A DNA stretch of 64,000 bases from an uncultured Planctomycetota bacterium. GTDB lineage: Bacteria > Planctomycetota > Brocadiia > CAIUPP01. The notes under the pieces are model-generated. The model made no database searches. It was not told where the DNA came from and worked only from the letters and a program-made list of their open reading frames with translations. The translations under genes and the position numbers were made by a program. Below are positions 1 through 64,000 of this stretch, piece by piece. The stretch is taken from positions 104,491 to 168,490 of the forward strand of contig CAIUPP010000021.1 of the NCBI GenBank assembly GCA_903901045.1. The letters are read 5' to 3'. Within the stretch, counting starts at the first letter, position 1, and the number at the start of each line of letters is the position of its first letter.

Positions 1-1109
1 AGCCTCGGCAGGGGGTGCGCATCGTGGCCGGGGCCGACGTCTCCCCGAAAGCCTTCGTGGCATTCCGCGAGCGTTTCGGCGACGACGTGTTTTGCACCAG
101 CGACTACCGTGAGCTGCTCAAGCGCGACGACATCGGCGCCGTCTTCGTCACCTCTCCCGACTTCCTGCATGAAGAGCACGCTCTCGCCGCGCTCGAAGCC
201 GGCAAAGCCGTCTACCTCGAAAAGCCGATGGCCATCACCATCGAAGGCTGCGACCGCATCCTCAAGACGGCCTTCCGCAAGAAGGTCCGCCTCATGCTCG
301 GCCACAACATGCGCTACATGCCGCTGATCCGCAAGATGCGCGACATCATCCGCAGCGGCGCGATCGGGGAAGTCCGGGCGGGCTGGTGCCGCCACTTCGT
401 CGCCTACGGCGGCGATGCCTACTTCAAGGACTGGCATGCCGAGCGCAGCAAGGCGACCAGCCTGCTCCTCCAGAAGGGAGCGCACGACATCGACGTCCTC
501 CACTGGCTCTGCGGCGGCTATTCGAAGCGCGTCAACGCTATGGGCAACCTGACCGTTTACAACCAGATCAAAGACCGGCATGCCAAATCCGAGCGCGGTG
601 ACGCAAGCTGGAGCATGGCCCACTGGCCGCCCCTGTCGCAGAAAGGGCTCAACCCCGTCATCGACGTTGAGGATCTCAGCATGATGCTGATGGAGCTGGA
701 CAACGGCGTTCAGTGTTCCTACCAGCAGTGCCATTACGCCCCCGACGGCTGGCGCAATTACACCGTCATCGGGACGGCGGGGCGCATTGAGAACTTCGGC
801 GACGTTCCGGGGCATTGCGCCATTCGTGTCTGGAACAGGCGAACCGACTACAACCCGTACGGTGACGAGCAGCACTTCATCCCCGACATCGGCGGCAGCC
901 ACGGCGGCGCGGATCCACAGATTGCGATGGCGTTCGCCGACTACGTCCGGTTCGGCAAGAAGATCCTCACCTCGCCGGTCGCGGCGCGCAACAGCGTCGC
1001 CGCCGGCTGCATGGCCGCCCAGTCCCTGCGCTATGGCGGAAAGCCGATGGATATCCCGCCGCTTGCGAAGAACCTCGTCGACTACTTCCAGAAAGATGTT
1101 GCTGAATGA
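1..1109 (+). CDS. Gfo/Idh/MocA family NAD(P)-dependent oxidoreductase (5' partial, N-terminal Rossmann part lies upstream of window)
   Basis: The frame runs in from the window edge (apparent GTG at 15 is internal). Motifs EHALAALEAGKAVYLEKPMA and GHNMRY are typical of the Gfo/Idh/MocA C-terminal half. Stop TGA at 1107-1109. Confidence 0.8.
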   Translation, partial: PRQGVRIVAGADVSPKAFVAFRERFGDDVFCTSDYRELLKRDDIGAVFVTSPDFLHEEHALAALEAGKAVYLEKPMAITIEGCDRILKTAFRKKVRLMLGHNMRYMPLIRKMRDIIRSGAIGEVRAGWCRHFVAYGGDAYFKDWHAERSKATSLLLQKGAHDIDVLHWLCGGYSKRVNAMGNLTVYNQIKDRHAKSERGDASWSMAHWPPLSQKGLNPVIDVEDLSMMLMELDNGVQCSYQQCHYAPDGWRNYTVIGTAGRIENFGDVPGHCAIRVWNRRTDYNPYGDEQHFIPDIGGSHGGADPQIAMAFADYVRFGKKILTSPVAARNSVAAGCMAAQSLRYGGKPMDIPPLAKNLVDYFQKDVAE

Positions 1110-1127
1110 CCTGACGGCTGCTGCACG

Positions 1128-1153
1128 GACGCCCGGAGACCAGGAAGGGCGTC
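1128..1153 (+). terminator. possible weak stem-loop downstream of oxidoreductase gene (GACGCCC-12nt-GGGCGTC), no U-tract
   Basis: 7-bp inverted repeat read directly from the sequence. There is no T-run after it, so terminator function is uncertain. Confidence 0.2.
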
Positions 1154-1253
1154 TCGTGCAGCGCCGCCGGGGCTCATCGGACATCACAATGCCACCGCCT
1201 TATGTCATAACCAATTACAGATAAGTCTGTTACGTATTTAAGCCAGCCCGGTA

Positions 1254-1282
1254 TTGACAATGCTGTCATCGGATGATACTAT
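1254..1282 (+). promoter_or_regulatory. sigma70-like promoter TTGACA-17nt-TACTAT upstream of AraR-type regulator gene
   Basis: TTGACA at 1254-1259, a 17-nt spacer, then TACTAT at 1277-1282. It lies in an AT-rich island within a GC-rich genome. The predicted TSS (~1289) leaves a ~42-nt leader before the GTG at 1331. Confidence 0.55.
1255..1268 (+). promoter_or_regulatory. perfect palindrome TGACAATGCTGTCA overlapping the -35 element (candidate operator for autoregulation)
   Basis: TGACA-ATGC-TGTCA is a perfect 14-bp inverted repeat. GntR-family operators are typically short palindromes of this kind (GT-Nx-AC). Confidence 0.4.
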
Positions 1283-1288
1283 TTGCGT

Positions 1289-1314
1289 GTGACATGGTGA
1301 CACAGATAGTGACA
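1289..1314 (+). repeat. three direct GTGACA repeats in the predicted 5' leader (1289, 1297, 1309)
   Basis: GTGACA occurs three times with 8-12 nt spacing immediately downstream of the -10. The same hexamer recurs downstream of the paralogous promoter at 18417. Confidence 0.4.
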
Positions 1315-1330
1315 CGGAGACACGGCTACC

Positions 1331-2464
1331 GTGGCGACACTCCTTCAGAAGATACAGATCGACCCCCAATCGTCGGTGCCGAAGCATCTCCAGATACGGA
1401 ATGCGGTGGCCGCCGTCCTGCGCACACAGCAACTGCCGGCGGGCGCAAAGCTGGATTCCGTGCGCGAGGTGGCCGACCGCATCGGGGTCGGCTCCCGAAC
1501 AGTCGCGCGCGCTTACGATCTGCTTCGGCGAGAAGGGGTGATTGTGATTGAGCCGAGTTACGGCGCATTTGTGGCGGCTGGCTCGGAGGTCAAGACAGCC
1601 GTCGACGTATACCTGTGCGCTCATCCCAGCTACCTGGAGAGAAAGCATTGGCTGGCTTTCCAGCGCATACAGGGGGTCATGGCCGCCGCACAACGTCTTG
1701 GCGTCCAACTTCATCCCCTGACGGGGCCCGGGGCGGTCGAGGCGGATGAACTGTGCGGCCGGCGCTGTGCCGTGCTGGTCTTCGACATGGCGTACAGGGC
1801 CGACGGATTTGGACCGATTGTTGACCTCGCCCGGGAGCGTCATATTCCATGCTGCGTGGTCATGGGGGCGTGCGACGGGATGCCCGGCGTGGAAGAGCAT
1901 CGTGAAATGGGCTTCGAACAGGCCACGGAATATCTGCTGGGGCTTGGCCACAGGAATATCGCCTTGATCAACCTCGCTGCGCACAACGGCAACGCGCACG
2001 GCATGACCAGGGCATGGCAGAACCGGCAGGGTTATCTCGCCGCCCTGAAACGCTCCGGATATCCCATCCGCAGCGAGCTGTACGTCGAGGCATTGAACCC
2101 CGAAGACAACGAGATGTATCACACCGAGCGCGCGCTGGACTCGCTCCTCTCCCTTTCTCCGCGGCCGACCGCGATCCTCTGCAACAATGACGTGCGCGCG
2201 CTGGCGGTCATGAAGCTGCTGAACGCGCGCGGGCTCCGCATTCCCGAGGACATGTCGGTGGTCGGGTACGACAACCGGCGCGAATGCGAACGCGCAAATC
2301 CGCGCCTGACCAGCGTGGAAACGCAACTGGTTGAGCAGGGGGAGGCGGCGCTGCAGTTCGTTCTGGAGCAGGTCTGGGGCCGTGAGCCGAAGCCGCCCGC
2401 CGTGTTTCCCCGGCTCGTGCGCCGGGATTCCGTTGCGGCGGTTGGAGGGGCAGGGCTGGTTTGA
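1331..2464 (+). CDS. AraR-subfamily GntR transcriptional regulator (N-terminal GntR winged HTH + C-terminal LacI/PBP1-like sugar-binding domain)
   Basis: The N-terminus ([32 protein letters not shown]) is a GntR HTH. The C-terminal ~300 aa have the LacI/GalR periplasmic-binding-like pattern ([44 protein letters not shown]). GTG start. Confidence 0.8.
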
Positions 2465-2585
2465 AGCGAACCGCGCCGGGGCGTCGGCGCGATGTGAGGA
2501 GGTGATACGAAAGAGCGGTGGTTGTGATCGCAATGGGGGGGCGTCAGGCGTGTTCCTGAACCTTGTTCATGAGGAGGGCCGAACC

Positions 2586-3887
<1,302 letters not shown>

Positions 3888-3904
3888 GGGACTGGAAGGA
3901 ACCA

Positions 3905-3940
3905 GGGCAGCGCGACCAGGGAGCCGCGCTGCCCTTTTTC
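3905..3940 (+). terminator. rho-independent terminator GGGCAGCGCG-loop-CGCGCTGCCC followed by TTTTTC
   Basis: A perfect 10-bp GC stem, a 10-nt loop and a T-tract, located immediately after the DUF1559 gene stop at 3887. Confidence 0.85.
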
Positions 3941-3975
3941 TGCGCCCGCAAGTTCAACCAATCGGAGGAACGCTC

Positions 3976-6900
3976 ATGTCCTGTAAGTCGCTGGCCGTCC
4001 TGGGGGTCATTCTGGCGGCGTTCTGTATGGGCAGTATGGCGCGCGGGGCTGACGAAGGGCTGATCGCCAACTTCCCGTTGGGTGAGGGAACGGGAACGGT
4101 TCTCCACGACGCGACCGGCGGCGGCCTTGCCGGTACGATCCACAATGCGGAGTGGGTCAAATGGGGGAACGGCAGCGGCCTCAAGTTCGGCCGGACGGAC
4201 TCGTATGTGGAACTCGGCGCAGGGCTGAAGGAGAAGACCACGGGCGATATGACCCTTCTGGCCTGGGTGAAGCTGACCGCCTGGCCCTATCCCGACAACC
4301 AGACCAACTGGGTCATCGCCGATTGTGAGGAGTACCTGAAGTCCGGTTGGACATTGCGCGTGGCGGGGAACAACCAGCGCGTGTATTTTCGATGCAGCCA
4401 GGAGGGACGTTGCGAAGACGGGCAGGGGGGGATGCGCCTGGACAACAACGAGTCTTACCTGGTGACCCTCGTCAAGCAGGGCGGGACGGCGACGATTTAC
4501 CTGGATGGACTGCTGGACACCAAGTTCTCCGTGCAGGACCCCGCTCCGCCGAGCGCGCCGCTGCGCATCAGCGGAGGCGGCCAGTCCTTCAACGGGCTCA
4601 TCGGGAATTTCCGCCTGTACAACCGGGCGCTGTCGCAGGCGGAGGTGCTGGATCAGTACCGGCAGGGGGCGGCTGCGCACGGCAAGAAGGCCGTGGCCGC
4701 CGGCGCGCTGGGACTGAAGCCGTATCTCTGCTTCGACGAGGGATTCGCGCAGTTGGATGTGGACTACCGCGGCGTCATGCCGGCGGAGAAGGAAGACCGG
4801 GTTGTTGCGGAACTGCGGGAGGACGGTCAGCCGACGACCCTCCTCAAAGTGGACCCCGCGCTGCCCGCCTCCGGCTTCGGTGAATACCTGGTGCGCCTGG
4901 GGGAGTTGCAGCCGGGACGGTGTGAAATCCGCGTGACGGTGCGCAACCCGCGCGGCGACAAGGCCGTGGGGACGTATGCGTTCAGCTACCCGCTTCCCCC
5001 GGCGGTCGCTCCCGCGCCGCGCGAGCGGACCGTGGCGGCGCTGCCGAAGCCGCGCCCCGCGCCGCAGTTCGACCTGGCGCTGCGTCCGGGAGGAGGCCTG
5101 AGCCTGACGTGCGGGGGGCAGAGCTATTCCGTGGACTCCGACTTCTCCTACCCGCAGGGCGGGGAGAACGCGTTCTTCTGCGCCGCCGCGGCTCCGGCGG
5201 GCATGGAGCCGCGCTGGAGCGCCGTGACGCACAAGGTCAATGACAACACGTGGGAAGTGCGCGCCGAGGCGGGGACGTACCGCGTGGAGCGCCGCGTGGC
5301 GCGCGAGGCAAGCCGCGTGCTCGTCGACGACACATTTGTCAACAAGACCGCCGCGCCGCTGGGCGTCATCGTGAACCACCGCATCGGCACGCAAGGCCAC
5401 GAGTTCAAGCGGGCCTATCTGGCGGGTTATCCCACCGACGGGCAGAACACGCTTGGCGCGGACCAGACGGCGTCGCTCAAGACGAACCCCACGATCTTCC
5501 TGGAGAATAACGACCTGGGGGTGGGCCTCGTGGCGCTGGACGACGTGTTCATCGTGCAGTCCCAGGGCGCGCTGAACGCCGGCGGGGCGCGTCTCTATAC
5601 CAACAGTTTCGCGCTGGACGCCGGAGCTTCTTACACGCTGGAGTGGGCAATCTATCCCGACGCGGGCGGGTACTACGACTTCATCAACCAGGTGCGCCGC
5701 GACGAGGGGCGCAACTTCGTGACCGTGGATGGCGGGCTCGCGATCCTGCCCGTCGACGAGCAGCGCGACCGGCGGTGGGTGCCCACAAAGGAATATCTGA
5801 CCCTCCGCAACCTCCGCTATATCGACATCAACGGGCTGGACCACATCGCCGACGACCCGGAACTCACCATCGACGGCATCGACTTCCTCTGGTACCCGAA
5901 GGAGATGGCGCTGCTCAAGGAGCAGATCGCCGCATCGCACAAGGTCGATCCGCGGCTTCAGGTGATCTTCCACATCGCGCACAGCCTCATCACCACGAAC
6001 AAGCCCGCGGAAGTCTTTCCCGACTCGCGCGTGATGCTCCCCGACGGGAAGCAGGCCACCTACTGGTTGGGCAATGAGGGGAGTTACCTCAGCGAGCGGC
6101 GCAAGAAAGAGGGGTGGCACTGGTATATTTACTACCCGACGCTGGAGAACAGCTTCGGCAAGGAGATGATGCGCTCCGTGGATGTCATGGCGGACGAGTT
6201 GGGCTGCAACGGCGCGTTCATGGACGGGTTCAATTACGCCTACGGCTCCGAGGTCACGACCGACCGCTGGGATGGACACACGGCGCAGATCGACCCGCGC
6301 ACCAAGACCATCGTCCGCCCGCTCGGTTCTGTGTTCCTGCTGTCTCAGCCAACGCTCGTGGCCTTCGCCCGCAAATGGCGTGAGAAGGGGGGCATCGTGA
6401 TCTCCAACAACTCCATCGTCACGCGCACGCTCGGGCGCGAGTACTTCATCCACGAGCGCGAGATGCAGCACGGTCCCGATATGCACCTCGCCCCCACTCC
6501 CGTGACGCTGGGCGACGCGACGGCCATTCGCAATGGGCATCCGCTGGACTTCTATCGCGACGTGCTCGACAAGCTCGAATGGGGCAGTCTCTATTTCTAC
6601 TACGGCGAGTGGACGCTGACCTACCCCTCCGTCCCCGCCTTCATGTATCCTATTACCGTTCAGGAAATCGGCAACGGCCTGGTCAAGGGGAAAGAACGGC
6701 TGATCACCCGGCATAGCGGCGTGTACGGCTGGGAGGGAGACCGCGCCCTGCACCAGGCTTATCGCTTCGACGACCAGGGGCATCTGGCCCCGCACGAGTT
6801 CTTCACGACGGTGGATGGGCAATCCGTGCGCACGCAGGTGCAGTTGGACAGGGATGAAGTCGCCGTGATCCGCAGAATCCCCGTGAGCATCACATCCGCC

Positions 6901-7134
6901 GCGCCGGTGAACGTGATCGTCCAGCAATATGACGCGGGAGGGCTGGTCCTGTCGCTCAACGGCGTGGGCCATGTGCGCGTGACGGTGACCGACGGCGACT
7001 TCGCGGTCAAGCCCGGAGCGAAATTCATCTTGAAAACGAACGCCGAACAGACCCTCACTGCGCAGGCGGGGGGGCTGTCGTTCGATCTGGACTTGAACGG
7101 CGCGCGTGCCGTGCTTCTGGCCGCCGGGCACTGA
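3976..7134 (+). CDS. secreted LamG (concanavalin A-like lectin/glucanase) domain protein with large C-terminal putative glycoside-hydrolase region
   Basis: RBS GGAGG sits 7 nt upstream. A signal peptide (MSCKSLAVLGVILAAFCMGSMARGA) is followed by a Laminin_G_3-like domain ending LIGNFRLYNRALSQAEV. The N-terminal 240 aa are paralogous to those of 7167 and 17405. Confidence 0.8.
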   Translation: MSCKSLAVLGVILAAFCMGSMARGADEGLIANFPLGEGTGTVLHDATGGGLAGTIHNAEWVKWGNGSGLKFGRTDSYVELGAGLKEKTTGDMTLLAWVKLTAWPYPDNQTNWVIADCEEYLKSGWTLRVAGNNQRVYFRCSQEGRCEDGQGGMRLDNNESYLVTLVKQGGTATIYLDGLLDTKFSVQDPAPPSAPLRISGGGQSFNGLIGNFRLYNRALSQAEVLDQYRQGAAAHGKKAVAAGALGLKPYLCFDEGFAQLDVDYRGVMPAEKEDRVVAELREDGQPTTLLKVDPALPASGFGEYLVRLGELQPGRCEIRVTVRNPRGDKAVGTYAFSYPLPPAVAPAPRERTVAALPKPRPAPQFDLALRPGGGLSLTCGGQSYSVDSDFSYPQGGENAFFCAAAAPAGMEPRWSAVTHKVNDNTWEVRAEAGTYRVERRVAREASRVLVDDTFVNKTAAPLGVIVNHRIGTQGHEFKRAYLAGYPTDGQNTLGADQTASLKTNPTIFLENNDLGVGLVALDDVFIVQSQGALNAGGARLYTNSFALDAGASYTLEWAIYPDAGGYYDFINQVRRDEGRNFVTVDGGLAILPVDEQRDRRWVPTKEYLTLRNLRYIDINGLDHIADDPELTIDGIDFLWYPKEMALLKEQIAASHKVDPRLQVIFHIAHSLITTNKPAEVFPDSRVMLPDGKQATYWLGNEGSYLSERRKKEGWHWYIYYPTLENSFGKEMMRSVDVMADELGCNGAFMDGFNYAYGSEVTTDRWDGHTAQIDPRTKTIVRPLGSVFLLSQPTLVAFARKWREKGGIVISNNSIVTRTLGREYFIHEREMQHGPDMHLAPTPVTLGDATAIRNGHPLDFYRDVLDKLEWGSLYFYYGEWTLTYPSVPAFMYPITVQEIGNGLVKGKERLITRHSGVYGWEGDRALHQAYRFDDQGHLAPHEFFTTVDGQSVRTQVQLDRDEVAVIRRIPVSITSAAPVNVIVQQYDAGGLVLSLNGVGHVRVTVTDGDFAVKPGAKFILKTNAEQTLTAQAGGLSFDLDLNGARAVLLAAGH

Positions 7135-7166
7135 AAGCGCATAAACCAGGAATAGGAGAACTCTTC

Positions 7167-10100
7167 ATGTCTGCCAGGCTTTCTATCGTCTTGGGGCTCA
7201 TCCTGGGGATTTCTCTCGCGGGACCAGCCGCGCGCGGGGCCGAAGAGGGGCTGATCGCCCAATTCCCGCTGGACGAAGGAACGGGTGCGACGGTCCACGA
7301 CGCGGCCGGCGGCGGCATCGCCGGAACGCTCCACAACGCGGACTGGGTCAAATGGGGGAGCGCCAACGCGCTGAAGCTGCGCCGCACGGACTCCTGCGTG
7401 GAGATCGGCCAGGGACTCAAGGAGAAGATCACCGGCGACTTCACCCTCGCCGCCTGGCTGAAGCTGACCGCCGCGCCCTACCCCGACGTGGAAACCAATT
7501 GGGTGATCCTCAGTTGTGAAGCCTATGATGGCAAGCCTCTGCCGCAAAGCGGCTTCACTTTCAGGATCGCCGGCAACGAAGCAAAGCTGTATTTCAGGTC
7601 AAGCCAGGCGGGCGCATACCAGGACTCCCTCCTCGGCTGGCCGCTGGCGAACAACAAACCGTACATGGTGGGCATGGTCAAGAAGGGAGAGACTGCCAGG
7701 ATCTTTCTGAACGGCCTTGCGGGGCCGGAATTTCAGGTGAAGGACCCCGCCCCCGGTCCGGGGCCTCTGTTGATCGGCGGCGGAGGGCAGTCCCTCAACG
7801 GGCTCATCGGCGACGTGCGAGTCTACAACCGCGCCTTGTCGGAGGATGAAATGAAGGAACTCTACAAGCGGACCTCGGCCGACCGCGCCAACAGCGATAC
7901 GAGCACACGGCCCGGACCTGAGGCCAACCTCGCGCTTTCCGCCAACGGCTGCTGGATCATCGCCTCCTCCAACGGGAACTGGTCGGACAAGTACTGGAGC
8001 AACCTCATCGACGGAAACCCCGATACGTCCTGGGCGTCCTTTCAGCCGACGCAGGAGGAGTACCTGGAATTGAAGTGGGACTTCGCGATGGACGTCAACC
8101 GCGTCCGCGTCCTGGAGCGCGCCGACAGCCACGCCTCGGAAATGGAACTGCTGGCATGGGACCACGACCAGTGGAAGTCCGTCGCAAAGAAACAGCTCGC
8201 GGGGAAAGCGCCGGCCGGCCAGCCGGTCGAGCTTCAATTCCCCACCCTGCGCACCCTGCGGCTGCGGTTGGTCTGCCGCAACGACGCTCCGCGCCGGACG
8301 GCCCTCTGCGAGATCCAGGCCTTCGGCCCGGCCCAGCCCCTCCTGTACGTGGACAACGGCCCCGACTGGCGCGTCGGACGCTGGACTTATTTCCCCACGT
8401 CGCGCCGGGACCAGGTCGACACGTACTACCGGGCGCTCTCCGCCGGGAAGTCCGCCAGCCCTTATGAGGGCGCGGAGGAATCCCTCCTCATTGAGGAAGT
8501 GTCCATCGATCCGAAGAATCCGAAGCCGGGGCAGGACGTGACGCTCACGCTGAAACTGAAGCCGCTCGCGAAACTCTCCGACGACTACGCCCTCGTCGCG
8601 ACCATCGGCGAGCGCGAGAAGCTCTTCCAGTTCGCCAACTATTCCGTCGTTCGCGCCATTCTCTCCCCTGCCACGCCGCTCTCCCAGTGGCCGGCCGGAG
8701 AAACGCAGACGGTCCAAACGGAAATTCACCTCCCGGTGTGGGCGCCGGATGGCGCGTCGAATGTCATGCTCCACGGCATCAGTCCCGCCGGACGCCCGCC
8801 GCTCCGATTCGTGGACACGGTGGAACGGCCACTGGACGACGGCGTTGCGACCGTCCTGAACATCAAGCGCTTCGCCAAGCCGCCGAAGCCCGACACGAAG
8901 CCGCATACGGCGAAAATCGACTCCTCGAACGGAACCATCATCTCACTGGACGGCCGCAGGATTGCGCCGACCATCATTCCGATACTGAACCCGTCGTTCG
9001 AGCAATTCCACTATTACTCTCAGGGGGAGGGGGTCAAGATATTCGGTCTGGAATTCTATCCCTGGGCGATAAACGCGGGGGCTTTCCAGCAGCGAAACTT
9101 CGACTACCTCGCGCAACACGTCCGCAACGCCATGCGCGTCGCGCCGAACGCCTACGTGCTGGTCTTTGTCGACCTGCGCACCCGGCCCGACTGGCAGGCG
9201 GCGCACCCGGACAGCCTCATCACGTCCTATGATGGAAGGATCATGTCCGCCGAAAGCTTCTGCGCCAAGGCGTACCGCGACGAAGCGCTCAGCTATGTTT
9301 CCAACATGGTGACGTTCATCCAGAGCCAGCCCTGGGGCAACCGGGTGATCGGCTATCAGCTCGGGGTCGGCGCCGAGGGGATCATGGGCGATTACGGCAC
9401 CCGGAGCATCTCCGGCATCGGCGACTACAACCCCCAGGCCATCGAAGCGTTCCGGGAATTCGCGCGCCAACGGTATGGGAACGACCTCGCGCGGATGCGC
9501 GCCGCGTACGACGACCCGCAACTCACGTTCGAGACGATCTACCCCAGGCATGAGAAGATCATGGAGCCCGGCGCAGCCGGCGGATGCTTCCTGGACCCGC
9601 GCACGCAGCGCTTCACGAGCGACTACTACGAGTTCCTTTCCTCGCTGGTCCCCACCTTCACCGAGGAACTCGCCGCGACGATCAAGAAGCTGACGGACGG
9701 CCGCGTTCTCGTCGGCACGTACGGCGCTTACCTGCTCGAAGCGATCGGTGTCGAGGCCGGCCTGCACATGGCTAATCATTGTTACACCGATTACCTGATG
9801 CACGCGCCGGACCTCGATTTCTTCGCCAGCCCGCACAACTACCTTGATTCCGTGCGCCAGGCCGGCGGGCCGTACCGCCCCTATCAGGCCTACGCCTCCA
9901 TGCGGCTGAATGGAAAGCTGCACATGTCCGAATGCGACCAGCGCACCTTCCGCTGCGGCATGCACAACAGCTATACCAACCGCAGCCGCGAAGAGACGAC
10001 AGCCGTCCTGACGCGCGACCTGGGCGCCGGCCTGATGCATGGCACGGAGGGATGGCTGGCCGACTGGGCCGAAACGGAGTTTAAGGACCGCAGCATGTGC

Positions 10101-11033
10101 GAGCCGTTCTTTACGGACGATCAGATCTTGTCCCACGTCTCCCTGCTGGAGAAGCGGTATGGTGAGACCCTCGACCTGAAACGCGGCATCGACGCCGAAG
10201 TGGCGGTGTTCATCAGCGGGGCGAATGCGTTTCACATGGACAACGGCATCGAGAAGAACGCCCATGCCGTGACGAACTGCCTGAACCAGGTCATCTACTC
10301 CCTCATGAAGGCCGGAATGCCGCACGATGAACTGCTCCTGGAGGACGTCCTCAAGCCGGAAGTCCAGTCGGCGTACAAGTGCTACGTCTTCCTGAACTCC
10401 TTCTATATGACCGACGCGCAGGCGCAGGCGGTCGAGAAACTGAAGCGCGACGGCAAAACCCTGGTCTGGCTCTATGCCCCCGGTTACGTCCGCGATAGCG
10501 GGCTTTCGGCGAAGAACATCGAGGAGGTCACCGGGTTCAGCGTCGGGGTCGATCCCACGCAGTGGAAACTGGCTTACCGGTTAGCTGACAAGAACAGTCC
10601 CCTCGCGGCGGGGCTGGAAGAGAAGGAGTACCTAGGAGACGCGCGAACGGCCTCCCCGCGGTTCTACGTCACGACGCCCGACGCGACGGCGCTCGGAGTG
10701 TACTCGGACGGCAAGGTCGCCGTCGCGGTCAAGGACTTCGGCGCTTACAAGAGTTTCTACTCGACCGTGCCCGTGCTTCCGCTGCCCATGCTCAAGAACC
10801 TCCTTCGTTACGCAGGCTGCCACGCCTGGGTGAATGAGGATATCTACATGGACGCCACGCGGAATTTCCTGATGCTGACGAACACGTTTGACGCTCCCCG
10901 CAATATTCAGGTAAGCTTGCCCCGGAAATGCGACGTATCGGACCTTCTCACCGGCAAGGCCGTGGCCTCCGGCGCGAGACAGTTCAATATGCCCCTCGCC
11001 CCGGGCGAGGCTCGCATATTCAGGCTGAAATGA
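7167..11033 (+). CDS. secreted LamG + F5/8 type C (discoidin) domain protein with C-terminal putative glycoside hydrolase (TIM-barrel-like) region
   Basis: Signal peptide and LamG module (…LIGDVRVYNRALSEDEMKELY). A discoidin-like segment follows (NLIDGNPDTSWASFQPT…VNRVRVLERA), then a ~900-aa C-terminal region. Confidence 0.8.
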   Translation: MSARLSIVLGLILGISLAGPAARGAEEGLIAQFPLDEGTGATVHDAAGGGIAGTLHNADWVKWGSANALKLRRTDSCVEIGQGLKEKITGDFTLAAWLKLTAAPYPDVETNWVILSCEAYDGKPLPQSGFTFRIAGNEAKLYFRSSQAGAYQDSLLGWPLANNKPYMVGMVKKGETARIFLNGLAGPEFQVKDPAPGPGPLLIGGGGQSLNGLIGDVRVYNRALSEDEMKELYKRTSADRANSDTSTRPGPEANLALSANGCWIIASSNGNWSDKYWSNLIDGNPDTSWASFQPTQEEYLELKWDFAMDVNRVRVLERADSHASEMELLAWDHDQWKSVAKKQLAGKAPAGQPVELQFPTLRTLRLRLVCRNDAPRRTALCEIQAFGPAQPLLYVDNGPDWRVGRWTYFPTSRRDQVDTYYRALSAGKSASPYEGAEESLLIEEVSIDPKNPKPGQDVTLTLKLKPLAKLSDDYALVATIGEREKLFQFANYSVVRAILSPATPLSQWPAGETQTVQTEIHLPVWAPDGASNVMLHGISPAGRPPLRFVDTVERPLDDGVATVLNIKRFAKPPKPDTKPHTAKIDSSNGTIISLDGRRIAPTIIPILNPSFEQFHYYSQGEGVKIFGLEFYPWAINAGAFQQRNFDYLAQHVRNAMRVAPNAYVLVFVDLRTRPDWQAAHPDSLITSYDGRIMSAESFCAKAYRDEALSYVSNMVTFIQSQPWGNRVIGYQLGVGAEGIMGDYGTRSISGIGDYNPQAIEAFREFARQRYGNDLARMRAAYDDPQLTFETIYPRHEKIMEPGAAGGCFLDPRTQRFTSDYYEFLSSLVPTFTEELAATIKKLTDGRVLVGTYGAYLLEAIGVEAGLHMANHCYTDYLMHAPDLDFFASPHNYLDSVRQAGGPYRPYQAYASMRLNGKLHMSECDQRTFRCGMHNSYTNRSREETTAVLTRDLGAGLMHGTEGWLADWAETEFKDRSMCEPFFTDDQILSHVSLLEKRYGETLDLKRGIDAEVAVFISGANAFHMDNGIEKNAHAVTNCLNQVIYSLMKAGMPHDELLLEDVLKPEVQSAYKCYVFLNSFYMTDAQAQAVEKLKRDGKTLVWLYAPGYVRDSGLSAKNIEEVTGFSVGVDPTQWKLAYRLADKNSPLAAGLEEKEYLGDARTASPRFYVTTPDATALGVYSDGKVAVAVKDFGAYKSFYSTVPVLPLPMLKNLLRYAGCHAWVNEDIYMDATRNFLMLTNTFDAPRNIQVSLPRKCDVSDLLTGKAVASGARQFNMPLAPGEARIFRLK

Positions 11034-11039
11034 GCGACC

Positions 11040-14000
11040 ATGAGCCAGGCGAAACCAATCCATCAAGTCCGTTTTGACGATACTTTTAACGGCTGGTCGG
11101 AGGCTCTGCCCCTCGGCAACGGGCATTTCGGCGCAATGGGCTTCTTGGACCGCGAAGAGGGTTTGGTCTTCACGTTCAACCATTACGATGTGTACTACCG
11201 CTCGAACTTCCGCCCGGAGCAATTGGCCGAGGCGAACCCCTACCGTTATCCCAGGAGCACAGCGCCCGACCGCGCGGAGATGAAGCGCCGCGCGCTGGAG
11301 GCGCACGCGGACCCGAACCACCCCGGGCATGGCAACTACAACGTTTGCTACGACCCGGGGATGGCGTCCCGCTGGGGCGCGCGGCGTGAGGGCAACATTA
11401 TGGCGATCGCCGGCTCGCTGCGGTTGATTCCGCGCCGCGGGCTGTTCGATTCGGCGCCCTATTCCACGGCGCTGGAGATCGAGAATGCTCTCTTCCGCTT
11501 CTCGGCCTCGGGCGTCGAGTCGCGCGCCTTTGTCGCCCGGGACCCGGATGTCTTCGTGATCAACGTGTCGCAGGCCAAAGCCGCGGCATTCGACTCCCTT
11601 GCGCTCTCAGTCCCGGTCTCTCGCATGCGCCCCGACCTCACTTCCTCCTCCGGTTCGGAGCAGGGCGATCTCTTCTTCATCAAGAGCGGCTTCTTCCCGC
11701 AAGGTGGCGGGAAAGGAAAGCCCCCCCATGAATACCTGATTGCCGCCAAACTCGTGGGCGCGAAGGGGGCGCTGGAAAAGCATGCCGGCGGGAATGAACT
11801 GCGGGTTCGGCTGCGGAAGCAATCGAAGGCGTTCACCGTGCTGGTCGCCGTGATCCCGCCCGAGGAAGGGCCGGACTTCGTCGCGGCCGCGCGGCGAAAG
11901 CTGGAAACCGCGGCGCGAGGGCTGAAGGAACTGGAGGCGTCTCATCAGGCGCACTGGCGGGACTTCTTCGGCAAGTCGCGCGTCACCCTGCCGGATCCGA
12001 TGCTGGAAACGCTCTGGCATCTCCACCTCTACTCCCTGGCCTGCTGCAGCGGGGAGGGGGCGCGCCTGTTTGGGGAAGCTTGCGGGCTCAACGGCCTCTG
12101 GGACATCAAGGGACCCACCCAATGGGGCAGCAGTTGGTACTGGGACGTCAACATCGAGCAGGCGTTCTGGCCGGTGTTTGCCAGCAACCACCTGGAACTG
12201 GCGCGGCCGTTTCACAAGGGGATGATGGCGTGGGCGGAGGGGGCGCGCGACCATGCCCGGCACTTCCACAAGCTCGACGGCATCGCGCCGGACTACCCTT
12301 TCACCTATTACATGTCCATGTGGGCCTGGTGCGCGCAGTACTTCTGGTGGCACTACACGCATTCGATGGACAAGCAGTTCCTCCGGGAGACCGCCTTCCC
12401 GCTGTTCAAGGAAATCCTGCGGTTCTACGAGTTGTACGCCGAGCGCGATCCCAAGACCGGCCATCTCGTGATCTTCCCCGACGTGGCGCCCGAGCAGGGC
12501 CCGATGACGCGCAACTCGATGAGCACGATCAGTTGCCTCAAATTCCTTCTCAAGATGGGGATTCGCTCGGGAGAGATTCTCGACGTCGAGCCTGTCCTGC
12601 GCCGGAAATGGAAGACGATGCTCAGTCTATGCGGGGAGTATGCCTGGGGCGAGTCCCGCCGTTTCGGGAAGCATTACAAGGATTCCGAATGGGCCGAAGG
12701 GCTGTTGTTTCTCGCGCACAGCGGGATCGTGAAGCCGATCTTCCCCATTCGCGAGATGACCAAGCGCAGCCCCCGGCGCGTGCGGGAGATGGCCCTGGGC
12801 ACGCTGCGCTATGCCGACGCCCTGCAAACCTACGGCACGCACAACCTCTGGCCGGCCGCCGCCGCCGCAGTTCTGGGCTTGGGCGATGAAGCGGCCCGCA
12901 TGCTCTACGACCGGGGCATCTCGCTGGTCATGCGCGCCAACGGCATGTTCGCCGAGGAGACGGACCGCTGGTTTCAGAACTGTCTGACCAACTGCGCTCC
13001 CGTGTACAGCCCGCCGCTCATCGAGGGGGGGAGCACCGTCGTCGCGACGATCAACGAGATGCTGCTGCAAAGCTATGACGGTTTGATTGAAATCTTCCCG
13101 GCCATCCCGGTCGGCGCGCCCACGGTGCGCTACCATGAGGACCGCGTGAACCCGCCGCGCCTCGCCCCCGCGCCGGTGAAGAAGTGGGAGGAAGCCTCTT
13201 TCGAGAACCTCCTGGCCGAGGGCGCGTTTGAAGTTTCCGCTTGGTTGCGCGGCGGAAAGACCACCGCCGTGCGCATCCGAAGCCTCCAAGGCGGGCGGGT
13301 GCGCCTCGTGAATCCGTTCGGCGCGCGCGCAGTGACTCTGAAATGCGATGGGACGAAAGTCGCTCGCCGGCTCATCGGCAAGGTCCTCGCCTTCGCCACT
13401 CAGGCCGGAAAGAGTTACGAACTCTCCGCCGGGGAAGGGATTCCGCCCGCGGCGCGGGGACGTTCTTTGCCCACCCCGCTGGTCGCCGAGGCGTTCACCC
13501 GGCGCCGCGTCTTCCTGGGCAAGGACCAGCACACCGATTTCCAGCGCGCGCTGGATGGCGCGCTGCTGGATTTCCATGCCGGGCACGTCCCGCAGTCGAA
13601 AATTACCGTCTACAAATTCGACTTCACGAATCCGAAACTTTCCAAGGACTATTTCAAAGTCGTTGCCTGGCAGTGGCACGTCTGCGGCAAGCAGGGGGGC
13701 GCGTTCCTTCCCGTCTCGGCCGACAGCCGGTACACCCCCGACGTCGGGCGCGGCTGGGCCAGAACGGATAAGTTGATGTACGCGGACAGGGGCGCGCCGG
13801 ATGAACTCCGGCGCGACTTCGTCGGCTCCACGGCTCCCGCTGAATTCCTCGTCGACCTGCGGGCCGGGCAATATCAGGTCCTGCTCGTTTCCGGTGACGC
13901 AAAGGGCGCGAGCGCCACGCGCGTGAGCCTGGCGGACGGCGCCACCTGGGAGTCCGGGACGCTTGCGGCCGGGAAGTTCGCCGTGGGAACGCTGCTGCTG

Positions 14001-14102
14001 AATCAGCGGCGGGACGGCACAGCCGCCTTCCGGATTCTTCCCGGCGCGCCCCGGACGCGTTGGACGCTCTCAGCGCTCATCATCAACCAGCTTCTAGGCT
14101 AG
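11040..14102 (+). CDS. six-hairpin glycoside hydrolase, GH95-like (alpha-L-fucosidase/alpha-L-galactosidase family)
   Basis: The N-terminal WSEALPLGNGHFGAMGF matches the GH95 N-terminal (Glyco_hyd_65N_2-type) motif. WYWDVNIEQAFWPVFASNHLELARPF resembles the GH95 catalytic NINxQMNYWP…NLxE…P signature. Confidence 0.7.
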   Translation: MSQAKPIHQVRFDDTFNGWSEALPLGNGHFGAMGFLDREEGLVFTFNHYDVYYRSNFRPEQLAEANPYRYPRSTAPDRAEMKRRALEAHADPNHPGHGNYNVCYDPGMASRWGARREGNIMAIAGSLRLIPRRGLFDSAPYSTALEIENALFRFSASGVESRAFVARDPDVFVINVSQAKAAAFDSLALSVPVSRMRPDLTSSSGSEQGDLFFIKSGFFPQGGGKGKPPHEYLIAAKLVGAKGALEKHAGGNELRVRLRKQSKAFTVLVAVIPPEEGPDFVAAARRKLETAARGLKELEASHQAHWRDFFGKSRVTLPDPMLETLWHLHLYSLACCSGEGARLFGEACGLNGLWDIKGPTQWGSSWYWDVNIEQAFWPVFASNHLELARPFHKGMMAWAEGARDHARHFHKLDGIAPDYPFTYYMSMWAWCAQYFWWHYTHSMDKQFLRETAFPLFKEILRFYELYAERDPKTGHLVIFPDVAPEQGPMTRNSMSTISCLKFLLKMGIRSGEILDVEPVLRRKWKTMLSLCGEYAWGESRRFGKHYKDSEWAEGLLFLAHSGIVKPIFPIREMTKRSPRRVREMALGTLRYADALQTYGTHNLWPAAAAAVLGLGDEAARMLYDRGISLVMRANGMFAEETDRWFQNCLTNCAPVYSPPLIEGGSTVVATINEMLLQSYDGLIEIFPAIPVGAPTVRYHEDRVNPPRLAPAPVKKWEEASFENLLAEGAFEVSAWLRGGKTTAVRIRSLQGGRVRLVNPFGARAVTLKCDGTKVARRLIGKVLAFATQAGKSYELSAGEGIPPAARGRSLPTPLVAEAFTRRRVFLGKDQHTDFQRALDGALLDFHAGHVPQSKITVYKFDFTNPKLSKDYFKVVAWQWHVCGKQGGAFLPVSADSRYTPDVGRGWARTDKLMYADRGAPDELRRDFVGSTAPAEFLVDLRAGQYQVLLVSGDAKGASATRVSLADGATWESGTLAAGKFAVGTLLLNQRRDGTAAFRILPGAPRTRWTLSALIINQLLG

Positions 14103-14116
14103 AATGGAGGGTCGCC

Positions 14117-14308
14117 ATGACCGCGCCGCGCACGACCGGCTGCCTGAAGAAGCTCGACCGGATGAACAAGGCGTTGCGACATGAAGAGCCCGACCGCGTG
14201 CCGATCAGTGACTTCTTCTGGGGCGGGTTCGTCGAGCGCTGGCGGAAGGAGTTGGGGCTGCCGTCGGACGCCTCTTCCGATCTCATTACGACCTCGACTG
14301 GATCGTGA
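14117..14308 (+). pseudogene. N-terminal fragment of a URO-D family gene (frameshifted relative to 14305..15279)
   Basis: MTAPRTTGCLKKLDRMNKALRHEEPDRVPISDFFWGGFVERW carries the URO-D/MtaA N-terminal PDRVP motif. Its frame ends at 14308 while the rest of the domain continues in another frame (…YDLDWIVTVHNMD). Confidence 0.45.
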
Positions 14309-15279
14309 CCGTCCACAACATGGACCCGCACATCCGCTCCTTTCAGACGCTCAAGGAGGACGCGGAGGAGGTCATCGTCAAGACCGGCTTTGAGATCTCG
14401 CTGCGCAAACGCTTCGACATGCCAATGCCGGAGCAGATGAGCTGGGAGACGGACTCCATCGAGAAGCTCGAAGCGTTCGCCTTCGACGACCCGGCCGACC
14501 GTCGGCGCTTCTTCAGCGCCGGGGATAATCAGATCGCCGGAGTGGGGGATGGCTTCACGCGCAACAGCCCCCCCTGGGTGGAGAGCGTTCGCGGACTGCA
14601 CAAGGATTTCCCGGTCTATGGAAGCATCATCGAGGCCAGCGAATTCCTCACGCGCGCCGTGGGCCAGATGAACACCCTGATGTGGTTCGGCGAGTATCCC
14701 GAGCGCATGGGGGCGCAGGTCGAGCGGATCAACCGCTTCTACTGCGAGTGCGCCGAGGCCGCCATCCGTGCGGCAGGGGGCCTCCTCGACGGCTTCGTCA
14801 TCTGGGGCGATGTGGCCTATCGCAACAGCCTCTTCATTTCTCCCGGATACTGGCGGCGTTACTTCAAGCCGGGGGTCAAGGCGCTGATTGACCTGTGCCA
14901 CCGGAACGGCCTGCCGGTCATCTACCACGGCTGCGGCAACGTCAAAGCCATCCTGCCGGACTTCATCGAAATCGGCCTGGACGCCTACAACCCCCTGGAG
15001 GCGAAAGCCGGCCTGGACGTGGTGGAGTTGCGAAAGGAGTACGGCCATCAACTCGCCTTCTGCGGCAACAACGACATCACCGTCTGGGAGGGAGGGGACC
15101 CCGTGAAGATACGGCGCGAAACCCTCCGCAAGTTGCGCGCTGGAACGGGGGGTGGCTACATCGTACAATCCGATCATTCCGTGTCGAGCGCCGTCTCGGG
15201 AAAGAGCTACGACCTGGTGGTGAAACTCGTGCGCGAATACGGGAAATACCCGCTGAACCTTGACGCCCTCTCGGACTGA
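14305..15279 (+). CDS. uroporphyrinogen decarboxylase (URO-D/MtaA) family protein, C-terminal major part (apparent frameshift near 14270-14300)
   Basis: URO-D family C-terminal region (GFVIWGDVAYRNSLFISPGYWRRYFKPGVKALIDLCH…IYHGCGNV…GGGYIVQSDHSV). The upstream ORF carries the missing N-terminus. Confidence 0.6.
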   Translation: MTVHNMDPHIRSFQTLKEDAEEVIVKTGFEISLRKRFDMPMPEQMSWETDSIEKLEAFAFDDPADRRRFFSAGDNQIAGVGDGFTRNSPPWVESVRGLHKDFPVYGSIIEASEFLTRAVGQMNTLMWFGEYPERMGAQVERINRFYCECAEAAIRAAGGLLDGFVIWGDVAYRNSLFISPGYWRRYFKPGVKALIDLCHRNGLPVIYHGCGNVKAILPDFIEIGLDAYNPLEAKAGLDVVELRKEYGHQLAFCGNNDITVWEGGDPVKIRRETLRKLRAGTGGGYIVQSDHSVSSAVSGKSYDLVVKLVREYGKYPLNLDALSD

Positions 15280-15290
15280 AAGGAACAACC

Positions 15291-15632
15291 ATGCGGCGAT
15301 TCGGGTGGGTCATCGGCGTGAACGCCGGCAAGGTCGAGGAATACAAGCGCCTCCATGCCGCCGTCTGGCCGGACGTCCTCAAAATGATCAAGCAGTGCCA
15401 CATTCAGAATTACTCCATCTACCTTCGGCAGCTCGACGACGGGCAATATTACCTCTTCAGCTACCTGGAGTACGTGGGCGAGGACTTCACGGCTGATATG
15501 GCGAAAATGGCCGCCGACCCGACGACCCAGAAATGGTGGGACGCCTGCAAGCCCTGCCAGCGACCCCTGACCACCCGAAAGAGCCCGCAGGAATGGTGGT
15601 CGGACCTCGAAGAGGTTTTCCACCTCGATTAG
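15291..15632 (+). CDS. rhaM: L-rhamnose mutarotase
   Basis: 113 aa with close similarity to RhaM/YiiL: VWPDVLKMIKQCHIQNYSIYL, QKWWDACKPCQ, EVFHLD. RBS AAGGAA upstream. Confidence 0.9.
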   Translation: MRRFGWVIGVNAGKVEEYKRLHAAVWPDVLKMIKQCHIQNYSIYLRQLDDGQYYLFSYLEYVGEDFTADMAKMAADPTTQKWWDACKPCQRPLTTRKSPQEWWSDLEEVFHLD

Positions 15633-15646
15633 CCCTCGGAGGAAAC

Positions 15647-16702
15647 ATGAAGCCGCGAGAACGAGTCCTGGCCGTCTTCTCCCATGAGCAGCCCGATCGC
15701 GTGCCGCTCTGGTTCGGCATGTCCGCGGAGTTCGAGGCCAAGGCGATGCGCGAACTGCGCGAGGATGCGGAAGGGCTGCGCCTGTTCCTGGGCGACGACT
15801 TCCGCCGCATATTCGCATCGTACAAACTGCCCTCCACGCCGCTGCCCGAAGGGGCAACCTGCCGCACCATCTTCGGGGTGGACCGGCATGGCCTGGGCTA
15901 TGGCCAGCCCATCTCCCATCCCCTCGCGAACGCCACCCTCTCTCAAGTGCATGACCACCCCTGGCCGGACGCCTCCTGCGTGGACGTCTCCGGGCTGAGG
16001 AAGGCGGCGACCCCCTGGCGCGACCATTACGCCATCCTCGGCGGAGACTGGTCCCCCTTCTGGCATGACGCCATTGACCTGCTGGGAATGGAGAACCTGT
16101 ACCTCAAGATGTACGAAGAGCCGGAACTGGTGGATGCCTTGATGGCCCATCTCGCGGACTTCTACTTCGCCTCCAGCCGCAAAATATTCGAAGAGGCCGG
16201 AGACCTGATCGATATTTTCTTCATCGGCAACGACCTGGGCAGCCAGACCGGGCCGCTCCTGGGGCCGGAACTCTTCGCGCGGTTCATTCTGCCGCACCTG
16301 AAACGCTTCATCGACCTGGGGCATCAGTATCGGCTGAAAGTGCAGATGCACTGCTGCGGCGGCTACGCGCCGCTGATCCCCCTGCTGATCGACGCGCGCC
16401 TCGACGCCCTCCACGCCGTGCAGCCCTGCTGCGCCGGCATGGAACTGCGCGCGCTGAAGGAGCGGTATGGCCGCAAGATCGTTTTCAACGGCGGCATCGA
16501 TTCGCACCACGTGCTGATCAGGGGCACGCCGGAATCCGTCCGCCGAGACACGCGGAAAGTGCTTGAGATTATGATGCCCGGCGGGGGGTACATCGCCGGC
16601 GCCAGCCACGACACCATCCTCGAAGAAACCCCCGTCGAGAACGTCCTGGCGATGCGGGATGAAGTGCTCGAAGCCGGGCGCTATGCGCGCGCCCCGAAGT
16701 AA
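15647..16702 (+). CDS. URO-D/MtaA family protein
   Basis: ATG at 15647 with GGAGGA upstream. N-terminus ERVLAVFSHEQPDRVPLWFGM, and the URO-D family pattern throughout. Confidence 0.75.
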   Translation: MKPRERVLAVFSHEQPDRVPLWFGMSAEFEAKAMRELREDAEGLRLFLGDDFRRIFASYKLPSTPLPEGATCRTIFGVDRHGLGYGQPISHPLANATLSQVHDHPWPDASCVDVSGLRKAATPWRDHYAILGGDWSPFWHDAIDLLGMENLYLKMYEEPELVDALMAHLADFYFASSRKIFEEAGDLIDIFFIGNDLGSQTGPLLGPELFARFILPHLKRFIDLGHQYRLKVQMHCCGGYAPLIPLLIDARLDALHAVQPCCAGMELRALKERYGRKIVFNGGIDSHHVLIRGTPESVRRDTRKVLEIMMPGGGYIAGASHDTILEETPVENVLAMRDEVLEAGRYARAPK

Positions 16703-16740
16703 TTCATTGAAGACCTTACGGTCAGGAAAGGTATTGCCCG

Positions 16741-17355
16741 ATGGCCGAACGCGAGAGCATCGAATGGTGCGACATCTACGTCACGAATGTTAACACGGAG
16801 GCGCTTCCCAGAGTCCTGCTCATCGGCGACTCCATCTGCCTGAATTACTGCGGTCAGGTCACGCGGGACCTCGCGGGGAAGTATGCCTGCGGGCACCTGG
16901 CCACGTCGTTCAGCATTTGCGCCGCCGCATACGAGAAACATCTGGCGTTCGTCCTGGACCAGTACCGATTTGCCGTGATCCATTTCAACAACGGGCTGCA
17001 TGGTTGGGAATATGACGAGGAAGCCTACGCGAAGAGCCTCCCCCGCGTGCTGGACTTCATGGCCCGCCGAAGCTCCGGCAGCAAGCTGATCTGGGCGAGT
17101 TCGACCCCGTTCCGCAAGAAAGGGGCGCTGAATGAGTTCGACGCGGAGACGATCGACCGGCTCCGGGAGCGCAATCGCATCGCCGGCGAAATCGTGGCTT
17201 CGCGCGGCATCCCCATTGACGACCTCTTCAGCCTCGTCGAGGACCATCCGGAGTTCTATAGCGAAGACGCCTGCCACTTCAATCCCGTGGGGCAGGAGGT
17301 CCTGGGCCATCGCGTCGCGGAGAGCATCCGCGCCGTTGTATCGAAGCATCAGTAG
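16741..17355 (+). CDS. SGNH/GDSL hydrolase family esterase (carbohydrate acetylesterase-like)
   Basis: GDS block (LLIGDSICLNY) and a C-terminal DxxH block (EDACHFNPVG), 204 aa. Confidence 0.8.
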   Translation: MAERESIEWCDIYVTNVNTEALPRVLLIGDSICLNYCGQVTRDLAGKYACGHLATSFSICAAAYEKHLAFVLDQYRFAVIHFNNGLHGWEYDEEAYAKSLPRVLDFMARRSSGSKLIWASSTPFRKKGALNEFDAETIDRLRERNRIAGEIVASRGIPIDDLFSLVEDHPEFYSEDACHFNPVGQEVLGHRVAESIRAVVSKHQ

Positions 17356-17404
17356 CGCGTCGCCGTTTGTGCTCGCGTGAATTCAGCCAGGAGGAGGAAC
17401 GCTC

Positions 17405-18136
17405 ATGCTGGGAAAAAGTCTTGCCGCACTGGGAATAGTTCTGGCGATGTCTTGCGTGGCAACCACCGCGCGAGGAGCCGAAGAGGGGCTGATCGCCCAA
17501 TTCCCGTTGGACGAGGGAATCGGCACGTCCACCCGCGACGCAACCGGGGGTGGCATCACCGGCACGCTCCATAACACGGAATGGGCCAAATGGGGAAAGG
17601 CCGATGCGCTCAAGTTGCGCCGGGCGGACTCCTACGTGGAGATCGGCGCGGGGCTGAAAGAGAAGCTCGTTGGCGATTTCACCCTGGCCGCCTGGGTGAA
17701 GCTGGCCGCGACGCCCTTCCCAGATCCTTCGACGAACTGGTCGATCCTCGCTTGCGAAGACTACGACGGCAAACCCTCGCCTCAGAACGGCTTCATGTTC
17801 AGAATTGCGGGCGATTCGGTCCAGCCCTATTTCCGGTCGTGCCAGCCGGGCGTTGCTGAAGATTTCACCCTCGGCACGGCGATGCAGAACAACAAGCCGT
17901 ACCTCGTGGCTGTCGTCAAAAAAGGTGGCGCTGCCAGGATATATCTCAACGGCGTTGCGGGACCGGAATTCCCGGTGAAAGACCCCGCTCCCGGTCCGGC
18001 GCCCCTGCTGATCGGCGGGGGAGGGCAGTCCTTTGGCGGAATGATCGGCGACGTCCGATTCTACAACCGCGCGCTGTCCGAGAAGGAAATGAAAGAGCTC
18101 TACGACCGCACAGTGGCTGAGCGTTCCAAGGAGTGA
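17405..18136 (+). CDS. stand-alone secreted LamG domain protein (paralog of N-termini of 3976 and 7167 products)
   Basis: The leader GGAGGAACGCTCATG is identical to the one before 3976. The 243-aa product aligns over its full length with the LamG modules of the two large proteins and stops right after the domain. Confidence 0.8.
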   Translation: MLGKSLAALGIVLAMSCVATTARGAEEGLIAQFPLDEGIGTSTRDATGGGITGTLHNTEWAKWGKADALKLRRADSYVEIGAGLKEKLVGDFTLAAWVKLAATPFPDPSTNWSILACEDYDGKPSPQNGFMFRIAGDSVQPYFRSCQPGVAEDFTLGTAMQNNKPYLVAVVKKGGAARIYLNGVAGPEFPVKDPAPGPAPLLIGGGGQSFGGMIGDVRFYNRALSEKEMKELYDRTVAERSKE

Positions 18137-18165
18137 GTGAACCGCCGGTCATGATGCTGCAAGGC

Positions 18166-18191
18166 GCCTCATAGCGGGTGAATCATGAGGC
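18166..18191 (+). terminator. possible hairpin GCCTCAT-12nt-ATGAGGC after LamG gene (no U-tract)
   Basis: 7-bp perfect inverted repeat 30 nt after the stop. Terminator function is uncertain. Confidence 0.25.
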
Positions 18192-18370
18192 CGCTGAATC
18201 GGTGTGGCCCAGCCGGGGGCGGTTGGGCCGCGCGCTTTAACCTCCCCTGGCTTCATTCCGCGCCAACAGCTTGGGAGCAACTTCCAGATGCGGCGTATGT
18301 GCGGGGAACCCGCGCGCCAATAAAGTCGGAACATGCTGGTCTAACAATAGATATGGCATTTTAGTTTTTC

Positions 18371-18399
18371 TTGACAAGCCGCCAAACGCGGGATATAAT
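18371..18399 (+). promoter_or_regulatory. canonical sigma70-like promoter TTGACA-17nt-TATAAT
   Basis: Perfect -35 and -10 hexamers with a 17-nt spacer in a markedly AT-rich island. GTGACA lies at 18417-18422 downstream, as at the first regulator promoter. Confidence 0.65.
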
Positions 18400-18432
18400 A
18401 TAAAAGTATAAAACAAGTGACAAATACATAAA

Positions 18433-19644
18433 ATGCGTCGAACGTCTCAGTGCCGGAACAAACAGGCTGAGTGTCCAATGCAGACCAAACCGCCAACCCT
18501 AGCGCGACGCACCCCCCTGAGCGTCAGAATCTACGAAGATCTGGCCGCCTCGATCCATGAAAAGAAGCTGTTGCCTGGGGGCAGGTTGCCCACAATGGCC
18601 GAAGTCGCCGACCAATACGGCGTGTCCTTGAGGACCGCCGCCATTGCATTTGAGCGCCTCAAAGCCGAGGGGTTGGTCGTTTCCCGCACAGCCAGCGGCA
18701 CCTTCGTTGCCCACCCCGTCGAAGCGGCCACTTCGGTTGAAATAATCCTCTGCGTCAATCCGAAGCTCCTCAACAACTTGGAAGGCCCGCGGACCTGGTA
18801 TCCCTTTGCCCGGTTGAGCGGGGTGATTGCCGGAGCGGAACGTCGTCACATGCGTCTGGCTCCGCTTACGGATGGAGCTTTATTCACCTCCTTTATCCAT
18901 GCCGATGTGCGCCAGGGGCTCATCCTTATGGACGACAGTTACGAACCCGACGGGTTCGGAGATATGGCGCGCTACGCCACCGAACACAAGTGGCCGGTGT
19001 GCATGGTGACCGGCCCGTCAAAGAGTTTGCTGTGCGTGGAGGACAATCGCGGCAAGGGGTTTGAACTGGCCACGAACCATCTGCTGAGCCTGGGGCACAG
19101 GCGGATCGCGTACATCAACCTGTCGCCGGAGGGCTGGACGCCGATGGCAGTGGAGCGGTTGATTGTGGGACCGCGGAGCGGATATTTCCGGGCATTGAAG
19201 CGCGCAGGAGTCAGGCCGGAACCGGGGCTGTATATGGAATTGCCCGCGCCGGAGACGGTCGGTCCGGGTCCCACGGCGGAAGCGGTCGAACGGCTTCTGG
19301 CGCTCGATTCGAGGCCCACGGCCATCCTGGCCAGCAATGACAACCGCGCGGTCGTCGTGCTGCAGGTCCTGAAGGCGCACGGCGTCCGCGTGCCCCAGGA
19401 GATGTCCGTCATCGGCTGCGACGACGTCTCCGCGTCGGAAAGATCCGTTCCGCGCCTGACGACCATCAACACCGAATTGATGGCGCAGGGCGAAGCGGCG
19501 GTGAATTATATCGTGAACTGCCTGCAAGGCCAGAAGGCGCCGCTGCCATCGGTGATGCCCAGGCTGGTCGTGCGGGCCTCCTCGGGTGTTCCGCCAAGTG
19601 GCTCTGTTTCCGAAGGGAGAGGTTTTGTAGCGCGCGCACGATGA
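18433..19644 (+). CDS. AraR-subfamily GntR regulator (GntR HTH + LacI/PBP1-like domain), paralog of 1331..2464
   Basis: [35 protein letters not shown] and C-terminal PBP-like region (HRRIAYINL…[35 protein letters not shown]). The start could also be the ATG at 18478. Confidence 0.75.
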
Positions 19645-19696
19645 CGGGAAGTCTGGGTCCTCTTGTTTGGTCACTTATCGAAGGGAGGGTGCCGTG

Positions 19697-21130
19697 ATGA
19701 AGACGATGCGGTCGTTCCTGTCGGCGTTCACGTTGATCGAGCTGCTCGTCGTAATTGCAATCATTGCCATTCTGGCCGGAATGTTGCTGCCTGCGCTGGC
19801 GGCGGCCCGGGAGAAGGCGCGTCGCACCGCTTGCCTGAACAACCTGAGCCAGATGAGCAGAGGGCTGGAAAGCTACTGCAGCGATTACGGCGGCTACTTC
19901 CCCAGTTGGCAAGGGGCAGGCAATAACTTCACCTGGTGCCAGAACGCCGCCGGGCAAGCGGTGTGGGATAATACATGCGTTGGCGGCGCCGATATGCACC
20001 AGTTTGGCAGCACCAAGGCCGGCTGGTACGGGCTTGGCATTACCCCCCAGGATCTGGCGCCCGGACCTGCCGGGTTCAGTGAGGCCCGTTACATGCCCGC
20101 TGAAGACAACGGCGTCCCCACAGGGGCCGGCGCCACGAAGCGTTGGATCGATGCGACCATGGCCTATACCCAAGCCGGTATGTCCTCGCGCAGTCTCGCG
20201 CGCGGGTACATCTGCGAGACCCCGGGCGGCACCACCGACTGGCTCCCCTCGCACGTGCTCGGCGGCTGGAATCTCCCCAAGGGCTCCCTCAACTCCGCGC
20301 CTGAACAGCTTGGCTACCTCCTGACCGGCGGCTACGTGCAGGACGCCGGCGTCTTCTATTGCCCCAGCGCCGCTAGTATGCCGGCGGACTGTTCCTACAC
20401 CTATTACACTTGTTACATGCCCGCCAGTACGCTGGCCGACTGGAAGACGATGGGCGGGCGCGACGGCAAGACCTTGCTGCGCGGATATTATGGAGTCGCC
20501 TTCCCGTACGCGGATACGCCCGGCAAGCGCATGTTCGCGTCCCTCTCCGATCCATGGGGTGGCACAGAGACCATGGTCCAGTCCACCTACCATTACCGCA
20601 ATGCCCCGCTCGGGGTGCGCGGGCCCTGGCACAGGTACCAGGACGGCAATCCCTCGGTGTACTGGCTGCCCGGAGCCAAGCCGCACATCGGGCTCCGGCT
20701 CGGCCAACCGCTCTTCCCCACGCAGAAGATACTCGGCAGCCGCTCGCTTGTGGCCGATACCTTCTCCAAGGGAGGCAAGTATGATGCCGCCGGCAAGGCC
20801 ACGTCTTATGTCCTTGCCGACAATCTTGCCACCAGCAGGAGCTATGCCGGTTTCGGACTTTTGCACCATCGCGACGGTTACAACGTGCTCTACGGCGACT
20901 GGAGCGCCAAGTGGTATGGCGATCCGCAGCAGCAGATCATCTGGCACACGCAAGGCAACGTTAATGGTTCCACCGGCGGAAGCTGGATGTACAACCTCCT
21001 GGCCAACAATTGGTACCTGGCCCCAACTCTTACGGACGAATCGGCTACCGGAGGTAACTTCATCGGCTCGCAACTCGCCGTCTGGCATGACTTCGATGTT
21101 TCTTCCGGCGTGGACGTAAACGTGAACTAA
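19697..21130 (+). CDS. DUF1559 / H-X9-DG-like prepilin-type protein (paralog 2)
   Basis: ATG at 19697 with AAGGGAGGG 7 nt upstream. N-terminus [33 protein letters not shown] and C-terminus [28 protein letters not shown]. Confidence 0.85.
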
Positions 21131-21465
21131 TTTACCGACTCAGCCCTAAGCCAAGGAGGCGTGCGGTCTCCCCCTAGGAGGCCGTACGCCCTTCTGGCTC
21201 GGTTCGGCCGGAGCAAGCCGGGGGAGGCAGGCTGGCCGCAACTGGAGATTCCCAAAGCAGAGTTGAATAGAATTGTGACGATGGAGAGTTCGTGCATGTT
21301 GTTGCAGACTCGGAAGTCCCCTCCCGTGTCGCCGTGCGCTGCGACGCTCCTTTGCGGCAGGCTCCGCGGATGGGGGGGCGAACATCGGGGCGTTGGGGGT
21401 GAAAGAGAACTGAACGCCGGGGCCGGGCCGCGCGGCGGCTCGCCCTTCCTGCGCTGATTCTCTCT

Positions 21466-22293
21466 GTGGGAGAAGCTGTGAAGACTGTTCGACTGCGCGC
21501 CGGCTATTACCGGCAGTTCGACGCGGACCTGACGCGGGAAATCCCCGCCGAAGCGTTCCACGGATGGACCACGGCCGAAGTGCCGCTCGCGCTCGACCAT
21601 ACCGCGGTCGTCGTGATGCACGCCTGGGACTGCGGCACGCCCGCGCAGTATCCCGGCTGGCGGCGCGTCGGGGAGTTCATTCCGAGAACCGAGGAGATTT
21701 GCCGGAGCGTATTCCCGCGGCTGCTTTCGGCGGTTCGGGCGTCCCCCCTGCGGCTCTTCCACGTCGTCAGCGGCGGGACGTATTACCAGCGCCTGCCCGG
21801 ATACAAAAAGGCCGCGCGCCTGGCGGGGCGCTCGCCGAAGGCGCCGGAGCAGATTCAGCCGGACCCGGTCTGGGAACAGCTTCAGCGGTTCCGCGTCGAG
21901 AATACGCTCGGCAAGCACAACCTCGCCGACATCGGGCGCGGTTTCGCCAATCTGAACTTTCCCGCCGAAGCGATGCCGCAGGGGGAGGAAGGGGTGGCCG
22001 CCAATGCGCGGCAGTTGCTCGCGCTCTGCAAGGAGAGCGGTGTCAACCACCTCGTCTATGTCGGATTCGCGATCAATGAATGCCTGCATCAGGCGCCGGC
22101 GGGCATGGTGGATATGAGCCGTCATGGGTTCCTCTGCTCGACGATCCGGCAGGCGGTGACGGCCGTGGAGAGCAAGGAGACGGCGCGCGGCGAACTGGGC
22201 AAGGAGATGGCGCTCTGGCGTGTCGGCCGGCTCTACGGTTTCCTCTTTGACGTTGAAGAGTTCATCCGCGCTATTTCGGTCAAGGCTAAGTGA
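21466..22293 (+). CDS. hypothetical protein (weak isochorismatase/cysteine-hydrolase-like N-terminal pattern)
   Basis: GTG start. HTAVVVMHAWDCGT loosely resembles the isochorismatase-family beta-strand/Asp motif. No firm family assignment. Confidence 0.5.
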   Translation: MGEAVKTVRLRAGYYRQFDADLTREIPAEAFHGWTTAEVPLALDHTAVVVMHAWDCGTPAQYPGWRRVGEFIPRTEEICRSVFPRLLSAVRASPLRLFHVVSGGTYYQRLPGYKKAARLAGRSPKAPEQIQPDPVWEQLQRFRVENTLGKHNLADIGRGFANLNFPAEAMPQGEEGVAANARQLLALCKESGVNHLVYVGFAINECLHQAPAGMVDMSRHGFLCSTIRQAVTAVESKETARGELGKEMALWRVGRLYGFLFDVEEFIRAISVKAK

Positions 22294-22297
22294 CTTC

Positions 22298-25012
22298 ATG
22301 ACGAACTTCCCCAAAGGTGGTGACGGCGCGGACAGAGACGTCGTCACATCGGCTTGCAGGCGATATGGACTGCAAATGCGCAAGCACCTGGCGCAGGTGC
22401 ATTCCTGGCCGTATCGCATTGCAACGGTGACCAACCTGGACGCCGGTGACTACGAGGTTCTGCAGGACAAGGGGGAAATAGCGTTGGGCCGGCGGTTGGC
22501 TCGGCAGGGAGAATTTCTTTATCCCGCGGTGGACATTCGTCAACCGCGAGCTATCCGGCTCGACACGTCGGTGGTGCGCGGGCGGAAGGCAGAACTGGCC
22601 ATCGTCGTGCGTCCGGGCGAGACCGCGTTGTGCCGCATCGCGATGTCAGTCGCCGCGCACGTCCGCCGCGCAACAGGCGTTTCCATCGCCATCCTGTCCG
22701 ACGGGCAAACGAAACTGCTCGACCGGCAGAGCGTGAACTTGCTGATTCTGGGCGGCAGCCACCAGAACGACCTGGCCCGCCGGTTGGCCTATCGTCGTTT
22801 GTGGGGCGCGAGCGAAACCTTGCCCGGCCCCGGTGGGCTGATGGCTTACACCCTTCATGGTCTGTTCCGGAGCGATCGCAACATTCTCCTCCTGGCCGCG
22901 GACGGGACGGAGAAAGAGGCGTTGAAGCTCCTGCTCGAGAATTTTGTCCGGCTGGGGCCTGAGGAATGGGGCTTCAGGCGGCTGATGGCCGGGATACCGG
23001 GGCGCGCGCTGCGGCCGCGCTGGAGCGATCCGCGTCGGGTGTTCGCGCGTCTCGCGCGCTCCACCGTTCTGTCCACCGCCCTGTTCGATTCTCCCCGCAG
23101 CAGGGCGCAGAGCCTGGACGCTGCCGCCCGGGTGATCTGTGCCCAGTATGAGGATGGCGGACCTGAATCCAACCGGGTTAACGTCTTCCCCTTGATTACG
23201 GCGAGTCTCTGCTTTCAGGCGTATCAAGTAACCGCCGACCGGCAATATTTGTCGCTCTATAAGAGAACGCTCTGGGGGCTTCTCGAACACACCTTGCTGC
23301 GGCCGGGCGGGGCGAGTTACTTGAACGATCTTGATTTCTATCTCGGCGGCCTCATCATTTCCTGGAGCATGGCCGAGGCGGAACCGATCTTCAACGACGA
23401 TGAGCGGCTGGTCATCACCAACTTTCTTCTTGCCGCCAGCCGGCAGGTGGCGCGCTATCGCGAGGCGTTCTGGAAGACGGCGCCGGGCAAGGATCGGTGC
23501 AACCACGAGACCTTCCCCGCCCTCAGCCTGCTTGCCGCGGGCACTTACTATGGGGACTGTTACGCAATCCCCGACGCGGGGGCGTGGCGCGCGACGGCCC
23601 GACAGGTCTTCTCAGGGCCGGTGGGGAAGGTGGTCAAGCACCTCGAGAACGCCGGGCTTTACCAATGGATCGTGCCGCTGCATAAGTTCACGTACGACAC
23701 GTACACCGGCGGGATGGAAATGGTGAAGAACGGTATTCTGCACCGGACGGCGCGGAGAATCCTGCCGTGCCTGGACAATTTCGGATACCTCGCCGAGGGG
23801 GGCGACAACGTCTTGCCGTTGAACAGCGGGCATTTCATCGCGGGCACAAGCGCCCCCGCCGCCGATCTGCTCCGGGCGGGGGCAGCCCACGGGAAGGATC
23901 CGGAGTTGCTTTGGGCGTGGCGTCACCTTCAGGAAGCCGCCCCATCCGGCCCGTTTTCCGTCCTGCCGGTGTTCACGCTCGGGCAGTTGTCGGGAGAAGC
24001 GCTCCCCACCCTGCAGCGCCCGCCGCCACGCGGCGGCTGGGACCGGCTGCCCTTTGAAGAAACCATCCGCCGCCGCGCGTGCCCGAACTTCCCGAAGGAG
24101 CGCGTGGCCGATAAGATCGCGTTCCGGCAAGGCTGGCAGCCCGAAGACCAATACCTGCTGTTCTCGCCTTACTCGTGGGGCCACCATATTCACTTCGATA
24201 TGAATTCCATCCTGCGCTACAACGATAAGGGCCGGATATGGCTGGTGGACAACGGATATGGCTGGCCTGCCGGGATGAAGAACATCGCGCTCATGTTTGC
24301 GCAACGGCAGCGCGGGCCGGAGGATCACAACACGCTGATCTTCCGGGATTCTACCGGGCAGCCGACGATTCCCCCGCCCGTCTGCGCGATCACCTCCCTG
24401 GGCCGCGCCGGGGAATACTTCGCCCTGCAGAGCGCCCTGTGCAATATTGACGGCAGCGACTGGCTCCGCAGCGTGCTTGTCTGCCGGGGGGAATTCCTGC
24501 TGGTGATGGATCAGGTGCTTTGCGGCGGCCGGCAGACGTCGGTGGAATGTCAATGGAACGCGCTGGGAGCCGCGGTCCTGAAGGGAAACCGATGGGAACT
24601 TCGCCAGGGAACGGCGCGGATGTTTGCGCAGTTCGCCCACGCGGGCGAAACGACGACCGGAACGTACCTGAGCGAGCAATGGCGGCAAACATTTGAGTCC
24701 GGGGCTTACCCCTATGCCCACGCGCCGGTGCAGAAACTCAGGGAGACCGTGAAGATCCCGCGGCGCGGCGACCGATTGACCTTCGTGAATTTGTTCACCG
24801 CTACCCATGGCCGCAAGCTTGCCCACGAATTGGCGTGGGACGGGGACACGGTGCACATTATGGGGAATGTGCCGCGCGTCGCGCCTTGCTCGCTCGGAAG
24901 CATGAGCCTCGCCGCCGGTTCTTCGGAACTGGCGTGCAGGCTGTCTCCGGTCTGGAAGCTGCCCGCGGGACTTTCGCGCAAGGCCTTTAGCGGATGCAGC
25001 CCTTGTCCATAA
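22298..25012 (+). CDS. heparinase II/III-like polysaccharide lyase family protein
   Basis: ATG 4 nt after the upstream stop. The N-terminal alpha/alpha toroid region and the C-terminal GHHIHFDMNSILRYNDKGRIWLVDNGYGWP segment are typical of the Hepar_II_III family (PL12/15/17/21-like). Confidence 0.65.
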   Translation: MTNFPKGGDGADRDVVTSACRRYGLQMRKHLAQVHSWPYRIATVTNLDAGDYEVLQDKGEIALGRRLARQGEFLYPAVDIRQPRAIRLDTSVVRGRKAELAIVVRPGETALCRIAMSVAAHVRRATGVSIAILSDGQTKLLDRQSVNLLILGGSHQNDLARRLAYRRLWGASETLPGPGGLMAYTLHGLFRSDRNILLLAADGTEKEALKLLLENFVRLGPEEWGFRRLMAGIPGRALRPRWSDPRRVFARLARSTVLSTALFDSPRSRAQSLDAAARVICAQYEDGGPESNRVNVFPLITASLCFQAYQVTADRQYLSLYKRTLWGLLEHTLLRPGGASYLNDLDFYLGGLIISWSMAEAEPIFNDDERLVITNFLLAASRQVARYREAFWKTAPGKDRCNHETFPALSLLAAGTYYGDCYAIPDAGAWRATARQVFSGPVGKVVKHLENAGLYQWIVPLHKFTYDTYTGGMEMVKNGILHRTARRILPCLDNFGYLAEGGDNVLPLNSGHFIAGTSAPAADLLRAGAAHGKDPELLWAWRHLQEAAPSGPFSVLPVFTLGQLSGEALPTLQRPPPRGGWDRLPFEETIRRRACPNFPKERVADKIAFRQGWQPEDQYLLFSPYSWGHHIHFDMNSILRYNDKGRIWLVDNGYGWPAGMKNIALMFAQRQRGPEDHNTLIFRDSTGQPTIPPPVCAITSLGRAGEYFALQSALCNIDGSDWLRSVLVCRGEFLLVMDQVLCGGRQTSVECQWNALGAAVLKGNRWELRQGTARMFAQFAHAGETTTGTYLSEQWRQTFESGAYPYAHAPVQKLRETVKIPRRGDRLTFVNLFTATHGRKLAHELAWDGDTVHIMGNVPRVAPCSLGSMSLAAGSSELACRLSPVWKLPAGLSRKAFSGCSPCP

Positions 25013-25064
25013 TTCCCATTTTCCAATCTTCCCGACGACCCTCTTTCCTGAAGGAGAACGGTTC

Positions 25065-28000
25065 ATGTCGATGAAAGCAGCACGGCTGTTGTGCCTGTCG
25101 CTCTGCGTGGTGGCGTTTCTCGGCATCAGCGCCGGCTCCCTCTTTGCCGTCACCGCGCATGTGGCGAAGAACGGCAGCGACGCGAATCCCGGCACATTGG
25201 AGCAGCCGGTGGCCACCGTGGCCAAAGGGCTGAGCCTTGTGCTGGGCAAGACCGAGCCCTCCGAACTGGTCATCCATAAAGGCATCTACCCCGGCGGTGT
25301 CCAGGTGGGGCCGTACGAGGGCCGCACGGTCGGCCCGCTGCCGGAATTGGTCATCACGGCTGCAAAGAATGCGGATGGCAGTTTCGAGGAAGTGGTCTTC
25401 GACGAAGCGCGGAAGATCACCCAGTCCGAGCCCGTGGCCGGAAAGACGGCGGTCTTCAAGATCCCCGGAGCATACGACCTCCTGTTGTCGCGCCCGCAGA
25501 TATGGGAGACGGACGCGCGCATGCGCTACGAGGCGGTGGCCGACGTGGCGGCGGTCGAGCGGTTCCCGGCCAGCTTCTGGTGCAGCGGCACGGAAATCTT
25601 CATCCACACCAGCGACGGCCGCGCGCCGGAATTGCACGACATCGGCATCTCCAGCCCCCAGCGCGAGGGCATTACGGTCTGGAGGCAATACACCACGCTG
25701 CGCGGGCTGCGCTTCCGCAATTTCCAGGCCTGGTCATGGTCCAGCGGCGCGATACTGCGCGCGTCGAACACCCTGGCCGAGGACTGCTCTGCCTGGGGCT
25801 GTGTGCATGGCTTCATGGCCAATGACCTGGAAAATGCGGCCGGGAATGTGCGATTCATCCGCTGCCGGAGCGAGGACTGCCCCAACGGCGTGTATCTGAC
25901 CGGTTTTCGGCGAGAGATCGTCGAGGACTGCCGCTTCGTTCTCAAGCGGGACGGTCTCCTGATCGCGGTGGACGCGCAGGAATGCGCGGGGATCGAGTTC
26001 TACGGCGGCGGCTTCGAGGGGGAAGCGCGGCGCAACCTCTGCGCCGGTTTCAACAACGGTATCTTCGTGAAAGTGAGCGAAGGCAGCCCCTACATCATCG
26101 AGAACAACACCTGCGTGGACGGCGTGATTCACGGGGTCGGTTGCACCGGGACCACGGCGGGAAGCGTCATTCGCAACAACATCGTCGTCGGATTCGCCTC
26201 GCCGCTTGTGATGCCGGAGAACATCGTGCAGGGAGCGGTGGTGGACTACAACTGCTTCTGGCAGGGCCCGGACCGCGCGCAGGTTCAGAACTGCCTGGAC
26301 CAGGCACGCAAGAAGGGGACCGGGGAACACAACATCGTGGCGGACCCGCGCTTTGCGGGCGCGGCCTCGGGAGATTATCGGTTGCTCCCGGCCAGCCCCT
26401 GCGCGAAGATGGGGCCGAACGGCGAATTCTGCGGTGCTTTTGGCCCGGTGGGGGCCGATTTCAAGGATGTGGAACCGCCCGCGGTGACCCTCGCTCTGGG
26501 GCCCCCAGGCCAGCGCGCGGGTGGAACGGGCGAACTCTACTTTGAACGCGATCCCTGGAACGGCGGCGGCCGGAACCTCGTCCGTCAACTCGGCTCGGAC
26601 AGCCGCGTGGATGAATGGGTGAGCCCCGACGCGCAATTCGGCTTGATCATCGGGGCGGATGACGCCGTCGGCAAGCCGGCGCAGATGAAAACGCGCATCG
26701 GCAATGGCGAATGGAGCGCCCCCGAGCCTTTCGTCGCCTGGAAGGAAACCGCTCTGCCCCCCGGCGCGGCCATGGTCGGCATGAGCGTCACCGTCTCCGA
26801 TGAGGCCGGAAACTGGAGCGCGCCCAAGACGATTATGATCCGGCTGATGGACAAGGGGCCGAAGCTCAAGGGCAAGCCCGTGGTCTACGCCAACGACAAG
26901 GGGGTCGTGGTTTCCTTCGAGACCGACTCTCCCTGCATGGCGAAGATCGAGTACGGCGCGGACAAGAAGTACGGCTCCACCTTTGAGCAGCCCAAGGACG
27001 TCCAACGCTCCTGGCTTGCGAACGACGGCGGCGACTGGGTGGCGGTGCGCTCCATGCCGCGCGTGACGAACTACCTCGTGCTGCTCCCGCCCGCGGTCGT
27101 CCCGGGCAAGACCTACCACTATCGCATCCTTTTGCAGGACCAGATCGGCAACAAGACCGTGGGCGATGACGCCACCGTCACCCTGGCCGGGCAGGCCAGG
27201 TCATACTTCGTCTCCCCCCAGGGCAGTGACGTCGACGGCGGCGGTACGCGCGACAAGCCCTGGCGCACCATCCAGTTCGCCGTGGACCGCGCGCTGCCCG
27301 GCGACCGCGTCATCCTGCTGCCCGGTCTCTACACCGGCGAAGCGAAGCTCACTCACGGCGGACTCCCCGGCGCGCCGATCTCCATTGAAGCCGAGACGCC
27401 CGGCAGCGTGGTCCTCGACGGCCGCCATGAGGCCAGCGCCTGTCTGCGGCTGGAGAGGGCCTCGAACGTCGCCATCAAGGGGCTGGAAATGCGCTGGTAC
27501 GGCCATTCCGCCGTCTATGTCGCCGATTCCGACAACGTCTCCGTTTCGTATTGCCGGATTTGGAACGGACTGTGGGCGACAGCGCCGCTCGGCAATGGCA
27601 TCTTCGTGCACCGCTCCCCCGGGATGGTTGCAGACCACAATGTGATGTACATGTTCGAGCAGGGCATCCAGCTCCTGCAGAGTCCCCGGGCGCGGATCAC
27701 CTACAACACCATCAACTGCAATAACTACGCCGCGGTGCAATTCTTCCAGGGGGCTGCGGACGGCTCGGTCAGCCGGAACAACTCCTTCGCTTACAGCGGC
27801 AATGACATCTTCTCGGTGGACGGCAATACGCCGCAGCAGATGGCGACTTTCGACAGCGATTACAATAACGTGGGCGCGACCATCGCCCCGTTCTACATCA
27901 AGTACAACGCCGACAACAATATTGGGGTCGGGACAGCCGAGGAATTCGCCGTCAAAGACTCTTTCCTGAAGAACCACGGCTCCAAGTCGGTCATCTGGCT

Positions 28001-28190
28001 GGACAGCAAGCGCTACATGAGCCTGAAAGCCTGGCAGGAGAAGATCGGCAAGGACATGCACTCCATCTTCAAGGACCCCCTTTACGTCGATTCTGCGCAT
28101 GGCGACTTCCGCTTGAAGCCGGACAGCCCCAATATCGGCGCCGGGGAGGACGGGACCAACATCGGCGCGCTGGGCGTAGTCGAGAAGTGA
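25065..28190 (+). CDS. secreted protein with two right-handed parallel beta-helix domains (pectate-lyase/NosD-like fold); putative polysaccharide lyase or hydrolase
   Basis: RBS AAGGAGA. A signal peptide is followed by HVAKNGSDANPGTLEQP, the usual N-terminus of beta-helix CAZymes. A second copy of the same motif occurs mid-protein (YFVSPQGSDVDGGGTRDKPWRTIQFAV). Repeated NN(T/S)I/V turns throughout. Confidence 0.8.
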   Translation: MSMKAARLLCLSLCVVAFLGISAGSLFAVTAHVAKNGSDANPGTLEQPVATVAKGLSLVLGKTEPSELVIHKGIYPGGVQVGPYEGRTVGPLPELVITAAKNADGSFEEVVFDEARKITQSEPVAGKTAVFKIPGAYDLLLSRPQIWETDARMRYEAVADVAAVERFPASFWCSGTEIFIHTSDGRAPELHDIGISSPQREGITVWRQYTTLRGLRFRNFQAWSWSSGAILRASNTLAEDCSAWGCVHGFMANDLENAAGNVRFIRCRSEDCPNGVYLTGFRREIVEDCRFVLKRDGLLIAVDAQECAGIEFYGGGFEGEARRNLCAGFNNGIFVKVSEGSPYIIENNTCVDGVIHGVGCTGTTAGSVIRNNIVVGFASPLVMPENIVQGAVVDYNCFWQGPDRAQVQNCLDQARKKGTGEHNIVADPRFAGAASGDYRLLPASPCAKMGPNGEFCGAFGPVGADFKDVEPPAVTLALGPPGQRAGGTGELYFERDPWNGGGRNLVRQLGSDSRVDEWVSPDAQFGLIIGADDAVGKPAQMKTRIGNGEWSAPEPFVAWKETALPPGAAMVGMSVTVSDEAGNWSAPKTIMIRLMDKGPKLKGKPVVYANDKGVVVSFETDSPCMAKIEYGADKKYGSTFEQPKDVQRSWLANDGGDWVAVRSMPRVTNYLVLLPPAVVPGKTYHYRILLQDQIGNKTVGDDATVTLAGQARSYFVSPQGSDVDGGGTRDKPWRTIQFAVDRALPGDRVILLPGLYTGEAKLTHGGLPGAPISIEAETPGSVVLDGRHEASACLRLERASNVAIKGLEMRWYGHSAVYVADSDNVSVSYCRIWNGLWATAPLGNGIFVHRSPGMVADHNVMYMFEQGIQLLQSPRARITYNTINCNNYAAVQFFQGAADGSVSRNNSFAYSGNDIFSVDGNTPQQMATFDSDYNNVGATIAPFYIKYNADNNIGVGTAEEFAVKDSFLKNHGSKSVIWLDSKRYMSLKAWQEKIGKDMHSIFKDPLYVDSAHGDFRLKPDSPNIGAGEDGTNIGALGVVEK

Positions 28191-28258
28191 ACGCGGTGGT
28201 TATAATGTTCGCGTCGGCAGACCCATTTCTTTTACCCGCAATGTGGAGGAAGAACAAG

Positions 28259-29296
28259 ATGAGAGCGATTATGGCGGCGGCGCTGCTCCTGATGGGAACG
28301 ATGGCTTTCTCGGCGCCGGCAACCTGGACGAATGCGGACTGGAATTACCGCGCGCAAGTGTCGGCGCTGTCGCCGGACGAGCGGGCGAATGCCCTCGTGG
28401 AATGGGACGTGGATTTCAGCGACCTGATCGCCCGCGCCGGCGCGCAGGGAACGCTGGACCCCAATTCGCCGCGCGTGACGATGCTTCAGAACGGGCAGGA
28501 AAAGGAAATGCCCTGCCGCTTCTTCGCGGAGAAGGACAACCCCGCCAAGGGGCGGCTCTGCTGGCTGCGCGTGGGCACGATGCCCGCCGGCTCCGCCGAT
28601 TCCTGCCTGGTCTATTTCGACGTGGGCGCCTCCAAGCCGGCCAAAGTCTACCCGGAGATGGCCCGCGCCAAGCCGGTGATGGCCAAGAATCTCCTGGCCA
28701 ACGGCGACCTGGTTGCTCCCGACAAGGCCGATGCAACCCGTCCTGACGGCTGGCTGTACGGCCCGGCTTCGGACGTCGGATCCGTCGAATGGATCAAAGG
28801 GGCCGGCCGCTCCGGCAAGCCGGCGTTCAAGGTGACCGAAGCCGCCGGCGGCGAAACGGCGGTGGTGGCCAGCTGCCAGGTTGCGGTTCAACCCAACACG
28901 CGTTACTCCCTGAGCGGCTGGGCCAAGGCGGACAAGGGCTCGACGGACGGCTACGTCCTGCTTCAGGCCTGGTTCTCCACCGCGGACGGAAAAGCCGTGT
29001 CCTCGCCCGATGGCGATTACGGCAACTACAAACTGAGCGCCAGCAGCATCGTCGTCAAAGGGGAATCCCCGTGGACTTTCGTTTACGGCACGAGCATCAA
29101 CGTCTACGATCCCAAGAGCAAGTCGAATCACGCTATTGACGACCAGAAGACGCTGCCCGGCACGGGAGCGGCCAGCATTCAGGCCGGGACGTGCTATGGC
29201 AAGTGCGTCGGCCTCCTGTCCGACATGGAATTCCGCGAGTGCCCCAACGGCCTGCCGATGGGCATCTGGGTGACGGCCGTTGAGAAGAAACCGTAA
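28259..29296 (+). CDS. secreted hypothetical protein (possible carbohydrate-binding beta-sandwich)
   Basis: ATG at 28259 gives a signal peptide MRAIMAAALLLMGTMAFSAPA. No recognisable catalytic motif. Confidence 0.55.
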   Translation: MRAIMAAALLLMGTMAFSAPATWTNADWNYRAQVSALSPDERANALVEWDVDFSDLIARAGAQGTLDPNSPRVTMLQNGQEKEMPCRFFAEKDNPAKGRLCWLRVGTMPAGSADSCLVYFDVGASKPAKVYPEMARAKPVMAKNLLANGDLVAPDKADATRPDGWLYGPASDVGSVEWIKGAGRSGKPAFKVTEAAGGETAVVASCQVAVQPNTRYSLSGWAKADKGSTDGYVLLQAWFSTADGKAVSSPDGDYGNYKLSASSIVVKGESPWTFVYGTSINVYDPKSKSNHAIDDQKTLPGTGAASIQAGTCYGKCVGLLSDMEFRECPNGLPMGIWVTAVEKKP

Positions 29297-29337
29297 TTCA
29301 ACCCGAAGGCGCCATCTCTCGTGAGGAGGAAGCGACG

Positions 29338-30399
29338 ATGTCCTCGTTGAATCCGCAGGGTGCCAACCGCGCCCGGCTGGAAAGCGCTCTGGCCGGGCGG
29401 TTGGCGCCTGTTGCGGTGTATGCCGTTTATGACTGGTTTGCGCAGAACCGCCCGAAGGTGGACTGGCAACGCCTGTTCGCCCTCGGACTCGGCCAGATCA
29501 ACCATGCCACGATGGTCCGTCACACGCGTCCCCACGTCCAGGTCATCGAAACCACCGGCCTGCACGAGTCGGGTCAGATGCGGCGCGACGTGCGCTGGGT
29601 GACGGACATCGGCGAGCTTCACGAGTGGCATCTGGGGGAGTGGCAGCAGGAATACCTCATCAAGTCCCCCGAGGATTACCGGATTCTGGCGCGCGCGCTG
29701 TCGGATGTGACCGTGACCCCCACGCTGGAGGCCTTCGCCGCCTCTGAGGCGCAGATCGGCGACAACGGCGTCACGCTGGGATGCACCCTCCTGCGGCGCA
29801 CCCCCTTCCAGGCGATCCAGATCGACTTCGCGGGGCTAGAACGGTTCTCGATGGATATCGGCGAGGGGCGGCCGGAGCTTCTGTATCTGATCGAGGTGAT
29901 GAACGACCTCACCTGCCGGGAGTTCGAGGCGCTGGCGCAGACCCCGGCGCGGTTCATCAAGCTCTGGGAGAACCTGACGATCGAGACCATGGGGCCGCGC
30001 CTCTATCGCGAACGGCTCGTGCCGGTGTACGAAAAGCTGTTCGGCATTCTCCGGCGCAGCGGACAACGCCTCTGCGTGCATTACGACGGCAAGCTGCGCT
30101 CCATCGCGCAGGATATCCAGCGGCTTCCCTTCGATATGGACTCCCTGACCCCGCCGCCGGAAGGGGACTTGAGCGTCGCCGAGGCGCGGGCGCTCTGGCC
30201 GGAGAAGTTCCTTTGGCTTCATCCGCCGCTGGGCTGGCACGCCCTCCCCGACGCCCTCCTGGCCGAGCGCATCCGGCAGATGACGAAGGACGCGAGCCCA
30301 GGCGGCTTCTGTTTGATGATCAGCGAAGAGGTCCCCTCCTCGTGGGCGCGCACCGTCCCTTTGATTCTCAAGACGCTTGGTTCGATGAAAAAGGAATAG
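29338..30399 (+). CDS. URO-D/MtaA family protein (divergent)
   Basis: RBS GAGGAGGAAG. The central and C-terminal regions (PELLYLIEVMNDL…, GGFCLMISEEVPSSW) follow the URO-D family pattern, but the N-terminus is divergent. Confidence 0.55.
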   Translation: MSSLNPQGANRARLESALAGRLAPVAVYAVYDWFAQNRPKVDWQRLFALGLGQINHATMVRHTRPHVQVIETTGLHESGQMRRDVRWVTDIGELHEWHLGEWQQEYLIKSPEDYRILARALSDVTVTPTLEAFAASEAQIGDNGVTLGCTLLRRTPFQAIQIDFAGLERFSMDIGEGRPELLYLIEVMNDLTCREFEALAQTPARFIKLWENLTIETMGPRLYRERLVPVYEKLFGILRRSGQRLCVHYDGKLRSIAQDIQRLPFDMDSLTPPPEGDLSVAEARALWPEKFLWLHPPLGWHALPDALLAERIRQMTKDASPGGFCLMISEEVPSSWARTVPLILKTLGSMKKE

Positions 30400-30402
30400 C
30401 AG

Positions 30403-31590
30403 ATGGGCATCAAAGTCGGCATCTGTGGCGTTGGGGCGTTTGCGAACAACTTCATCCCGCTGTTCAAGGCGCATCCGGAGGTGGCCTCCGTCACCCTATG
30501 CGACCTGGACGCGGCCAAACTCAAGGCGAAGGCGGAGCAATTCGGGATATCCAGGACCTGCCCCTCCCTGGACGAACTGTGCCAGAGCGATGTGGACGCC
30601 ATCGCCGTCATCACGCAGAACTGGATGCACGGTCCGCAGGCGGCGCAGGCGCTCCGGGCCGGCAAGCACGTCTACTCCGCAGTTCCCTCCGCCATCACGA
30701 TGGAGGAGATTGCCGCCCTCGTGCGCGCCGTGGAGGAGACGGGGAAGGTCTACATGATCGGGGAAACCAGCTACTACTACCCCTGCGCCCTCTACTGCCG
30801 CGACCGCTTCCGCAAGGGGGATTTCGGGAGCATCGTGTATGCGGAGGGGGAATACATGCACGACTTCGACCATGGCTTGTACGACGTCTACAAGTGGCGG
30901 GGCGGAGAACGGTGGAAGGAAATTGCCGGGGCTCCCCCCATGCACTACCCCACGCACTCCGTGAGCATGATCGTCTCCGTCACCGGGGCCTACGCCACGC
31001 ACGTCTCCTGCATGGGCGTCGTCGATCACCACGCGGACGGCCTCTTCCGCAAGGGGGTCAACCTGTGGGACAACGAGTTCAGCAACGAGACGGCTCTGAT
31101 GCGCATGTCCGACGGCAGCGTGACCCGGATCAACGAATTCCGGCGCATCGGGCATCCCGGCGAAGTGCGCATGAGCCTGTACGGGACCGCCGGGAGCTAT
31201 GAGGAGCAGTATGGGAACAATATCTGGGTGACCAAGGACCGCGCCTCGTGGCAGGATATCACCGGACTGCTCGAAAGCCGGGGCGTCCCGGCCTCCGAAA
31301 GAAAAGATGCCATGAGCGAGAAAGTGGGGGGGGACGCGGTGTTCGAGGGGCTCTCCCAGGTGCATCAGATCGACCGCCTGCCGAAGGAGTACGCCGGCCT
31401 GCCGAACGGGCATCGCGGCTCGCACCAATACCTCGTGCATGATTTCGTCACGGCCTGCGTGGCGAAGCGCCAGCCGCCGAACAACGTCTGGCAGGCTGCG
31501 CGATATCTTGTGCCGGGGCTCATCGCTCACGAATCGGCCAAACGAAACGGAGAGTTGATGGTGATTCCCGACTTTGGCGGAGGGCGCTAG
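30403..31590 (+). CDS. Gfo/Idh/MocA family oxidoreductase
   Basis: Rossmann motif IKVGICGVGAFAN and EKP-type motif (HVYSAVPSAITMEE). Starts 3 nt after the preceding gene. Confidence 0.85.
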   Translation: MGIKVGICGVGAFANNFIPLFKAHPEVASVTLCDLDAAKLKAKAEQFGISRTCPSLDELCQSDVDAIAVITQNWMHGPQAAQALRAGKHVYSAVPSAITMEEIAALVRAVEETGKVYMIGETSYYYPCALYCRDRFRKGDFGSIVYAEGEYMHDFDHGLYDVYKWRGGERWKEIAGAPPMHYPTHSVSMIVSVTGAYATHVSCMGVVDHHADGLFRKGVNLWDNEFSNETALMRMSDGSVTRINEFRRIGHPGEVRMSLYGTAGSYEEQYGNNIWVTKDRASWQDITGLLESRGVPASERKDAMSEKVGGDAVFEGLSQVHQIDRLPKEYAGLPNGHRGSHQYLVHDFVTACVAKRQPPNNVWQAARYLVPGLIAHESAKRNGELMVIPDFGGGR

Positions 31591-31593
31591 GCC

Positions 31594-32727
31594 ATGGAGA
31601 TGAATATCAGGCAGGAGTACCAGGTCAAGCGCGAGCGCCTGTTGAACGCCATTGAGTTCAAGCCGACGGACCGCTTGCCGATCTGCGGCTTCAACGGCAC
31701 CATCGCCTCGATTGAGCGAATCACCGGGCGAACCGACTACGTGGCGCACGCCAAGGAGGTCTTCACCCAGGCCATGAAGGCATGGGATACCGACCTCGTT
31801 CTGCAATTCGTCCTGCCCGACCGCCAGGACACCACCTGCGGCCCCTATGGCGAATCGAACGCGCGCGGCGGGCTGCTCAGCGTCGTCTACACGCTGTTGG
31901 GCGAATGGTGCCGGAGCCGCGGGCTAATCAAGTCGCCGGAGGCCTTGCGCGACTTCTGCCTTTCGCTGCCCTCCGCCGGTGAGGCGGCGCGAATCGTCAA
32001 TCCGGAGGCCACGCGGCAGACATGGCTGGCGCTGGATGCCTGGGGGGAGTTCCTCAAGCCGATGGTCTGGGTGCCGGGGCATCGCTGCGGCAGCGTCCCC
32101 TGGATGTGGTACACCACCGTCGGTTACGAGAACTACTTGATGGCCCACTCGCTGTACCCGGAGGCGATGGAACGGCTCTTTGCCCTCTGCGGTGAAGAGG
32201 GGCGGCTGCATAACATCGCCATCGCGCAGGCGATCCGGGAACATGGCCTCATCCCGCTGGTCTACTCCGGCGAGGACATCTGCGCCAACGACGGTCCCAT
32301 GTGCTCGCCGAAGGTGCTCCACGAGATCTATTTCCCCCATCTCAAGCGCGCCGTCGAGCCGCTGGCCGAGGCGGGCGTCCACTGGCTCTGGCACAGCGAC
32401 GGCAACATCCTGCCCATCCTGAGCGACCTGCTCGACTGCGGCATCGACGGATTCCAGGGGTTCGAGGAGGACAAGGGGATGGACCTCCTTCAACTTGCCC
32501 GGACTCCCTGCAAGAACGGCCGCCTGCCGTTCCTCTGCGGCAGCGTCAACGTCACCACCACCATGTACACCACGCCGGAGGAAATCGCGAAAGATGTCCA
32601 GCGGATGCTCTCCCTCTCAAAGGCGCGCGGGGGCGGAGTCGTTCTCTGCCCCAGCAGTTCCTTGATGGAGAACATGCCGGTTGAGAATGTCATGACTTTC
32701 TACGAACGCGCTCGCAGTCAGAAATAG
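31594..32727 (+). CDS. URO-D/MtaA family protein
   Basis: N-terminus KPTDRLPICGFNG and C-terminus GGGVVLCPSSSLMENMPVENV are typical of the URO-D family. Starts 3 nt after the Gfo/Idh/MocA gene. Confidence 0.7.
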   Translation: MEMNIRQEYQVKRERLLNAIEFKPTDRLPICGFNGTIASIERITGRTDYVAHAKEVFTQAMKAWDTDLVLQFVLPDRQDTTCGPYGESNARGGLLSVVYTLLGEWCRSRGLIKSPEALRDFCLSLPSAGEAARIVNPEATRQTWLALDAWGEFLKPMVWVPGHRCGSVPWMWYTTVGYENYLMAHSLYPEAMERLFALCGEEGRLHNIAIAQAIREHGLIPLVYSGEDICANDGPMCSPKVLHEIYFPHLKRAVEPLAEAGVHWLWHSDGNILPILSDLLDCGIDGFQGFEEDKGMDLLQLARTPCKNGRLPFLCGSVNVTTTMYTTPEEIAKDVQRMLSLSKARGGGVVLCPSSSLMENMPVENVMTFYERARSQK

Positions 32728-32750
32728 AGCGCCAAAGAAAGGCGAAGAGA

Positions 32751-34052
32751 ATGAAGATGCCGTTTTCAGAATCAGCGCGCAAAGAGCTGGCACTTCGAGG
32801 CCGGCTCAACCTTCGCGCGTCGCAATACCCGGGAAGCAAGACCTCGCCTTACGTGCCTGATGTGAAGGCGGAACTCGTTCGCGTCTGCGAGTGGAGCCTC
32901 TCCAAACAGAATCAGGATGGCGTCTGGCCCATGGAGAAAACGGCCCTGCGGTTCTACGCCGAAGGGTATGCCGTCCGCACTCTCCTGGCCGCCTCCAGGA
33001 TTCTGAGCGAGAAGCGTTACCAGGCGGGGGCCGTGAAATGGGCGCAGTACATCGTCCGCAACCAGCGGCCGGACGGCGGCTATTGGACCGGATACTCCTG
33101 GGGCGATCATGATTTTGCGGGCCCCGAGACGGACAAGACGGTCGTCTATCTGGCCGACGCGGGGGAACTCGGAGCGGCGCTGATTGCCGCGGTTCACGCG
33201 CTCGATGGGAAACCGGAGCATGTGAAAACATGCGAAGCCATTCGCGATTCCCTCCTGCGTTTCCGGACCTTCTGCGATCAGTTCCGGCTGGCCAGCGGCG
33301 CGATCGGCCTGGGGTACACCGAGCGGGATTTCTACCGGCCCCCCGCGGAAATGCGCAACCCGCGCCCCTTCATGCAGGCGCACTATGCCCCCTTCCCCTT
33401 CGCCACCGCCGTCACGGGCGTCGCGCTCCACGCCGCGCTCTATACCGTCACCCGGGACCCCGAGGACTGGCGCAAAGCCATGCAGTCGCTGGACTGGTGC
33501 CTGGAGAATTCCGTCATGTGTGAAGGGGGCTCGCAACTGGCCCACCTGGGCGGAAAACTGGATTTCAAGCATCTTCATCGCGCCCTGGACATTGCCTTTG
33601 CCGCGTCGCCCGCGTCGGAGGAGAAAGCCCCGGGTCCGCAGCAGACCCCAGAGCCGAGATTCGCGGCGCCGGAGCGGCAGAAACTGTATTCACTCTGGAA
33701 GTACTGTCTGCACCTCTTCGCCGACATGCAATCGGACGCCGGCGAATGGTCGCTGCGTGACGAAAAACAGAATGAGATCGCCCTCCATAGCGGCGCGCTT
33801 CGCCACCGGCTTTATCCGCTCTACTCGCTCGTCACGTACCTGGGGCGCATCGGCGCGTTTCCCAAGGAGGATGACGCGCTCGTCGAGGCGTGCGCGCGCC
33901 AACTCTGGTTGTGCGCGGACCCGGTTATCCTCAGCGACCATTACGGCGTCTGCGCCGAGCTCGACGACCTCTGCGTCATGCCCACAGGCCTGTGGGGAAT
34001 GACGCTGTGCGAGCTGCTCCAGCCGGGAGTGACTTTGCCACGCCGCACGTGA
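32751..34052 (+). CDS. (alpha/alpha)-toroid protein with prenyltransferase/squalene-oxidase-like repeats (possible unsaturated glycuronyl hydrolase-like)
   Basis: Repeated Q-x2-DG-x-W motifs (QNQDGVWP, NQRPDGGYWTGYSW). No signal peptide is evident. Confidence 0.5.
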   Translation: MKMPFSESARKELALRGRLNLRASQYPGSKTSPYVPDVKAELVRVCEWSLSKQNQDGVWPMEKTALRFYAEGYAVRTLLAASRILSEKRYQAGAVKWAQYIVRNQRPDGGYWTGYSWGDHDFAGPETDKTVVYLADAGELGAALIAAVHALDGKPEHVKTCEAIRDSLLRFRTFCDQFRLASGAIGLGYTERDFYRPPAEMRNPRPFMQAHYAPFPFATAVTGVALHAALYTVTRDPEDWRKAMQSLDWCLENSVMCEGGSQLAHLGGKLDFKHLHRALDIAFAASPASEEKAPGPQQTPEPRFAAPERQKLYSLWKYCLHLFADMQSDAGEWSLRDEKQNEIALHSGALRHRLYPLYSLVTYLGRIGAFPKEDDALVEACARQLWLCADPVILSDHYGVCAELDDLCVMPTGLWGMTLCELLQPGVTLPRRT

Positions 34053-34100
34053 AGTGCGAAACTGGCCCGGTATTTCCGCTGTCCACCGAAAAGGGACTCC

Positions 34101-35153
34101 ATGACGGACAAGGAAAACCTGCTTCGATGCATCCGGTTCGAGACCCCGGATCATATTCCCGTCTCCTTCCAGATCAACCCCGCCTGCTGGCAACACTATG
34201 ACCAGGAGGCGCTCAAGGACTTGATGGAGAGCCACAGGCTTCTCTTCCCGCACTACCAGAGGCTGGCGGGCAAGGTGACGCCGGCGTTCCTGCCCAACGC
34301 CCGCGCCGATCGGCCCTACACCGATCCGTGGGGCTGCGTCTGGATGACCGCCGACGACGGCATCACCGGCGCCGTCCATGGCCATCCGTTGCCGGACTGG
34401 GAGCGGTTCGCCCAATACCGCGCTCCAGACCCAGAGACGAGCGACGGCACGTATCCGATCGACTGGAAGGAAATCGCCGCGGGCGTCCGCGAGGCCCGGG
34501 CGGCGGGCGAGGTGGTCTGGGGAGGCCTGCCGCACGGTCACACCTTCCTTCGCCTGCAGGACATCCGCGGCTACGTGAACCTCCTGATGGACATGGCCGA
34601 CGACCACCCGAACCTCCCGAAGCTGATCGGCATGGTGGAGGAGTTCAATTACCGCTTCGTGACGAAATGGATGCAACTGGAGCCCGACGTTTTCGGGTAC
34701 GCCGAGGATCTGGGCATGCAGGTGGGGCCGATGCTTTCCCCCGCGCAGTTCCGGAAATACATCAAGCCGGTGTATCAGCGGCTGATGAAACCGGCCCGCG
34801 ACCGGGGCTGCATCGTGCAAATGCACTCCGACGGCGATATCCGCTCCCTGGCTGACGACATGATCGATGCCGGCGTGGAGGTGGTGAACCTGCAGGACCT
34901 GGTCAACGGCATCGACTGGATCGCTCAGCGGTTCGCCGGGAAAGTCTGCGTTCAACTGGATATCGACCGGCAGAGTGTGACGCGCTTCGGCGCGCCCGCG
35001 GAAATTGACGCCCTCATCCGCGAGGAGGTGGAAAAGCTCAGCACCTCCCGTGGAGGACTCATGCTGATCTTCGGCATGTATCCCGGCCTGCCGCTCGAGA
35101 ACGCCAGGGCGCTCATGGACGCCATGGAGCGGTACAGCGTTCTGCACGCCTGA
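34101..35153 (+). CDS. URO-D/MtaA family protein
   Basis: N-terminus LLRCIRFETPDHIPVSF and the family pattern through the C-terminus (GGLMLIFGMYPGLPLENA). Confidence 0.75.
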   Translation: MTDKENLLRCIRFETPDHIPVSFQINPACWQHYDQEALKDLMESHRLLFPHYQRLAGKVTPAFLPNARADRPYTDPWGCVWMTADDGITGAVHGHPLPDWERFAQYRAPDPETSDGTYPIDWKEIAAGVREARAAGEVVWGGLPHGHTFLRLQDIRGYVNLLMDMADDHPNLPKLIGMVEEFNYRFVTKWMQLEPDVFGYAEDLGMQVGPMLSPAQFRKYIKPVYQRLMKPARDRGCIVQMHSDGDIRSLADDMIDAGVEVVNLQDLVNGIDWIAQRFAGKVCVQLDIDRQSVTRFGAPAEIDALIREEVEKLSTSRGGLMLIFGMYPGLPLENARALMDAMERYSVLHA

Positions 35154-35341
35154 CCCGGCGCGTCACGTCCAGTCGCGCGAGTCGGGAACCTCCAGCCACG
35201 CTCCCTTCTTCCGTATCGAGCGCCGGCTGACAAGGCCGGGCAGCGTCATGTCCATCGCCTCGTCAATGCCTATGGGGCAAGCCGCTTCGCCCCGGAAGCT
35301 TCCTCCGCGGCCTGCCGCATCCGCGATCCGTCCCGTTCGGC

Positions 35342-35370
35342 TTGACTGATTGATTGCGACCGGTTATGAT
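35342..35370 (+). promoter_or_regulatory. sigma70-like promoter TTGACT-17nt-TATGAT, with a second TATGATCA copy 24 nt downstream
   Basis: TTGACT at 35342-35347, a 17-nt spacer, then TATGAT at 35365-35370. A direct repeat of TATGATCA lies at 35389. RBS AAGGAG precedes the ATG at 35407. Confidence 0.5.
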
Positions 35371-35406
35371 CACATCAATCATTCGGCCTATGATCAAGGA
35401 GCGCAC

Positions 35407-36549
35407 ATGCGAGAGATCGGCGTGGGCATAATCGGGTTCGGCCTGATGGGGCGTGTGCACGCGTATGGCTATCGCACGCTGCCATTTTTCTTCGATCCCG
35501 CCCCGGCGCGCATCCGGCTCGTGGCGGTGTGCGACGCCCGGCGCGAGGTGGCGGAGAAGGCGAAGGATCAGTTCGGCTTCGAGTTTGCGGCCAGCGACCC
35601 TCTGGAGGTGATTTCCCGCGACGACATCCAGGTCGTGGACATCTGCACCCCGAACCAGTTTCATAAGGAGGGGTTGCTTGCTGCGATCAAGGCGGGCAAG
35701 CATATCAACTGCGACAAGCCGATCACCGGCAGTTGGGCCGATGCGCAGGAAATCGGGCGGGCGCTCAAGGGGTATTCCGGCATCGGGCACATGGAACTGA
35801 ACAGCCGCTTCATCCTCCCCGCCCTGCGCGCCGCGCAGTTGATTCAAGAGGGGTTCCTGGGGCAGGTGACGCAGTTCCGCGCCGGGTATTACCATGCCGG
35901 GAGCATCGACCCGAAGAAGCCGATCGGCTGGAAGCAGGAGGCGGCGGCCGGCGGCGGGGTGATCAATGACCTGGCCAGCCACGTGGTCGATGTGATGGAG
36001 TGTCTGGTCGGACCGATTGCGGCGGTGCGCGTGGAGAGCCAGATTCTGTATCCTCAGCGGCCCGACGCCGGCGGGAAGCTCGTTCGCGTCGAGGCGGAGG
36101 ATGCCGTGACCATCCAGCTCAGGCTTCGCGACGGCGGCATGGGGCTGATCGAAGCGTCTAAAATCGCCACCGGGACCAACGACGAGATTCGCGTGGAAAT
36201 CCACGGGCGGCGCGGCGCCGTGCGTTTCAACTCCATGGAGCCCAACTACCTGGAGATCTACTCCGCCCTCGACGCCGAGGAGCCGCTGGGGGGCCTGCGG
36301 GGCTGGCGGCGCGTGGATACGGTGAACCGCTTTGCCAAGCCCGGCGGCTGGCCCGGTCCGAAATTCGCCATCGGCTTCCTCAGGTCGCACGTCCAGTGCC
36401 TCTACAACTTCGTCAGCGCCGTAGCCGAGAACCGCAAAGTCCGCCCCTCCCTGGAGGATGGCATCCGGCTGCAGTACCTGCTTGAAGAAGTGCGCGCAAG
36501 CGCCGCCGACGGCGCGTGGCACAAGATCGCCGAGGCGACTCCATGCTGA
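35407..36549 (+). CDS. Gfo/Idh/MocA family oxidoreductase
   Basis: ATG at 35407 after AAGGAG. Motifs MREIGVGIIGFGLMGRVHA and AGKHINCDKPI. The longer upstream ORF would overlap the promoter. Confidence 0.85.
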   Translation: MREIGVGIIGFGLMGRVHAYGYRTLPFFFDPAPARIRLVAVCDARREVAEKAKDQFGFEFAASDPLEVISRDDIQVVDICTPNQFHKEGLLAAIKAGKHINCDKPITGSWADAQEIGRALKGYSGIGHMELNSRFILPALRAAQLIQEGFLGQVTQFRAGYYHAGSIDPKKPIGWKQEAAAGGGVINDLASHVVDVMECLVGPIAAVRVESQILYPQRPDAGGKLVRVEAEDAVTIQLRLRDGGMGLIEASKIATGTNDEIRVEIHGRRGAVRFNSMEPNYLEIYSALDAEEPLGGLRGWRRVDTVNRFAKPGGWPGPKFAIGFLRSHVQCLYNFVSAVAENRKVRPSLEDGIRLQYLLEEVRASAADGAWHKIAEATPC

Positions 36550-37313
36550 ACGAGTCCCCGCAGGAGCGGGTGGGACGCATCATGGACCGTCTGCGCGCCG
36601 GCAGCGTTTCCGTGCGGGACCTTGCCCGCGACATGGGCGTCTCCGAGATCACGATCCGCCGCGATCTGGCGTCGCTGAAGCGCGACGGGAAACTGCTCCG
36701 AGTCTACGGGGGGGCGATTCCGAAGGAGCGCGTCGCCTACGAGTTCTCCTTCAAGGAAAAGGAATCGCTCCACCGCGCGGAAAAGGAATCCATCGGGCGC
36801 GCGGCGGCGGGGCTGGTCGAGCCAGGCGCGGCCGTCTTCCTGGACACCGGCACCACCGCGGTCGAAGTGGCGCGCGCATTGCGCGGCAGAACGCCGGGAG
36901 TGATCGTCACCGTCAACTTGTGCGTGGCCTCCGAATACGTCGGGCAGGAGCGCGTGCGCGTGATCATGCCCGGAGGCGAACTGGGCCGGCGCTCCCCGGA
37001 CCTGCTGGGGGAGTTGACGCTGCAGACGCTCTCGCAGATGACGGTGGACGTGGCGTTCCTGGGATGCGACAGCGTCGACCCGGCCAGGGGGTTCTATGCG
37101 GCGGACTTGCGCAGCGCGGCCGTCAGCCGGCTGATGCTGGAGCAGAGCCGCCGCGCCTTCCTCATCGCCGATAGCAGCAAATTCGGCCGGCGCGCCATGG
37201 TGCGCATCGCCCCTGTGGGCCGGCTGGCTGGGATCATCACGGACGCCGGTCTCGCGCGGCCGCACCGCGCGGCTCTCCGGCGCGCCGGCGTACGGGTTGT
37301 GACTCAGGACTGA
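36543..37313 (+). CDS. DeoR family transcriptional regulator
   Basis: DeoR HTH (SVRDLARDMGVSEITIRRDLASL) and DeoR C-terminal sugar-phosphate-binding domain (VFLDTGTTAVEVA…FLGCDSVD). Overlaps the upstream gene by 7 nt. Confidence 0.8.
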   Translation: MLNESPQERVGRIMDRLRAGSVSVRDLARDMGVSEITIRRDLASLKRDGKLLRVYGGAIPKERVAYEFSFKEKESLHRAEKESIGRAAAGLVEPGAAVFLDTGTTAVEVARALRGRTPGVIVTVNLCVASEYVGQERVRVIMPGGELGRRSPDLLGELTLQTLSQMTVDVAFLGCDSVDPARGFYAADLRSAAVSRLMLEQSRRAFLIADSSKFGRRAMVRIAPVGRLAGIITDAGLARPHRAALRRAGVRVVTQD

Positions 37314-37320
37314 AGAACTC

Positions 37321-37419
37321 GAAGCTGGTTCAAAACTGTGGCGTGGGTTATCAAACCCGCGAGAAATATAGCGCGGACTGGTTAGTCCGCGCCACCTGTC
37401 GAGTTTTGAAACAGCTTCT
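37321..37419 (+). promoter_or_regulatory. structured RNA leader: long imperfect inverted repeat enclosing two perfect hairpins
   Basis: Outer arms GAAGCTGGTTCAAAACTGTGGCG and CGCCAC…GAGTTTTGAAACAGCTTC. Inner hairpins GGGTT-atca-AACCC and GCGCGGACT-ggtt-AGTCCGCGC. Followed by RBS AGGAGG and the ATG at 37443. Confidence 0.45.
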
Positions 37420-37442
37420 CGTCATTCCATAGGAGGTGAACG

Positions 37443-38813
37443 ATGTCCGCATCATGGTGGAAGAAGGGACTTGGGGACGTTCCCCGCATGGTATGCGCCG
37501 CGCCGGGGCCGAAATCGCAGGAGTTGCACGCGCGCGCCGCGAAAATCATGAAGGGGTACTCCTCGCAGGTGAAGCTTTTCCCGGTCTGTTTCAAGGAGGG
37601 GTTTGGCGTCACTCTGACCGACGTGGACGGCAACAAATACATCGACTTCTCCAGCGGCATCTACGTGACCACGCTGGGACATTGCCACCCGAAAATCTCG
37701 GAAGCCGTGGCGCAGGCCGCGAAGACCCTGATGAATTGCCACGATTTCACCACGCCGGTCAAGACCACGCTGCTCGAAAAGCTCGTCGACATATTGCCCA
37801 GGGGGCTTGGCGGCGTGCAGTTGTACGATAGCGGAACCACCGCGGTGGAGGCGGCTGTCCGCATCGCCCGCGCCGCCAGCGGCAAGAGCGAGTTCCTCTC
37901 CTGCTTCCGCGACTTCCACGGCAAGAGCGGTCATGCCGTGAGCTTGGCCCGGATGAACAAGACCAACGGCTCGGGGCGGACGCAGGGCTTTTATATGCTT
38001 CCCCGTCCCGACCCGTACCGCCCGCTTTGGACCTTGCCGAACGGGGCGATTGACACCGACGCTTATTTCCGCTTCTACGATGAGTTCATCCTCGAAGCCA
38101 CCACGAATCAGGTTGCCGCCATCGTCCTGGAACCGATTCAGGGATGGGCCGGCTCCATCTTCCCGCCGGAGGACTTCTTTCCGAAGCTCCGGAAGTGGTG
38201 CGATGCGAAGAAGATTCTCTGGGTGGATGACGAGGTGCTCACCTGCATGGGGCGCACCGGCAAGTTCCTCTGCGCCGAGCATTGGGGCGTAACGCCCGAC
38301 ATCGTCACCCTGGGCAAGGGGTTCGGCAACGGCTTCCCCGTGACCGCGGTGGTCTGCCGGGAGGAACTCAAGGAGAGCTTCGAGAAGATCAGCGCCTCGA
38401 CCTCGTACGGCGGCAACCCGATGGCCTGCGCGGCGGCGCTGGCCTCCATCGAAGTCATCCTTGAGGAAAAACTTCTTGAAAACGCGGCGATGCTGGAGAA
38501 GTTCTTCCTCAAGCGGCTCGCGAAAATGAAGGCGGCGCATCCGATCGTTGGCGACGTGCGCTGCAAGGGGTGCCTCATGGGCGTGGAACTGGTCAAGGAC
38601 CGCGCCACCAAGGAGCCCTTCGACGAAGCGGGCAAGCTCGTGTATCAGAAGGCGTTCGCGAAGGGGCTCGCCTGGATTCCCGCCGGCCACATTCTGCGCA
38701 TGAGCCCGCCGATCATCATGGACGAGAAGATCGCGGGCAAGGCGATGGACATCATTGACGAGGCCATCGGCGAGACCGAGGCCGAACTTGGGTTCAAAGG
38801 AGGACGTTCATGA
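37443..38813 (+). CDS. class III pyridoxal-phosphate-dependent aminotransferase
   Basis: Typical AT-III architecture. The lysine in TLGKGFGNGFPV is the candidate PLP-binding residue. 456 aa. Confidence 0.85.
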   Translation: MSASWWKKGLGDVPRMVCAAPGPKSQELHARAAKIMKGYSSQVKLFPVCFKEGFGVTLTDVDGNKYIDFSSGIYVTTLGHCHPKISEAVAQAAKTLMNCHDFTTPVKTTLLEKLVDILPRGLGGVQLYDSGTTAVEAAVRIARAASGKSEFLSCFRDFHGKSGHAVSLARMNKTNGSGRTQGFYMLPRPDPYRPLWTLPNGAIDTDAYFRFYDEFILEATTNQVAAIVLEPIQGWAGSIFPPEDFFPKLRKWCDAKKILWVDDEVLTCMGRTGKFLCAEHWGVTPDIVTLGKGFGNGFPVTAVVCREELKESFEKISASTSYGGNPMACAAALASIEVILEEKLLENAAMLEKFFLKRLAKMKAAHPIVGDVRCKGCLMGVELVKDRATKEPFDEAGKLVYQKAFAKGLAWIPAGHILRMSPPIIMDEKIAGKAMDIIDEAIGETEAELGFKGGRS

Positions 38814-39580
38814 CCGGCAAGCAGATCCGATTCAACAAGCTTTTTGGCGGCAAGCGCAACGCCGCGCTGGTGGCGGTGGATCACGGGGCGGAGTTCGGCC
38901 CGACGCCGGGGCTGATGGACTTCCCCGCGGCCCTGGAGAATCTGGGCGGCGCCGACGCCATCCTGCTCAACCCCGGCATGGTGGGGCAGGCGGCGGGGTT
39001 CTTCAGCCGTCCGGAAGCTCCCAGGATGGTGCTGCGTGTCACTTGGACGACCGCCTACTGCTTCCCCTTCAACTACCGCGAGTCGCACACGGCGCAGGTC
39101 ATCGGCGCGCAGGAGGCGTTGGGCGCCGGCGCGGACTTCATCATGGCCTGCTGCCTCCTGCAGTCCGGCAGCGAGCAAGTGGATCGCGAGAATGTTAAAC
39201 TGTTCGCCGACGTGGTCGCGCAGAAAGAGAAGGCGGGGATTCCGCTGATCGGCGAACTGTTCCCCGTGGACGCCGAGACGATGCCGCCGGAGGAATTGCA
39301 CATGCGGGTCTACCGCGGCTGCCGCATCCTGGCGGAACTGGGTGCGGACGCGATCAAGACGTTCTACACCGGCGAGCGGTTCCACGAAGTGGTGGAAGGC
39401 GCTTCCGTGCCGGTGCTGGCGCTGGGCGCGAGCAAGTGCTCCGAGCCGGAGGCGCTCGCCAAGGCGCGCAAGTCCATGCAGGCCGGCGCGCGCGGCGTGG
39501 TCTTCGGGCGCAATGTCTTCCAGGCGAAAGCGCCCGCGAAGTTTCTGTCGCAACTCGCATCGGTTGTTCACAAGGGCTGA
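38810..39580 (+). CDS. DhnA-type class I aldolase (DeoC/LacD family; LsrF/FbaB-like)
   Basis: 256 aa. The lysine in GADAIKTFYTG is the candidate Schiff-base lysine. Overall pattern of archaeal-type class I FBP aldolase / LsrF. Overlaps the aminotransferase stop by 4 nt. Confidence 0.7.
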   Translation: MTGKQIRFNKLFGGKRNAALVAVDHGAEFGPTPGLMDFPAALENLGGADAILLNPGMVGQAAGFFSRPEAPRMVLRVTWTTAYCFPFNYRESHTAQVIGAQEALGAGADFIMACCLLQSGSEQVDRENVKLFADVVAQKEKAGIPLIGELFPVDAETMPPEELHMRVYRGCRILAELGADAIKTFYTGERFHEVVEGASVPVLALGASKCSEPEALAKARKSMQAGARGVVFGRNVFQAKAPAKFLSQLASVVHKG

Positions 39581-39583
39581 GGC

Positions 39584-40654
39584 GTGGATATCCCTCTTCA
39601 CCATGTTTTCAATTACACCGACGTGGACCGCGCTTTCTGGGCGGAGCACCTGGAGGCGTGGGTCCCGAAGGAGATCGTGGACGCGCACGTCCACGTCACC
39701 AATCCGGCCTTCCAACGCGAGAAGCCGAGCGAGGATCGCCGTCGGAGTTTCTGGGTGATGGAGGTGCTGGAGCCGCAGGACGCGGACTCCCTCGCGCGCT
39801 GCTACGCCATCCTCTACCCGAACCGGAACGTCTCGCTGCTTGGGTTCGGCTTCCCCGACCTCTCATACGACACCGCGGGGCAGAATGAATACGTCTCGCG
39901 CCAGTGCGTTGCGCGCGGCTGGCACGGGCTGGCCGTCAGCGACCCGCACTGGACGACCTCCGAGTGCGAGCGCGTCCTGGCGCTCCCGGGCATCATCGGG
40001 TTCAAGCCGTACTACGAAATGATCGGCAAATCCGATTCGACGCGCGACGCGCACCTGGAATCGAGCATCTTCGACTTCCTTCCCCATCCCCAGTTGGAAT
40101 TGCTCAACGACCGCGGGGCGTGGGTCACCCTGCACGTGCCGCACGCGGACCGGCTGGGCCACCCTCAGAACATACGCGAAATTCAGGAGATCCGCCGCCG
40201 CTACCCGAAGCTCCTGCTGGTGATCGCCCACCTGGGCCGCAGCTACACCGAGCCTCACGCGCTGGAGGGGATCACGCCGCTGGCGGCGGACAAGGGACTG
40301 TACTGGGACAACTGCGCCGTGCTCAACCCGGCGGTTCACCGTATCGCCCTTGAAAAAATCGGCCCGGAGAACATCCTGTACGGCACGGACAACCCCGTCT
40401 TCTACATGCGCGGGCGACGCCAGTGGCGCGGGCGCAGCTACATCAACCGCACGAGCCACCCCTTCCATTTCAACAAGGAACGGGAGGCGCCGGAAATCGA
40501 AGCAGGTTACACTCTGTACATGTACGAGGCGCTGAAGGCGCTCAAGGAGGCCTGCGCCGGCCTGGGGCTGGCGCGCGCCCAGGTCGAGGCGCTCCTGGGG
40601 GGCAATGCGCGCCGGCTCATCCGCCGTGTGGCCGAAGCCAAAAGGAGAGCGTGA
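39584..40654 (+). CDS. amidohydrolase_2 family metal-dependent hydrolase (TIM barrel; sugar-lactonase/decarboxylase-like)
   Basis: HxH metal motif (DAHVHV) near the N-terminus and a conserved His/Asp pattern (LHVPHAD, GTDNP). Confidence 0.7.
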   Translation: MDIPLHHVFNYTDVDRAFWAEHLEAWVPKEIVDAHVHVTNPAFQREKPSEDRRRSFWVMEVLEPQDADSLARCYAILYPNRNVSLLGFGFPDLSYDTAGQNEYVSRQCVARGWHGLAVSDPHWTTSECERVLALPGIIGFKPYYEMIGKSDSTRDAHLESSIFDFLPHPQLELLNDRGAWVTLHVPHADRLGHPQNIREIQEIRRRYPKLLLVIAHLGRSYTEPHALEGITPLAADKGLYWDNCAVLNPAVHRIALEKIGPENILYGTDNPVFYMRGRRQWRGRSYINRTSHPFHFNKEREAPEIEAGYTLYMYEALKALKEACAGLGLARAQVEALLGGNARRLIRRVAEAKRRA

Positions 40655-42063
40655 TGCGACGCAACGTCATGAAGCCCAAGGTTGGAATTCTCGCGCTGAC
40701 CCTTGAACTGTACGAAACGCTGGCCCCGGGCCTGCGGCAGGACCGCGTGCGATGGGTGCGGCGCGACCTGCTGCCGGCGCTGACGCCGGTCGCGGAGGTT
40801 CTCTTCGACAAGCCCTGTTTCCGGCGCGAGGAAGTGGAGGGGTGCGTCGCGCGGATGGAGGCGCAGGGGGCCGACGCCTTGCTGGTGCTACTGTTGACCT
40901 ATTCCCCCAGCTTGATCGCGCTGCCCGCCCTGCAGCGCACGCGGTTGCCCATTCTCATCTGGAACACCCAGCAGTTATGGGCGGTGGATGAGAAGTTCGG
41001 CGCCCCGGAGATGATCGCCAATCACGGCGTCCACGGCACGCAGGACCTCGCCAACGTCTTGCTGCGCAGCGGCGTGAAGTTCGAATACACCACGAGTCAT
41101 TCCTCGGACCCCGCCGCGCTGGAGGTCATCCGCGATTTCCTCTCCGCCTCGGCGGCGGTCAACCGGCTGCGCCGCTCGCGCATCGGGATGTTGGGGTACC
41201 CCTTCCCCGGCATGGGCGATTTCGGGCTGGACACCACCCACATGACGGCCACGCTCGGCTGCGAATGGACGCAACTGCCCATTGAGGAGTACCTGCTTCG
41301 CGCCGAGAAGGCCTCCGCGCGCGACGTGACCGCGCTGGTGGGGGAGTACCGCCGCGCCTACGCGGTCGCCCCCAACGTGAAGAAGACGGACCTGGATGCG
41401 ACGGCGCGAGTGGAACTGGCCCTGCGGGGTATGGTCGAGGAGCGCAAGTTGAGCGCGCTGACCTACCAGTTCACGGCGTTCGGCGAGGACGAGCGCACCC
41501 CGACGGTGCCGTTCGTCGCGGCGAGCCGCCTGATGGCTGAGGGGATCGGCTTCGGCGGCGAGGGAGACCAGATCGCCGCCGCCGGGACGAGCCTGCTGAA
41601 CTGGCTCGCCCCGCCTGCCACCTTCTCCGAAATCTTCACGATCGATTTCGCAGGGAACGCGCTCTTTATGAGCCACATGGGAGAGGCGAACGTCGCCATG
41701 GCGCGCAAGGACTGCCCCACGCCGTTGCGCGCGCGCGGCAGCGCGATCACGCGCACCCGGCGCGGTCAGCTTGCGCTGGCGGTCAGCCTGGAGCCGGGGC
41801 CGGCCACGCTGTTCGCGCTCACTTCGGGGCCGGCGGGGAAGTGGCGCTTCGTCGTCTCGCCGATGACGATCCTGGATTATCCCATCCTCGATGAGTTCCC
41901 CTGCCCGCACTTCAAGATTGCGCCCGCCGGCGACGTGCGCGACTTCCTCACCGCGTACGCGAAGGCGGGCGGCCCGCACCACAACGCTCTCTGCTTCGGC
42001 GATGCCCGCGGCCGGCTGCGGCAGGCGGCGCGATTGCTGGATGCGGATTATTTCGAGGTCTGA
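40654..42063 (+). CDS. L-arabinose isomerase / L-fucose isomerase superfamily protein
   Basis: The ATG overlaps the upstream stop (ATGA). N-terminus KPKVGILALTLELY and overall AraA-like pattern, ~470 aa. Confidence 0.65.
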   Translation: MRRNVMKPKVGILALTLELYETLAPGLRQDRVRWVRRDLLPALTPVAEVLFDKPCFRREEVEGCVARMEAQGADALLVLLLTYSPSLIALPALQRTRLPILIWNTQQLWAVDEKFGAPEMIANHGVHGTQDLANVLLRSGVKFEYTTSHSSDPAALEVIRDFLSASAAVNRLRRSRIGMLGYPFPGMGDFGLDTTHMTATLGCEWTQLPIEEYLLRAEKASARDVTALVGEYRRAYAVAPNVKKTDLDATARVELALRGMVEERKLSALTYQFTAFGEDERTPTVPFVAASRLMAEGIGFGGEGDQIAAAGTSLLNWLAPPATFSEIFTIDFAGNALFMSHMGEANVAMARKDCPTPLRARGSAITRTRRGQLALAVSLEPGPATLFALTSGPAGKWRFVVSPMTILDYPILDEFPCPHFKIAPAGDVRDFLTAYAKAGGPHHNALCFGDARGRLRQAARLLDADYFEV

Positions 42064-42109
42064 TACGACTGATCCGCCGGATCCGTCCTATCTGCCGGAG
42101 AGGCCCGTC

Positions 42110-43564
42110 ATGTTTATCGGCTTGGACTTGGGAACCACGAACGTCAAAGCGCTGCTGGTGACCCCGCAAGGGCGCGTGCTGGCGCGCGGCGCGGCGCCCA
42201 TTCCGCTTCACCGGCGGCCCGACGGCGCGGTGGAGCAGGAGATCGAGGAGATTTGGAACGCCACGCAGACGGCCATGCGCCAGGTGGGCAGCCACCCCCG
42301 CGCCCGCGACGTGCGCGCGATCGGGGTCTCAAGCCAGGGTGGGGCGATGCAGCCGCTTGACGCGGCGGGCGCGCCGGCCGGCCGCGTCATCAGTTGGCTG
42401 GATGGCCGTGGCGCGCCTTACGACCGGCAGATGGAGCGGCGGCTGGGCCTGGACTGGTTCCCTGCGCACATCGGCTTCGGCATGAGCGGCGTGTCCATCG
42501 GCCAATGCCTGCGGTTGCGCCAGGAGCAGCCGGGCCTGCTCGACTCCCCGCGCCGCATCGGCTACGTCGGCGACGTGATCGTCTCGCGCCTCTGCGGACG
42601 CCCCGCGCATGACGCCACGTCGCTCTCCATCGCCATGCTTTACAACCCCGCGCTCGGCGACGCGGATGCCGGACTGCTGCGCGAGCTGGGCCTGGAGAAA
42701 GCGCAACTGCCGCCGCTCCTCTCGCCGCGCGACTCGGCGGGCCCTCTCCGCGCGGAGGCGGCCCGCGAATGGTCCCTGCCCTCGGGCATCCCGGTCTCTC
42801 CCGCGGTGCACGACCAGTATGCGGCGGCGCTCGGGGCGGGAGTGACCGAGCCGGGCGACATGATGTTCGGCGCGGGGACCGCCTGGGTCTTGTTGGCCAT
42901 GACGGAGCGGCTCGCGCTCCCCGTTATCCCGCAGGCGATTGTCTGCCGCCATGTGGCGGAAGGAGTGTACGGCCAGATGCTGTCCATGGGGAACGGCGGC
43001 TCCTCTTTCAAGTGGGCGCTCGAACTGATCGGTCGGCCTCACGCCTGCCGCGAGGAGGTAGACGCGCTACTCAACGCCGTCCCGGCCGGAAGCGACGGCC
43101 TGCTGTTTCGTCCGCAGCTTGCGCCGTCTCAGGCGGCGGGAATGCCCGCCGGCCTGCGGGGCGGAATGGAGGGACTGCGCCTGTCCCACACCCCGGCGCA
43201 CCTGCTGCGCGCCGTCCTGGAAGGGCTGAGCCTGGAGTTGGCGCGGTACCTGGCGCTGCTGAACGGCGGGGGTATCCCCGTGCGGCGGCTGGCGCTGTGC
43301 GGCGGGGCCGCCGGCAGCGCGGTCACTCCGCAACTCGTCGCCGACGCCGTGGGCCTGCCGGTTTCATGCGTCGCGGAACCTGAGATGAGCGCGTTTGGGG
43401 CGGCGGTCATCGCGCGGGGGCTTGTGGAGCCGGGGCAATCGCTGGCCGACGTGGCGCGCTCCATGCCGGTCGAGGCCCGTCTTCTCAACCCCGGCGGGAA
43501 CCGGGCGGCGTATCAGGCGCTCTTCACGCGTTATCTCGCGCGGCTCAAAGCCGCCGCCGAGTGA
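42110..43564 (+). CDS. FGGY family carbohydrate kinase (xylulo/ribulo/rhamnulo/fuculokinase-like)
   Basis: N-terminal MFIGLDLGTTNVKA (FGGY signature 1) and C-terminal GGAAGSAV…FGAAVIA (signature 2 region). Confidence 0.85.
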   Translation: MFIGLDLGTTNVKALLVTPQGRVLARGAAPIPLHRRPDGAVEQEIEEIWNATQTAMRQVGSHPRARDVRAIGVSSQGGAMQPLDAAGAPAGRVISWLDGRGAPYDRQMERRLGLDWFPAHIGFGMSGVSIGQCLRLRQEQPGLLDSPRRIGYVGDVIVSRLCGRPAHDATSLSIAMLYNPALGDADAGLLRELGLEKAQLPPLLSPRDSAGPLRAEAAREWSLPSGIPVSPAVHDQYAAALGAGVTEPGDMMFGAGTAWVLLAMTERLALPVIPQAIVCRHVAEGVYGQMLSMGNGGSSFKWALELIGRPHACREEVDALLNAVPAGSDGLLFRPQLAPSQAAGMPAGLRGGMEGLRLSHTPAHLLRAVLEGLSLELARYLALLNGGGIPVRRLALCGGAAGSAVTPQLVADAVGLPVSCVAEPEMSAFGAAVIARGLVEPGQSLADVARSMPVEARLLNPGGNRAAYQALFTRYLARLKAAAE

Positions 43565-43582
43565 TCCCCGCGCCGCGGCGGG

Positions 43583-44443
43583 CTAGCGTTCCCGCGCCGC
43601 GAACTGGCCCGCCGTCATGCCCGTCACCTTCTTGAAAACCCGCATGAAGTGGAACACGTCTCGGAAACCCGTGCGCGCGCTCGCCATTTTGATCGGCAGG
43701 CCGTCCGCCAACAACTCTTTCGCGCGCGTCACGCGCTGTGTCGCGACATACCGTAGCGGCCCCAGGCCCGTGTAGGACTTGAACAGCCGGCGGAATTGCG
43801 CGGCGCTCAGATGACACCGGGAAGCTGTCGCAGGGAGCGAGAACGGCTCCGCCGAGTGCTCGGCGAGGAACCGCACGGCCTCTTCGATCCGCTCATCCGT
43901 TCGCGGGCGCCGGCGCATGGAAGAATGGTAGAGCATCTGGATCATGTTCATCACCACGATCTTCCGCCGAAGCACTGCGTCGCGCCCTTCGGAATCCAGA
44001 ATCAGCTTCAGCTCCGCATGCGCCTGCCTCACGACCTGCAACCGGTCCTCGACGACGGGGCGCTTTGCGCTGATGTAGCCGCACTGCTCCAAACGGGCGG
44101 CCTCCTCGCCATTCCAGACGACCCACAGCGTCTCCCAACTCGTGTCAGGCCCGTAATGCGCCGGCTCCTCCGGAAAGAGAAATATTACGCCGTGCTCAGC
44201 CACGGCAAGGCGGCCCGTCGTCCGCGAGGCGAACCAGCCCTTCCCCTTCTTCACGTAGACTGCCGCATACTGGCCAAGAAGGCGCATGGGGGGAGGGGAG
44301 GCTCGGTTGGTCGCCTCTCCTATTCGGTCCACCCAAAGGCCGATCGCTCGCTCGATGTTTGAAGGGGTGCGGAACCGCTGCTCCCGGTGAACGGGTTCTC
44401 TCGGTATGCGCGAACCGTCCATAGACCTGGCGCTTCCGTGCAT
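43583..44443 (-). CDS. AraC family transcriptional regulator (cupin-like N-terminus + AraC HTH)
   Basis: C-terminal AraC HTH (LSAAQFRRLFKSYTGLGPLRYV…ARTGFRDVFHFMRVFKKVTG). Start chosen at the ATG at 44443, because the longer ORF runs into the divergent AT-rich promoter region. Confidence 0.7.
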   Translation of the reverse strand: MHGSARSMDGSRIPREPVHREQRFRTPSNIERAIGLWVDRIGEATNRASPPPMRLLGQYAAVYVKKGKGWFASRTTGRLAVAEHGVIFLFPEEPAHYGPDTSWETLWVVWNGEEAARLEQCGYISAKRPVVEDRLQVVRQAHAELKLILDSEGRDAVLRRKIVVMNMIQMLYHSSMRRRPRTDERIEEAVRFLAEHSAEPFSLPATASRCHLSAAQFRRLFKSYTGLGPLRYVATQRVTRAKELLADGLPIKMASARTGFRDVFHFMRVFKKVTGMTAGQFAARER

Positions 44444-44534
44444 TGGCGCGGCCCTGCGGGAAGTTATAATAGTCAAATATGTACTGCGGATATGAGCCAG
44501 TGGTTGAGAATACAGAAGAAGAGGGTCAAAGTCA
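44444..44534. promoter_or_regulatory. AT-rich divergent promoter region (TATAAT at 44465-44470 on + strand; TTGACT/TATTAT on - strand)
   Basis: GAAGTTATAATAGTCAAATATGTAC is an AT-rich island between the divergently transcribed AraC and URO-D genes. A weak -35 (TTGGCG) lies 16 nt upstream of the TATAAT. Confidence 0.4.
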
Positions 44535-45689
44535 ATGAATGCAATAAAAGGACATAAGGCCATGACCGGACGGCAGCGGCAATTGGACACGTTGCTTTTC
44601 AGGCAACCGGACCGCATTCCTCTGGTCCCCGGCGGCGGGCGTCAGTCGACGCGCGAGGCGTGGTATCGCCAGGGGTTGCCCCGCGACGTCAAGGACATTC
44701 CGCAGTACGCCTATCGCCAGGCCGGCGGCAAGCTCGATTGGCCCACGGGCGGGCCGGGGTTCATCACAGCCGAGCGGATGATCCCCATGTTCGAAGAGAA
44801 GGTGATCGAGCGCAAAGAGCGCTCGCAGATCGTACAGGACTGGAAAGGGAACATCTGCGAGATCGGCAACGAGTTCACGACGGAGTACCTGCGCAACGCG
44901 CTGGACTTCGTCACGCGGCGGTGGGTCAAGTGCCCCGTCGAGAACGCCGCCAATTGGGAGGAGATGAAACGGCGCTATGATCCGAATACTCCGGAACGCC
45001 TTCCGGCGGACGCCGCGACCCTGGGACCGAGCCTGGCGAACCGCGAGCACTACATCGCCATTAACTTCTCGGGTCCCTTCTGGCAACTCCGGGAGTGGTG
45101 CGGATTCGAGCCGCTCTGCGTCATGCTCTACGACAACCGGCCCCTGGTGATGAAGATGCTGACGTTCTGGGAGGAGTACGTCTCGCAATTGCTGGAGCGG
45201 ACCTTCCGCTGCTTCATCCCGGACGAAGTGCATCTCTCCGAGGACATGGCGTACAAGAGCTTTTCGATGATTTCGCCCGCGATGACGCGCGAACTGCTCC
45301 TCCCCATGTACAAGCGGTGGGGGGCGATGGTCCGCAAGGCCGGCGTGCCGATTTACGCGATGGATTCCGACGGCTACGTCGGCGAACTGATCCCGATGTG
45401 GTTGGAAGCAGGCATCAACGTCTGCGATCCGATCGAGGTGGCGGCAGGAAACGACATCGTCGCCTTTCGCAAGGAGTTCGGAAAAGACATGGCCTACCGC
45501 GGCGGCGTGGACAAGCGCGCAATCGCGAAGGGGGGAGATGCAATCCTGGAGGAAATGCGGCGCATCGAGCCGGTAATCAGCGGCGGCGGCTGTATTCCCA
45601 GTTGCGACCACGGCGTGCCGTCGGATGTCTCCTGGCCCAATTATGTGCGGTTCACCGGGTTGCTGGCAAAGGCGACCGGTTGGCTCTAG
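44535..45689 (+). CDS. URO-D/MtaA family protein
   Basis: N-terminus LLFRQPDRIPLVPGGG and C-terminus GGGCIPSCDHGVPSDVSWPN, 384 aa. Confidence 0.75.
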   Translation: MNAIKGHKAMTGRQRQLDTLLFRQPDRIPLVPGGGRQSTREAWYRQGLPRDVKDIPQYAYRQAGGKLDWPTGGPGFITAERMIPMFEEKVIERKERSQIVQDWKGNICEIGNEFTTEYLRNALDFVTRRWVKCPVENAANWEEMKRRYDPNTPERLPADAATLGPSLANREHYIAINFSGPFWQLREWCGFEPLCVMLYDNRPLVMKMLTFWEEYVSQLLERTFRCFIPDEVHLSEDMAYKSFSMISPAMTRELLLPMYKRWGAMVRKAGVPIYAMDSDGYVGELIPMWLEAGINVCDPIEVAAGNDIVAFRKEFGKDMAYRGGVDKRAIAKGGDAILEEMRRIEPVISGGGCIPSCDHGVPSDVSWPNYVRFTGLLAKATGWL

Positions 45690-45764
45690 AGCACTTTAGG
45701 CTTTCATGGCTACGGTGTGTGATAGTGGCGAGGAGCGCTAGCCTGGGCAGGCCGGTCGCCTGAT

Positions 45765-45784
45765 GGGCGCAGCATGCTGCGCCC
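45765..45784 (+). terminator. perfect 20-nt palindrome GGGCGCAGCATGCTGCGCCC (possible terminator hairpin, no U-tract)
   Basis: A perfect palindrome 75 nt after the URO-D stop. Its function is unknown. Confidence 0.25.
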
Positions 45785-45898
45785 CTACACAGCGACGCAG
45801 GCATGGAACGTTATGACGCTCTAAAACGCTACCGCTTCGCAGAACCATAACAGGCGCACCAACTTAGAATCCACCCTAAGATCAGCAAAGGCCTCCGT

Positions 45899-45927
45899 TT
45901 GACAACAAGTAACCAATCGGTTATAAG
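45899..45927 (+). promoter_or_regulatory. sigma70-like promoter TTGACA-17nt-TATAAG upstream of TetR gene
   Basis: TTGACA at 45899-45904, a 17-nt spacer, then TATAAG at 45922-45927. AAGGAGAGG follows at 45937-45945. Confidence 0.55.
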
Positions 45928-45947
45928 TGAGTTCAAAGGAGAGGCCG

Positions 45948-46586
45948 TTGGCGAAAGTGCGCAAGAAGCAGGTGCGGGATGCGGAGGGAAGCCGGAGGAG
46001 GCTTCTTGAGGCGGGGCTCAAGGTGTTCTCCGAGCGCGGCCCGGCCGGCGGGTCGGTCTCCATGATTGCGCGCGAGGCCGGCATCAATCGCCGGATGCTC
46101 TACCACTACTTCGGGAGCAAGGAAGGTCTCTATCGCGCCGCGTTTCGCCACGCCTACGAGCAGTTATCCTTCGCGGAGATCGGCCTCGCCGACATGGCGT
46201 TGAGCGCCGAGGAACTCCTGGCGCGTTTGATCCGGCACTATGCCGAGTTCCATGCCACGCACCCGCACCACGTGCGGCTGCTGATGTGGGAAAATTTGCG
46301 GCAAGGGAAGGCGGCCAGAGAGTTGCACATCGGCGACATCAAGGCGCCGATCATGGAAGCGCTGCGCGCCGCCCTCGACCGGGGCAGGCGCGAAGGGCGC
46401 TTCCGGGCCGACGTCGATGAGCGGCGGCTGCTCATCAGTTGCATGGCGCTGAGCTTCTTCTGCCACTCGAACCGCTACACCATCGCCGAGGCGCTCGGCA
46501 GCGACCTGGGGGACGGGGAAGTGGCCAGGGCGCAGGTCGAGCACAATGTCAAGATGGTCCTGGATGGAATCCGCACCCGAGGCTGA
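45948..46586 (+). CDS. TetR/AcrR family transcriptional regulator
   Basis: HTH (VSMIAREAGINRRMLYHYFGSKEGLY). The tool ORF starts at a GTG at 45927, which lies inside the -10. TTG at 45948 or GTG at 45957, after the SD, are more plausible starts. Confidence 0.75.
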   Translation: MAKVRKKQVRDAEGSRRRLLEAGLKVFSERGPAGGSVSMIAREAGINRRMLYHYFGSKEGLYRAAFRHAYEQLSFAEIGLADMALSAEELLARLIRHYAEFHATHPHHVRLLMWENLRQGKAARELHIGDIKAPIMEALRAALDRGRREGRFRADVDERRLLISCMALSFFCHSNRYTIAEALGSDLGDGEVARAQVEHNVKMVLDGIRTRG

Positions 46587-46603
46587 GTCAAGGAGCGACG
46601 ACG

Positions 46604-49261
46604 ATGAAGGTTGACCTCGCAGGGATGTCCCTGCCGGTTCAGGTGGGGGGGCTGACGTTCAGGAATCCCTTCTATGTCGGCTCCGGGCCGACCTCCAAGT
46701 CCATCGAGCATCTGGTCAAGGCGGACGAACTGGGGTGGGCCGGCGCCAGCATCAAGCTGACTTTCGACCCCGCGCCGTACGTCAGCCTCGACCCGCGCTA
46801 CGGCTGGTTCGAGGATCAGGGGTTCCTCTCCTTCAGCGCGGAAACTCGCCTCGATATCGGGGAGGGGCTCGAACTGGTTCGCCAGGGGCGCAAGCAGTGC
46901 CGCCCCGACTTCCTCATCATGGCCAACATCACCTACGTCGGAGAGAAGCCGGGCGTGCAGGGCTGGGTGGATATGGCCCGTCGTTTTGAGGAGGCCGGCG
47001 CGCACATCGTCGAACTGAACATGTGCTGCCCGAACATGAGCTACAACGTGCGCCTCAGCGACACGCAGGACACCGCGCACCAGACCGGGGCCAGCCTCGG
47101 CCAGAACGCGGAGGCGCTGGGCCACATCGTGGGGGAAGTGCGCAAGGGGATTGGGATACCGCTCTTCGTCAAGCTCACCCCCGAAGGGGGCCGCATCGCG
47201 CAGGTTGCCAAGGCCTGCTTCGAGGCGGGCGCGGATGCCGTCGGAGGGACCGCCAACCGCCTCGGGGTTCCGCTGGTCGACCTGGACAATCCCGTCAAGT
47301 CGCCGTACCAACTCCAGAAAGAGCCGAGCATGAGTTGCCTGTGCGGCCCCTGGCTCCGTCCGCTGGCCTTTCGCGACGTGTATGAAATGCGCAAGCTGGT
47401 CGGCCCGAAGCCCCGCTTGACCTGCGCCGGCGGCATCATGGACCTGCGCGACTGCGTCACGGCGGTCTCCTGCGGGGCCGACTTGCTCGTCGTCTGCAGC
47501 GGCATTCTGCTCAAAGGCTTCGAGATGCTGCCTCCCCTCATGGCCGACATCAAGGCGTACCTGAAGGAGAAGAATCTCAAGCACCTCTCCGACCTGCGCG
47601 ACGGCCTCGTGCAGACCATCACCCCGGCGAACAAACTCACCGTCTTCAAGGGATATGCCCGCAAGAAGAGCGACTTCCTGCGCGGGCCGTGCCAGGCTGC
47701 CTGCCCGTTCAGCGTCCCGGCGCAGGACTATGTCACGCTCATCGCGGAGGGGGACTTCCAGCGCGCCTATCGCATGATCACCAGCCGGAACCCGCTCCAA
47801 TCCATCTGCGGCTGGGTGTGCAGCCATCCCTGCGAGAGCGAATGCACGCGCGCGCTTGCCGACGAGCCGCTCCGCATCCGCGACCTGAAGCGTTTCGTGC
47901 TGGAATACGGCCTCCGGAAGGGCTGGAAGCCCGACATCGACCGCGCCGCGCCGCGCTGCGAGAAGGTGGCGGTGATCGGCGCAGGCCCGGCGGGGCTGAG
48001 CGCCGCCTGGCATCTCGCGCGCGCGGGGTACAAGGTGACCGTGTTCGAGGCCCAATCGAAAGCGGGCGGCATGTTGCGCTGCGCCATCCCGCGTTTCCGC
48101 CTTCCGATGGCCGTCCTGGATGCTGAGATCGCGGCCGCCAGATCGCTCGGCGTGGAATTCCGCATGGGGCAGAAATTCGGCGCGGAGGTTACGCACAAGA
48201 GCCTCAAGGCGGAAGGTTTCAAGACCACCGTCCTGGCCATCGGCGCTTCGGTCGGCCTGCCGCTGGGCGTGCCCGGCGAGGAGGCCCAGGGCTGCCTTTC
48301 CGCGCTCGAATTTCTTGGCAAGGCCGCAAAGAGCCGGAAGGCGGGCGTGGGTCGGCGCGTGGCGGTCGTCGGCGGCGGCTTTACGGCGGTGGACGCGGCG
48401 CGCACGGCGCGGCGGCTTGGGGCCGCGGAGGTCTATATCCTCTATCGCCGCACGCGCAACGAAATGCCGGCGACCTCCGAAGAGATGGACGAAGCGGAGG
48501 CCGAAGGGGTGAAGATCATGTACCTAGTCTCCCCCAGGGAAGTGCTCAGCCGGAATGGGAAAGTCGTGGGCATCCGCATGGTCAACCACGTCCTGGCCGA
48601 ACGCGACGCCTCCGGTCGACGCCGGCCCGCCGAGGTGGAGGGCACGGAATTCATTCTGAAAGTGGACGCCATCATCAGCGCCGTCTCGCAGAAGGTCGGC
48701 CAGGGGGCGCAGGAATTGGGCGTGCGGCTGGCGAAAGGGGCCATTGCCACGCGAAGCGACGACGTCAGCACGAACGTGCTTGGTGTATTCGCCGCGGGCG
48801 ACGCGACCGCCGGGCCCGATAGCGTCATTGCCGCGGTCGCCTCGGGCTACCGCGCCGCCGTGGCGGCGGACGCCTCCATCGCCGGCCGGAAGGCGTTTCT
48901 CGAAGCCGACCCGATCCTGACCCCGGCCGACAAGGCGCTGGTGCTGAGGCGCAACGCAAAGCTCGTCCGGCGAGACCGCATCGCCCCGCAACTGCGACCC
49001 GCGGCGGAGCGTGCGCGCGACTTCGATGTGATCCAGGCCGTCATGACCGAGGCGGAAGCCGTGGCGGAGGCGAGCCGATGCCTTCGATGCGGATGCTCGG
49101 TCACCTGCGGCCTGTGCGCGCGCGTCTGTTCCTCCTTCGCCATCGCGCCGGAGGGGAATGGCCGGCAGGAGCGCATCGACCGGCAGAAATGCCACGCCTG
49201 CGGCATGTGCGCGCAGTTGTGCCCGAACCGGAATATCGAGATCGTGGCGGAGACAACTTAA
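46604..49261 (+). CDS. single-chain dihydropyrimidine dehydrogenase-like oxidoreductase: N-terminal DHODH/DPD-type FMN TIM barrel + GltD-like FeS/FAD/NAD(P)H domains + C-terminal 2x[4Fe-4S] ferredoxin
   Basis: ATG at 46604 with AAGGAG 8 nt upstream. FRNPFYVGSGPTSKSIEHLVKADELGWAGASIKLT is the DPD/DHODH barrel. GltD-type Cys cluster region (CPFSVPAQDYV…). Dinucleotide fold KVAVIGAGPAGLSAAWHLARAGYKVTVFE. C-terminal ferredoxin cluster (CLRCGCSVTCGLCARVC…CHACGMCAQLCP). Confidence 0.8.
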   Translation: MKVDLAGMSLPVQVGGLTFRNPFYVGSGPTSKSIEHLVKADELGWAGASIKLTFDPAPYVSLDPRYGWFEDQGFLSFSAETRLDIGEGLELVRQGRKQCRPDFLIMANITYVGEKPGVQGWVDMARRFEEAGAHIVELNMCCPNMSYNVRLSDTQDTAHQTGASLGQNAEALGHIVGEVRKGIGIPLFVKLTPEGGRIAQVAKACFEAGADAVGGTANRLGVPLVDLDNPVKSPYQLQKEPSMSCLCGPWLRPLAFRDVYEMRKLVGPKPRLTCAGGIMDLRDCVTAVSCGADLLVVCSGILLKGFEMLPPLMADIKAYLKEKNLKHLSDLRDGLVQTITPANKLTVFKGYARKKSDFLRGPCQAACPFSVPAQDYVTLIAEGDFQRAYRMITSRNPLQSICGWVCSHPCESECTRALADEPLRIRDLKRFVLEYGLRKGWKPDIDRAAPRCEKVAVIGAGPAGLSAAWHLARAGYKVTVFEAQSKAGGMLRCAIPRFRLPMAVLDAEIAAARSLGVEFRMGQKFGAEVTHKSLKAEGFKTTVLAIGASVGLPLGVPGEEAQGCLSALEFLGKAAKSRKAGVGRRVAVVGGGFTAVDAARTARRLGAAEVYILYRRTRNEMPATSEEMDEAEAEGVKIMYLVSPREVLSRNGKVVGIRMVNHVLAERDASGRRRPAEVEGTEFILKVDAIISAVSQKVGQGAQELGVRLAKGAIATRSDDVSTNVLGVFAAGDATAGPDSVIAAVASGYRAAVAADASIAGRKAFLEADPILTPADKALVLRRNAKLVRRDRIAPQLRPAAERARDFDVIQAVMTEAEAVAEASRCLRCGCSVTCGLCARVCSSFAIAPEGNGRQERIDRQKCHACGMCAQLCPNRNIEIVAETT

Positions 49262-49301
49262 CAGAGACCCGAACCTCCTGCTGAAGAGGATGGAGCAAGA
49301 A

Positions 49302-50366
49302 ATGAAAGATATCGTCCGCGTTGGCGTTGTCGGCTCCAAGTTCGCCGCCGACTTCCATTGCGACTCCTACAGCCGGAACCCGTTCGCCAGGGTCGTCGCC
49401 ATCGCCGCCATCGACAACCTGGAGCCGATATCGAAGAAGTGGGGCATCCCCGATACCTACCTCGACTACCATGAGATGCTCGCGCGACGGGACATCGACC
49501 TCGTCTCGGTGTGCGTGCCGAACTTCCTGCACCGCGAGGTCGTCCTCGCCGCTGCCAAAGCCGGCAAGCACGTTCTGTGCGAGAAGCCGCTGGCCACCGA
49601 AATCGAGCACGGTCGCGAAATGCTCGACGCCGTCCGGAAAGCCGGCGTCAAACTCTTCTACGGCGAAGACTGGGTCTTCTCGCCCTCGCTGCGTCGCGTC
49701 GAAGCGGTGCTGGCCGAAGGGGCCGTCGGCGAGGTCCTCTATGTCAAAGCGAAGGAATGCCACAACGGCACGCACAGTCCGTTCGCGAAGAACAAGCAGA
49801 CCTGCGGCGGCGGCTCGCTGATGCACCTGGGCATACACCCCGTCGGTTGGGTGCTCCATCTTCTCGGCCAGAGCGGGCGCAACAAGGTCACGGAAGTCAC
49901 AGGCTTTTGCAACGGCGGCGCGGCGGATAATTTCGTTCATAAAGACAACACGGGCGAGGACTTCGGGCTGGGCGTCATGAAGTTCGCCGGCGGCCAGCGC
50001 GCCTTCATCGAAGGCAACTACATCACCGTGGGCGGCATGGACGACCGGGTTGAGATCTACGGGACGCAGGGGGTCATCAAGGTCGACCTCACACAGGGCT
50101 CCAATGTCGACGTGTATAGCCGCCCCGGCTACTCCTATTGGATCGAGAAAGCTGACAACGCGGTCGGTTGGACCAAACCCGCCGTGGATGAGTTCTACAA
50201 CCTCGGGTACGTGGACGAACTGCACTATGCCGTGGAGTGCGTGCGCAATGACGTTCAGCCCATGTACGGCTGTTCCGGCCAGCTTGGCCTGGCCTGCGTC
50301 GAGATCATCAAGGCCATGTACGGTTCAAGCGAAAGAGGGGAGACGGTCCGGGGCACGTGGGGATGA
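49302..50366 (+). CDS. Gfo/Idh/MocA family oxidoreductase
   Basis: ATG at 49302 with GGAG 6 nt upstream. Motifs VRVGVVGSKFAADFH and AGKHVLCEKPLA. Confidence 0.85.
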   Translation: MKDIVRVGVVGSKFAADFHCDSYSRNPFARVVAIAAIDNLEPISKKWGIPDTYLDYHEMLARRDIDLVSVCVPNFLHREVVLAAAKAGKHVLCEKPLATEIEHGREMLDAVRKAGVKLFYGEDWVFSPSLRRVEAVLAEGAVGEVLYVKAKECHNGTHSPFAKNKQTCGGGSLMHLGIHPVGWVLHLLGQSGRNKVTEVTGFCNGGAADNFVHKDNTGEDFGLGVMKFAGGQRAFIEGNYITVGGMDDRVEIYGTQGVIKVDLTQGSNVDVYSRPGYSYWIEKADNAVGWTKPAVDEFYNLGYVDELHYAVECVRNDVQPMYGCSGQLGLACVEIIKAMYGSSERGETVRGTWG

Positions 50367-50408
50367 CGCCGCTTTCCTGCGAAGGGTTGAAGCAAAGGTT
50401 CTGAGCCT

Positions 50409-51599
50409 ATGAGTGTGCATGTTTCACCGGACCAGATGCAGCGCGCGGAGCAGTTCGTCCGAAAGGTCAAAGGGCCGGACGGCCTGGCGGTCGTCGACTT
50501 TGAGAAATTCTGGGCAGCGCATGAGAACGCGCTCCGGAGTCCCTGGGACGCCGCTTGCCGGCAAGTGCCGTTGGGGCTGGCCGGCATGAGCATCGAGTGC
50601 GTCTGGGCGGAACTGGGGGAGCCGGAGGACTGGCATCGCCTCTCGCACGACGATGCTTTCAGCGCCGCGCTTGCCCGCCGCTACAACGATCAGGCCGAGC
50701 GGATCGTCGGCCGCCGGCTCCTTCGGGAGGAGAATGCCCCGCGCCGCCTTCCCGCGCCGCCCATCAAAGGGCTTCACGATATTTTCGAATCCGAGAACCG
50801 GTGGGAGGGGCAATCGTACTGGCTCAAGCAATCCGCCGCGAACGCCGGGGAGCTTTCCGCCCTGCTGGACCGCGTGGAGCGGCGGCTGGAGAATCTGCGC
50901 GACTTCCTTCTGCCCGGCGGCTGGGAAACGGTCAAGCGCGCGCACCTCGACGCCGGTGGGAAGATCATGCCCTATCGCAGCCAGCGCGGGCCGGTCACGT
51001 TTGCCATGTCGATCTTCGGCGTGGAGAACCTGATCTACCTGATCATGGACAATGCCGCGCTTGCCGCGCGTTTCCGCGACCTGCTCCTCAAGTCAATCCT
51101 CGAACGCGCCCGCATCATTGACGAGGAAGCCGGCTTCACTGCGGAGACCGCTCCGCGCCGTTGGAGTTGGGCGGATGACAACTGCGCCTTGCTCAACAAG
51201 GAGATGTACGACTTCTTCGCGCAGCCGATCCTGAAGGGCGTGTTCGACCGGCACGCTTCCGGGCCGAACGACGTGCGCTATCAGCATTCCGACTCCGACA
51301 TGGCGCAGCACCTGCCCACCCTGGGGCGGCTGGGTTTGAGCGGCGTCAACTTCGGTCCCAACCTCACCGTGGCCGAGATTCGCAGCCACCTCCCACGCGC
51401 GATTATTTACGGGCAGATCGCTCCGTTCACTTTCTGCCGCAATGAGGAAGTGAACATCGTCGCGGAGTTTCTTCGCGACCGGGAGATGGCGCGCGAGAAA
51501 CGCGGCCTGGTCTTCACCACCGCGGGATCGATCAACGACGGCTCCCGCTTGAGCAGCCTGCGTCTGCTCATGGCCGCGGCGCAGGAGTTCACGTACTGA
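50409..51599 (+). CDS. URO-D/MtaA family protein (divergent)
   Basis: The central and C-terminal pattern (VTFAMSIFGVENLIYLIMDNAALAARFRDLL…, IIYGQIAPFTF) fits the URO-D family. The N-terminal ~120 aa are atypical. Confidence 0.55.
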   Translation: MSVHVSPDQMQRAEQFVRKVKGPDGLAVVDFEKFWAAHENALRSPWDAACRQVPLGLAGMSIECVWAELGEPEDWHRLSHDDAFSAALARRYNDQAERIVGRRLLREENAPRRLPAPPIKGLHDIFESENRWEGQSYWLKQSAANAGELSALLDRVERRLENLRDFLLPGGWETVKRAHLDAGGKIMPYRSQRGPVTFAMSIFGVENLIYLIMDNAALAARFRDLLLKSILERARIIDEEAGFTAETAPRRWSWADDNCALLNKEMYDFFAQPILKGVFDRHASGPNDVRYQHSDSDMAQHLPTLGRLGLSGVNFGPNLTVAEIRSHLPRAIIYGQIAPFTFCRNEEVNIVAEFLRDREMAREKRGLVFTTAGSINDGSRLSSLRLLMAAAQEFTY

Positions 51600-51616
51600 A
51601 GTCGAGCGGGGCGGCG

Positions 51617-52381
51617 CTAGGCCGCTCCGATGCAGAAGATCTCGTTCTTCGCTTCGATCCGTCGGATGGCGCCGTAGTGGGGCGCGCAACTCTCCTGACC
51701 GGGGGTGGGGGAGAGAGTGAACGCGGCCAGTTCCGCCCAACCCCAATCATTGTAGACGACGTACGCGGGGGCAAATTGTGTCACCGCCAACCCCGCAGTC
51801 ATGGGGCGCACCGCGGCCAGGACGCGGCCGGTATCCACTTGCCAGCGGCGCTGGGCGCGCGGCACGTTGCAGATGCGAATCGGGTAATCCATGACCACCT
51901 GCGTCTTGCCGTCCTCGTGGAGATAGGTGGTGCGCCCGTTGAGCGGCCGGTTGCCGAGAATGGCCTCGCGGATTTCGTCGTACTCCACCAGCTTGCGCGC
52001 CTGGGAGAACTCCACCATGCTGATGTCGATGCGCAGGATGGCCGAGCCCTTGCCGTCGTGAGTGGACATGCGTTCCCCCACGCGGCGCGCCTCGCAGAGG
52101 CCGGGCCGGGCGGAAGAAAAGTCCTTCATGATCATGTAGTCGCTGCGCGAGGCGATCATCAGGAATTCCGATGCCGGCTCCTGCGTCAGATTCTTCGGCA
52201 CATACATGTTCTCCGAGATGCAGCCGGCGTTCAGGACGTACTCGCATGCGCTCCCGTCCGGGGCGACCAGCCGGCACGTGGCGTCAATCTGCGCGCGCGG
52301 CGTGTGATCAGTATGGTCCGTCGTGAACTGCAGAAAACTGCGCATGTAATCCGTCTTGTTCATGAGTTTCAGAGCCTCCAC
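51617..52381 (-). CDS. hypothetical protein
   Basis: 254-aa ORF with GTG start (alternative ATG at ~52363), convergent with the upstream + strand gene. No recognisable motif. Confidence 0.45.
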   Translation of the reverse strand: MEALKLMNKTDYMRSFLQFTTDHTDHTPRAQIDATCRLVAPDGSACEYVLNAGCISENMYVPKNLTQEPASEFLMIASRSDYMIMKDFSSARPGLCEARRVGERMSTHDGKGSAILRIDISMVEFSQARKLVEYDEIREAILGNRPLNGRTTYLHEDGKTQVVMDYPIRICNVPRAQRRWQVDTGRVLAAVRPMTAGLAVTQFAPAYVVYNDWGWAELAAFTLSPTPGQESCAPHYGAIRRIEAKNEIFCIGAA

Positions 52382-52400
52382 TTTCTTTCTGTCAAATGCG

Positions 52401-53480
52401 TTAACTGGCGGCCTTGGCGAGTTCCGGCCTGGCCCAGCAGTGCACCTGGCCGCGGAGCTTCCGGCCCGCTGCCAGCGCCCGCGCCGCCCATTCCGGATTG
52501 AAGCCGGTGAGTTTGATCCCCTTGTCGACCGTGTGGCGGTAGATCACCTCCATGTCGTTGTAGCGCGGCTGGCTCATGGCCACATTGGAAAGGCCGCGCA
52601 TGGCGGACAGACTCTCGACGTAGTGGTCGCCCCGCCCGCAGAAATGGATCCCGCCGCCGCCGAACGCATCCAGCAGCCGCTGTTCATGCGGTTTGATGAA
52701 CTCATCGAACATCTTCGGCGAAAAGTTCATGGCCGAATCGCTGCGCAGCATGAGGGTCCCCTTCTGGAGCGCCCCCCAGTGGAAGCTGTAACCCTCGATG
52801 GGCGCGGGGACGATGCGGAGCCACTCGCGCAGAAAGGCGATGTAGGTCTCGCACACCAGGCCGAGGAAGCGCTGGACCAGGTCGGGATACTCGAACAGGT
52901 CCGTGAAGAGGCTGCTGCCCCAGATGACCTCGGATACATCCATCGCGCCCTGCAGGTCGGGGTGGTAGAGCTGAACGTACTTGCCGATCTTCGGGTAGCG
53001 CTGCTTGATCTCCATCAACCGCTTGCCCATCTCGAAGGTCCTGGCCCCCAGGCTTTGGTGGCAATCGGGCACACCGCGGGCGACGAGGCGGCGGATGGCC
53101 TCCACGTCGTGCAGCGGCAGGGAGGTGGGTAGCGTGTTCTGGTCGCGCTCCATCATGAAGATCCGCGCGCCGAAGAGGCTGGGGAGGATGCTGGTCCCGT
53201 AGTTGGAACGCACCATCATGATGGCGCCGGTGGCCCGCTCCAGCGCTTCCGAACAGCCGGCGAATTGAGACAGCGCCATGAGGTCGTAATCCTCGATGGC
53301 GTCGTTGATCAGCACCTTCGGCCACGCCACTTTGGGGGGGGCGGCCTTCGGGCGCGCCGGGACGAAGACCTCTCCCTGGAAGCGATTGTCCGTGAAGTCC
53401 TGCCAGCTCCTGAGCAGTTGCTCCTCAACTTCGGCGTCAATGCGGTCTTCGAGGTCCTGCAGGTACGTGTCAATCTGCAT
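52401..53480 (-). CDS. URO-D/MtaA family protein
   Basis: Start at MQIDTYLQDL (ATG; purine-rich stretch upstream). Family pattern through the C-terminus (GGGGIHFCGRGDHYVESL). The longer upstream ORF extension is low-complexity and Arg-rich. Confidence 0.7.
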   Translation of the reverse strand: MQIDTYLQDLEDRIDAEVEEQLLRSWQDFTDNRFQGEVFVPARPKAAPPKVAWPKVLINDAIEDYDLMALSQFAGCSEALERATGAIMMVRSNYGTSILPSLFGARIFMMERDQNTLPTSLPLHDVEAIRRLVARGVPDCHQSLGARTFEMGKRLMEIKQRYPKIGKYVQLYHPDLQGAMDVSEVIWGSSLFTDLFEYPDLVQRFLGLVCETYIAFLREWLRIVPAPIEGYSFHWGALQKGTLMLRSDSAMNFSPKMFDEFIKPHEQRLLDAFGGGGIHFCGRGDHYVESLSAMRGLSNVAMSQPRYNDMEVIYRHTVDKGIKLTGFNPEWAARALAAGRKLRGQVHCWARPELAKAAS

Positions 53481-53484
53481 GATG

Positions 53485-54291
53485 CTATTCTTTCTTCCCG
53501 GCCTGCTGCCCGGCGGCGTAAGGGAAGCCGGGGTGCCATGGAACCTTCGCCAGCGAGAGCAGGAATTCGGACAGCCCGGCGGCGCCGCTCTCCACGATTT
53601 CGCGCCCGCGTTCGGCGCTTGCCTTCTCAACCACCCCCCCGCCGCCCAGCGGCAGGAAGCGGTCCCACGGGCGGACGAAGTAGGTCTGGTCCAGATGGAC
53701 CAGACCGGCATCCGGCTCCGCGATCGGGAGATTCCGCAAATGCTCATTGCGCACAAGCTCCGGGCGCAGGTACATCATCTGCGACGTCTCGCTCTCCCCG
53801 CCGTGCGGGGAGGGATGTTCGATCAGGCGTTTGCTGCGGTCGGCAAATATCCCGGGCGTCATGCAGACGAAAGAGCGCCGTTCGATGGGGGTGCGGTCGA
53901 AATGCTCGCGGAGCGTTGCGCGCATGGCGTCGGTATTGCCGCCGTGCCCGTCGAACAGAACGACCTTGCGGATGCCATCCTCCTCGACCGCCTGGATGAC
54001 GTCGAGCAGCATGAGCATCAGCGTGCGCACCGTCACGCGGCACGCAAAGGGAAAGGGCTTGAAGTTGACATTGTTGCCGATCGGCAGGGTGGGGTACATC
54101 AACACGCGCCCCCCGCGCTGGTTGGCCAGTTCCGTGGCGCGCCGGCAGAGCGCGTCCGATTCAAAGTAATCGGCGCCGTAGGGCAATGCGGGGCCGTGCG
54201 GTTCGGTGGACCCGACGCCGAGCAGCACGATCTCCGGGGCGAACGCCCGCACTTCCGGAAGAGTCATTTCAGAAAGAATTCCCGTGTTCAT
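53485..54291 (-). CDS. creatininase family amidohydrolase
   Basis: IVLLGVGSTEPHGPALPYGADY matches the creatininase metal-binding signature (VGSxExHGxHLPxxTD). Confidence 0.8.
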   Translation of the reverse strand: MNTGILSEMTLPEVRAFAPEIVLLGVGSTEPHGPALPYGADYFESDALCRRATELANQRGGRVLMYPTLPIGNNVNFKPFPFACRVTVRTLMLMLLDVIQAVEEDGIRKVVLFDGHGGNTDAMRATLREHFDRTPIERRSFVCMTPGIFADRSKRLIEHPSPHGGESETSQMMYLRPELVRNEHLRNLPIAEPDAGLVHLDQTYFVRPWDRFLPLGGGGVVEKASAERGREIVESGAAGLSEFLLSLAKVPWHPGFPYAAGQQAGKKE

Positions 54292-54388
54292 AGGCTTTCA
54301 TTCCTGTCGCGGACCTGGGTTGTTTCATCCCCCGCGCCGAACGCCGCCGCAGGGTCTGGCGGAGTATACCACGCCCGCCGGAGCGTCG

Positions 54389-56542
54389 TCAGGGGCTGGC
54401 GTGACGCCGCAGTTCCTCGACGATCCAGGGGGCCGTCAGCTCCACCCCCTCCCGGTCGTTCGCGCGCATGAACGTGGCATTCTCATACATGGTGAACCCA
54501 TCCGCGCCGCCTTCGAGCGCCTCGTTGATCAGATGCGCAACCCATTGCCGGTCCTGATCGGCGGGCGGCAGCGCCGGGCAGAAATTCACCGGCAGCCCCG
54601 CCTTGGCGGCGATCGCTGCGGCCACCGCGCCGGGGGCGTTGCGCATCCCCGCCATCTTGATCGTCACCTCGTCCAGCAAGCCCTCCGCGATCCACCCGCG
54701 CCAGTCGAAGTGCATCTCCATCTCCGTGTGCCAGCGCGGATCGCCCATGCGCGCCGAGATGTGCGCCTGGGCGCTCAGGCCCGCCTGGCGCAACCGCGCG
54801 ACGGCGCGGCGCAGGAAACTCGTGTAGAATTCCCCCCGGAGCCGCCGCCACGACTCGCGGTCGAACGGCTCACGCAGAATATCCACGCCGTAGCGCTCCT
54901 TGAACGCCCGCACCACGGGCGGGTTGAACCCGAAGGCGCTCCAGTCGAACGTGCGGTTGTGGTTGACGATTCGGAAATCGATGCCGTCCACCCCCGCGTC
55001 GATGCAGTTCTCCACCTGGCTCATCGCCCAGTCCTGGACTTCATCATGGCCGAAACAGAGCGCGCCTTGGAGATATCGTTCACGCCCGAGGGCCACGCCC
55101 AGCGGCTTTGGGCCGTCAAGCCATGCGTAATCCTCCGACGCTCCGACGTTGTTGTCGGGGACGTCCACCACCAATCCCCACGCGCGCCAGTCCGCGCCCT
55201 GCTGGCGGGGGCGGTTGGCGAAGGTGACCGGCAGCGCGCGCCCTTGCTCGTCCCGCACCTCAATCAGGTCGCGCAGCCGGTTGCCGAAAGAGCGCGTCGG
55301 CGCGCCTTCGACCGTGACGGCGAAGAACCGCTCCGGGATGGCCAGGCCATCGAGCGTCAGGGTGACGGCGTCGCGCCGCTCCATCCGCACCGCCATCGGA
55401 CCCGCATAAGGCTTGTAACGTCCATTGTCGCGGCTGGTCCAGAGGCGCACGCGGGCGGGGTCCAGTTCGGCCTTCAACCCCGGCTCCGCCTTCAGGACGA
55501 TGGTGCGCACGCTCCGCTGATCCAGGTCGGCCGGAACGTCGCTCACGTCGCGTTCGATGCGCAAGGCGGAGTTCTGAGCAACCCAGTCCAAGCTCATCCA
55601 GATGGGACCGCCCAGGCGCGGTATCTTGCCGTAGCGCCGCGCCATTTGGGACCCCTCGGAGAAAGTTCCGGTGGGCAGGGCGTAGGCGGTATCGAAAGGC
55701 TTGAGAACGGCGTAGATGGGCAACCCCGCGCAATGGGCCGCTTGCACGGTCGCGGGCAGGAAGTCGCCGACGCTCTCCCGCGTGCGCCGGATGTTCTCCT
55801 GAAGGCCGGGAAAGTCCTGCGCGCTGCCGGACTGGTCCCAGAAACCTCCCCGGCTGCCGTAGTCGTAAATGAAGTAGAGGCGTTTCACGCGATTGGCCTT
55901 GTAGAGTTCCATGGCCGCGCGAAACGTCTTCTCGCTCCAGGCGTTCAGGATGATGTCATCGTAGAAATCGATGCAGGCGTAAAGGTTGTAGGCGCTGCGC
56001 GGGGGCAGGGGGCGCAACTCACCCGCCTGGGGAACTCCCTCGACCTGAAAAGCGTGCAGAACTGCGCCCGCCGACAACTCCAGGCTCACGTCCAGCACCA
56101 GTTCGCCGGGAACCGGATCTTCCGCATCCAGGAGCGCGACGCCATCCACGGAGAGGCGCAGCCGTCCCCCGGTGCGCTCGCAGAGCAGCGTGCGGCGGAC
56201 GTCCGGGGAGAGATTGGAAAGTCCCGTGACCGCCACGACCCAATGCGCCAGTTGGACGCGCGCAGCCGGATTCTCCCGGTTGCCGGGGCTGAACGAATAG
56301 CGCGACGCCTCAATCCGCACCGTGCCGGTCACCTGGCAGGTGACGCGGAATTCGGACAGTCCGGGGAGGGGGAAGCGGCGCGTGAGCCAGGTGGAGGCCG
56401 CAGCGCAATGCCCTTCGGGACGCTGCACGAGCGCGCCGAAGAGCGTGTTCCATGAAGCTTCCACCGGTTGGGACGCTTCGATGGAGGCGTACTGCCGCCA
56501 GCCGTCGTGCTTGACCAAAGCGAGTCCTTCTTTCTCGTTCAA
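54389..56542 (-). CDS. putative glycoside hydrolase-like TIM-barrel protein (GHL10/DUF-type)
   Basis: 717 aa, TTG start (uncertain). Long (beta/alpha)8-like region with conserved acidic residues. No confident family call. Confidence 0.5.
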   Translation of the reverse strand: MNEKEGLALVKHDGWRQYASIEASQPVEASWNTLFGALVQRPEGHCAAASTWLTRRFPLPGLSEFRVTCQVTGTVRIEASRYSFSPGNRENPAARVQLAHWVVAVTGLSNLSPDVRRTLLCERTGGRLRLSVDGVALLDAEDPVPGELVLDVSLELSAGAVLHAFQVEGVPQAGELRPLPPRSAYNLYACIDFYDDIILNAWSEKTFRAAMELYKANRVKRLYFIYDYGSRGGFWDQSGSAQDFPGLQENIRRTRESVGDFLPATVQAAHCAGLPIYAVLKPFDTAYALPTGTFSEGSQMARRYGKIPRLGGPIWMSLDWVAQNSALRIERDVSDVPADLDQRSVRTIVLKAEPGLKAELDPARVRLWTSRDNGRYKPYAGPMAVRMERRDAVTLTLDGLAIPERFFAVTVEGAPTRSFGNRLRDLIEVRDEQGRALPVTFANRPRQQGADWRAWGLVVDVPDNNVGASEDYAWLDGPKPLGVALGRERYLQGALCFGHDEVQDWAMSQVENCIDAGVDGIDFRIVNHNRTFDWSAFGFNPPVVRAFKERYGVDILREPFDRESWRRLRGEFYTSFLRRAVARLRQAGLSAQAHISARMGDPRWHTEMEMHFDWRGWIAEGLLDEVTIKMAGMRNAPGAVAAAIAAKAGLPVNFCPALPPADQDRQWVAHLINEALEGGADGFTMYENATFMRANDREGVELTAPWIVEELRRHASP

Positions 56543-56585
56543 CCCTCGCGCGTCGTCCGCAGCGGAGAGACTGCCGCGGCGCGCC

Positions 56586-59066
56586 CTACGGCTGCTTGAC
56601 GCCCAGCGCGCCGATCGTTGTGCCGTTCTCGCCGGCGCCGATGTTGGGGCTGTCGGGCAGAAGGCGGAAGTCCCGGTTGGCCGGGTCGACGTAGCGCGGG
56701 TGCTTGAAAATCGAATGCGTATCCTTGCCGGTGGCGTCCTGCCATTCCTTCAGACTGTAATACCACTCCGTGTGCAGCAAGTTCACCGCCTTGGCGAGTC
56801 TCCGGTTGTAGTAGAAATCATCGGGCGGCAGTTTGATGTCCACGTCGGGGGCCGGCCGCCGCGGCTCGTCCGGGCGGATGATCGCGGCGAAGTTGTTGTA
56901 GTCGCAGTCGAAGCTCTTCACATCCTCGGCGGGGGTAACCGCGATGTGGAAGTTGGCCGTGTAGGTGAAGCTGTTGTCCCGGAAGACGCTGCCGGCCGCC
57001 GAGTGGCTGAAGGCCGCGCCGTGGTGAAGCGTCATCGTCACCGTGTTGTAGGTGATGTGAAACCCGGGGCTTTCCTCAATTTCCAGCGCCCGGTTCATGG
57101 CATAGAGCACGCAGTGATCCACCGTCAGTCGGGGGGACTTCGTCGCGCGGATCCCCGCGCCGACAAAGCGCTCCTTTCGCGCCCACTCATTGTTCCAGAT
57201 CAGCGATTGCTCGATGCGGACGTCCGGGGACTCGTTGACCAGGATCCCCTGCGCCTTGAACCAGCGCACCTCCAGCCCCTTCACGACCACCCACGGCGCA
57301 TTATCGATCGTCAGGCACGGCTCGTCGAATTGCTTCATGCCATCGAGAACGACGCCTCCCTTGGGGGAAGCCATGAGGGTGATCGGCGCCGCCGCCGTGC
57401 CACCGTGAATGAGCCAGTGCGGACCGAAATACGTTCCCGGCAGGAGAACCACCCGGTCGCCGGGGTTGGCGTTGTTGAGCGCGAGTTGAAGCGACTTGAG
57501 CGGATGCTCCTCCGTCCCCAGGAGGGGATCGTCGCTCCCTGTGAGCGGGGACACAACCCACGCGCGCGGCGGGCCCTCGTGCTTCACGAACCCGGCGGCG
57601 ATGCGCGGGAGTTGCGCCTCGGAGGAGGCCGCCTCGGCCACGCCGGAAATCGCCCCCTTCGCCGGAGGCAGGAGTTGCAGCGGCTTGTCGTCCAGCACGC
57701 CGAACGCGCCGATCGGTGCATCGCCGGGCGCCAACTTCGCCACGGGACTGCCCGGACGCAATCGGTAATCATCCTTCTCCGGAGCGGCGAACTGCGGATC
57801 GACGTTGACGTTGTTGAGGCCGTTCTTGCGGCCGGCGAGCGTCTTGATCATGGCATCGCCGCTGGCGGCAGACCAGAGGCAGTTGAAGTCCACCACGGCA
57901 CCGGGGACGATTCCCTCTTCATTCGTGCCGGGCACCAGCACGTTCGTGTAGCCGGTGACGATGTTGTATCGGAAGATGGCGTCCGCTCCCCAGTTTCTGC
58001 AGCCGATGCCGAAGTTGAACTGTGGCGCGGGAACTTTTCGGTTTACCACCGTGTCCACAATCGTATTGTGCTCGACGATGATCGGGCCGGGGTCGCACTT
58101 GAAGAAGAGGCCCAGGTTGAAGCCGGTGCAGAGGGTGCGGCGCACCTCCGCCGCGCTCCCCGGACCGTAGACCTGGACGCCGCTCTGGTGCTGGCTGTAT
58201 TCGGGCACTTCGAAGCGGCCAGCCCGGCGGAAGAATTGGCAATCCTCCACGATCACGTTCCTGCCGTAGGAGAACACGCCGTTGCCCACGTCATCGGCGC
58301 GGCAGCGCAGCACTTTGACGTTGAGGCTGTCGGGCCGGATCTGAAACCCGCGGCGCGCGTTCCAGACGCGGCAATCCTCGATGACCACCTCCGTGCTGCT
58401 CGTCACCCAGACGGCGGCGCTGGAAACCTGCAACTGAAAATGGCGGAACTGGAGGCCCTGCACGGTGACGCGGGAGCGCGCGATGTCGATGCCGACATCA
58501 TCGCGCGCCACGGCGATCTGGTGCGCTTCGGGCGGCCGGCCATCGGAGGTGTGGAAGGTGAGATCGGTCCCGCTGTGGTAGTAGCTTGCGCCCATCTGGG
58601 CGACGGCGTCCGGAGCGGTCATGTGCGTGTAGCGGATGCGCGTGTCCTCTTCCCACACGCTGGAATCCTGCGCCTGGGATATCTTCAGCGGTATCTTGAA
58701 CGTGCCGGGCTTCTCTGCGACAGGAGTGGTGCCCGTGATCCGCTGCGAACCGTCAAGGATTGCGTCCTCGAAAGCACCGTCCGCCCGCTGCGCCGCGTGG
58801 ATGACCAGCGGTGGGGGGTTCTGGCGCGCAAGCACCTTGACGCCGCCGGGGTACACCCCCTCGTGGATGACGATCTCCTGCGCCCCGTCGCGCGCCGCGG
58901 CGAGGTCCACCGCTCTCTGGATCGAGGCGATGGGCTTCTCCAGCGTGCCCGGGTCGGCGTCGTTCCCCTTGGGCGAGACATGAAGCGCATCGGCCCATGC
59001 GCCGCCCGCGCCGATCGTCGCCATCGAGGCCGCCATCAACAGCCCGACTCTCCAGTTGGCTCGCAT
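56586..59066 (-). CDS. secreted tandem right-handed beta-helix protein (paralog of 25065..28190)
   Basis: ATG at 59066 with GGAGG 9 nt upstream. A signal peptide is followed by HVSPKGNDADPGTLEKPIASIQRAV, and a second domain begins WVVSPLTGSDDPLLGTEEHPLKSLQLAL. Collinear with the protein at 25065. Confidence 0.8.
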   Translation of the reverse strand: MRANWRVGLLMAASMATIGAGGAWADALHVSPKGNDADPGTLEKPIASIQRAVDLAAARDGAQEIVIHEGVYPGGVKVLARQNPPPLVIHAAQRADGAFEDAILDGSQRITGTTPVAEKPGTFKIPLKISQAQDSSVWEEDTRIRYTHMTAPDAVAQMGASYYHSGTDLTFHTSDGRPPEAHQIAVARDDVGIDIARSRVTVQGLQFRHFQLQVSSAAVWVTSSTEVVIEDCRVWNARRGFQIRPDSLNVKVLRCRADDVGNGVFSYGRNVIVEDCQFFRRAGRFEVPEYSQHQSGVQVYGPGSAAEVRRTLCTGFNLGLFFKCDPGPIIVEHNTIVDTVVNRKVPAPQFNFGIGCRNWGADAIFRYNIVTGYTNVLVPGTNEEGIVPGAVVDFNCLWSAASGDAMIKTLAGRKNGLNNVNVDPQFAAPEKDDYRLRPGSPVAKLAPGDAPIGAFGVLDDKPLQLLPPAKGAISGVAEAASSEAQLPRIAAGFVKHEGPPRAWVVSPLTGSDDPLLGTEEHPLKSLQLALNNANPGDRVVLLPGTYFGPHWLIHGGTAAAPITLMASPKGGVVLDGMKQFDEPCLTIDNAPWVVVKGLEVRWFKAQGILVNESPDVRIEQSLIWNNEWARKERFVGAGIRATKSPRLTVDHCVLYAMNRALEIEESPGFHITYNTVTMTLHHGAAFSHSAAGSVFRDNSFTYTANFHIAVTPAEDVKSFDCDYNNFAAIIRPDEPRRPAPDVDIKLPPDDFYYNRRLAKAVNLLHTEWYYSLKEWQDATGKDTHSIFKHPRYVDPANRDFRLLPDSPNIGAGENGTTIGALGVKQP

Positions 59067-59155
59067 TGAAAACATCCTCCAAGTGCATAGGGGTGGCGCG
59101 GTTATTCGGCTCCCGGGGACGGGGGCCGTTCCAGCTTCGCGCGTGCGCCGCCTCA

Positions 59156-60448
59156 TCACTGCGCGTTCACGTCAACTCCACTTGCGACGTCAAACTGATG
59201 CCAGACAAGGACGTTGGACTTGTAGTTGTCACCGTCGCTGACGGGGTTGGCGAATTTCCAGTCGAAAATTCCGCAGTATTGCAGAGAACCCGCCCACTCC
59301 TGGTTCACGGCCTTGTTGGCTACGTCACTCTTGGATACCCACCACATGATCTGGAGCTGGGGATCGCCGTACCACCGGGCGCTCCAGTCGCCGTAGAGCA
59401 CATTGTATCCGTCGCCATGGCCGAAAAGGGCGTTGCCGGGATAGGGGCCGCCGGGCGTTTCCACATTACTCACCTTGTTTCCCCAGTCGGACCCCTTGGA
59501 GAAACTGTCGGTCACCAGCGCCCTGCTGCCGAGTTGCTTCTGTGTCTTGAAGATCGGCTCGCCCGGGAAGACAACCTTGACCGGGCTGACGTACCGCACT
59601 TGAATGCCCGCGGCCCGCTTGGCGGGCGTTTCGATCTTGTAGGCGTTGCTGATGGCAACGTCCGCCGGGACGTTGCGATAGTTGTAGTTGCCCTGGACCA
59701 CGAGATAATACATGCTCATGCCGGAGGCCAGATCAAACTTATGAGTGGCCTGTCTGGTGCTGCCCCAGGTCCACGTCCCGGACATCGCCGACTTCGCGTT
59801 GAATGGCCCCGCGCGCTTCAACTGCTGCAACGAGTATACGATACCGTCGGCGTCGGTGAAGGCCGTGTTGGCGCGAGGGCCCCGGAGCCCTGGCATGTTG
59901 CCGCCTGCTGAAGGACAGAAGAACATCCGCGTGTCATCCATGTAGCCGCAGCTTGCCAGGTAGCCCAGGCCGACCGGCGCGGCATTGAGCTGGCCGTTCG
60001 CCCTGACCGTGATGCCGGCGCTGTTGGTTCCTGCAAGGGTGGTGTCGGTGCAGCCCATGAAGAGGGTCTGAAACGCCCAGGTTGCCAGGCTATACCCGCT
60101 GACCCCGGCATCTACGTTGCCCACCCGGACTGACTGGCCGGTAGAGTCCGTGTACAGGCTGGCATCCGTCGCTGTCCAGTTGGCGGTGCCGCTTGCCGGA
60201 GTCGCATTCCCGCCGCCGTAGGCGCCCCAGGAGGGGAAGTACTGGCCGTAGTCGCTGCAGTAACTCTCCAGCGCCTTGCTCATCTGGTTGAACTGGCCCA
60301 GGCAGGCCGAACGCCGCGCCTTCTCCCTGGCCGCCGCAAGCGCCGGCAGAAGCATTCCGGCCAGAATGGCAATGATGGCGATAACGACTAGCAGCTCGAT
60401 GAGCGTGAACGCGCCCAGGATGGTCAACCGTCTACAAAAGCTCAACAT
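59156..60448 (-). CDS. DUF1559 / H-X9-DG-like prepilin-type protein (paralog 3)
   Basis: RBS GAGGAGGAAG 5 nt upstream. N-terminus [33 protein letters not shown] and C-terminus [28 protein letters not shown]. Confidence 0.85.
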
Positions 60449-60493
60449 GACTTCCTCCTCTCTCCGTCAAAAAGCGCGCCTGTTCGGATGCCC

Positions 60494-61597
60494 TCATGCA
60501 CCCGGAACCGTTGCGGCCGTGGCCGCGTGCGCGCAGGTATTACCCGGCATCAACTCTGGGGCGACCAGGACGCGCCCCGGGTTCCGCCCCGTGGCGGCAA
60601 TCCCAAGCAGCTCCTTGACCGCCCGGTGTGCGATGGCTTGCCACGCGTTGTCCACGCGGCTGATCACGCGGTTTTCCATCTGAGCATGCTCGGCGCTGCA
60701 CAAAGCAAGCACGGAGCAATCCTGCGGCACGCGGATGCCCGCGCGTTCGAGCGCCGATACGGCCGGGCGGCCCATGGCCCCCGGGCCGGCAAACACGGCC
60801 GTCGGCCACCCCTCGGGAGCGCCCGAGAAGAATTCCGGAATCAAGTCCGCAATGGCCTTTTCACAGGCTTCATGCGCCAAACCGTGTAAGGGGTGTGAGC
60901 GCACGGTCATATCTTCCATGCCCGTCAGCGGCCACGGCTCCAGCGCCGCGCGCCCCTCGTTCCAGAAGATGCGCGGGAGAAGCAGGACGCGCCGATGCCC
61001 CAGCCCGTAGACATAACGCATCCCGGTCTCATAGGCCGCGCGCAGATCGCGGTCCACGAAGTTCGGCATGCCGACGTCGTAATAGATGGCCACCGAAGGG
61101 GCCCGTGCCGTGAGGATGCTGCTGACCCAGCGCAGCAGCGGGGAGGAAGCGCGCTCGACAAAATGGAATAGAAAGCCGACGCGCTTGTTGAGGAACTTCT
61201 GCGGATCGTCCCGTTCTGTCGCCGTGATGAACAGGAGTCCATGTTCGCTGCAAGCGCGCTTGGTTCCAGCCATAATATCCATCAGCGTGCCCTGCTGGCG
61301 CTCCGCAGTGGCTTCCAACTGTGTAGCAAGGTTGGATTCCTCCGTCACGAGCACAATGGCGTCGAGCGGGCAGTCGTTGGCGGGGAACGTGCCCACCCCG
61401 TGAAGGATGCGGACGCGGCCGTTGGACGCAAGGTGCCGCACAGCGCGGTGGACAGTCATGGGGGCGACTTGATGGGTTCCGGCGAGATCGCGGATCGAGG
61501 GAATAGCCTGTTCGGGGGGGTATTCGCCCGAAAGGATTCGGGCTTCAATATCCTCGGCAAGCCGTTTGAATAGCTGCTGGTCTTTCCGGCCCTTCAT
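60494..61597 (-). CDS. AraR-subfamily GntR regulator (GntR HTH + PBP-like domain), third copy
   Basis: HTH IPSIRDLAGTHQVAPMTVHRAVRHLASNGRV and C-terminal PBP-like domain. Start set at MKGRK, because the longer ORF start lies upstream of the promoter's -35 hexamer. Confidence 0.7.
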   Translation of the reverse strand: MKGRKDQQLFKRLAEDIEARILSGEYPPEQAIPSIRDLAGTHQVAPMTVHRAVRHLASNGRVRILHGVGTFPANDCPLDAIVLVTEESNLATQLEATAERQQGTLMDIMAGTKRACSEHGLLFITATERDDPQKFLNKRVGFLFHFVERASSPLLRWVSSILTARAPSVAIYYDVGMPNFVDRDLRAAYETGMRYVYGLGHRRVLLLPRIFWNEGRAALEPWPLTGMEDMTVRSHPLHGLAHEACEKAIADLIPEFFSGAPEGWPTAVFAGPGAMGRPAVSALERAGIRVPQDCSVLALCSAEHAQMENRVISRVDNAWQAIAHRAVKELLGIAATGRNPGRVLVAPELMPGNTCAHAATAATVPGA

Positions 61598-61629
61598 GCC
61601 AACCTCGCATAAGGTACACTTGCAACGTA

Positions 61630-61659
61630 CAGTGTATAACAGTATTCTATGTTTGTCAA
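61630..61659 (-). promoter_or_regulatory. sigma70-like promoter on minus strand: TTGACA-17nt-TACACT, with TACACT/AGTGTA inverted repeat over the -10/TSS
   Basis: On the minus strand it reads cccTTGACAaacatagaatactgttaTACACTgtacgttgcaaGTGTAcc (coordinates ±2 nt). Confidence 0.45.
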
Positions 61660-61765
61660 GGGCCATATTTTTGAGAATTTGTTGCGACCGCAGTTCGCAC
61701 CCGGTACCATGCGCAGTGGGCTGATCGGCTCAATGCGGAAGAGGCTGTCCTGAAAAGGAGACACC

Positions 61766-62890
61766 ATGAAGTTGCTCGTCGGCCACGACGGTTCCTGTCC
61801 GAATAGCCCCGGGGGTGTCCGGCGCAAGAGCGACGGTGAATGGGTGATTTTTCCCATGTGGCGCAAGAACAAGGGGAAATCGAAGGATGTGCCGGGCAAT
61901 CGTTTCAACGTCCGCGTGCGTAACGAAGAAAGCCGGCCGCGCCATCTGACCTTGCGCGCCGACTGGGGCGCCGCCGCCACTTCCACCATGCACTTTCGTG
62001 ACGTCGGCTACGTGAAGCATGAATCGGAGGCGGACTGGACTCTGGTCATCCCTGAACTCACCGGTCACGTGTGCACGTACTCCGTGACGGTGCAGCCCGG
62101 AGAGACGGAGATCGGTCTCTGGCCTGCCTACAACACGGAGGACTGCCGCCGGTTTGTCTCGTCGCTGGCTGAATCTCCCGGCGTGCGGACCCGCGTGGCC
62201 GGTCGGAGCCGGAAAGGACGGGAGATATTCCTCGTGGAGATCAACGGACCCGGCGCCCCCGCCAAACGCGAACAACTGGTCATTCAGGCGCGCGACCACG
62301 CCTACGAGACGGCGGGCAGTTACTGCGCCGAGGGCATGGCGCGATTTCTGCTTTCGGAAGACCCTGCAGCCCGATACTTCCTTCAACGGTTTCGCGTCGC
62401 CCTCCTGCCGATGACCAATCCCGACGGCGTGTACGATGGGATGAGCCGCCTCAGCGCGCCGTGCGGCGCCAACCTGAGTTGTCCCGTCGAGCAGGATGAC
62501 GAATCCTGGCGCACGCTCAAGCGCGTCCTGGATCGTCTGCGTCCCGCTGTTTACATCAACCTCCACAACTGGACCTACAAATGGCATGACGGCCTCCTGG
62601 GTGACAACGAGACGCTTACGGAACACATCCGCGAACGCATGCCCTCGCAGGGGCGTTTCCTGAAACGATGGCGCGTGCGCTCGCAGGCCGACTTGCTCAA
62701 GGCCTCCGGCCTTGCTTCCGTGACGCCGGAGCAGCGGACCTGGAAGAACTACCTGGCTGAGAAGTTCCATACGGAGGGGGTTGCGTTCGAATTCCCCTGG
62801 TTTGGACGCAATACGGCCGACATGCGCGAAACGGGGCGGCAGGCGCTCCTGGCCACGCTGGCGGGTTATCTTCAGATGCGCGATGACTGA
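61766..62890 (+). CDS. M14 family zinc carboxypeptidase-like protein
   Basis: RBS AAGGAG 6 nt upstream. The HAYETAG motif (HxxE zinc ligands) and a later NLHNW histidine are consistent with Peptidase_M14. Confidence 0.65.
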   Translation: MKLLVGHDGSCPNSPGGVRRKSDGEWVIFPMWRKNKGKSKDVPGNRFNVRVRNEESRPRHLTLRADWGAAATSTMHFRDVGYVKHESEADWTLVIPELTGHVCTYSVTVQPGETEIGLWPAYNTEDCRRFVSSLAESPGVRTRVAGRSRKGREIFLVEINGPGAPAKREQLVIQARDHAYETAGSYCAEGMARFLLSEDPAARYFLQRFRVALLPMTNPDGVYDGMSRLSAPCGANLSCPVEQDDESWRTLKRVLDRLRPAVYINLHNWTYKWHDGLLGDNETLTEHIRERMPSQGRFLKRWRVRSQADLLKASGLASVTPEQRTWKNYLAEKFHTEGVAFEFPWFGRNTADMRETGRQALLATLAGYLQMRDD

Positions 62891-62910
62891 ATGAGAAGGT
62901 GAGTGAGGGA

Positions 62911-63792
62911 ATGGTCTCGGGTTACCTGCTGGCGTGCATCACGATTCTGGTATGGGGACTGGTCGTCATCCCGGTGAAGGCCACGCGCACCCCCGGCCAC
63001 CTGGGCATTGCCATCAGCATGCCCGCGGGGGTGCTCGGGCTCATCGTTGCCGCGTTGCTCTTCCACACGCCGATGCCGAAGCTGGACGAGATGGTTTCCC
63101 TGCGCGGACTGCTCCTGGTGCTCTCCGGGATATTCCAGTTCCCGCTCGGCACAATTTTGTACTACGAAGCGATCCGATGCTCCGACGTATCCGAAGCCGT
63201 TCCCGTGACGCGCCTCAAGACGATCTTCGTCGTCGCGCTGGCCGCGCTGCTGGCGATCGATCAGGTCACCTGGCTGCTGGTCGCCGCTTGTCTCGTAGGA
63301 ATTGCCGGGGCGTTCATCCTGGTCCGCCCGTCCGCCGCGCCGGAGGGGCAACCGCGACCTCCGCTGGCCCGGGGCATTCTCTTCGCGCTGCTCGCGGCGG
63401 TGTCATGGGCACTGGGCGACGTCTTCATGCGGCTGGTGCTGGACCATTTTGCCCCCGCCGCGGCCACCTTGCTTTCGCTGGTCTGCGGGGCCGCCGTCTA
63501 TCTGGTCATCCTGGGGATCAAAGGGTTGCTGCCTCAAGTTCTCCGCATGCCCCGGCGCGACAAGTGGCTCTACGCCACTCACGGGATTCTGAGCTTCGCC
63601 ATCGGCTACCTGACGTTCTACGCCGCCATGCAGCAGATCGGCGTGGTCGCCGCCTCGATCCTCACCAGCACGTGGCCCGCCATCTCATTTGTCGTCGGCC
63701 TGGCGCTGTATCGCGAGTCGATCTCGCTGAGAAAGATCATCGGTTTCTCCCTGCTGATGGGGAGCGTCTTTCTCCTGGTGGCCGGCCGCTGA
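62911..63792 (+). CDS. EamA/DMT superfamily transporter (10 TM)
   Basis: Two EamA-like repeats with multiple hydrophobic helices. ATG at 62911 after AGGTGA. Confidence 0.8.
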   Translation: MVSGYLLACITILVWGLVVIPVKATRTPGHLGIAISMPAGVLGLIVAALLFHTPMPKLDEMVSLRGLLLVLSGIFQFPLGTILYYEAIRCSDVSEAVPVTRLKTIFVVALAALLAIDQVTWLLVAACLVGIAGAFILVRPSAAPEGQPRPPLARGILFALLAAVSWALGDVFMRLVLDHFAPAAATLLSLVCGAAVYLVILGIKGLLPQVLRMPRRDKWLYATHGILSFAIGYLTFYAAMQQIGVVAASILTSTWPAISFVVGLALYRESISLRKIIGFSLLMGSVFLLVAGR

Positions 63793-63804
63793 GATCGGCG
63801 CGCT

Positions 63805-64000
63805 CACGCGTCGTACTTGTACAGGACCGATGCCAGAACGGCCATGCCGCCCATGTAGGCTTCGCGGTACGTCCTGGCGGTGTACGAGACGGTGCGCGCC
63901 CCTTCGCGCTTCGTGCCCGGGATCAGGGCGTAGTCGTCGGCGATCCTGGCGTACAGGAATTCGGTGGTGAAGGTCACCGGTTCGTCGAAACGGATCGGCC
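63805..64000 (-). CDS. C-terminal fragment of an unidentified protein (3' end only; gene continues beyond window)
   Basis: An open frame on the minus strand ends with …ASVLYKYDA and stop TGA (complement of 63805-63807). It runs to the window edge with no stop. Confidence 0.35.

Follow-up and report, generated by a model that had tools for sequence, protein, structure and literature searches.

A single-chain flavoprotein with dihydropyrimidine dehydrogenase domains in rearranged order, conserved next to a sugar dehydrogenase in anaerobic polysaccharide degraders

Introduction

What does an enzyme reduce if it is built from the domains of dihydropyrimidine dehydrogenase (DPD), joined in another order, and encoded between a TetR-family regulator and a sugar dehydrogenase? 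The question is raised by a stretch of 64,000 nucleotides from an uncultured Planctomycetota bacterium (the window), which encodes an 885-aa single-chain FeS flavoprotein that we call X (Table 1). To our knowledge, the substrates of DHOD/DPD-type enzymes are known only as pyrimidine and, since 2025, purine rings.

Results

An AAGGAG lies ahead of the ATG start codon of X, and the reading frame runs uninterrupted through 885 residues. Pfam maps DHO_dh to residues 10-319 (9.8e-17), Fer4_20 to 362-439, Pyr_redox_2 to 454-748, and a 4Fe-4S dicluster to 834-878. The nearest counterparts of the barrel (residues 10-352) are DPD domain IV and PreA: it aligns with pig DPD residues 529-847 (6.9e-21) and, in NCBIfam, with positions 4-337 of the 422 in the PreA profile NF006183, a span that excludes PreA's own ferredoxin domain, at 165.7 bits (cutoff 335). 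The AlphaFold model of X (mean pLDDT 84) has a TIM barrel and then a GltD-like module. Pfam, NCBIfam, and the model bear out the order given in the original prediction, i.e. barrel, FeS/FAD/NAD(P)H module, C-terminal ferredoxin. Its description of X as circularly permuted is right in that this is a single-chain, rearranged DPD-like protein, unlike DPD (I-II-III-IV-V) or the two-subunit PreT/PreA; strictly, the order in DPD nomenclature is IV-I-II-III-V, which is a domain rearrangement and not a circular permutation (IV-V-I-II-III).

We regard as practically nil the probability that this ORF is a frameshift or assembly join of a PreA-like and a GltD-like gene, an origin that the original prediction had raised. 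A protein identical to X is present on other, independent contigs, the junction 'GYARxKxxxLxAPCxxACP' is kept in >120 full-length homologues (~883 aa), and at least 581 species-representative genomes hold matches, which together rule out an artefact. Two-subunit PreT/PreA systems do exist; no evidence favors the artefact. X is a genuine enzyme gene, made of DPD parts in a different order.

Table 1. Coordinates of X, its domains, and neighboring genes in the window
Feature	Position	Strand	Evidence or remark
Second Gfo/Idh/MocA gene	35350-36549		Gene orders
Class-III aminotransferase	37443-38813	+	Pfam
TetR-family regulator (TetR_N + TetR_C_29)	45927-46586	+	Pfam; 17 nt upstream of X
X ORF	46604-49261	+	RBS; Pfam and NCBIfam domains; >120 full-length homologues; AlphaFold model
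N-terminal FMN TIM barrel of X, residues 10-352	46631-47659	+	DHO_dh, PreA profile, pig DPD match, residue mapping
Fer4_20 domain of X, residues 362-439	47687-47920	+	PF14691, 6.4e-21; alignment with PreT and YgfK
FAD and NAD(P)H Rossmann domains of X, residues 454-748	47963-48847	+	Pyr_redox_2, 1.4e-30; alignment
C-terminal dicluster ferredoxin of X, residues 826-878	49079-49237	+	Fer4, Fer4_9, and Fer4_7 matches; invariant Cys
Gfo/Idh/MocA NAD(P)-dependent sugar dehydrogenase	49302-50366	+	Pfam; conserved partner of X
URO-D-like protein	50409-51599	+	Weak PF01208 match, 29 bits; end of apparent operon, in this genome only
Creatininase-family (PF02633) hydrolase	53485-54291	-	Pfam, 3.2e-47

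The carriers of X are anaerobic polysaccharide degraders from the Planctomycetota, Kiritimatiellae, Lentisphaerae, Bacteroidales, Clostridia, Acidobacteriota, and candidate phyla, and include the cultured Ruminiclostridium cellobioparum DSM 1351. The full-length relatives are 50-80% identical to X; identity is at least 43% inside the family and at most 35% to PreA-like proteins. Canonical-order single-chain bacterial DPDs were also found. Literature searches returned no characterized member of the X family, which is large and unstudied. Its short relatives, of 405-445 aa, consist of barrel and dicluster only (43-46% identity), and the CCPNMS and ANRLG motifs are common to both forms. They share the exact layout of PydAc and UacX, ferredoxin-dependent proteins with barrel and ferredoxin domains only, whose substrates are uracil and 2,8-dioxopurine, respectively (PMC7332683, PMC12507026); by analogy with PydAc, the short relatives probably use ferredoxin. 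X differs from PydAc and UacX in having an NAD(P)H/FAD module inserted between barrel and ferredoxin.

The barrel-first order of X has a precedent in an enzyme characterized in 2025, so the novelty implied in the original prediction falls away. E. coli YgfK (DOPOR, TIGR03315) uses NAD(P)H to reduce a C=C bond in a heterocycle, 2,8-dioxopurine (PMC12507026; bioRxiv 10.1101/2025.04.24.650524), and our analysis shows its N-terminal domain to be a DHOD/DPD-type barrel. Both proteins run barrel, Fer4_20, FAD/NAD(P)H, C-terminal dicluster, with 34% identity across X residues 356-874 and a 'YRR(S/T)' NAD(P)H motif in each. However, the two barrels have no detectable sequence similarity (hhalign E 0.009, probability 4.5%), YgfK is ~150 aa longer, and X scores 349 against TIGR03315 (cutoff 835), matching profile positions 444-935 only, i.e. 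the C-terminal two thirds.

X has the same cofactor-binding domains and FeS motifs as DPD and PreT/PreA (FMN, FAD, NAD(P)H), and the four [4Fe-4S] clusters of DPD are expected in it, although two canonical ligands are missing: the Fer4_20 cysteines are Cys363, 367, 402, 406, 410, and 414, and the two N-terminal ones of the canonical motif are absent. The Rossmann motifs are GAGPAG, GGGFTAVD, and the YgfK-like 'YRRT', and the C-terminal ferredoxin, with 10 family-invariant cysteines, aligns with the C-terminal clusters of YgfK. Residues 361-883 span the whole of PRK12771 (profile positions 48-565 of 566; 472.3 bits, cutoff 516), whose proteins lack the extra N-terminal FMN barrel of X. The same residues share 34-37% identity with NfnA of NfnABC and with the StnABC large subunit (chain C). 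The Nfn and Stn subunits have N-terminal ferredoxin and C-terminal molybdopterin-like domains, whereas X has the FMN barrel at its N-terminus.

In the barrel, the motifs are K51, N139, C141-C142-P-N144, K190, and N218-R219, and alignment places K51, N139, C142, and K190 on DPD K574, N668, C671, and K709, so that X retains the catalytic Cys as well as both FMN-binding lysines. In the pig DPD structures, the side chains of Asn609, Asn736, and Thr737 contact the pyrimidine. Two of four pyrimidine-contacting DPD positions are lost in X, with family-invariant Glu and Arg instead: at the Asn609 position the family has Ala79 (or Ser76), and 'ATNT' has become 'TANR', of which N218 and R219 are invariant. 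A 12-residue insertion follows CCPN within the active-site loop, and E80, R82, R219, N144, N148, and Q238 are new invariants of the family. We infer that R82 and R219 sit at the substrate site; their placement is taken from the alignment only, because the active-site loops (residues 60-77, 144-159, and 218-220) are modelled at low confidence by AlphaFold. Against the class 1 PyrD models X reaches 88.8 bits at best (cutoffs 269-270), with Ala or Ser in the column of the orotate-binding Asn after strand 3, and NxxCPN retained.

Gene context was sampled in 88 loci with 10 kb flanks for ORF searches, in 85 loci for adjacency, and in a well-flanked subset of 42. The predicted TetR gene ahead of X and Gfo/Idh/MocA gene (Gfo) behind it are both present in the window. 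The regulator likely controls the X operon; at least 13 other loci likewise have a TetR_C_29 regulator ahead of X or Gfo-X, and the best full-length match of the one in the window is RutR, at a weak 58 bits. Gfo lies next to X, in the same orientation, in 56/85 loci; in the well-flanked subset the count is 34/42, across at least 8 phyla. The partners belong to one orthogroup, with a median identity of 50% (51% for X) and a median gap of 31 nt, and Gfo co-evolves with X; the nearest structures to the Gfo of the window are KanD2, GenD2, TM0414, and DgpA. The other member of the predicted Gfo and URO-D pair fared less well: the URO-D-like protein has no NCBIfam match and is not beside X in other lineages, and we reject it as a partner.

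Sugar-acid enzymes are found in 25 of the 42 well-flanked loci. A neighboring SDR exceeds the D-mannonate oxidoreductase cutoff (360 vs 281 bits); SDRs of this type are frequent near X, as are KDG-kinase-like PfkB, KDPG aldolase, and GhrB-like 2HADH proteins, and gluconokinase-like FGGY proteins occur as well. In R. cellobioparum DSM 1351 the operon reads Gfo-X-2HADH-SDR-NagB-FGGY. Several loci (L094, L007, L056, L060) have TetR-Gfo-X only, or X alone, and no sugar-acid genes. None of the 88 loci encodes KduI, UxaC, UxaA, or UxuA; only KduD-like SDRs were found there, and a classical uronate or unsaturated-uronate context was rejected. No lyase cluster recurs in the neighborhoods. The polysaccharide lyase that the original prediction saw in the locus comes down to two beta-helix proteins with weak Pel9A-like/DUF1565 matches, ~18 kb upstream and 7 kb downstream of X. 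Its sugar-acid reductase reading is therefore kept for the conserved carbohydrate and sugar-acid context, and dropped for the lyase and the 4,5-unsaturated uronates.

Absent from that prediction were the recurrent creatininase-family, OTCase-like, and Amidohydro_3 neighbors, which are nearly mutually exclusive, and the aminotransferase. The cluster of the creatininase-family hydrolase in the window recurs near Gfo-X in 15 loci; the protein is related to the IolN, MftE, and creatininase models, with every score below cutoff. The OTCase-family neighbors found are ornithine-carbamoyltransferase-like only, and below cutoff. In Bacteroidales loci (L044, L055, L066, L040) a class-III aminotransferase and a second Gfo directly follow X-Gfo, and the same operon slot holds these two genes in L044 and Amidohydro_3 in L046. 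Because of the near mutual exclusivity and the interchangeable slot, we take the nitrogen-processing enzymes to be peripheral and Gfo-X to be the core. The N-removing and aminotransferase neighbors suggest that the starting compounds of the pathway carry nitrogen. A Thermotoga-type inositol pathway, to which the IolG/IolN-like Gfo and the creatininase-family protein show suggestive likenesses, all below cutoff, was set aside as a lead only, because it has no role for X.

No dihydropyrimidinase, beta-ureidopropionase-type enzyme, hydantoinase, M20 peptidase, or carbamate kinase is encoded within 10 kb of X in the 88 loci. BLAST with E. coli HyuA, YgeY, YqeA, SsnA, XdhD, and GuaD over the same loci gave one weak guanine-deaminase-like ORF, i.e. 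essentially nothing, and a classical pyrimidine or purine pathway context was rejected; YgfK, by comparison, sits with ssnA, xdhD, hyuA, ygeW, ygeY, and ygeX.

Discussion

The near-constant pairing with a sugar dehydrogenase indicates that X probably reduces a sugar-derived compound, not a pyrimidine. The evidence tips somewhat in favor of an NADPH-dependent C=C reductase of a carbohydrate-derived intermediate, working as a pair with Gfo; the direction of the reaction, the preference for NADPH, and the class of substrate are inferred. X would be a cytoplasmic, oxygen-sensitive enzyme, mechanistically like DPD and YgfK. NAD(P)H would reduce the FAD of the GltD-like module, NADPH being the likelier donor since the 'YRRT' motif is common to YgfK; single electrons would then cross the [4Fe-4S] clusters of Fer4_20 and the C-terminal ferredoxin to the barrel FMN, where an FMN hydride and Cys142 as the acid could saturate a carbonyl-conjugated C=C, or the reaction could run in reverse. 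The substrate may be an anionic, carbohydrate-derived keto or enone compound that the adjacent Gfo makes or uses.

In the proposed catabolic route Gfo-X would be the core that stays constant, fed by variable entry enzymes (creatininase-like, Amidohydro_3, OTCase-like, or aminotransferase with second Gfo) and leaving through an SDR or 2-hydroxyacid dehydrogenases toward KDG kinase and KDPG aldolase. There is a precedent for a route with an amidohydrolase and a KDG kinase, for an N-acyl sugar acid, in GlcNAc1A catabolism (PMC9537276). A more specific form of this proposal, which we put forward tentatively and consider rather doubtful as it stands, is that Gfo-X is the core of an unrecognized anaerobic carbohydrate pathway in which Gfo would make a keto-sugar (acid), a hydroxyl, amino, or N-acyl group would be eliminated, and X would saturate the resulting enone, so that KDG-type 2-keto-3-deoxy acids would arise without classical dehydratases or isomerases. 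No conserved dehydratase or lyase that could form such a C=C was found near X, where about half of the flanking ORFs are annotated.

The OTCase-like, creatininase-like, Amidohydro_3, and Ldh_2 neighbors are as reminiscent of ureide as of sugar catabolism. On a rival reading, X would reduce an N-heterocycle, either a cyclic ureide or a lactam, much as DPD and YgfK reduce theirs; we hold this to be unlikely, if the least so of the alternatives to a carbohydrate substrate. The creatininase-family or Amidohydro_3 enzyme would open the ring, the OTCase-like protein would remove a ureido group (compare YgeW/UacY in urate breakdown), the class-III aminotransferase would take the amine, and a hydroxylated side chain or sugar moiety would fall to Gfo and the sugar-acid enzymes. 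Both characterized relatives do act on heterocycles (PMC12507026, PMC7332683), the nearest relatives of X stand in TetR-X-OTCase-like(-creatininase-Gfo) operons, the alternation of OTCase-like and Amidohydro_3 genes parallels the YgeW/UacY swap (PMC12507026), the Ldh_2 neighbors are similar to ureidoglycolate dehydrogenase, and the regulator has its RutR match. Yet it is the nitrogen-processing genes that vary and exclude one another while Gfo stays constant, the ring-catabolic homologues searched for are missing from the 88 loci, Asn609 is lost and invariant Arg and Glu are gained, and a small heterocycle hardly explains neighbors such as KDG kinase, KDPG aldolase, and mannonate oxidoreductase.

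We give each of the two other rivals very little credence. X as an ordinary uracil/thymine reductase, unusually fused, agrees with PreA and pig DPD being the top barrel matches, with the retained catalytic Cys, Asn668 equivalent, and FMN lysines, and with how common fusions are, given the canonical-order single-chain bacterial DPDs; it is at odds with the PreA score far under cutoff, the identity gap that sets the family apart, the loss of Asn609 and the ATNT motif, and the absence of Pyd pathway genes near X (0/88 loci), so that the original prediction's doubt about a pyrimidine dehydrogenase is upheld. A bifurcating or ferredoxin-coupled enzyme, splitting NADPH oxidation at the FAD between an exergonic C=C reduction at the FMN and the reduction of ferredoxin via the C-terminal clusters, is scarcely more than conceivable: the GltD-like half is nearest the NfnB-like part of NfnABC/StnABC (E 1e-94 to 1e-110), there are short barrel and ferredoxin forms that, like PydAc (PMC7332683), probably depend on ferredoxin, and the hosts of X are strict anaerobes, but only one linear cluster chain is apparent, X and its conserved neighbors lack an NfnA-like acceptor module, and DPD, GltD, and YgfK are non-bifurcating with the same module.

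Conclusions

The X subfamily is widespread and combines an altered substrate pocket with a co-evolving sugar dehydrogenase and a KDG/KDPG operon setting. If its substrate is another heterocycle, X would represent a third branch of reductive N-heterocycle catabolism. If instead the substrate is carbohydrate-derived, the chemistry of the DHOD/DPD family would be extended, and a gap would be filled in the processing of modified, possibly nitrogen-bearing, sugars by anaerobic bacteria of gut, digester, and sediment; should the pathway proposed around Gfo-X prove true, X would be the first carbohydrate-acting enzyme of the DHOD/DPD family, present in hundreds of uncultured polysaccharide degraders.

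Domain layout and family

X, the single-chain iron-sulfur flavoprotein, starts at an ATG with AAGGAG eight bases before it (see table), and NCBIfam splits the protein in two: residues 10-352 correspond to positions 4-337 of the 422-position PreA model, a stretch that comprises the barrel but not the ferredoxin domain of PreA itself; residues 361-883 cover all of PRK12771, the 'NAD(P)-binding protein' model, at 472 bits, and also match YgfK over its C-terminal two thirds. In layout, a model made with AlphaFold from 30 homologues (mean pLDDT 84) agrees with the domain searches, so that Pfam, NCBIfam and AlphaFold together bear out the domain order of the original prediction: barrel, FeS/FAD/NAD(P)H module, C-terminal ferredoxin. 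Strictly, the protein is not circularly permuted but rearranged: its order is IV-I-II-III-V, that of mammalian DPD I-II-III-IV-V.

Features of X and of its surroundings in the window
Feature	Position	Strand	Remark
X	46604-49261	+	Uninterrupted ORF, 885 codons
DHO_dh domain of X	residues 10-319		Pfam
Fer4_20 domain of X	residues 362-439		Pfam
Pyr_redox_2 domain of X	residues 454-748		Pfam
4Fe-4S dicluster of X	residues 834-878		Pfam
TetR regulator gene	45927-46586		17 nt to X
Gfo/Idh/MocA gene (Gfo)	49302-50366	+	40 nt after X
URO-D-like gene, weak	50409-51599		42 nt after Gfo
Creatininase-family hydrolase	53485-54291	-	Recurrent neighbour family of Gfo-X

Work of 2025 established YgfK as the NAD(P)H-dependent enzyme that reduces 2,8-dioxopurine, and structural modelling in the same study proposed FMN and FAD sites resembling those of DPD (PMC12507026; bioRxiv 10.1101/2025.04.24.650524). 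A characterised protein with the 'barrel first' single-chain layout is therefore already known. X belongs to a second lineage of this layout, distinct from YgfK in sequence, and its barrel lies much nearer to PreA and DPD.

X is not an artefact: an identical protein is present on independent metagenomic contigs, and more than 120 full-length homologues (~883 aa, 50-80% identity) conserve the inter-domain junction, which rules out an ORF artefact, including two genes joined by a frameshift. Scanning one genome per species gave at least 581 matches, with carriers including Planctomycetota, Kiritimatiellae, Victivallales/Lentisphaerae, Bacteroidales, Clostridia, Acidobacteriota, KSB1 and Armatimonadota; a single carrier in culture turned up, Ruminiclostridium cellobioparum DSM 1351. 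Delimited by clustering at 50%, the barrel forms a discrete family (identity ≥43% inside, ≤35% to PreA-like proteins of ~395 aa), and single-chain bacterial DPDs in canonical order (~850 aa) stand lower in the same barrel-similarity list. The short relatives P0251-P0255 (405-445 aa, 43-46% identity, CCPNMS and ANRLG motifs kept) consist of barrel and dicluster ferredoxin only, the PydAc/PreA layout, and are probably ferredoxin-dependent versions. At the loci of such short forms (L090, L091), one has a Gfo/Idh/MocA gene two genes away and another sits in a sugar ABC transporter, SIS and FmdA_AmdA cluster.

Active site and cofactor motifs

X was aligned with E. coli PreA and with residues 529-847 of pig DPD, and the alignment was combined with family conservation; the roles of the DPD residues, including the four pyrimidine-contacting side chains, are those given by the structures of the pig enzyme. 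Kept are the FMN lysines (K51 and K190, DPD K574 and K709) and N139 (DPD Asn668), and the catalytic Cys671 of DPD, its role confirmed by C671A/S mutants in the PDB, corresponds to C142 inside an invariant N-M-C-C-P-N-M-S motif. The DPD Asn609 column holds Ala79, or Ser76 in an alternative alignment; 'A-T-N-T' of DPD becomes 'T-A-N-R', where N218 is invariant and R219 almost so; 12 residues are inserted after the Cys loop; and new family invariants (E80, R82, N144, N148, Q238, E240) lie near the altered positions. The active-site loops of the AlphaFold model are of low confidence, and with residues placed by alignment alone, X appears to lack two of the four side chains that contact pyrimidine in DPD and to carry charged residues, which argues for a substrate that differs from pyrimidine and is probably anionic.

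The NAD(P)H domain aligns 'YRRT' with 'YRRS' of YgfK, unlike the 'VARE' of the NADH-dependent PreT, and this suggests, by inference only, NADPH as electron donor. Fer4_20 starts at 'PC363xxxC367P' without the two upstream Cys of PreT, and throughout the family the canonical CxxCxxxPCxxxCP motif lacks its first two Cys (window 47687-47710, residues 362-369). Ten Cys of the C-terminal ferredoxin domain are invariant (window 49079-49237, residues 826-878), where eight suffice; the surplus might complete the first Fer4_20 cluster across domains.

Genomic neighbourhood

With gaps of only 17, 40 and 42 nt, TetR, X, Gfo and the URO-D-like gene look like one operon. The best NCBIfam match of the TetR protein is RutR, the pyrimidine-utilisation repressor (full length, 58 bits against a cutoff of 368), and a regulator of the same TetR_C_29 type stands ahead of X or Gfo-X in distant phyla, recurring in at least 13 loci. 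The URO-D-like protein has a Pfam match of 29 bits only and no NCBIfam match; its gene, which ends the operon, is specific to the lineage of the window and absent from others. Methyltransferases with a URO-D fold exist, and a role in O-demethylation is conceivable.

Around the operon, sizeable ORFs at 44535-45689, 51617-52381(-), 52401-53480(-) and 54389-56542(-) have no Pfam or NCBIfam match; the first (384 aa) has one relative, near the X locus of a Bacteroidia MAG (L083). Upstream lies an Amidohydro_2, AraA-like isomerase and FGGY kinase triad (39584-43564), also found near NagB-Gfo-X in a gut Eubacteriales MAG (L058). LamG-domain giants, GH95-like, two right-handed beta-helix and DUF1559/N-methyl (prepilin-like) proteins (3976-14102, 25065-28190, 56586-60448) are a set typical of a Planctomycetota/PVC polysaccharide degrader; GC is ~64%.

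All ORFs of 88 loci were clustered (85 loci non-redundant, 42 well-flanked with ≥4 kb on both sides). Gfo is the dominant neighbour, adjacent and on the same strand in 56 of the 85 non-redundant and 34 of the 42 well-flanked loci, at a median gap of 31 nt; these neighbours form a single orthogroup that diverges equally with X (median identity 50% versus 51%), and in some genomes TetR-Gfo-X stands alone. Gfo and X are the constant element of the loci. The nearest solved relatives of Gfo are KanD2, GenD2, Thermotoga TM0414 and DgpA, which are sugar and cyclitol secondary-alcohol dehydrogenases.

The KDG/KDPG branch is the most frequent downstream module, and the nitrogen-removing enzymes are interchangeable. 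Well-flanked loci carry an SDR above the D-mannonate oxidoreductase cutoff (18/42), GhrB-like 2-hydroxyacid dehydrogenase (13/42), KDPG aldolase (12/42), KDG-kinase-like PfkB (8/42), NagB-like protein (8/42), gluconokinase-like FGGY kinase (5/42) and Ldh_2 (4/42). A creatininase-family hydrolase (10/42), OTCase-like protein (7/42) or Amidohydro_3 (7/42) occurs in 23 of the 42, almost mutually exclusively (L005-L087; the sole overlap is one locus with the first two), and in Bacteroidales a class-III aminotransferase and second Gfo take the operon slot of Amidohydro_3 (L044 versus its sister locus L046).

Proposed role

The original prediction made X a reductase of lyase-released 4,5-unsaturated uronates. 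This specific form is not supported: the 88 loci contain no recurring lyase and no KduI, UxaA, UxaC or UxuA, the URO-D-like gene is confined to this lineage, and the supposed polysaccharide lyase is represented by beta-helix proteins with weak Pel9A-like/DUF1565 matches, ~18 kb and ~7 kb from X. Its broader idea, a C=C reductase of sugar-acid metabolism rather than pyrimidine catabolism, is backed by comparative genomics. Hydantoinase/dihydropyrimidinase, M20 peptidase, carbamate kinase, SsnA and XdhD are absent from the 88 loci. An ordinary DPD or DHOD is unlikely. In the main alternative, X would be the reductase of a cyclic ureide or lactam, whose ring the creatininase-like, Amidohydro_3 and OTCase-like enzymes open and decarbamoylate in the style of the YgfK pathway. 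This agrees with the operons of the closest relatives, TetR-X-OTCase-like, but does not account for why Gfo is constant, why the amidohydrolases vary, or for the KDG module. In one close relative's operon (L093), a HepT/MNT-type toxin-antitoxin pair (L093 12913-13553) separates the OTCase-like and Gfo genes.

The simplest reading is trimming, Gfo oxidation and action of X on a C=C bond. Various nitrogen-bearing or otherwise modified sugar derivatives would be trimmed to a common intermediate, Gfo would oxidise one secondary alcohol of this intermediate, and X would saturate the resulting conjugated C=C, or introduce one. Electrons from NAD(P)H would reach FMN by way of FAD and the [4Fe-4S] clusters, just as they do in DPD; an electron-bifurcating enzyme is unlikely. 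GlcNAc1A catabolism offers a precedent, in which an N-acyl sugar acid is handled by an amidohydrolase and KDG kinase route (PMC9537276).

X represents a genuine and widespread subfamily of DPD/YgfK-type iron-sulfur flavoenzymes, as yet uncharacterised, that has a conserved partner dehydrogenase and a non-pyrimidine pocket; its architecture has a precedent, whereas the probable substrate class would be new.
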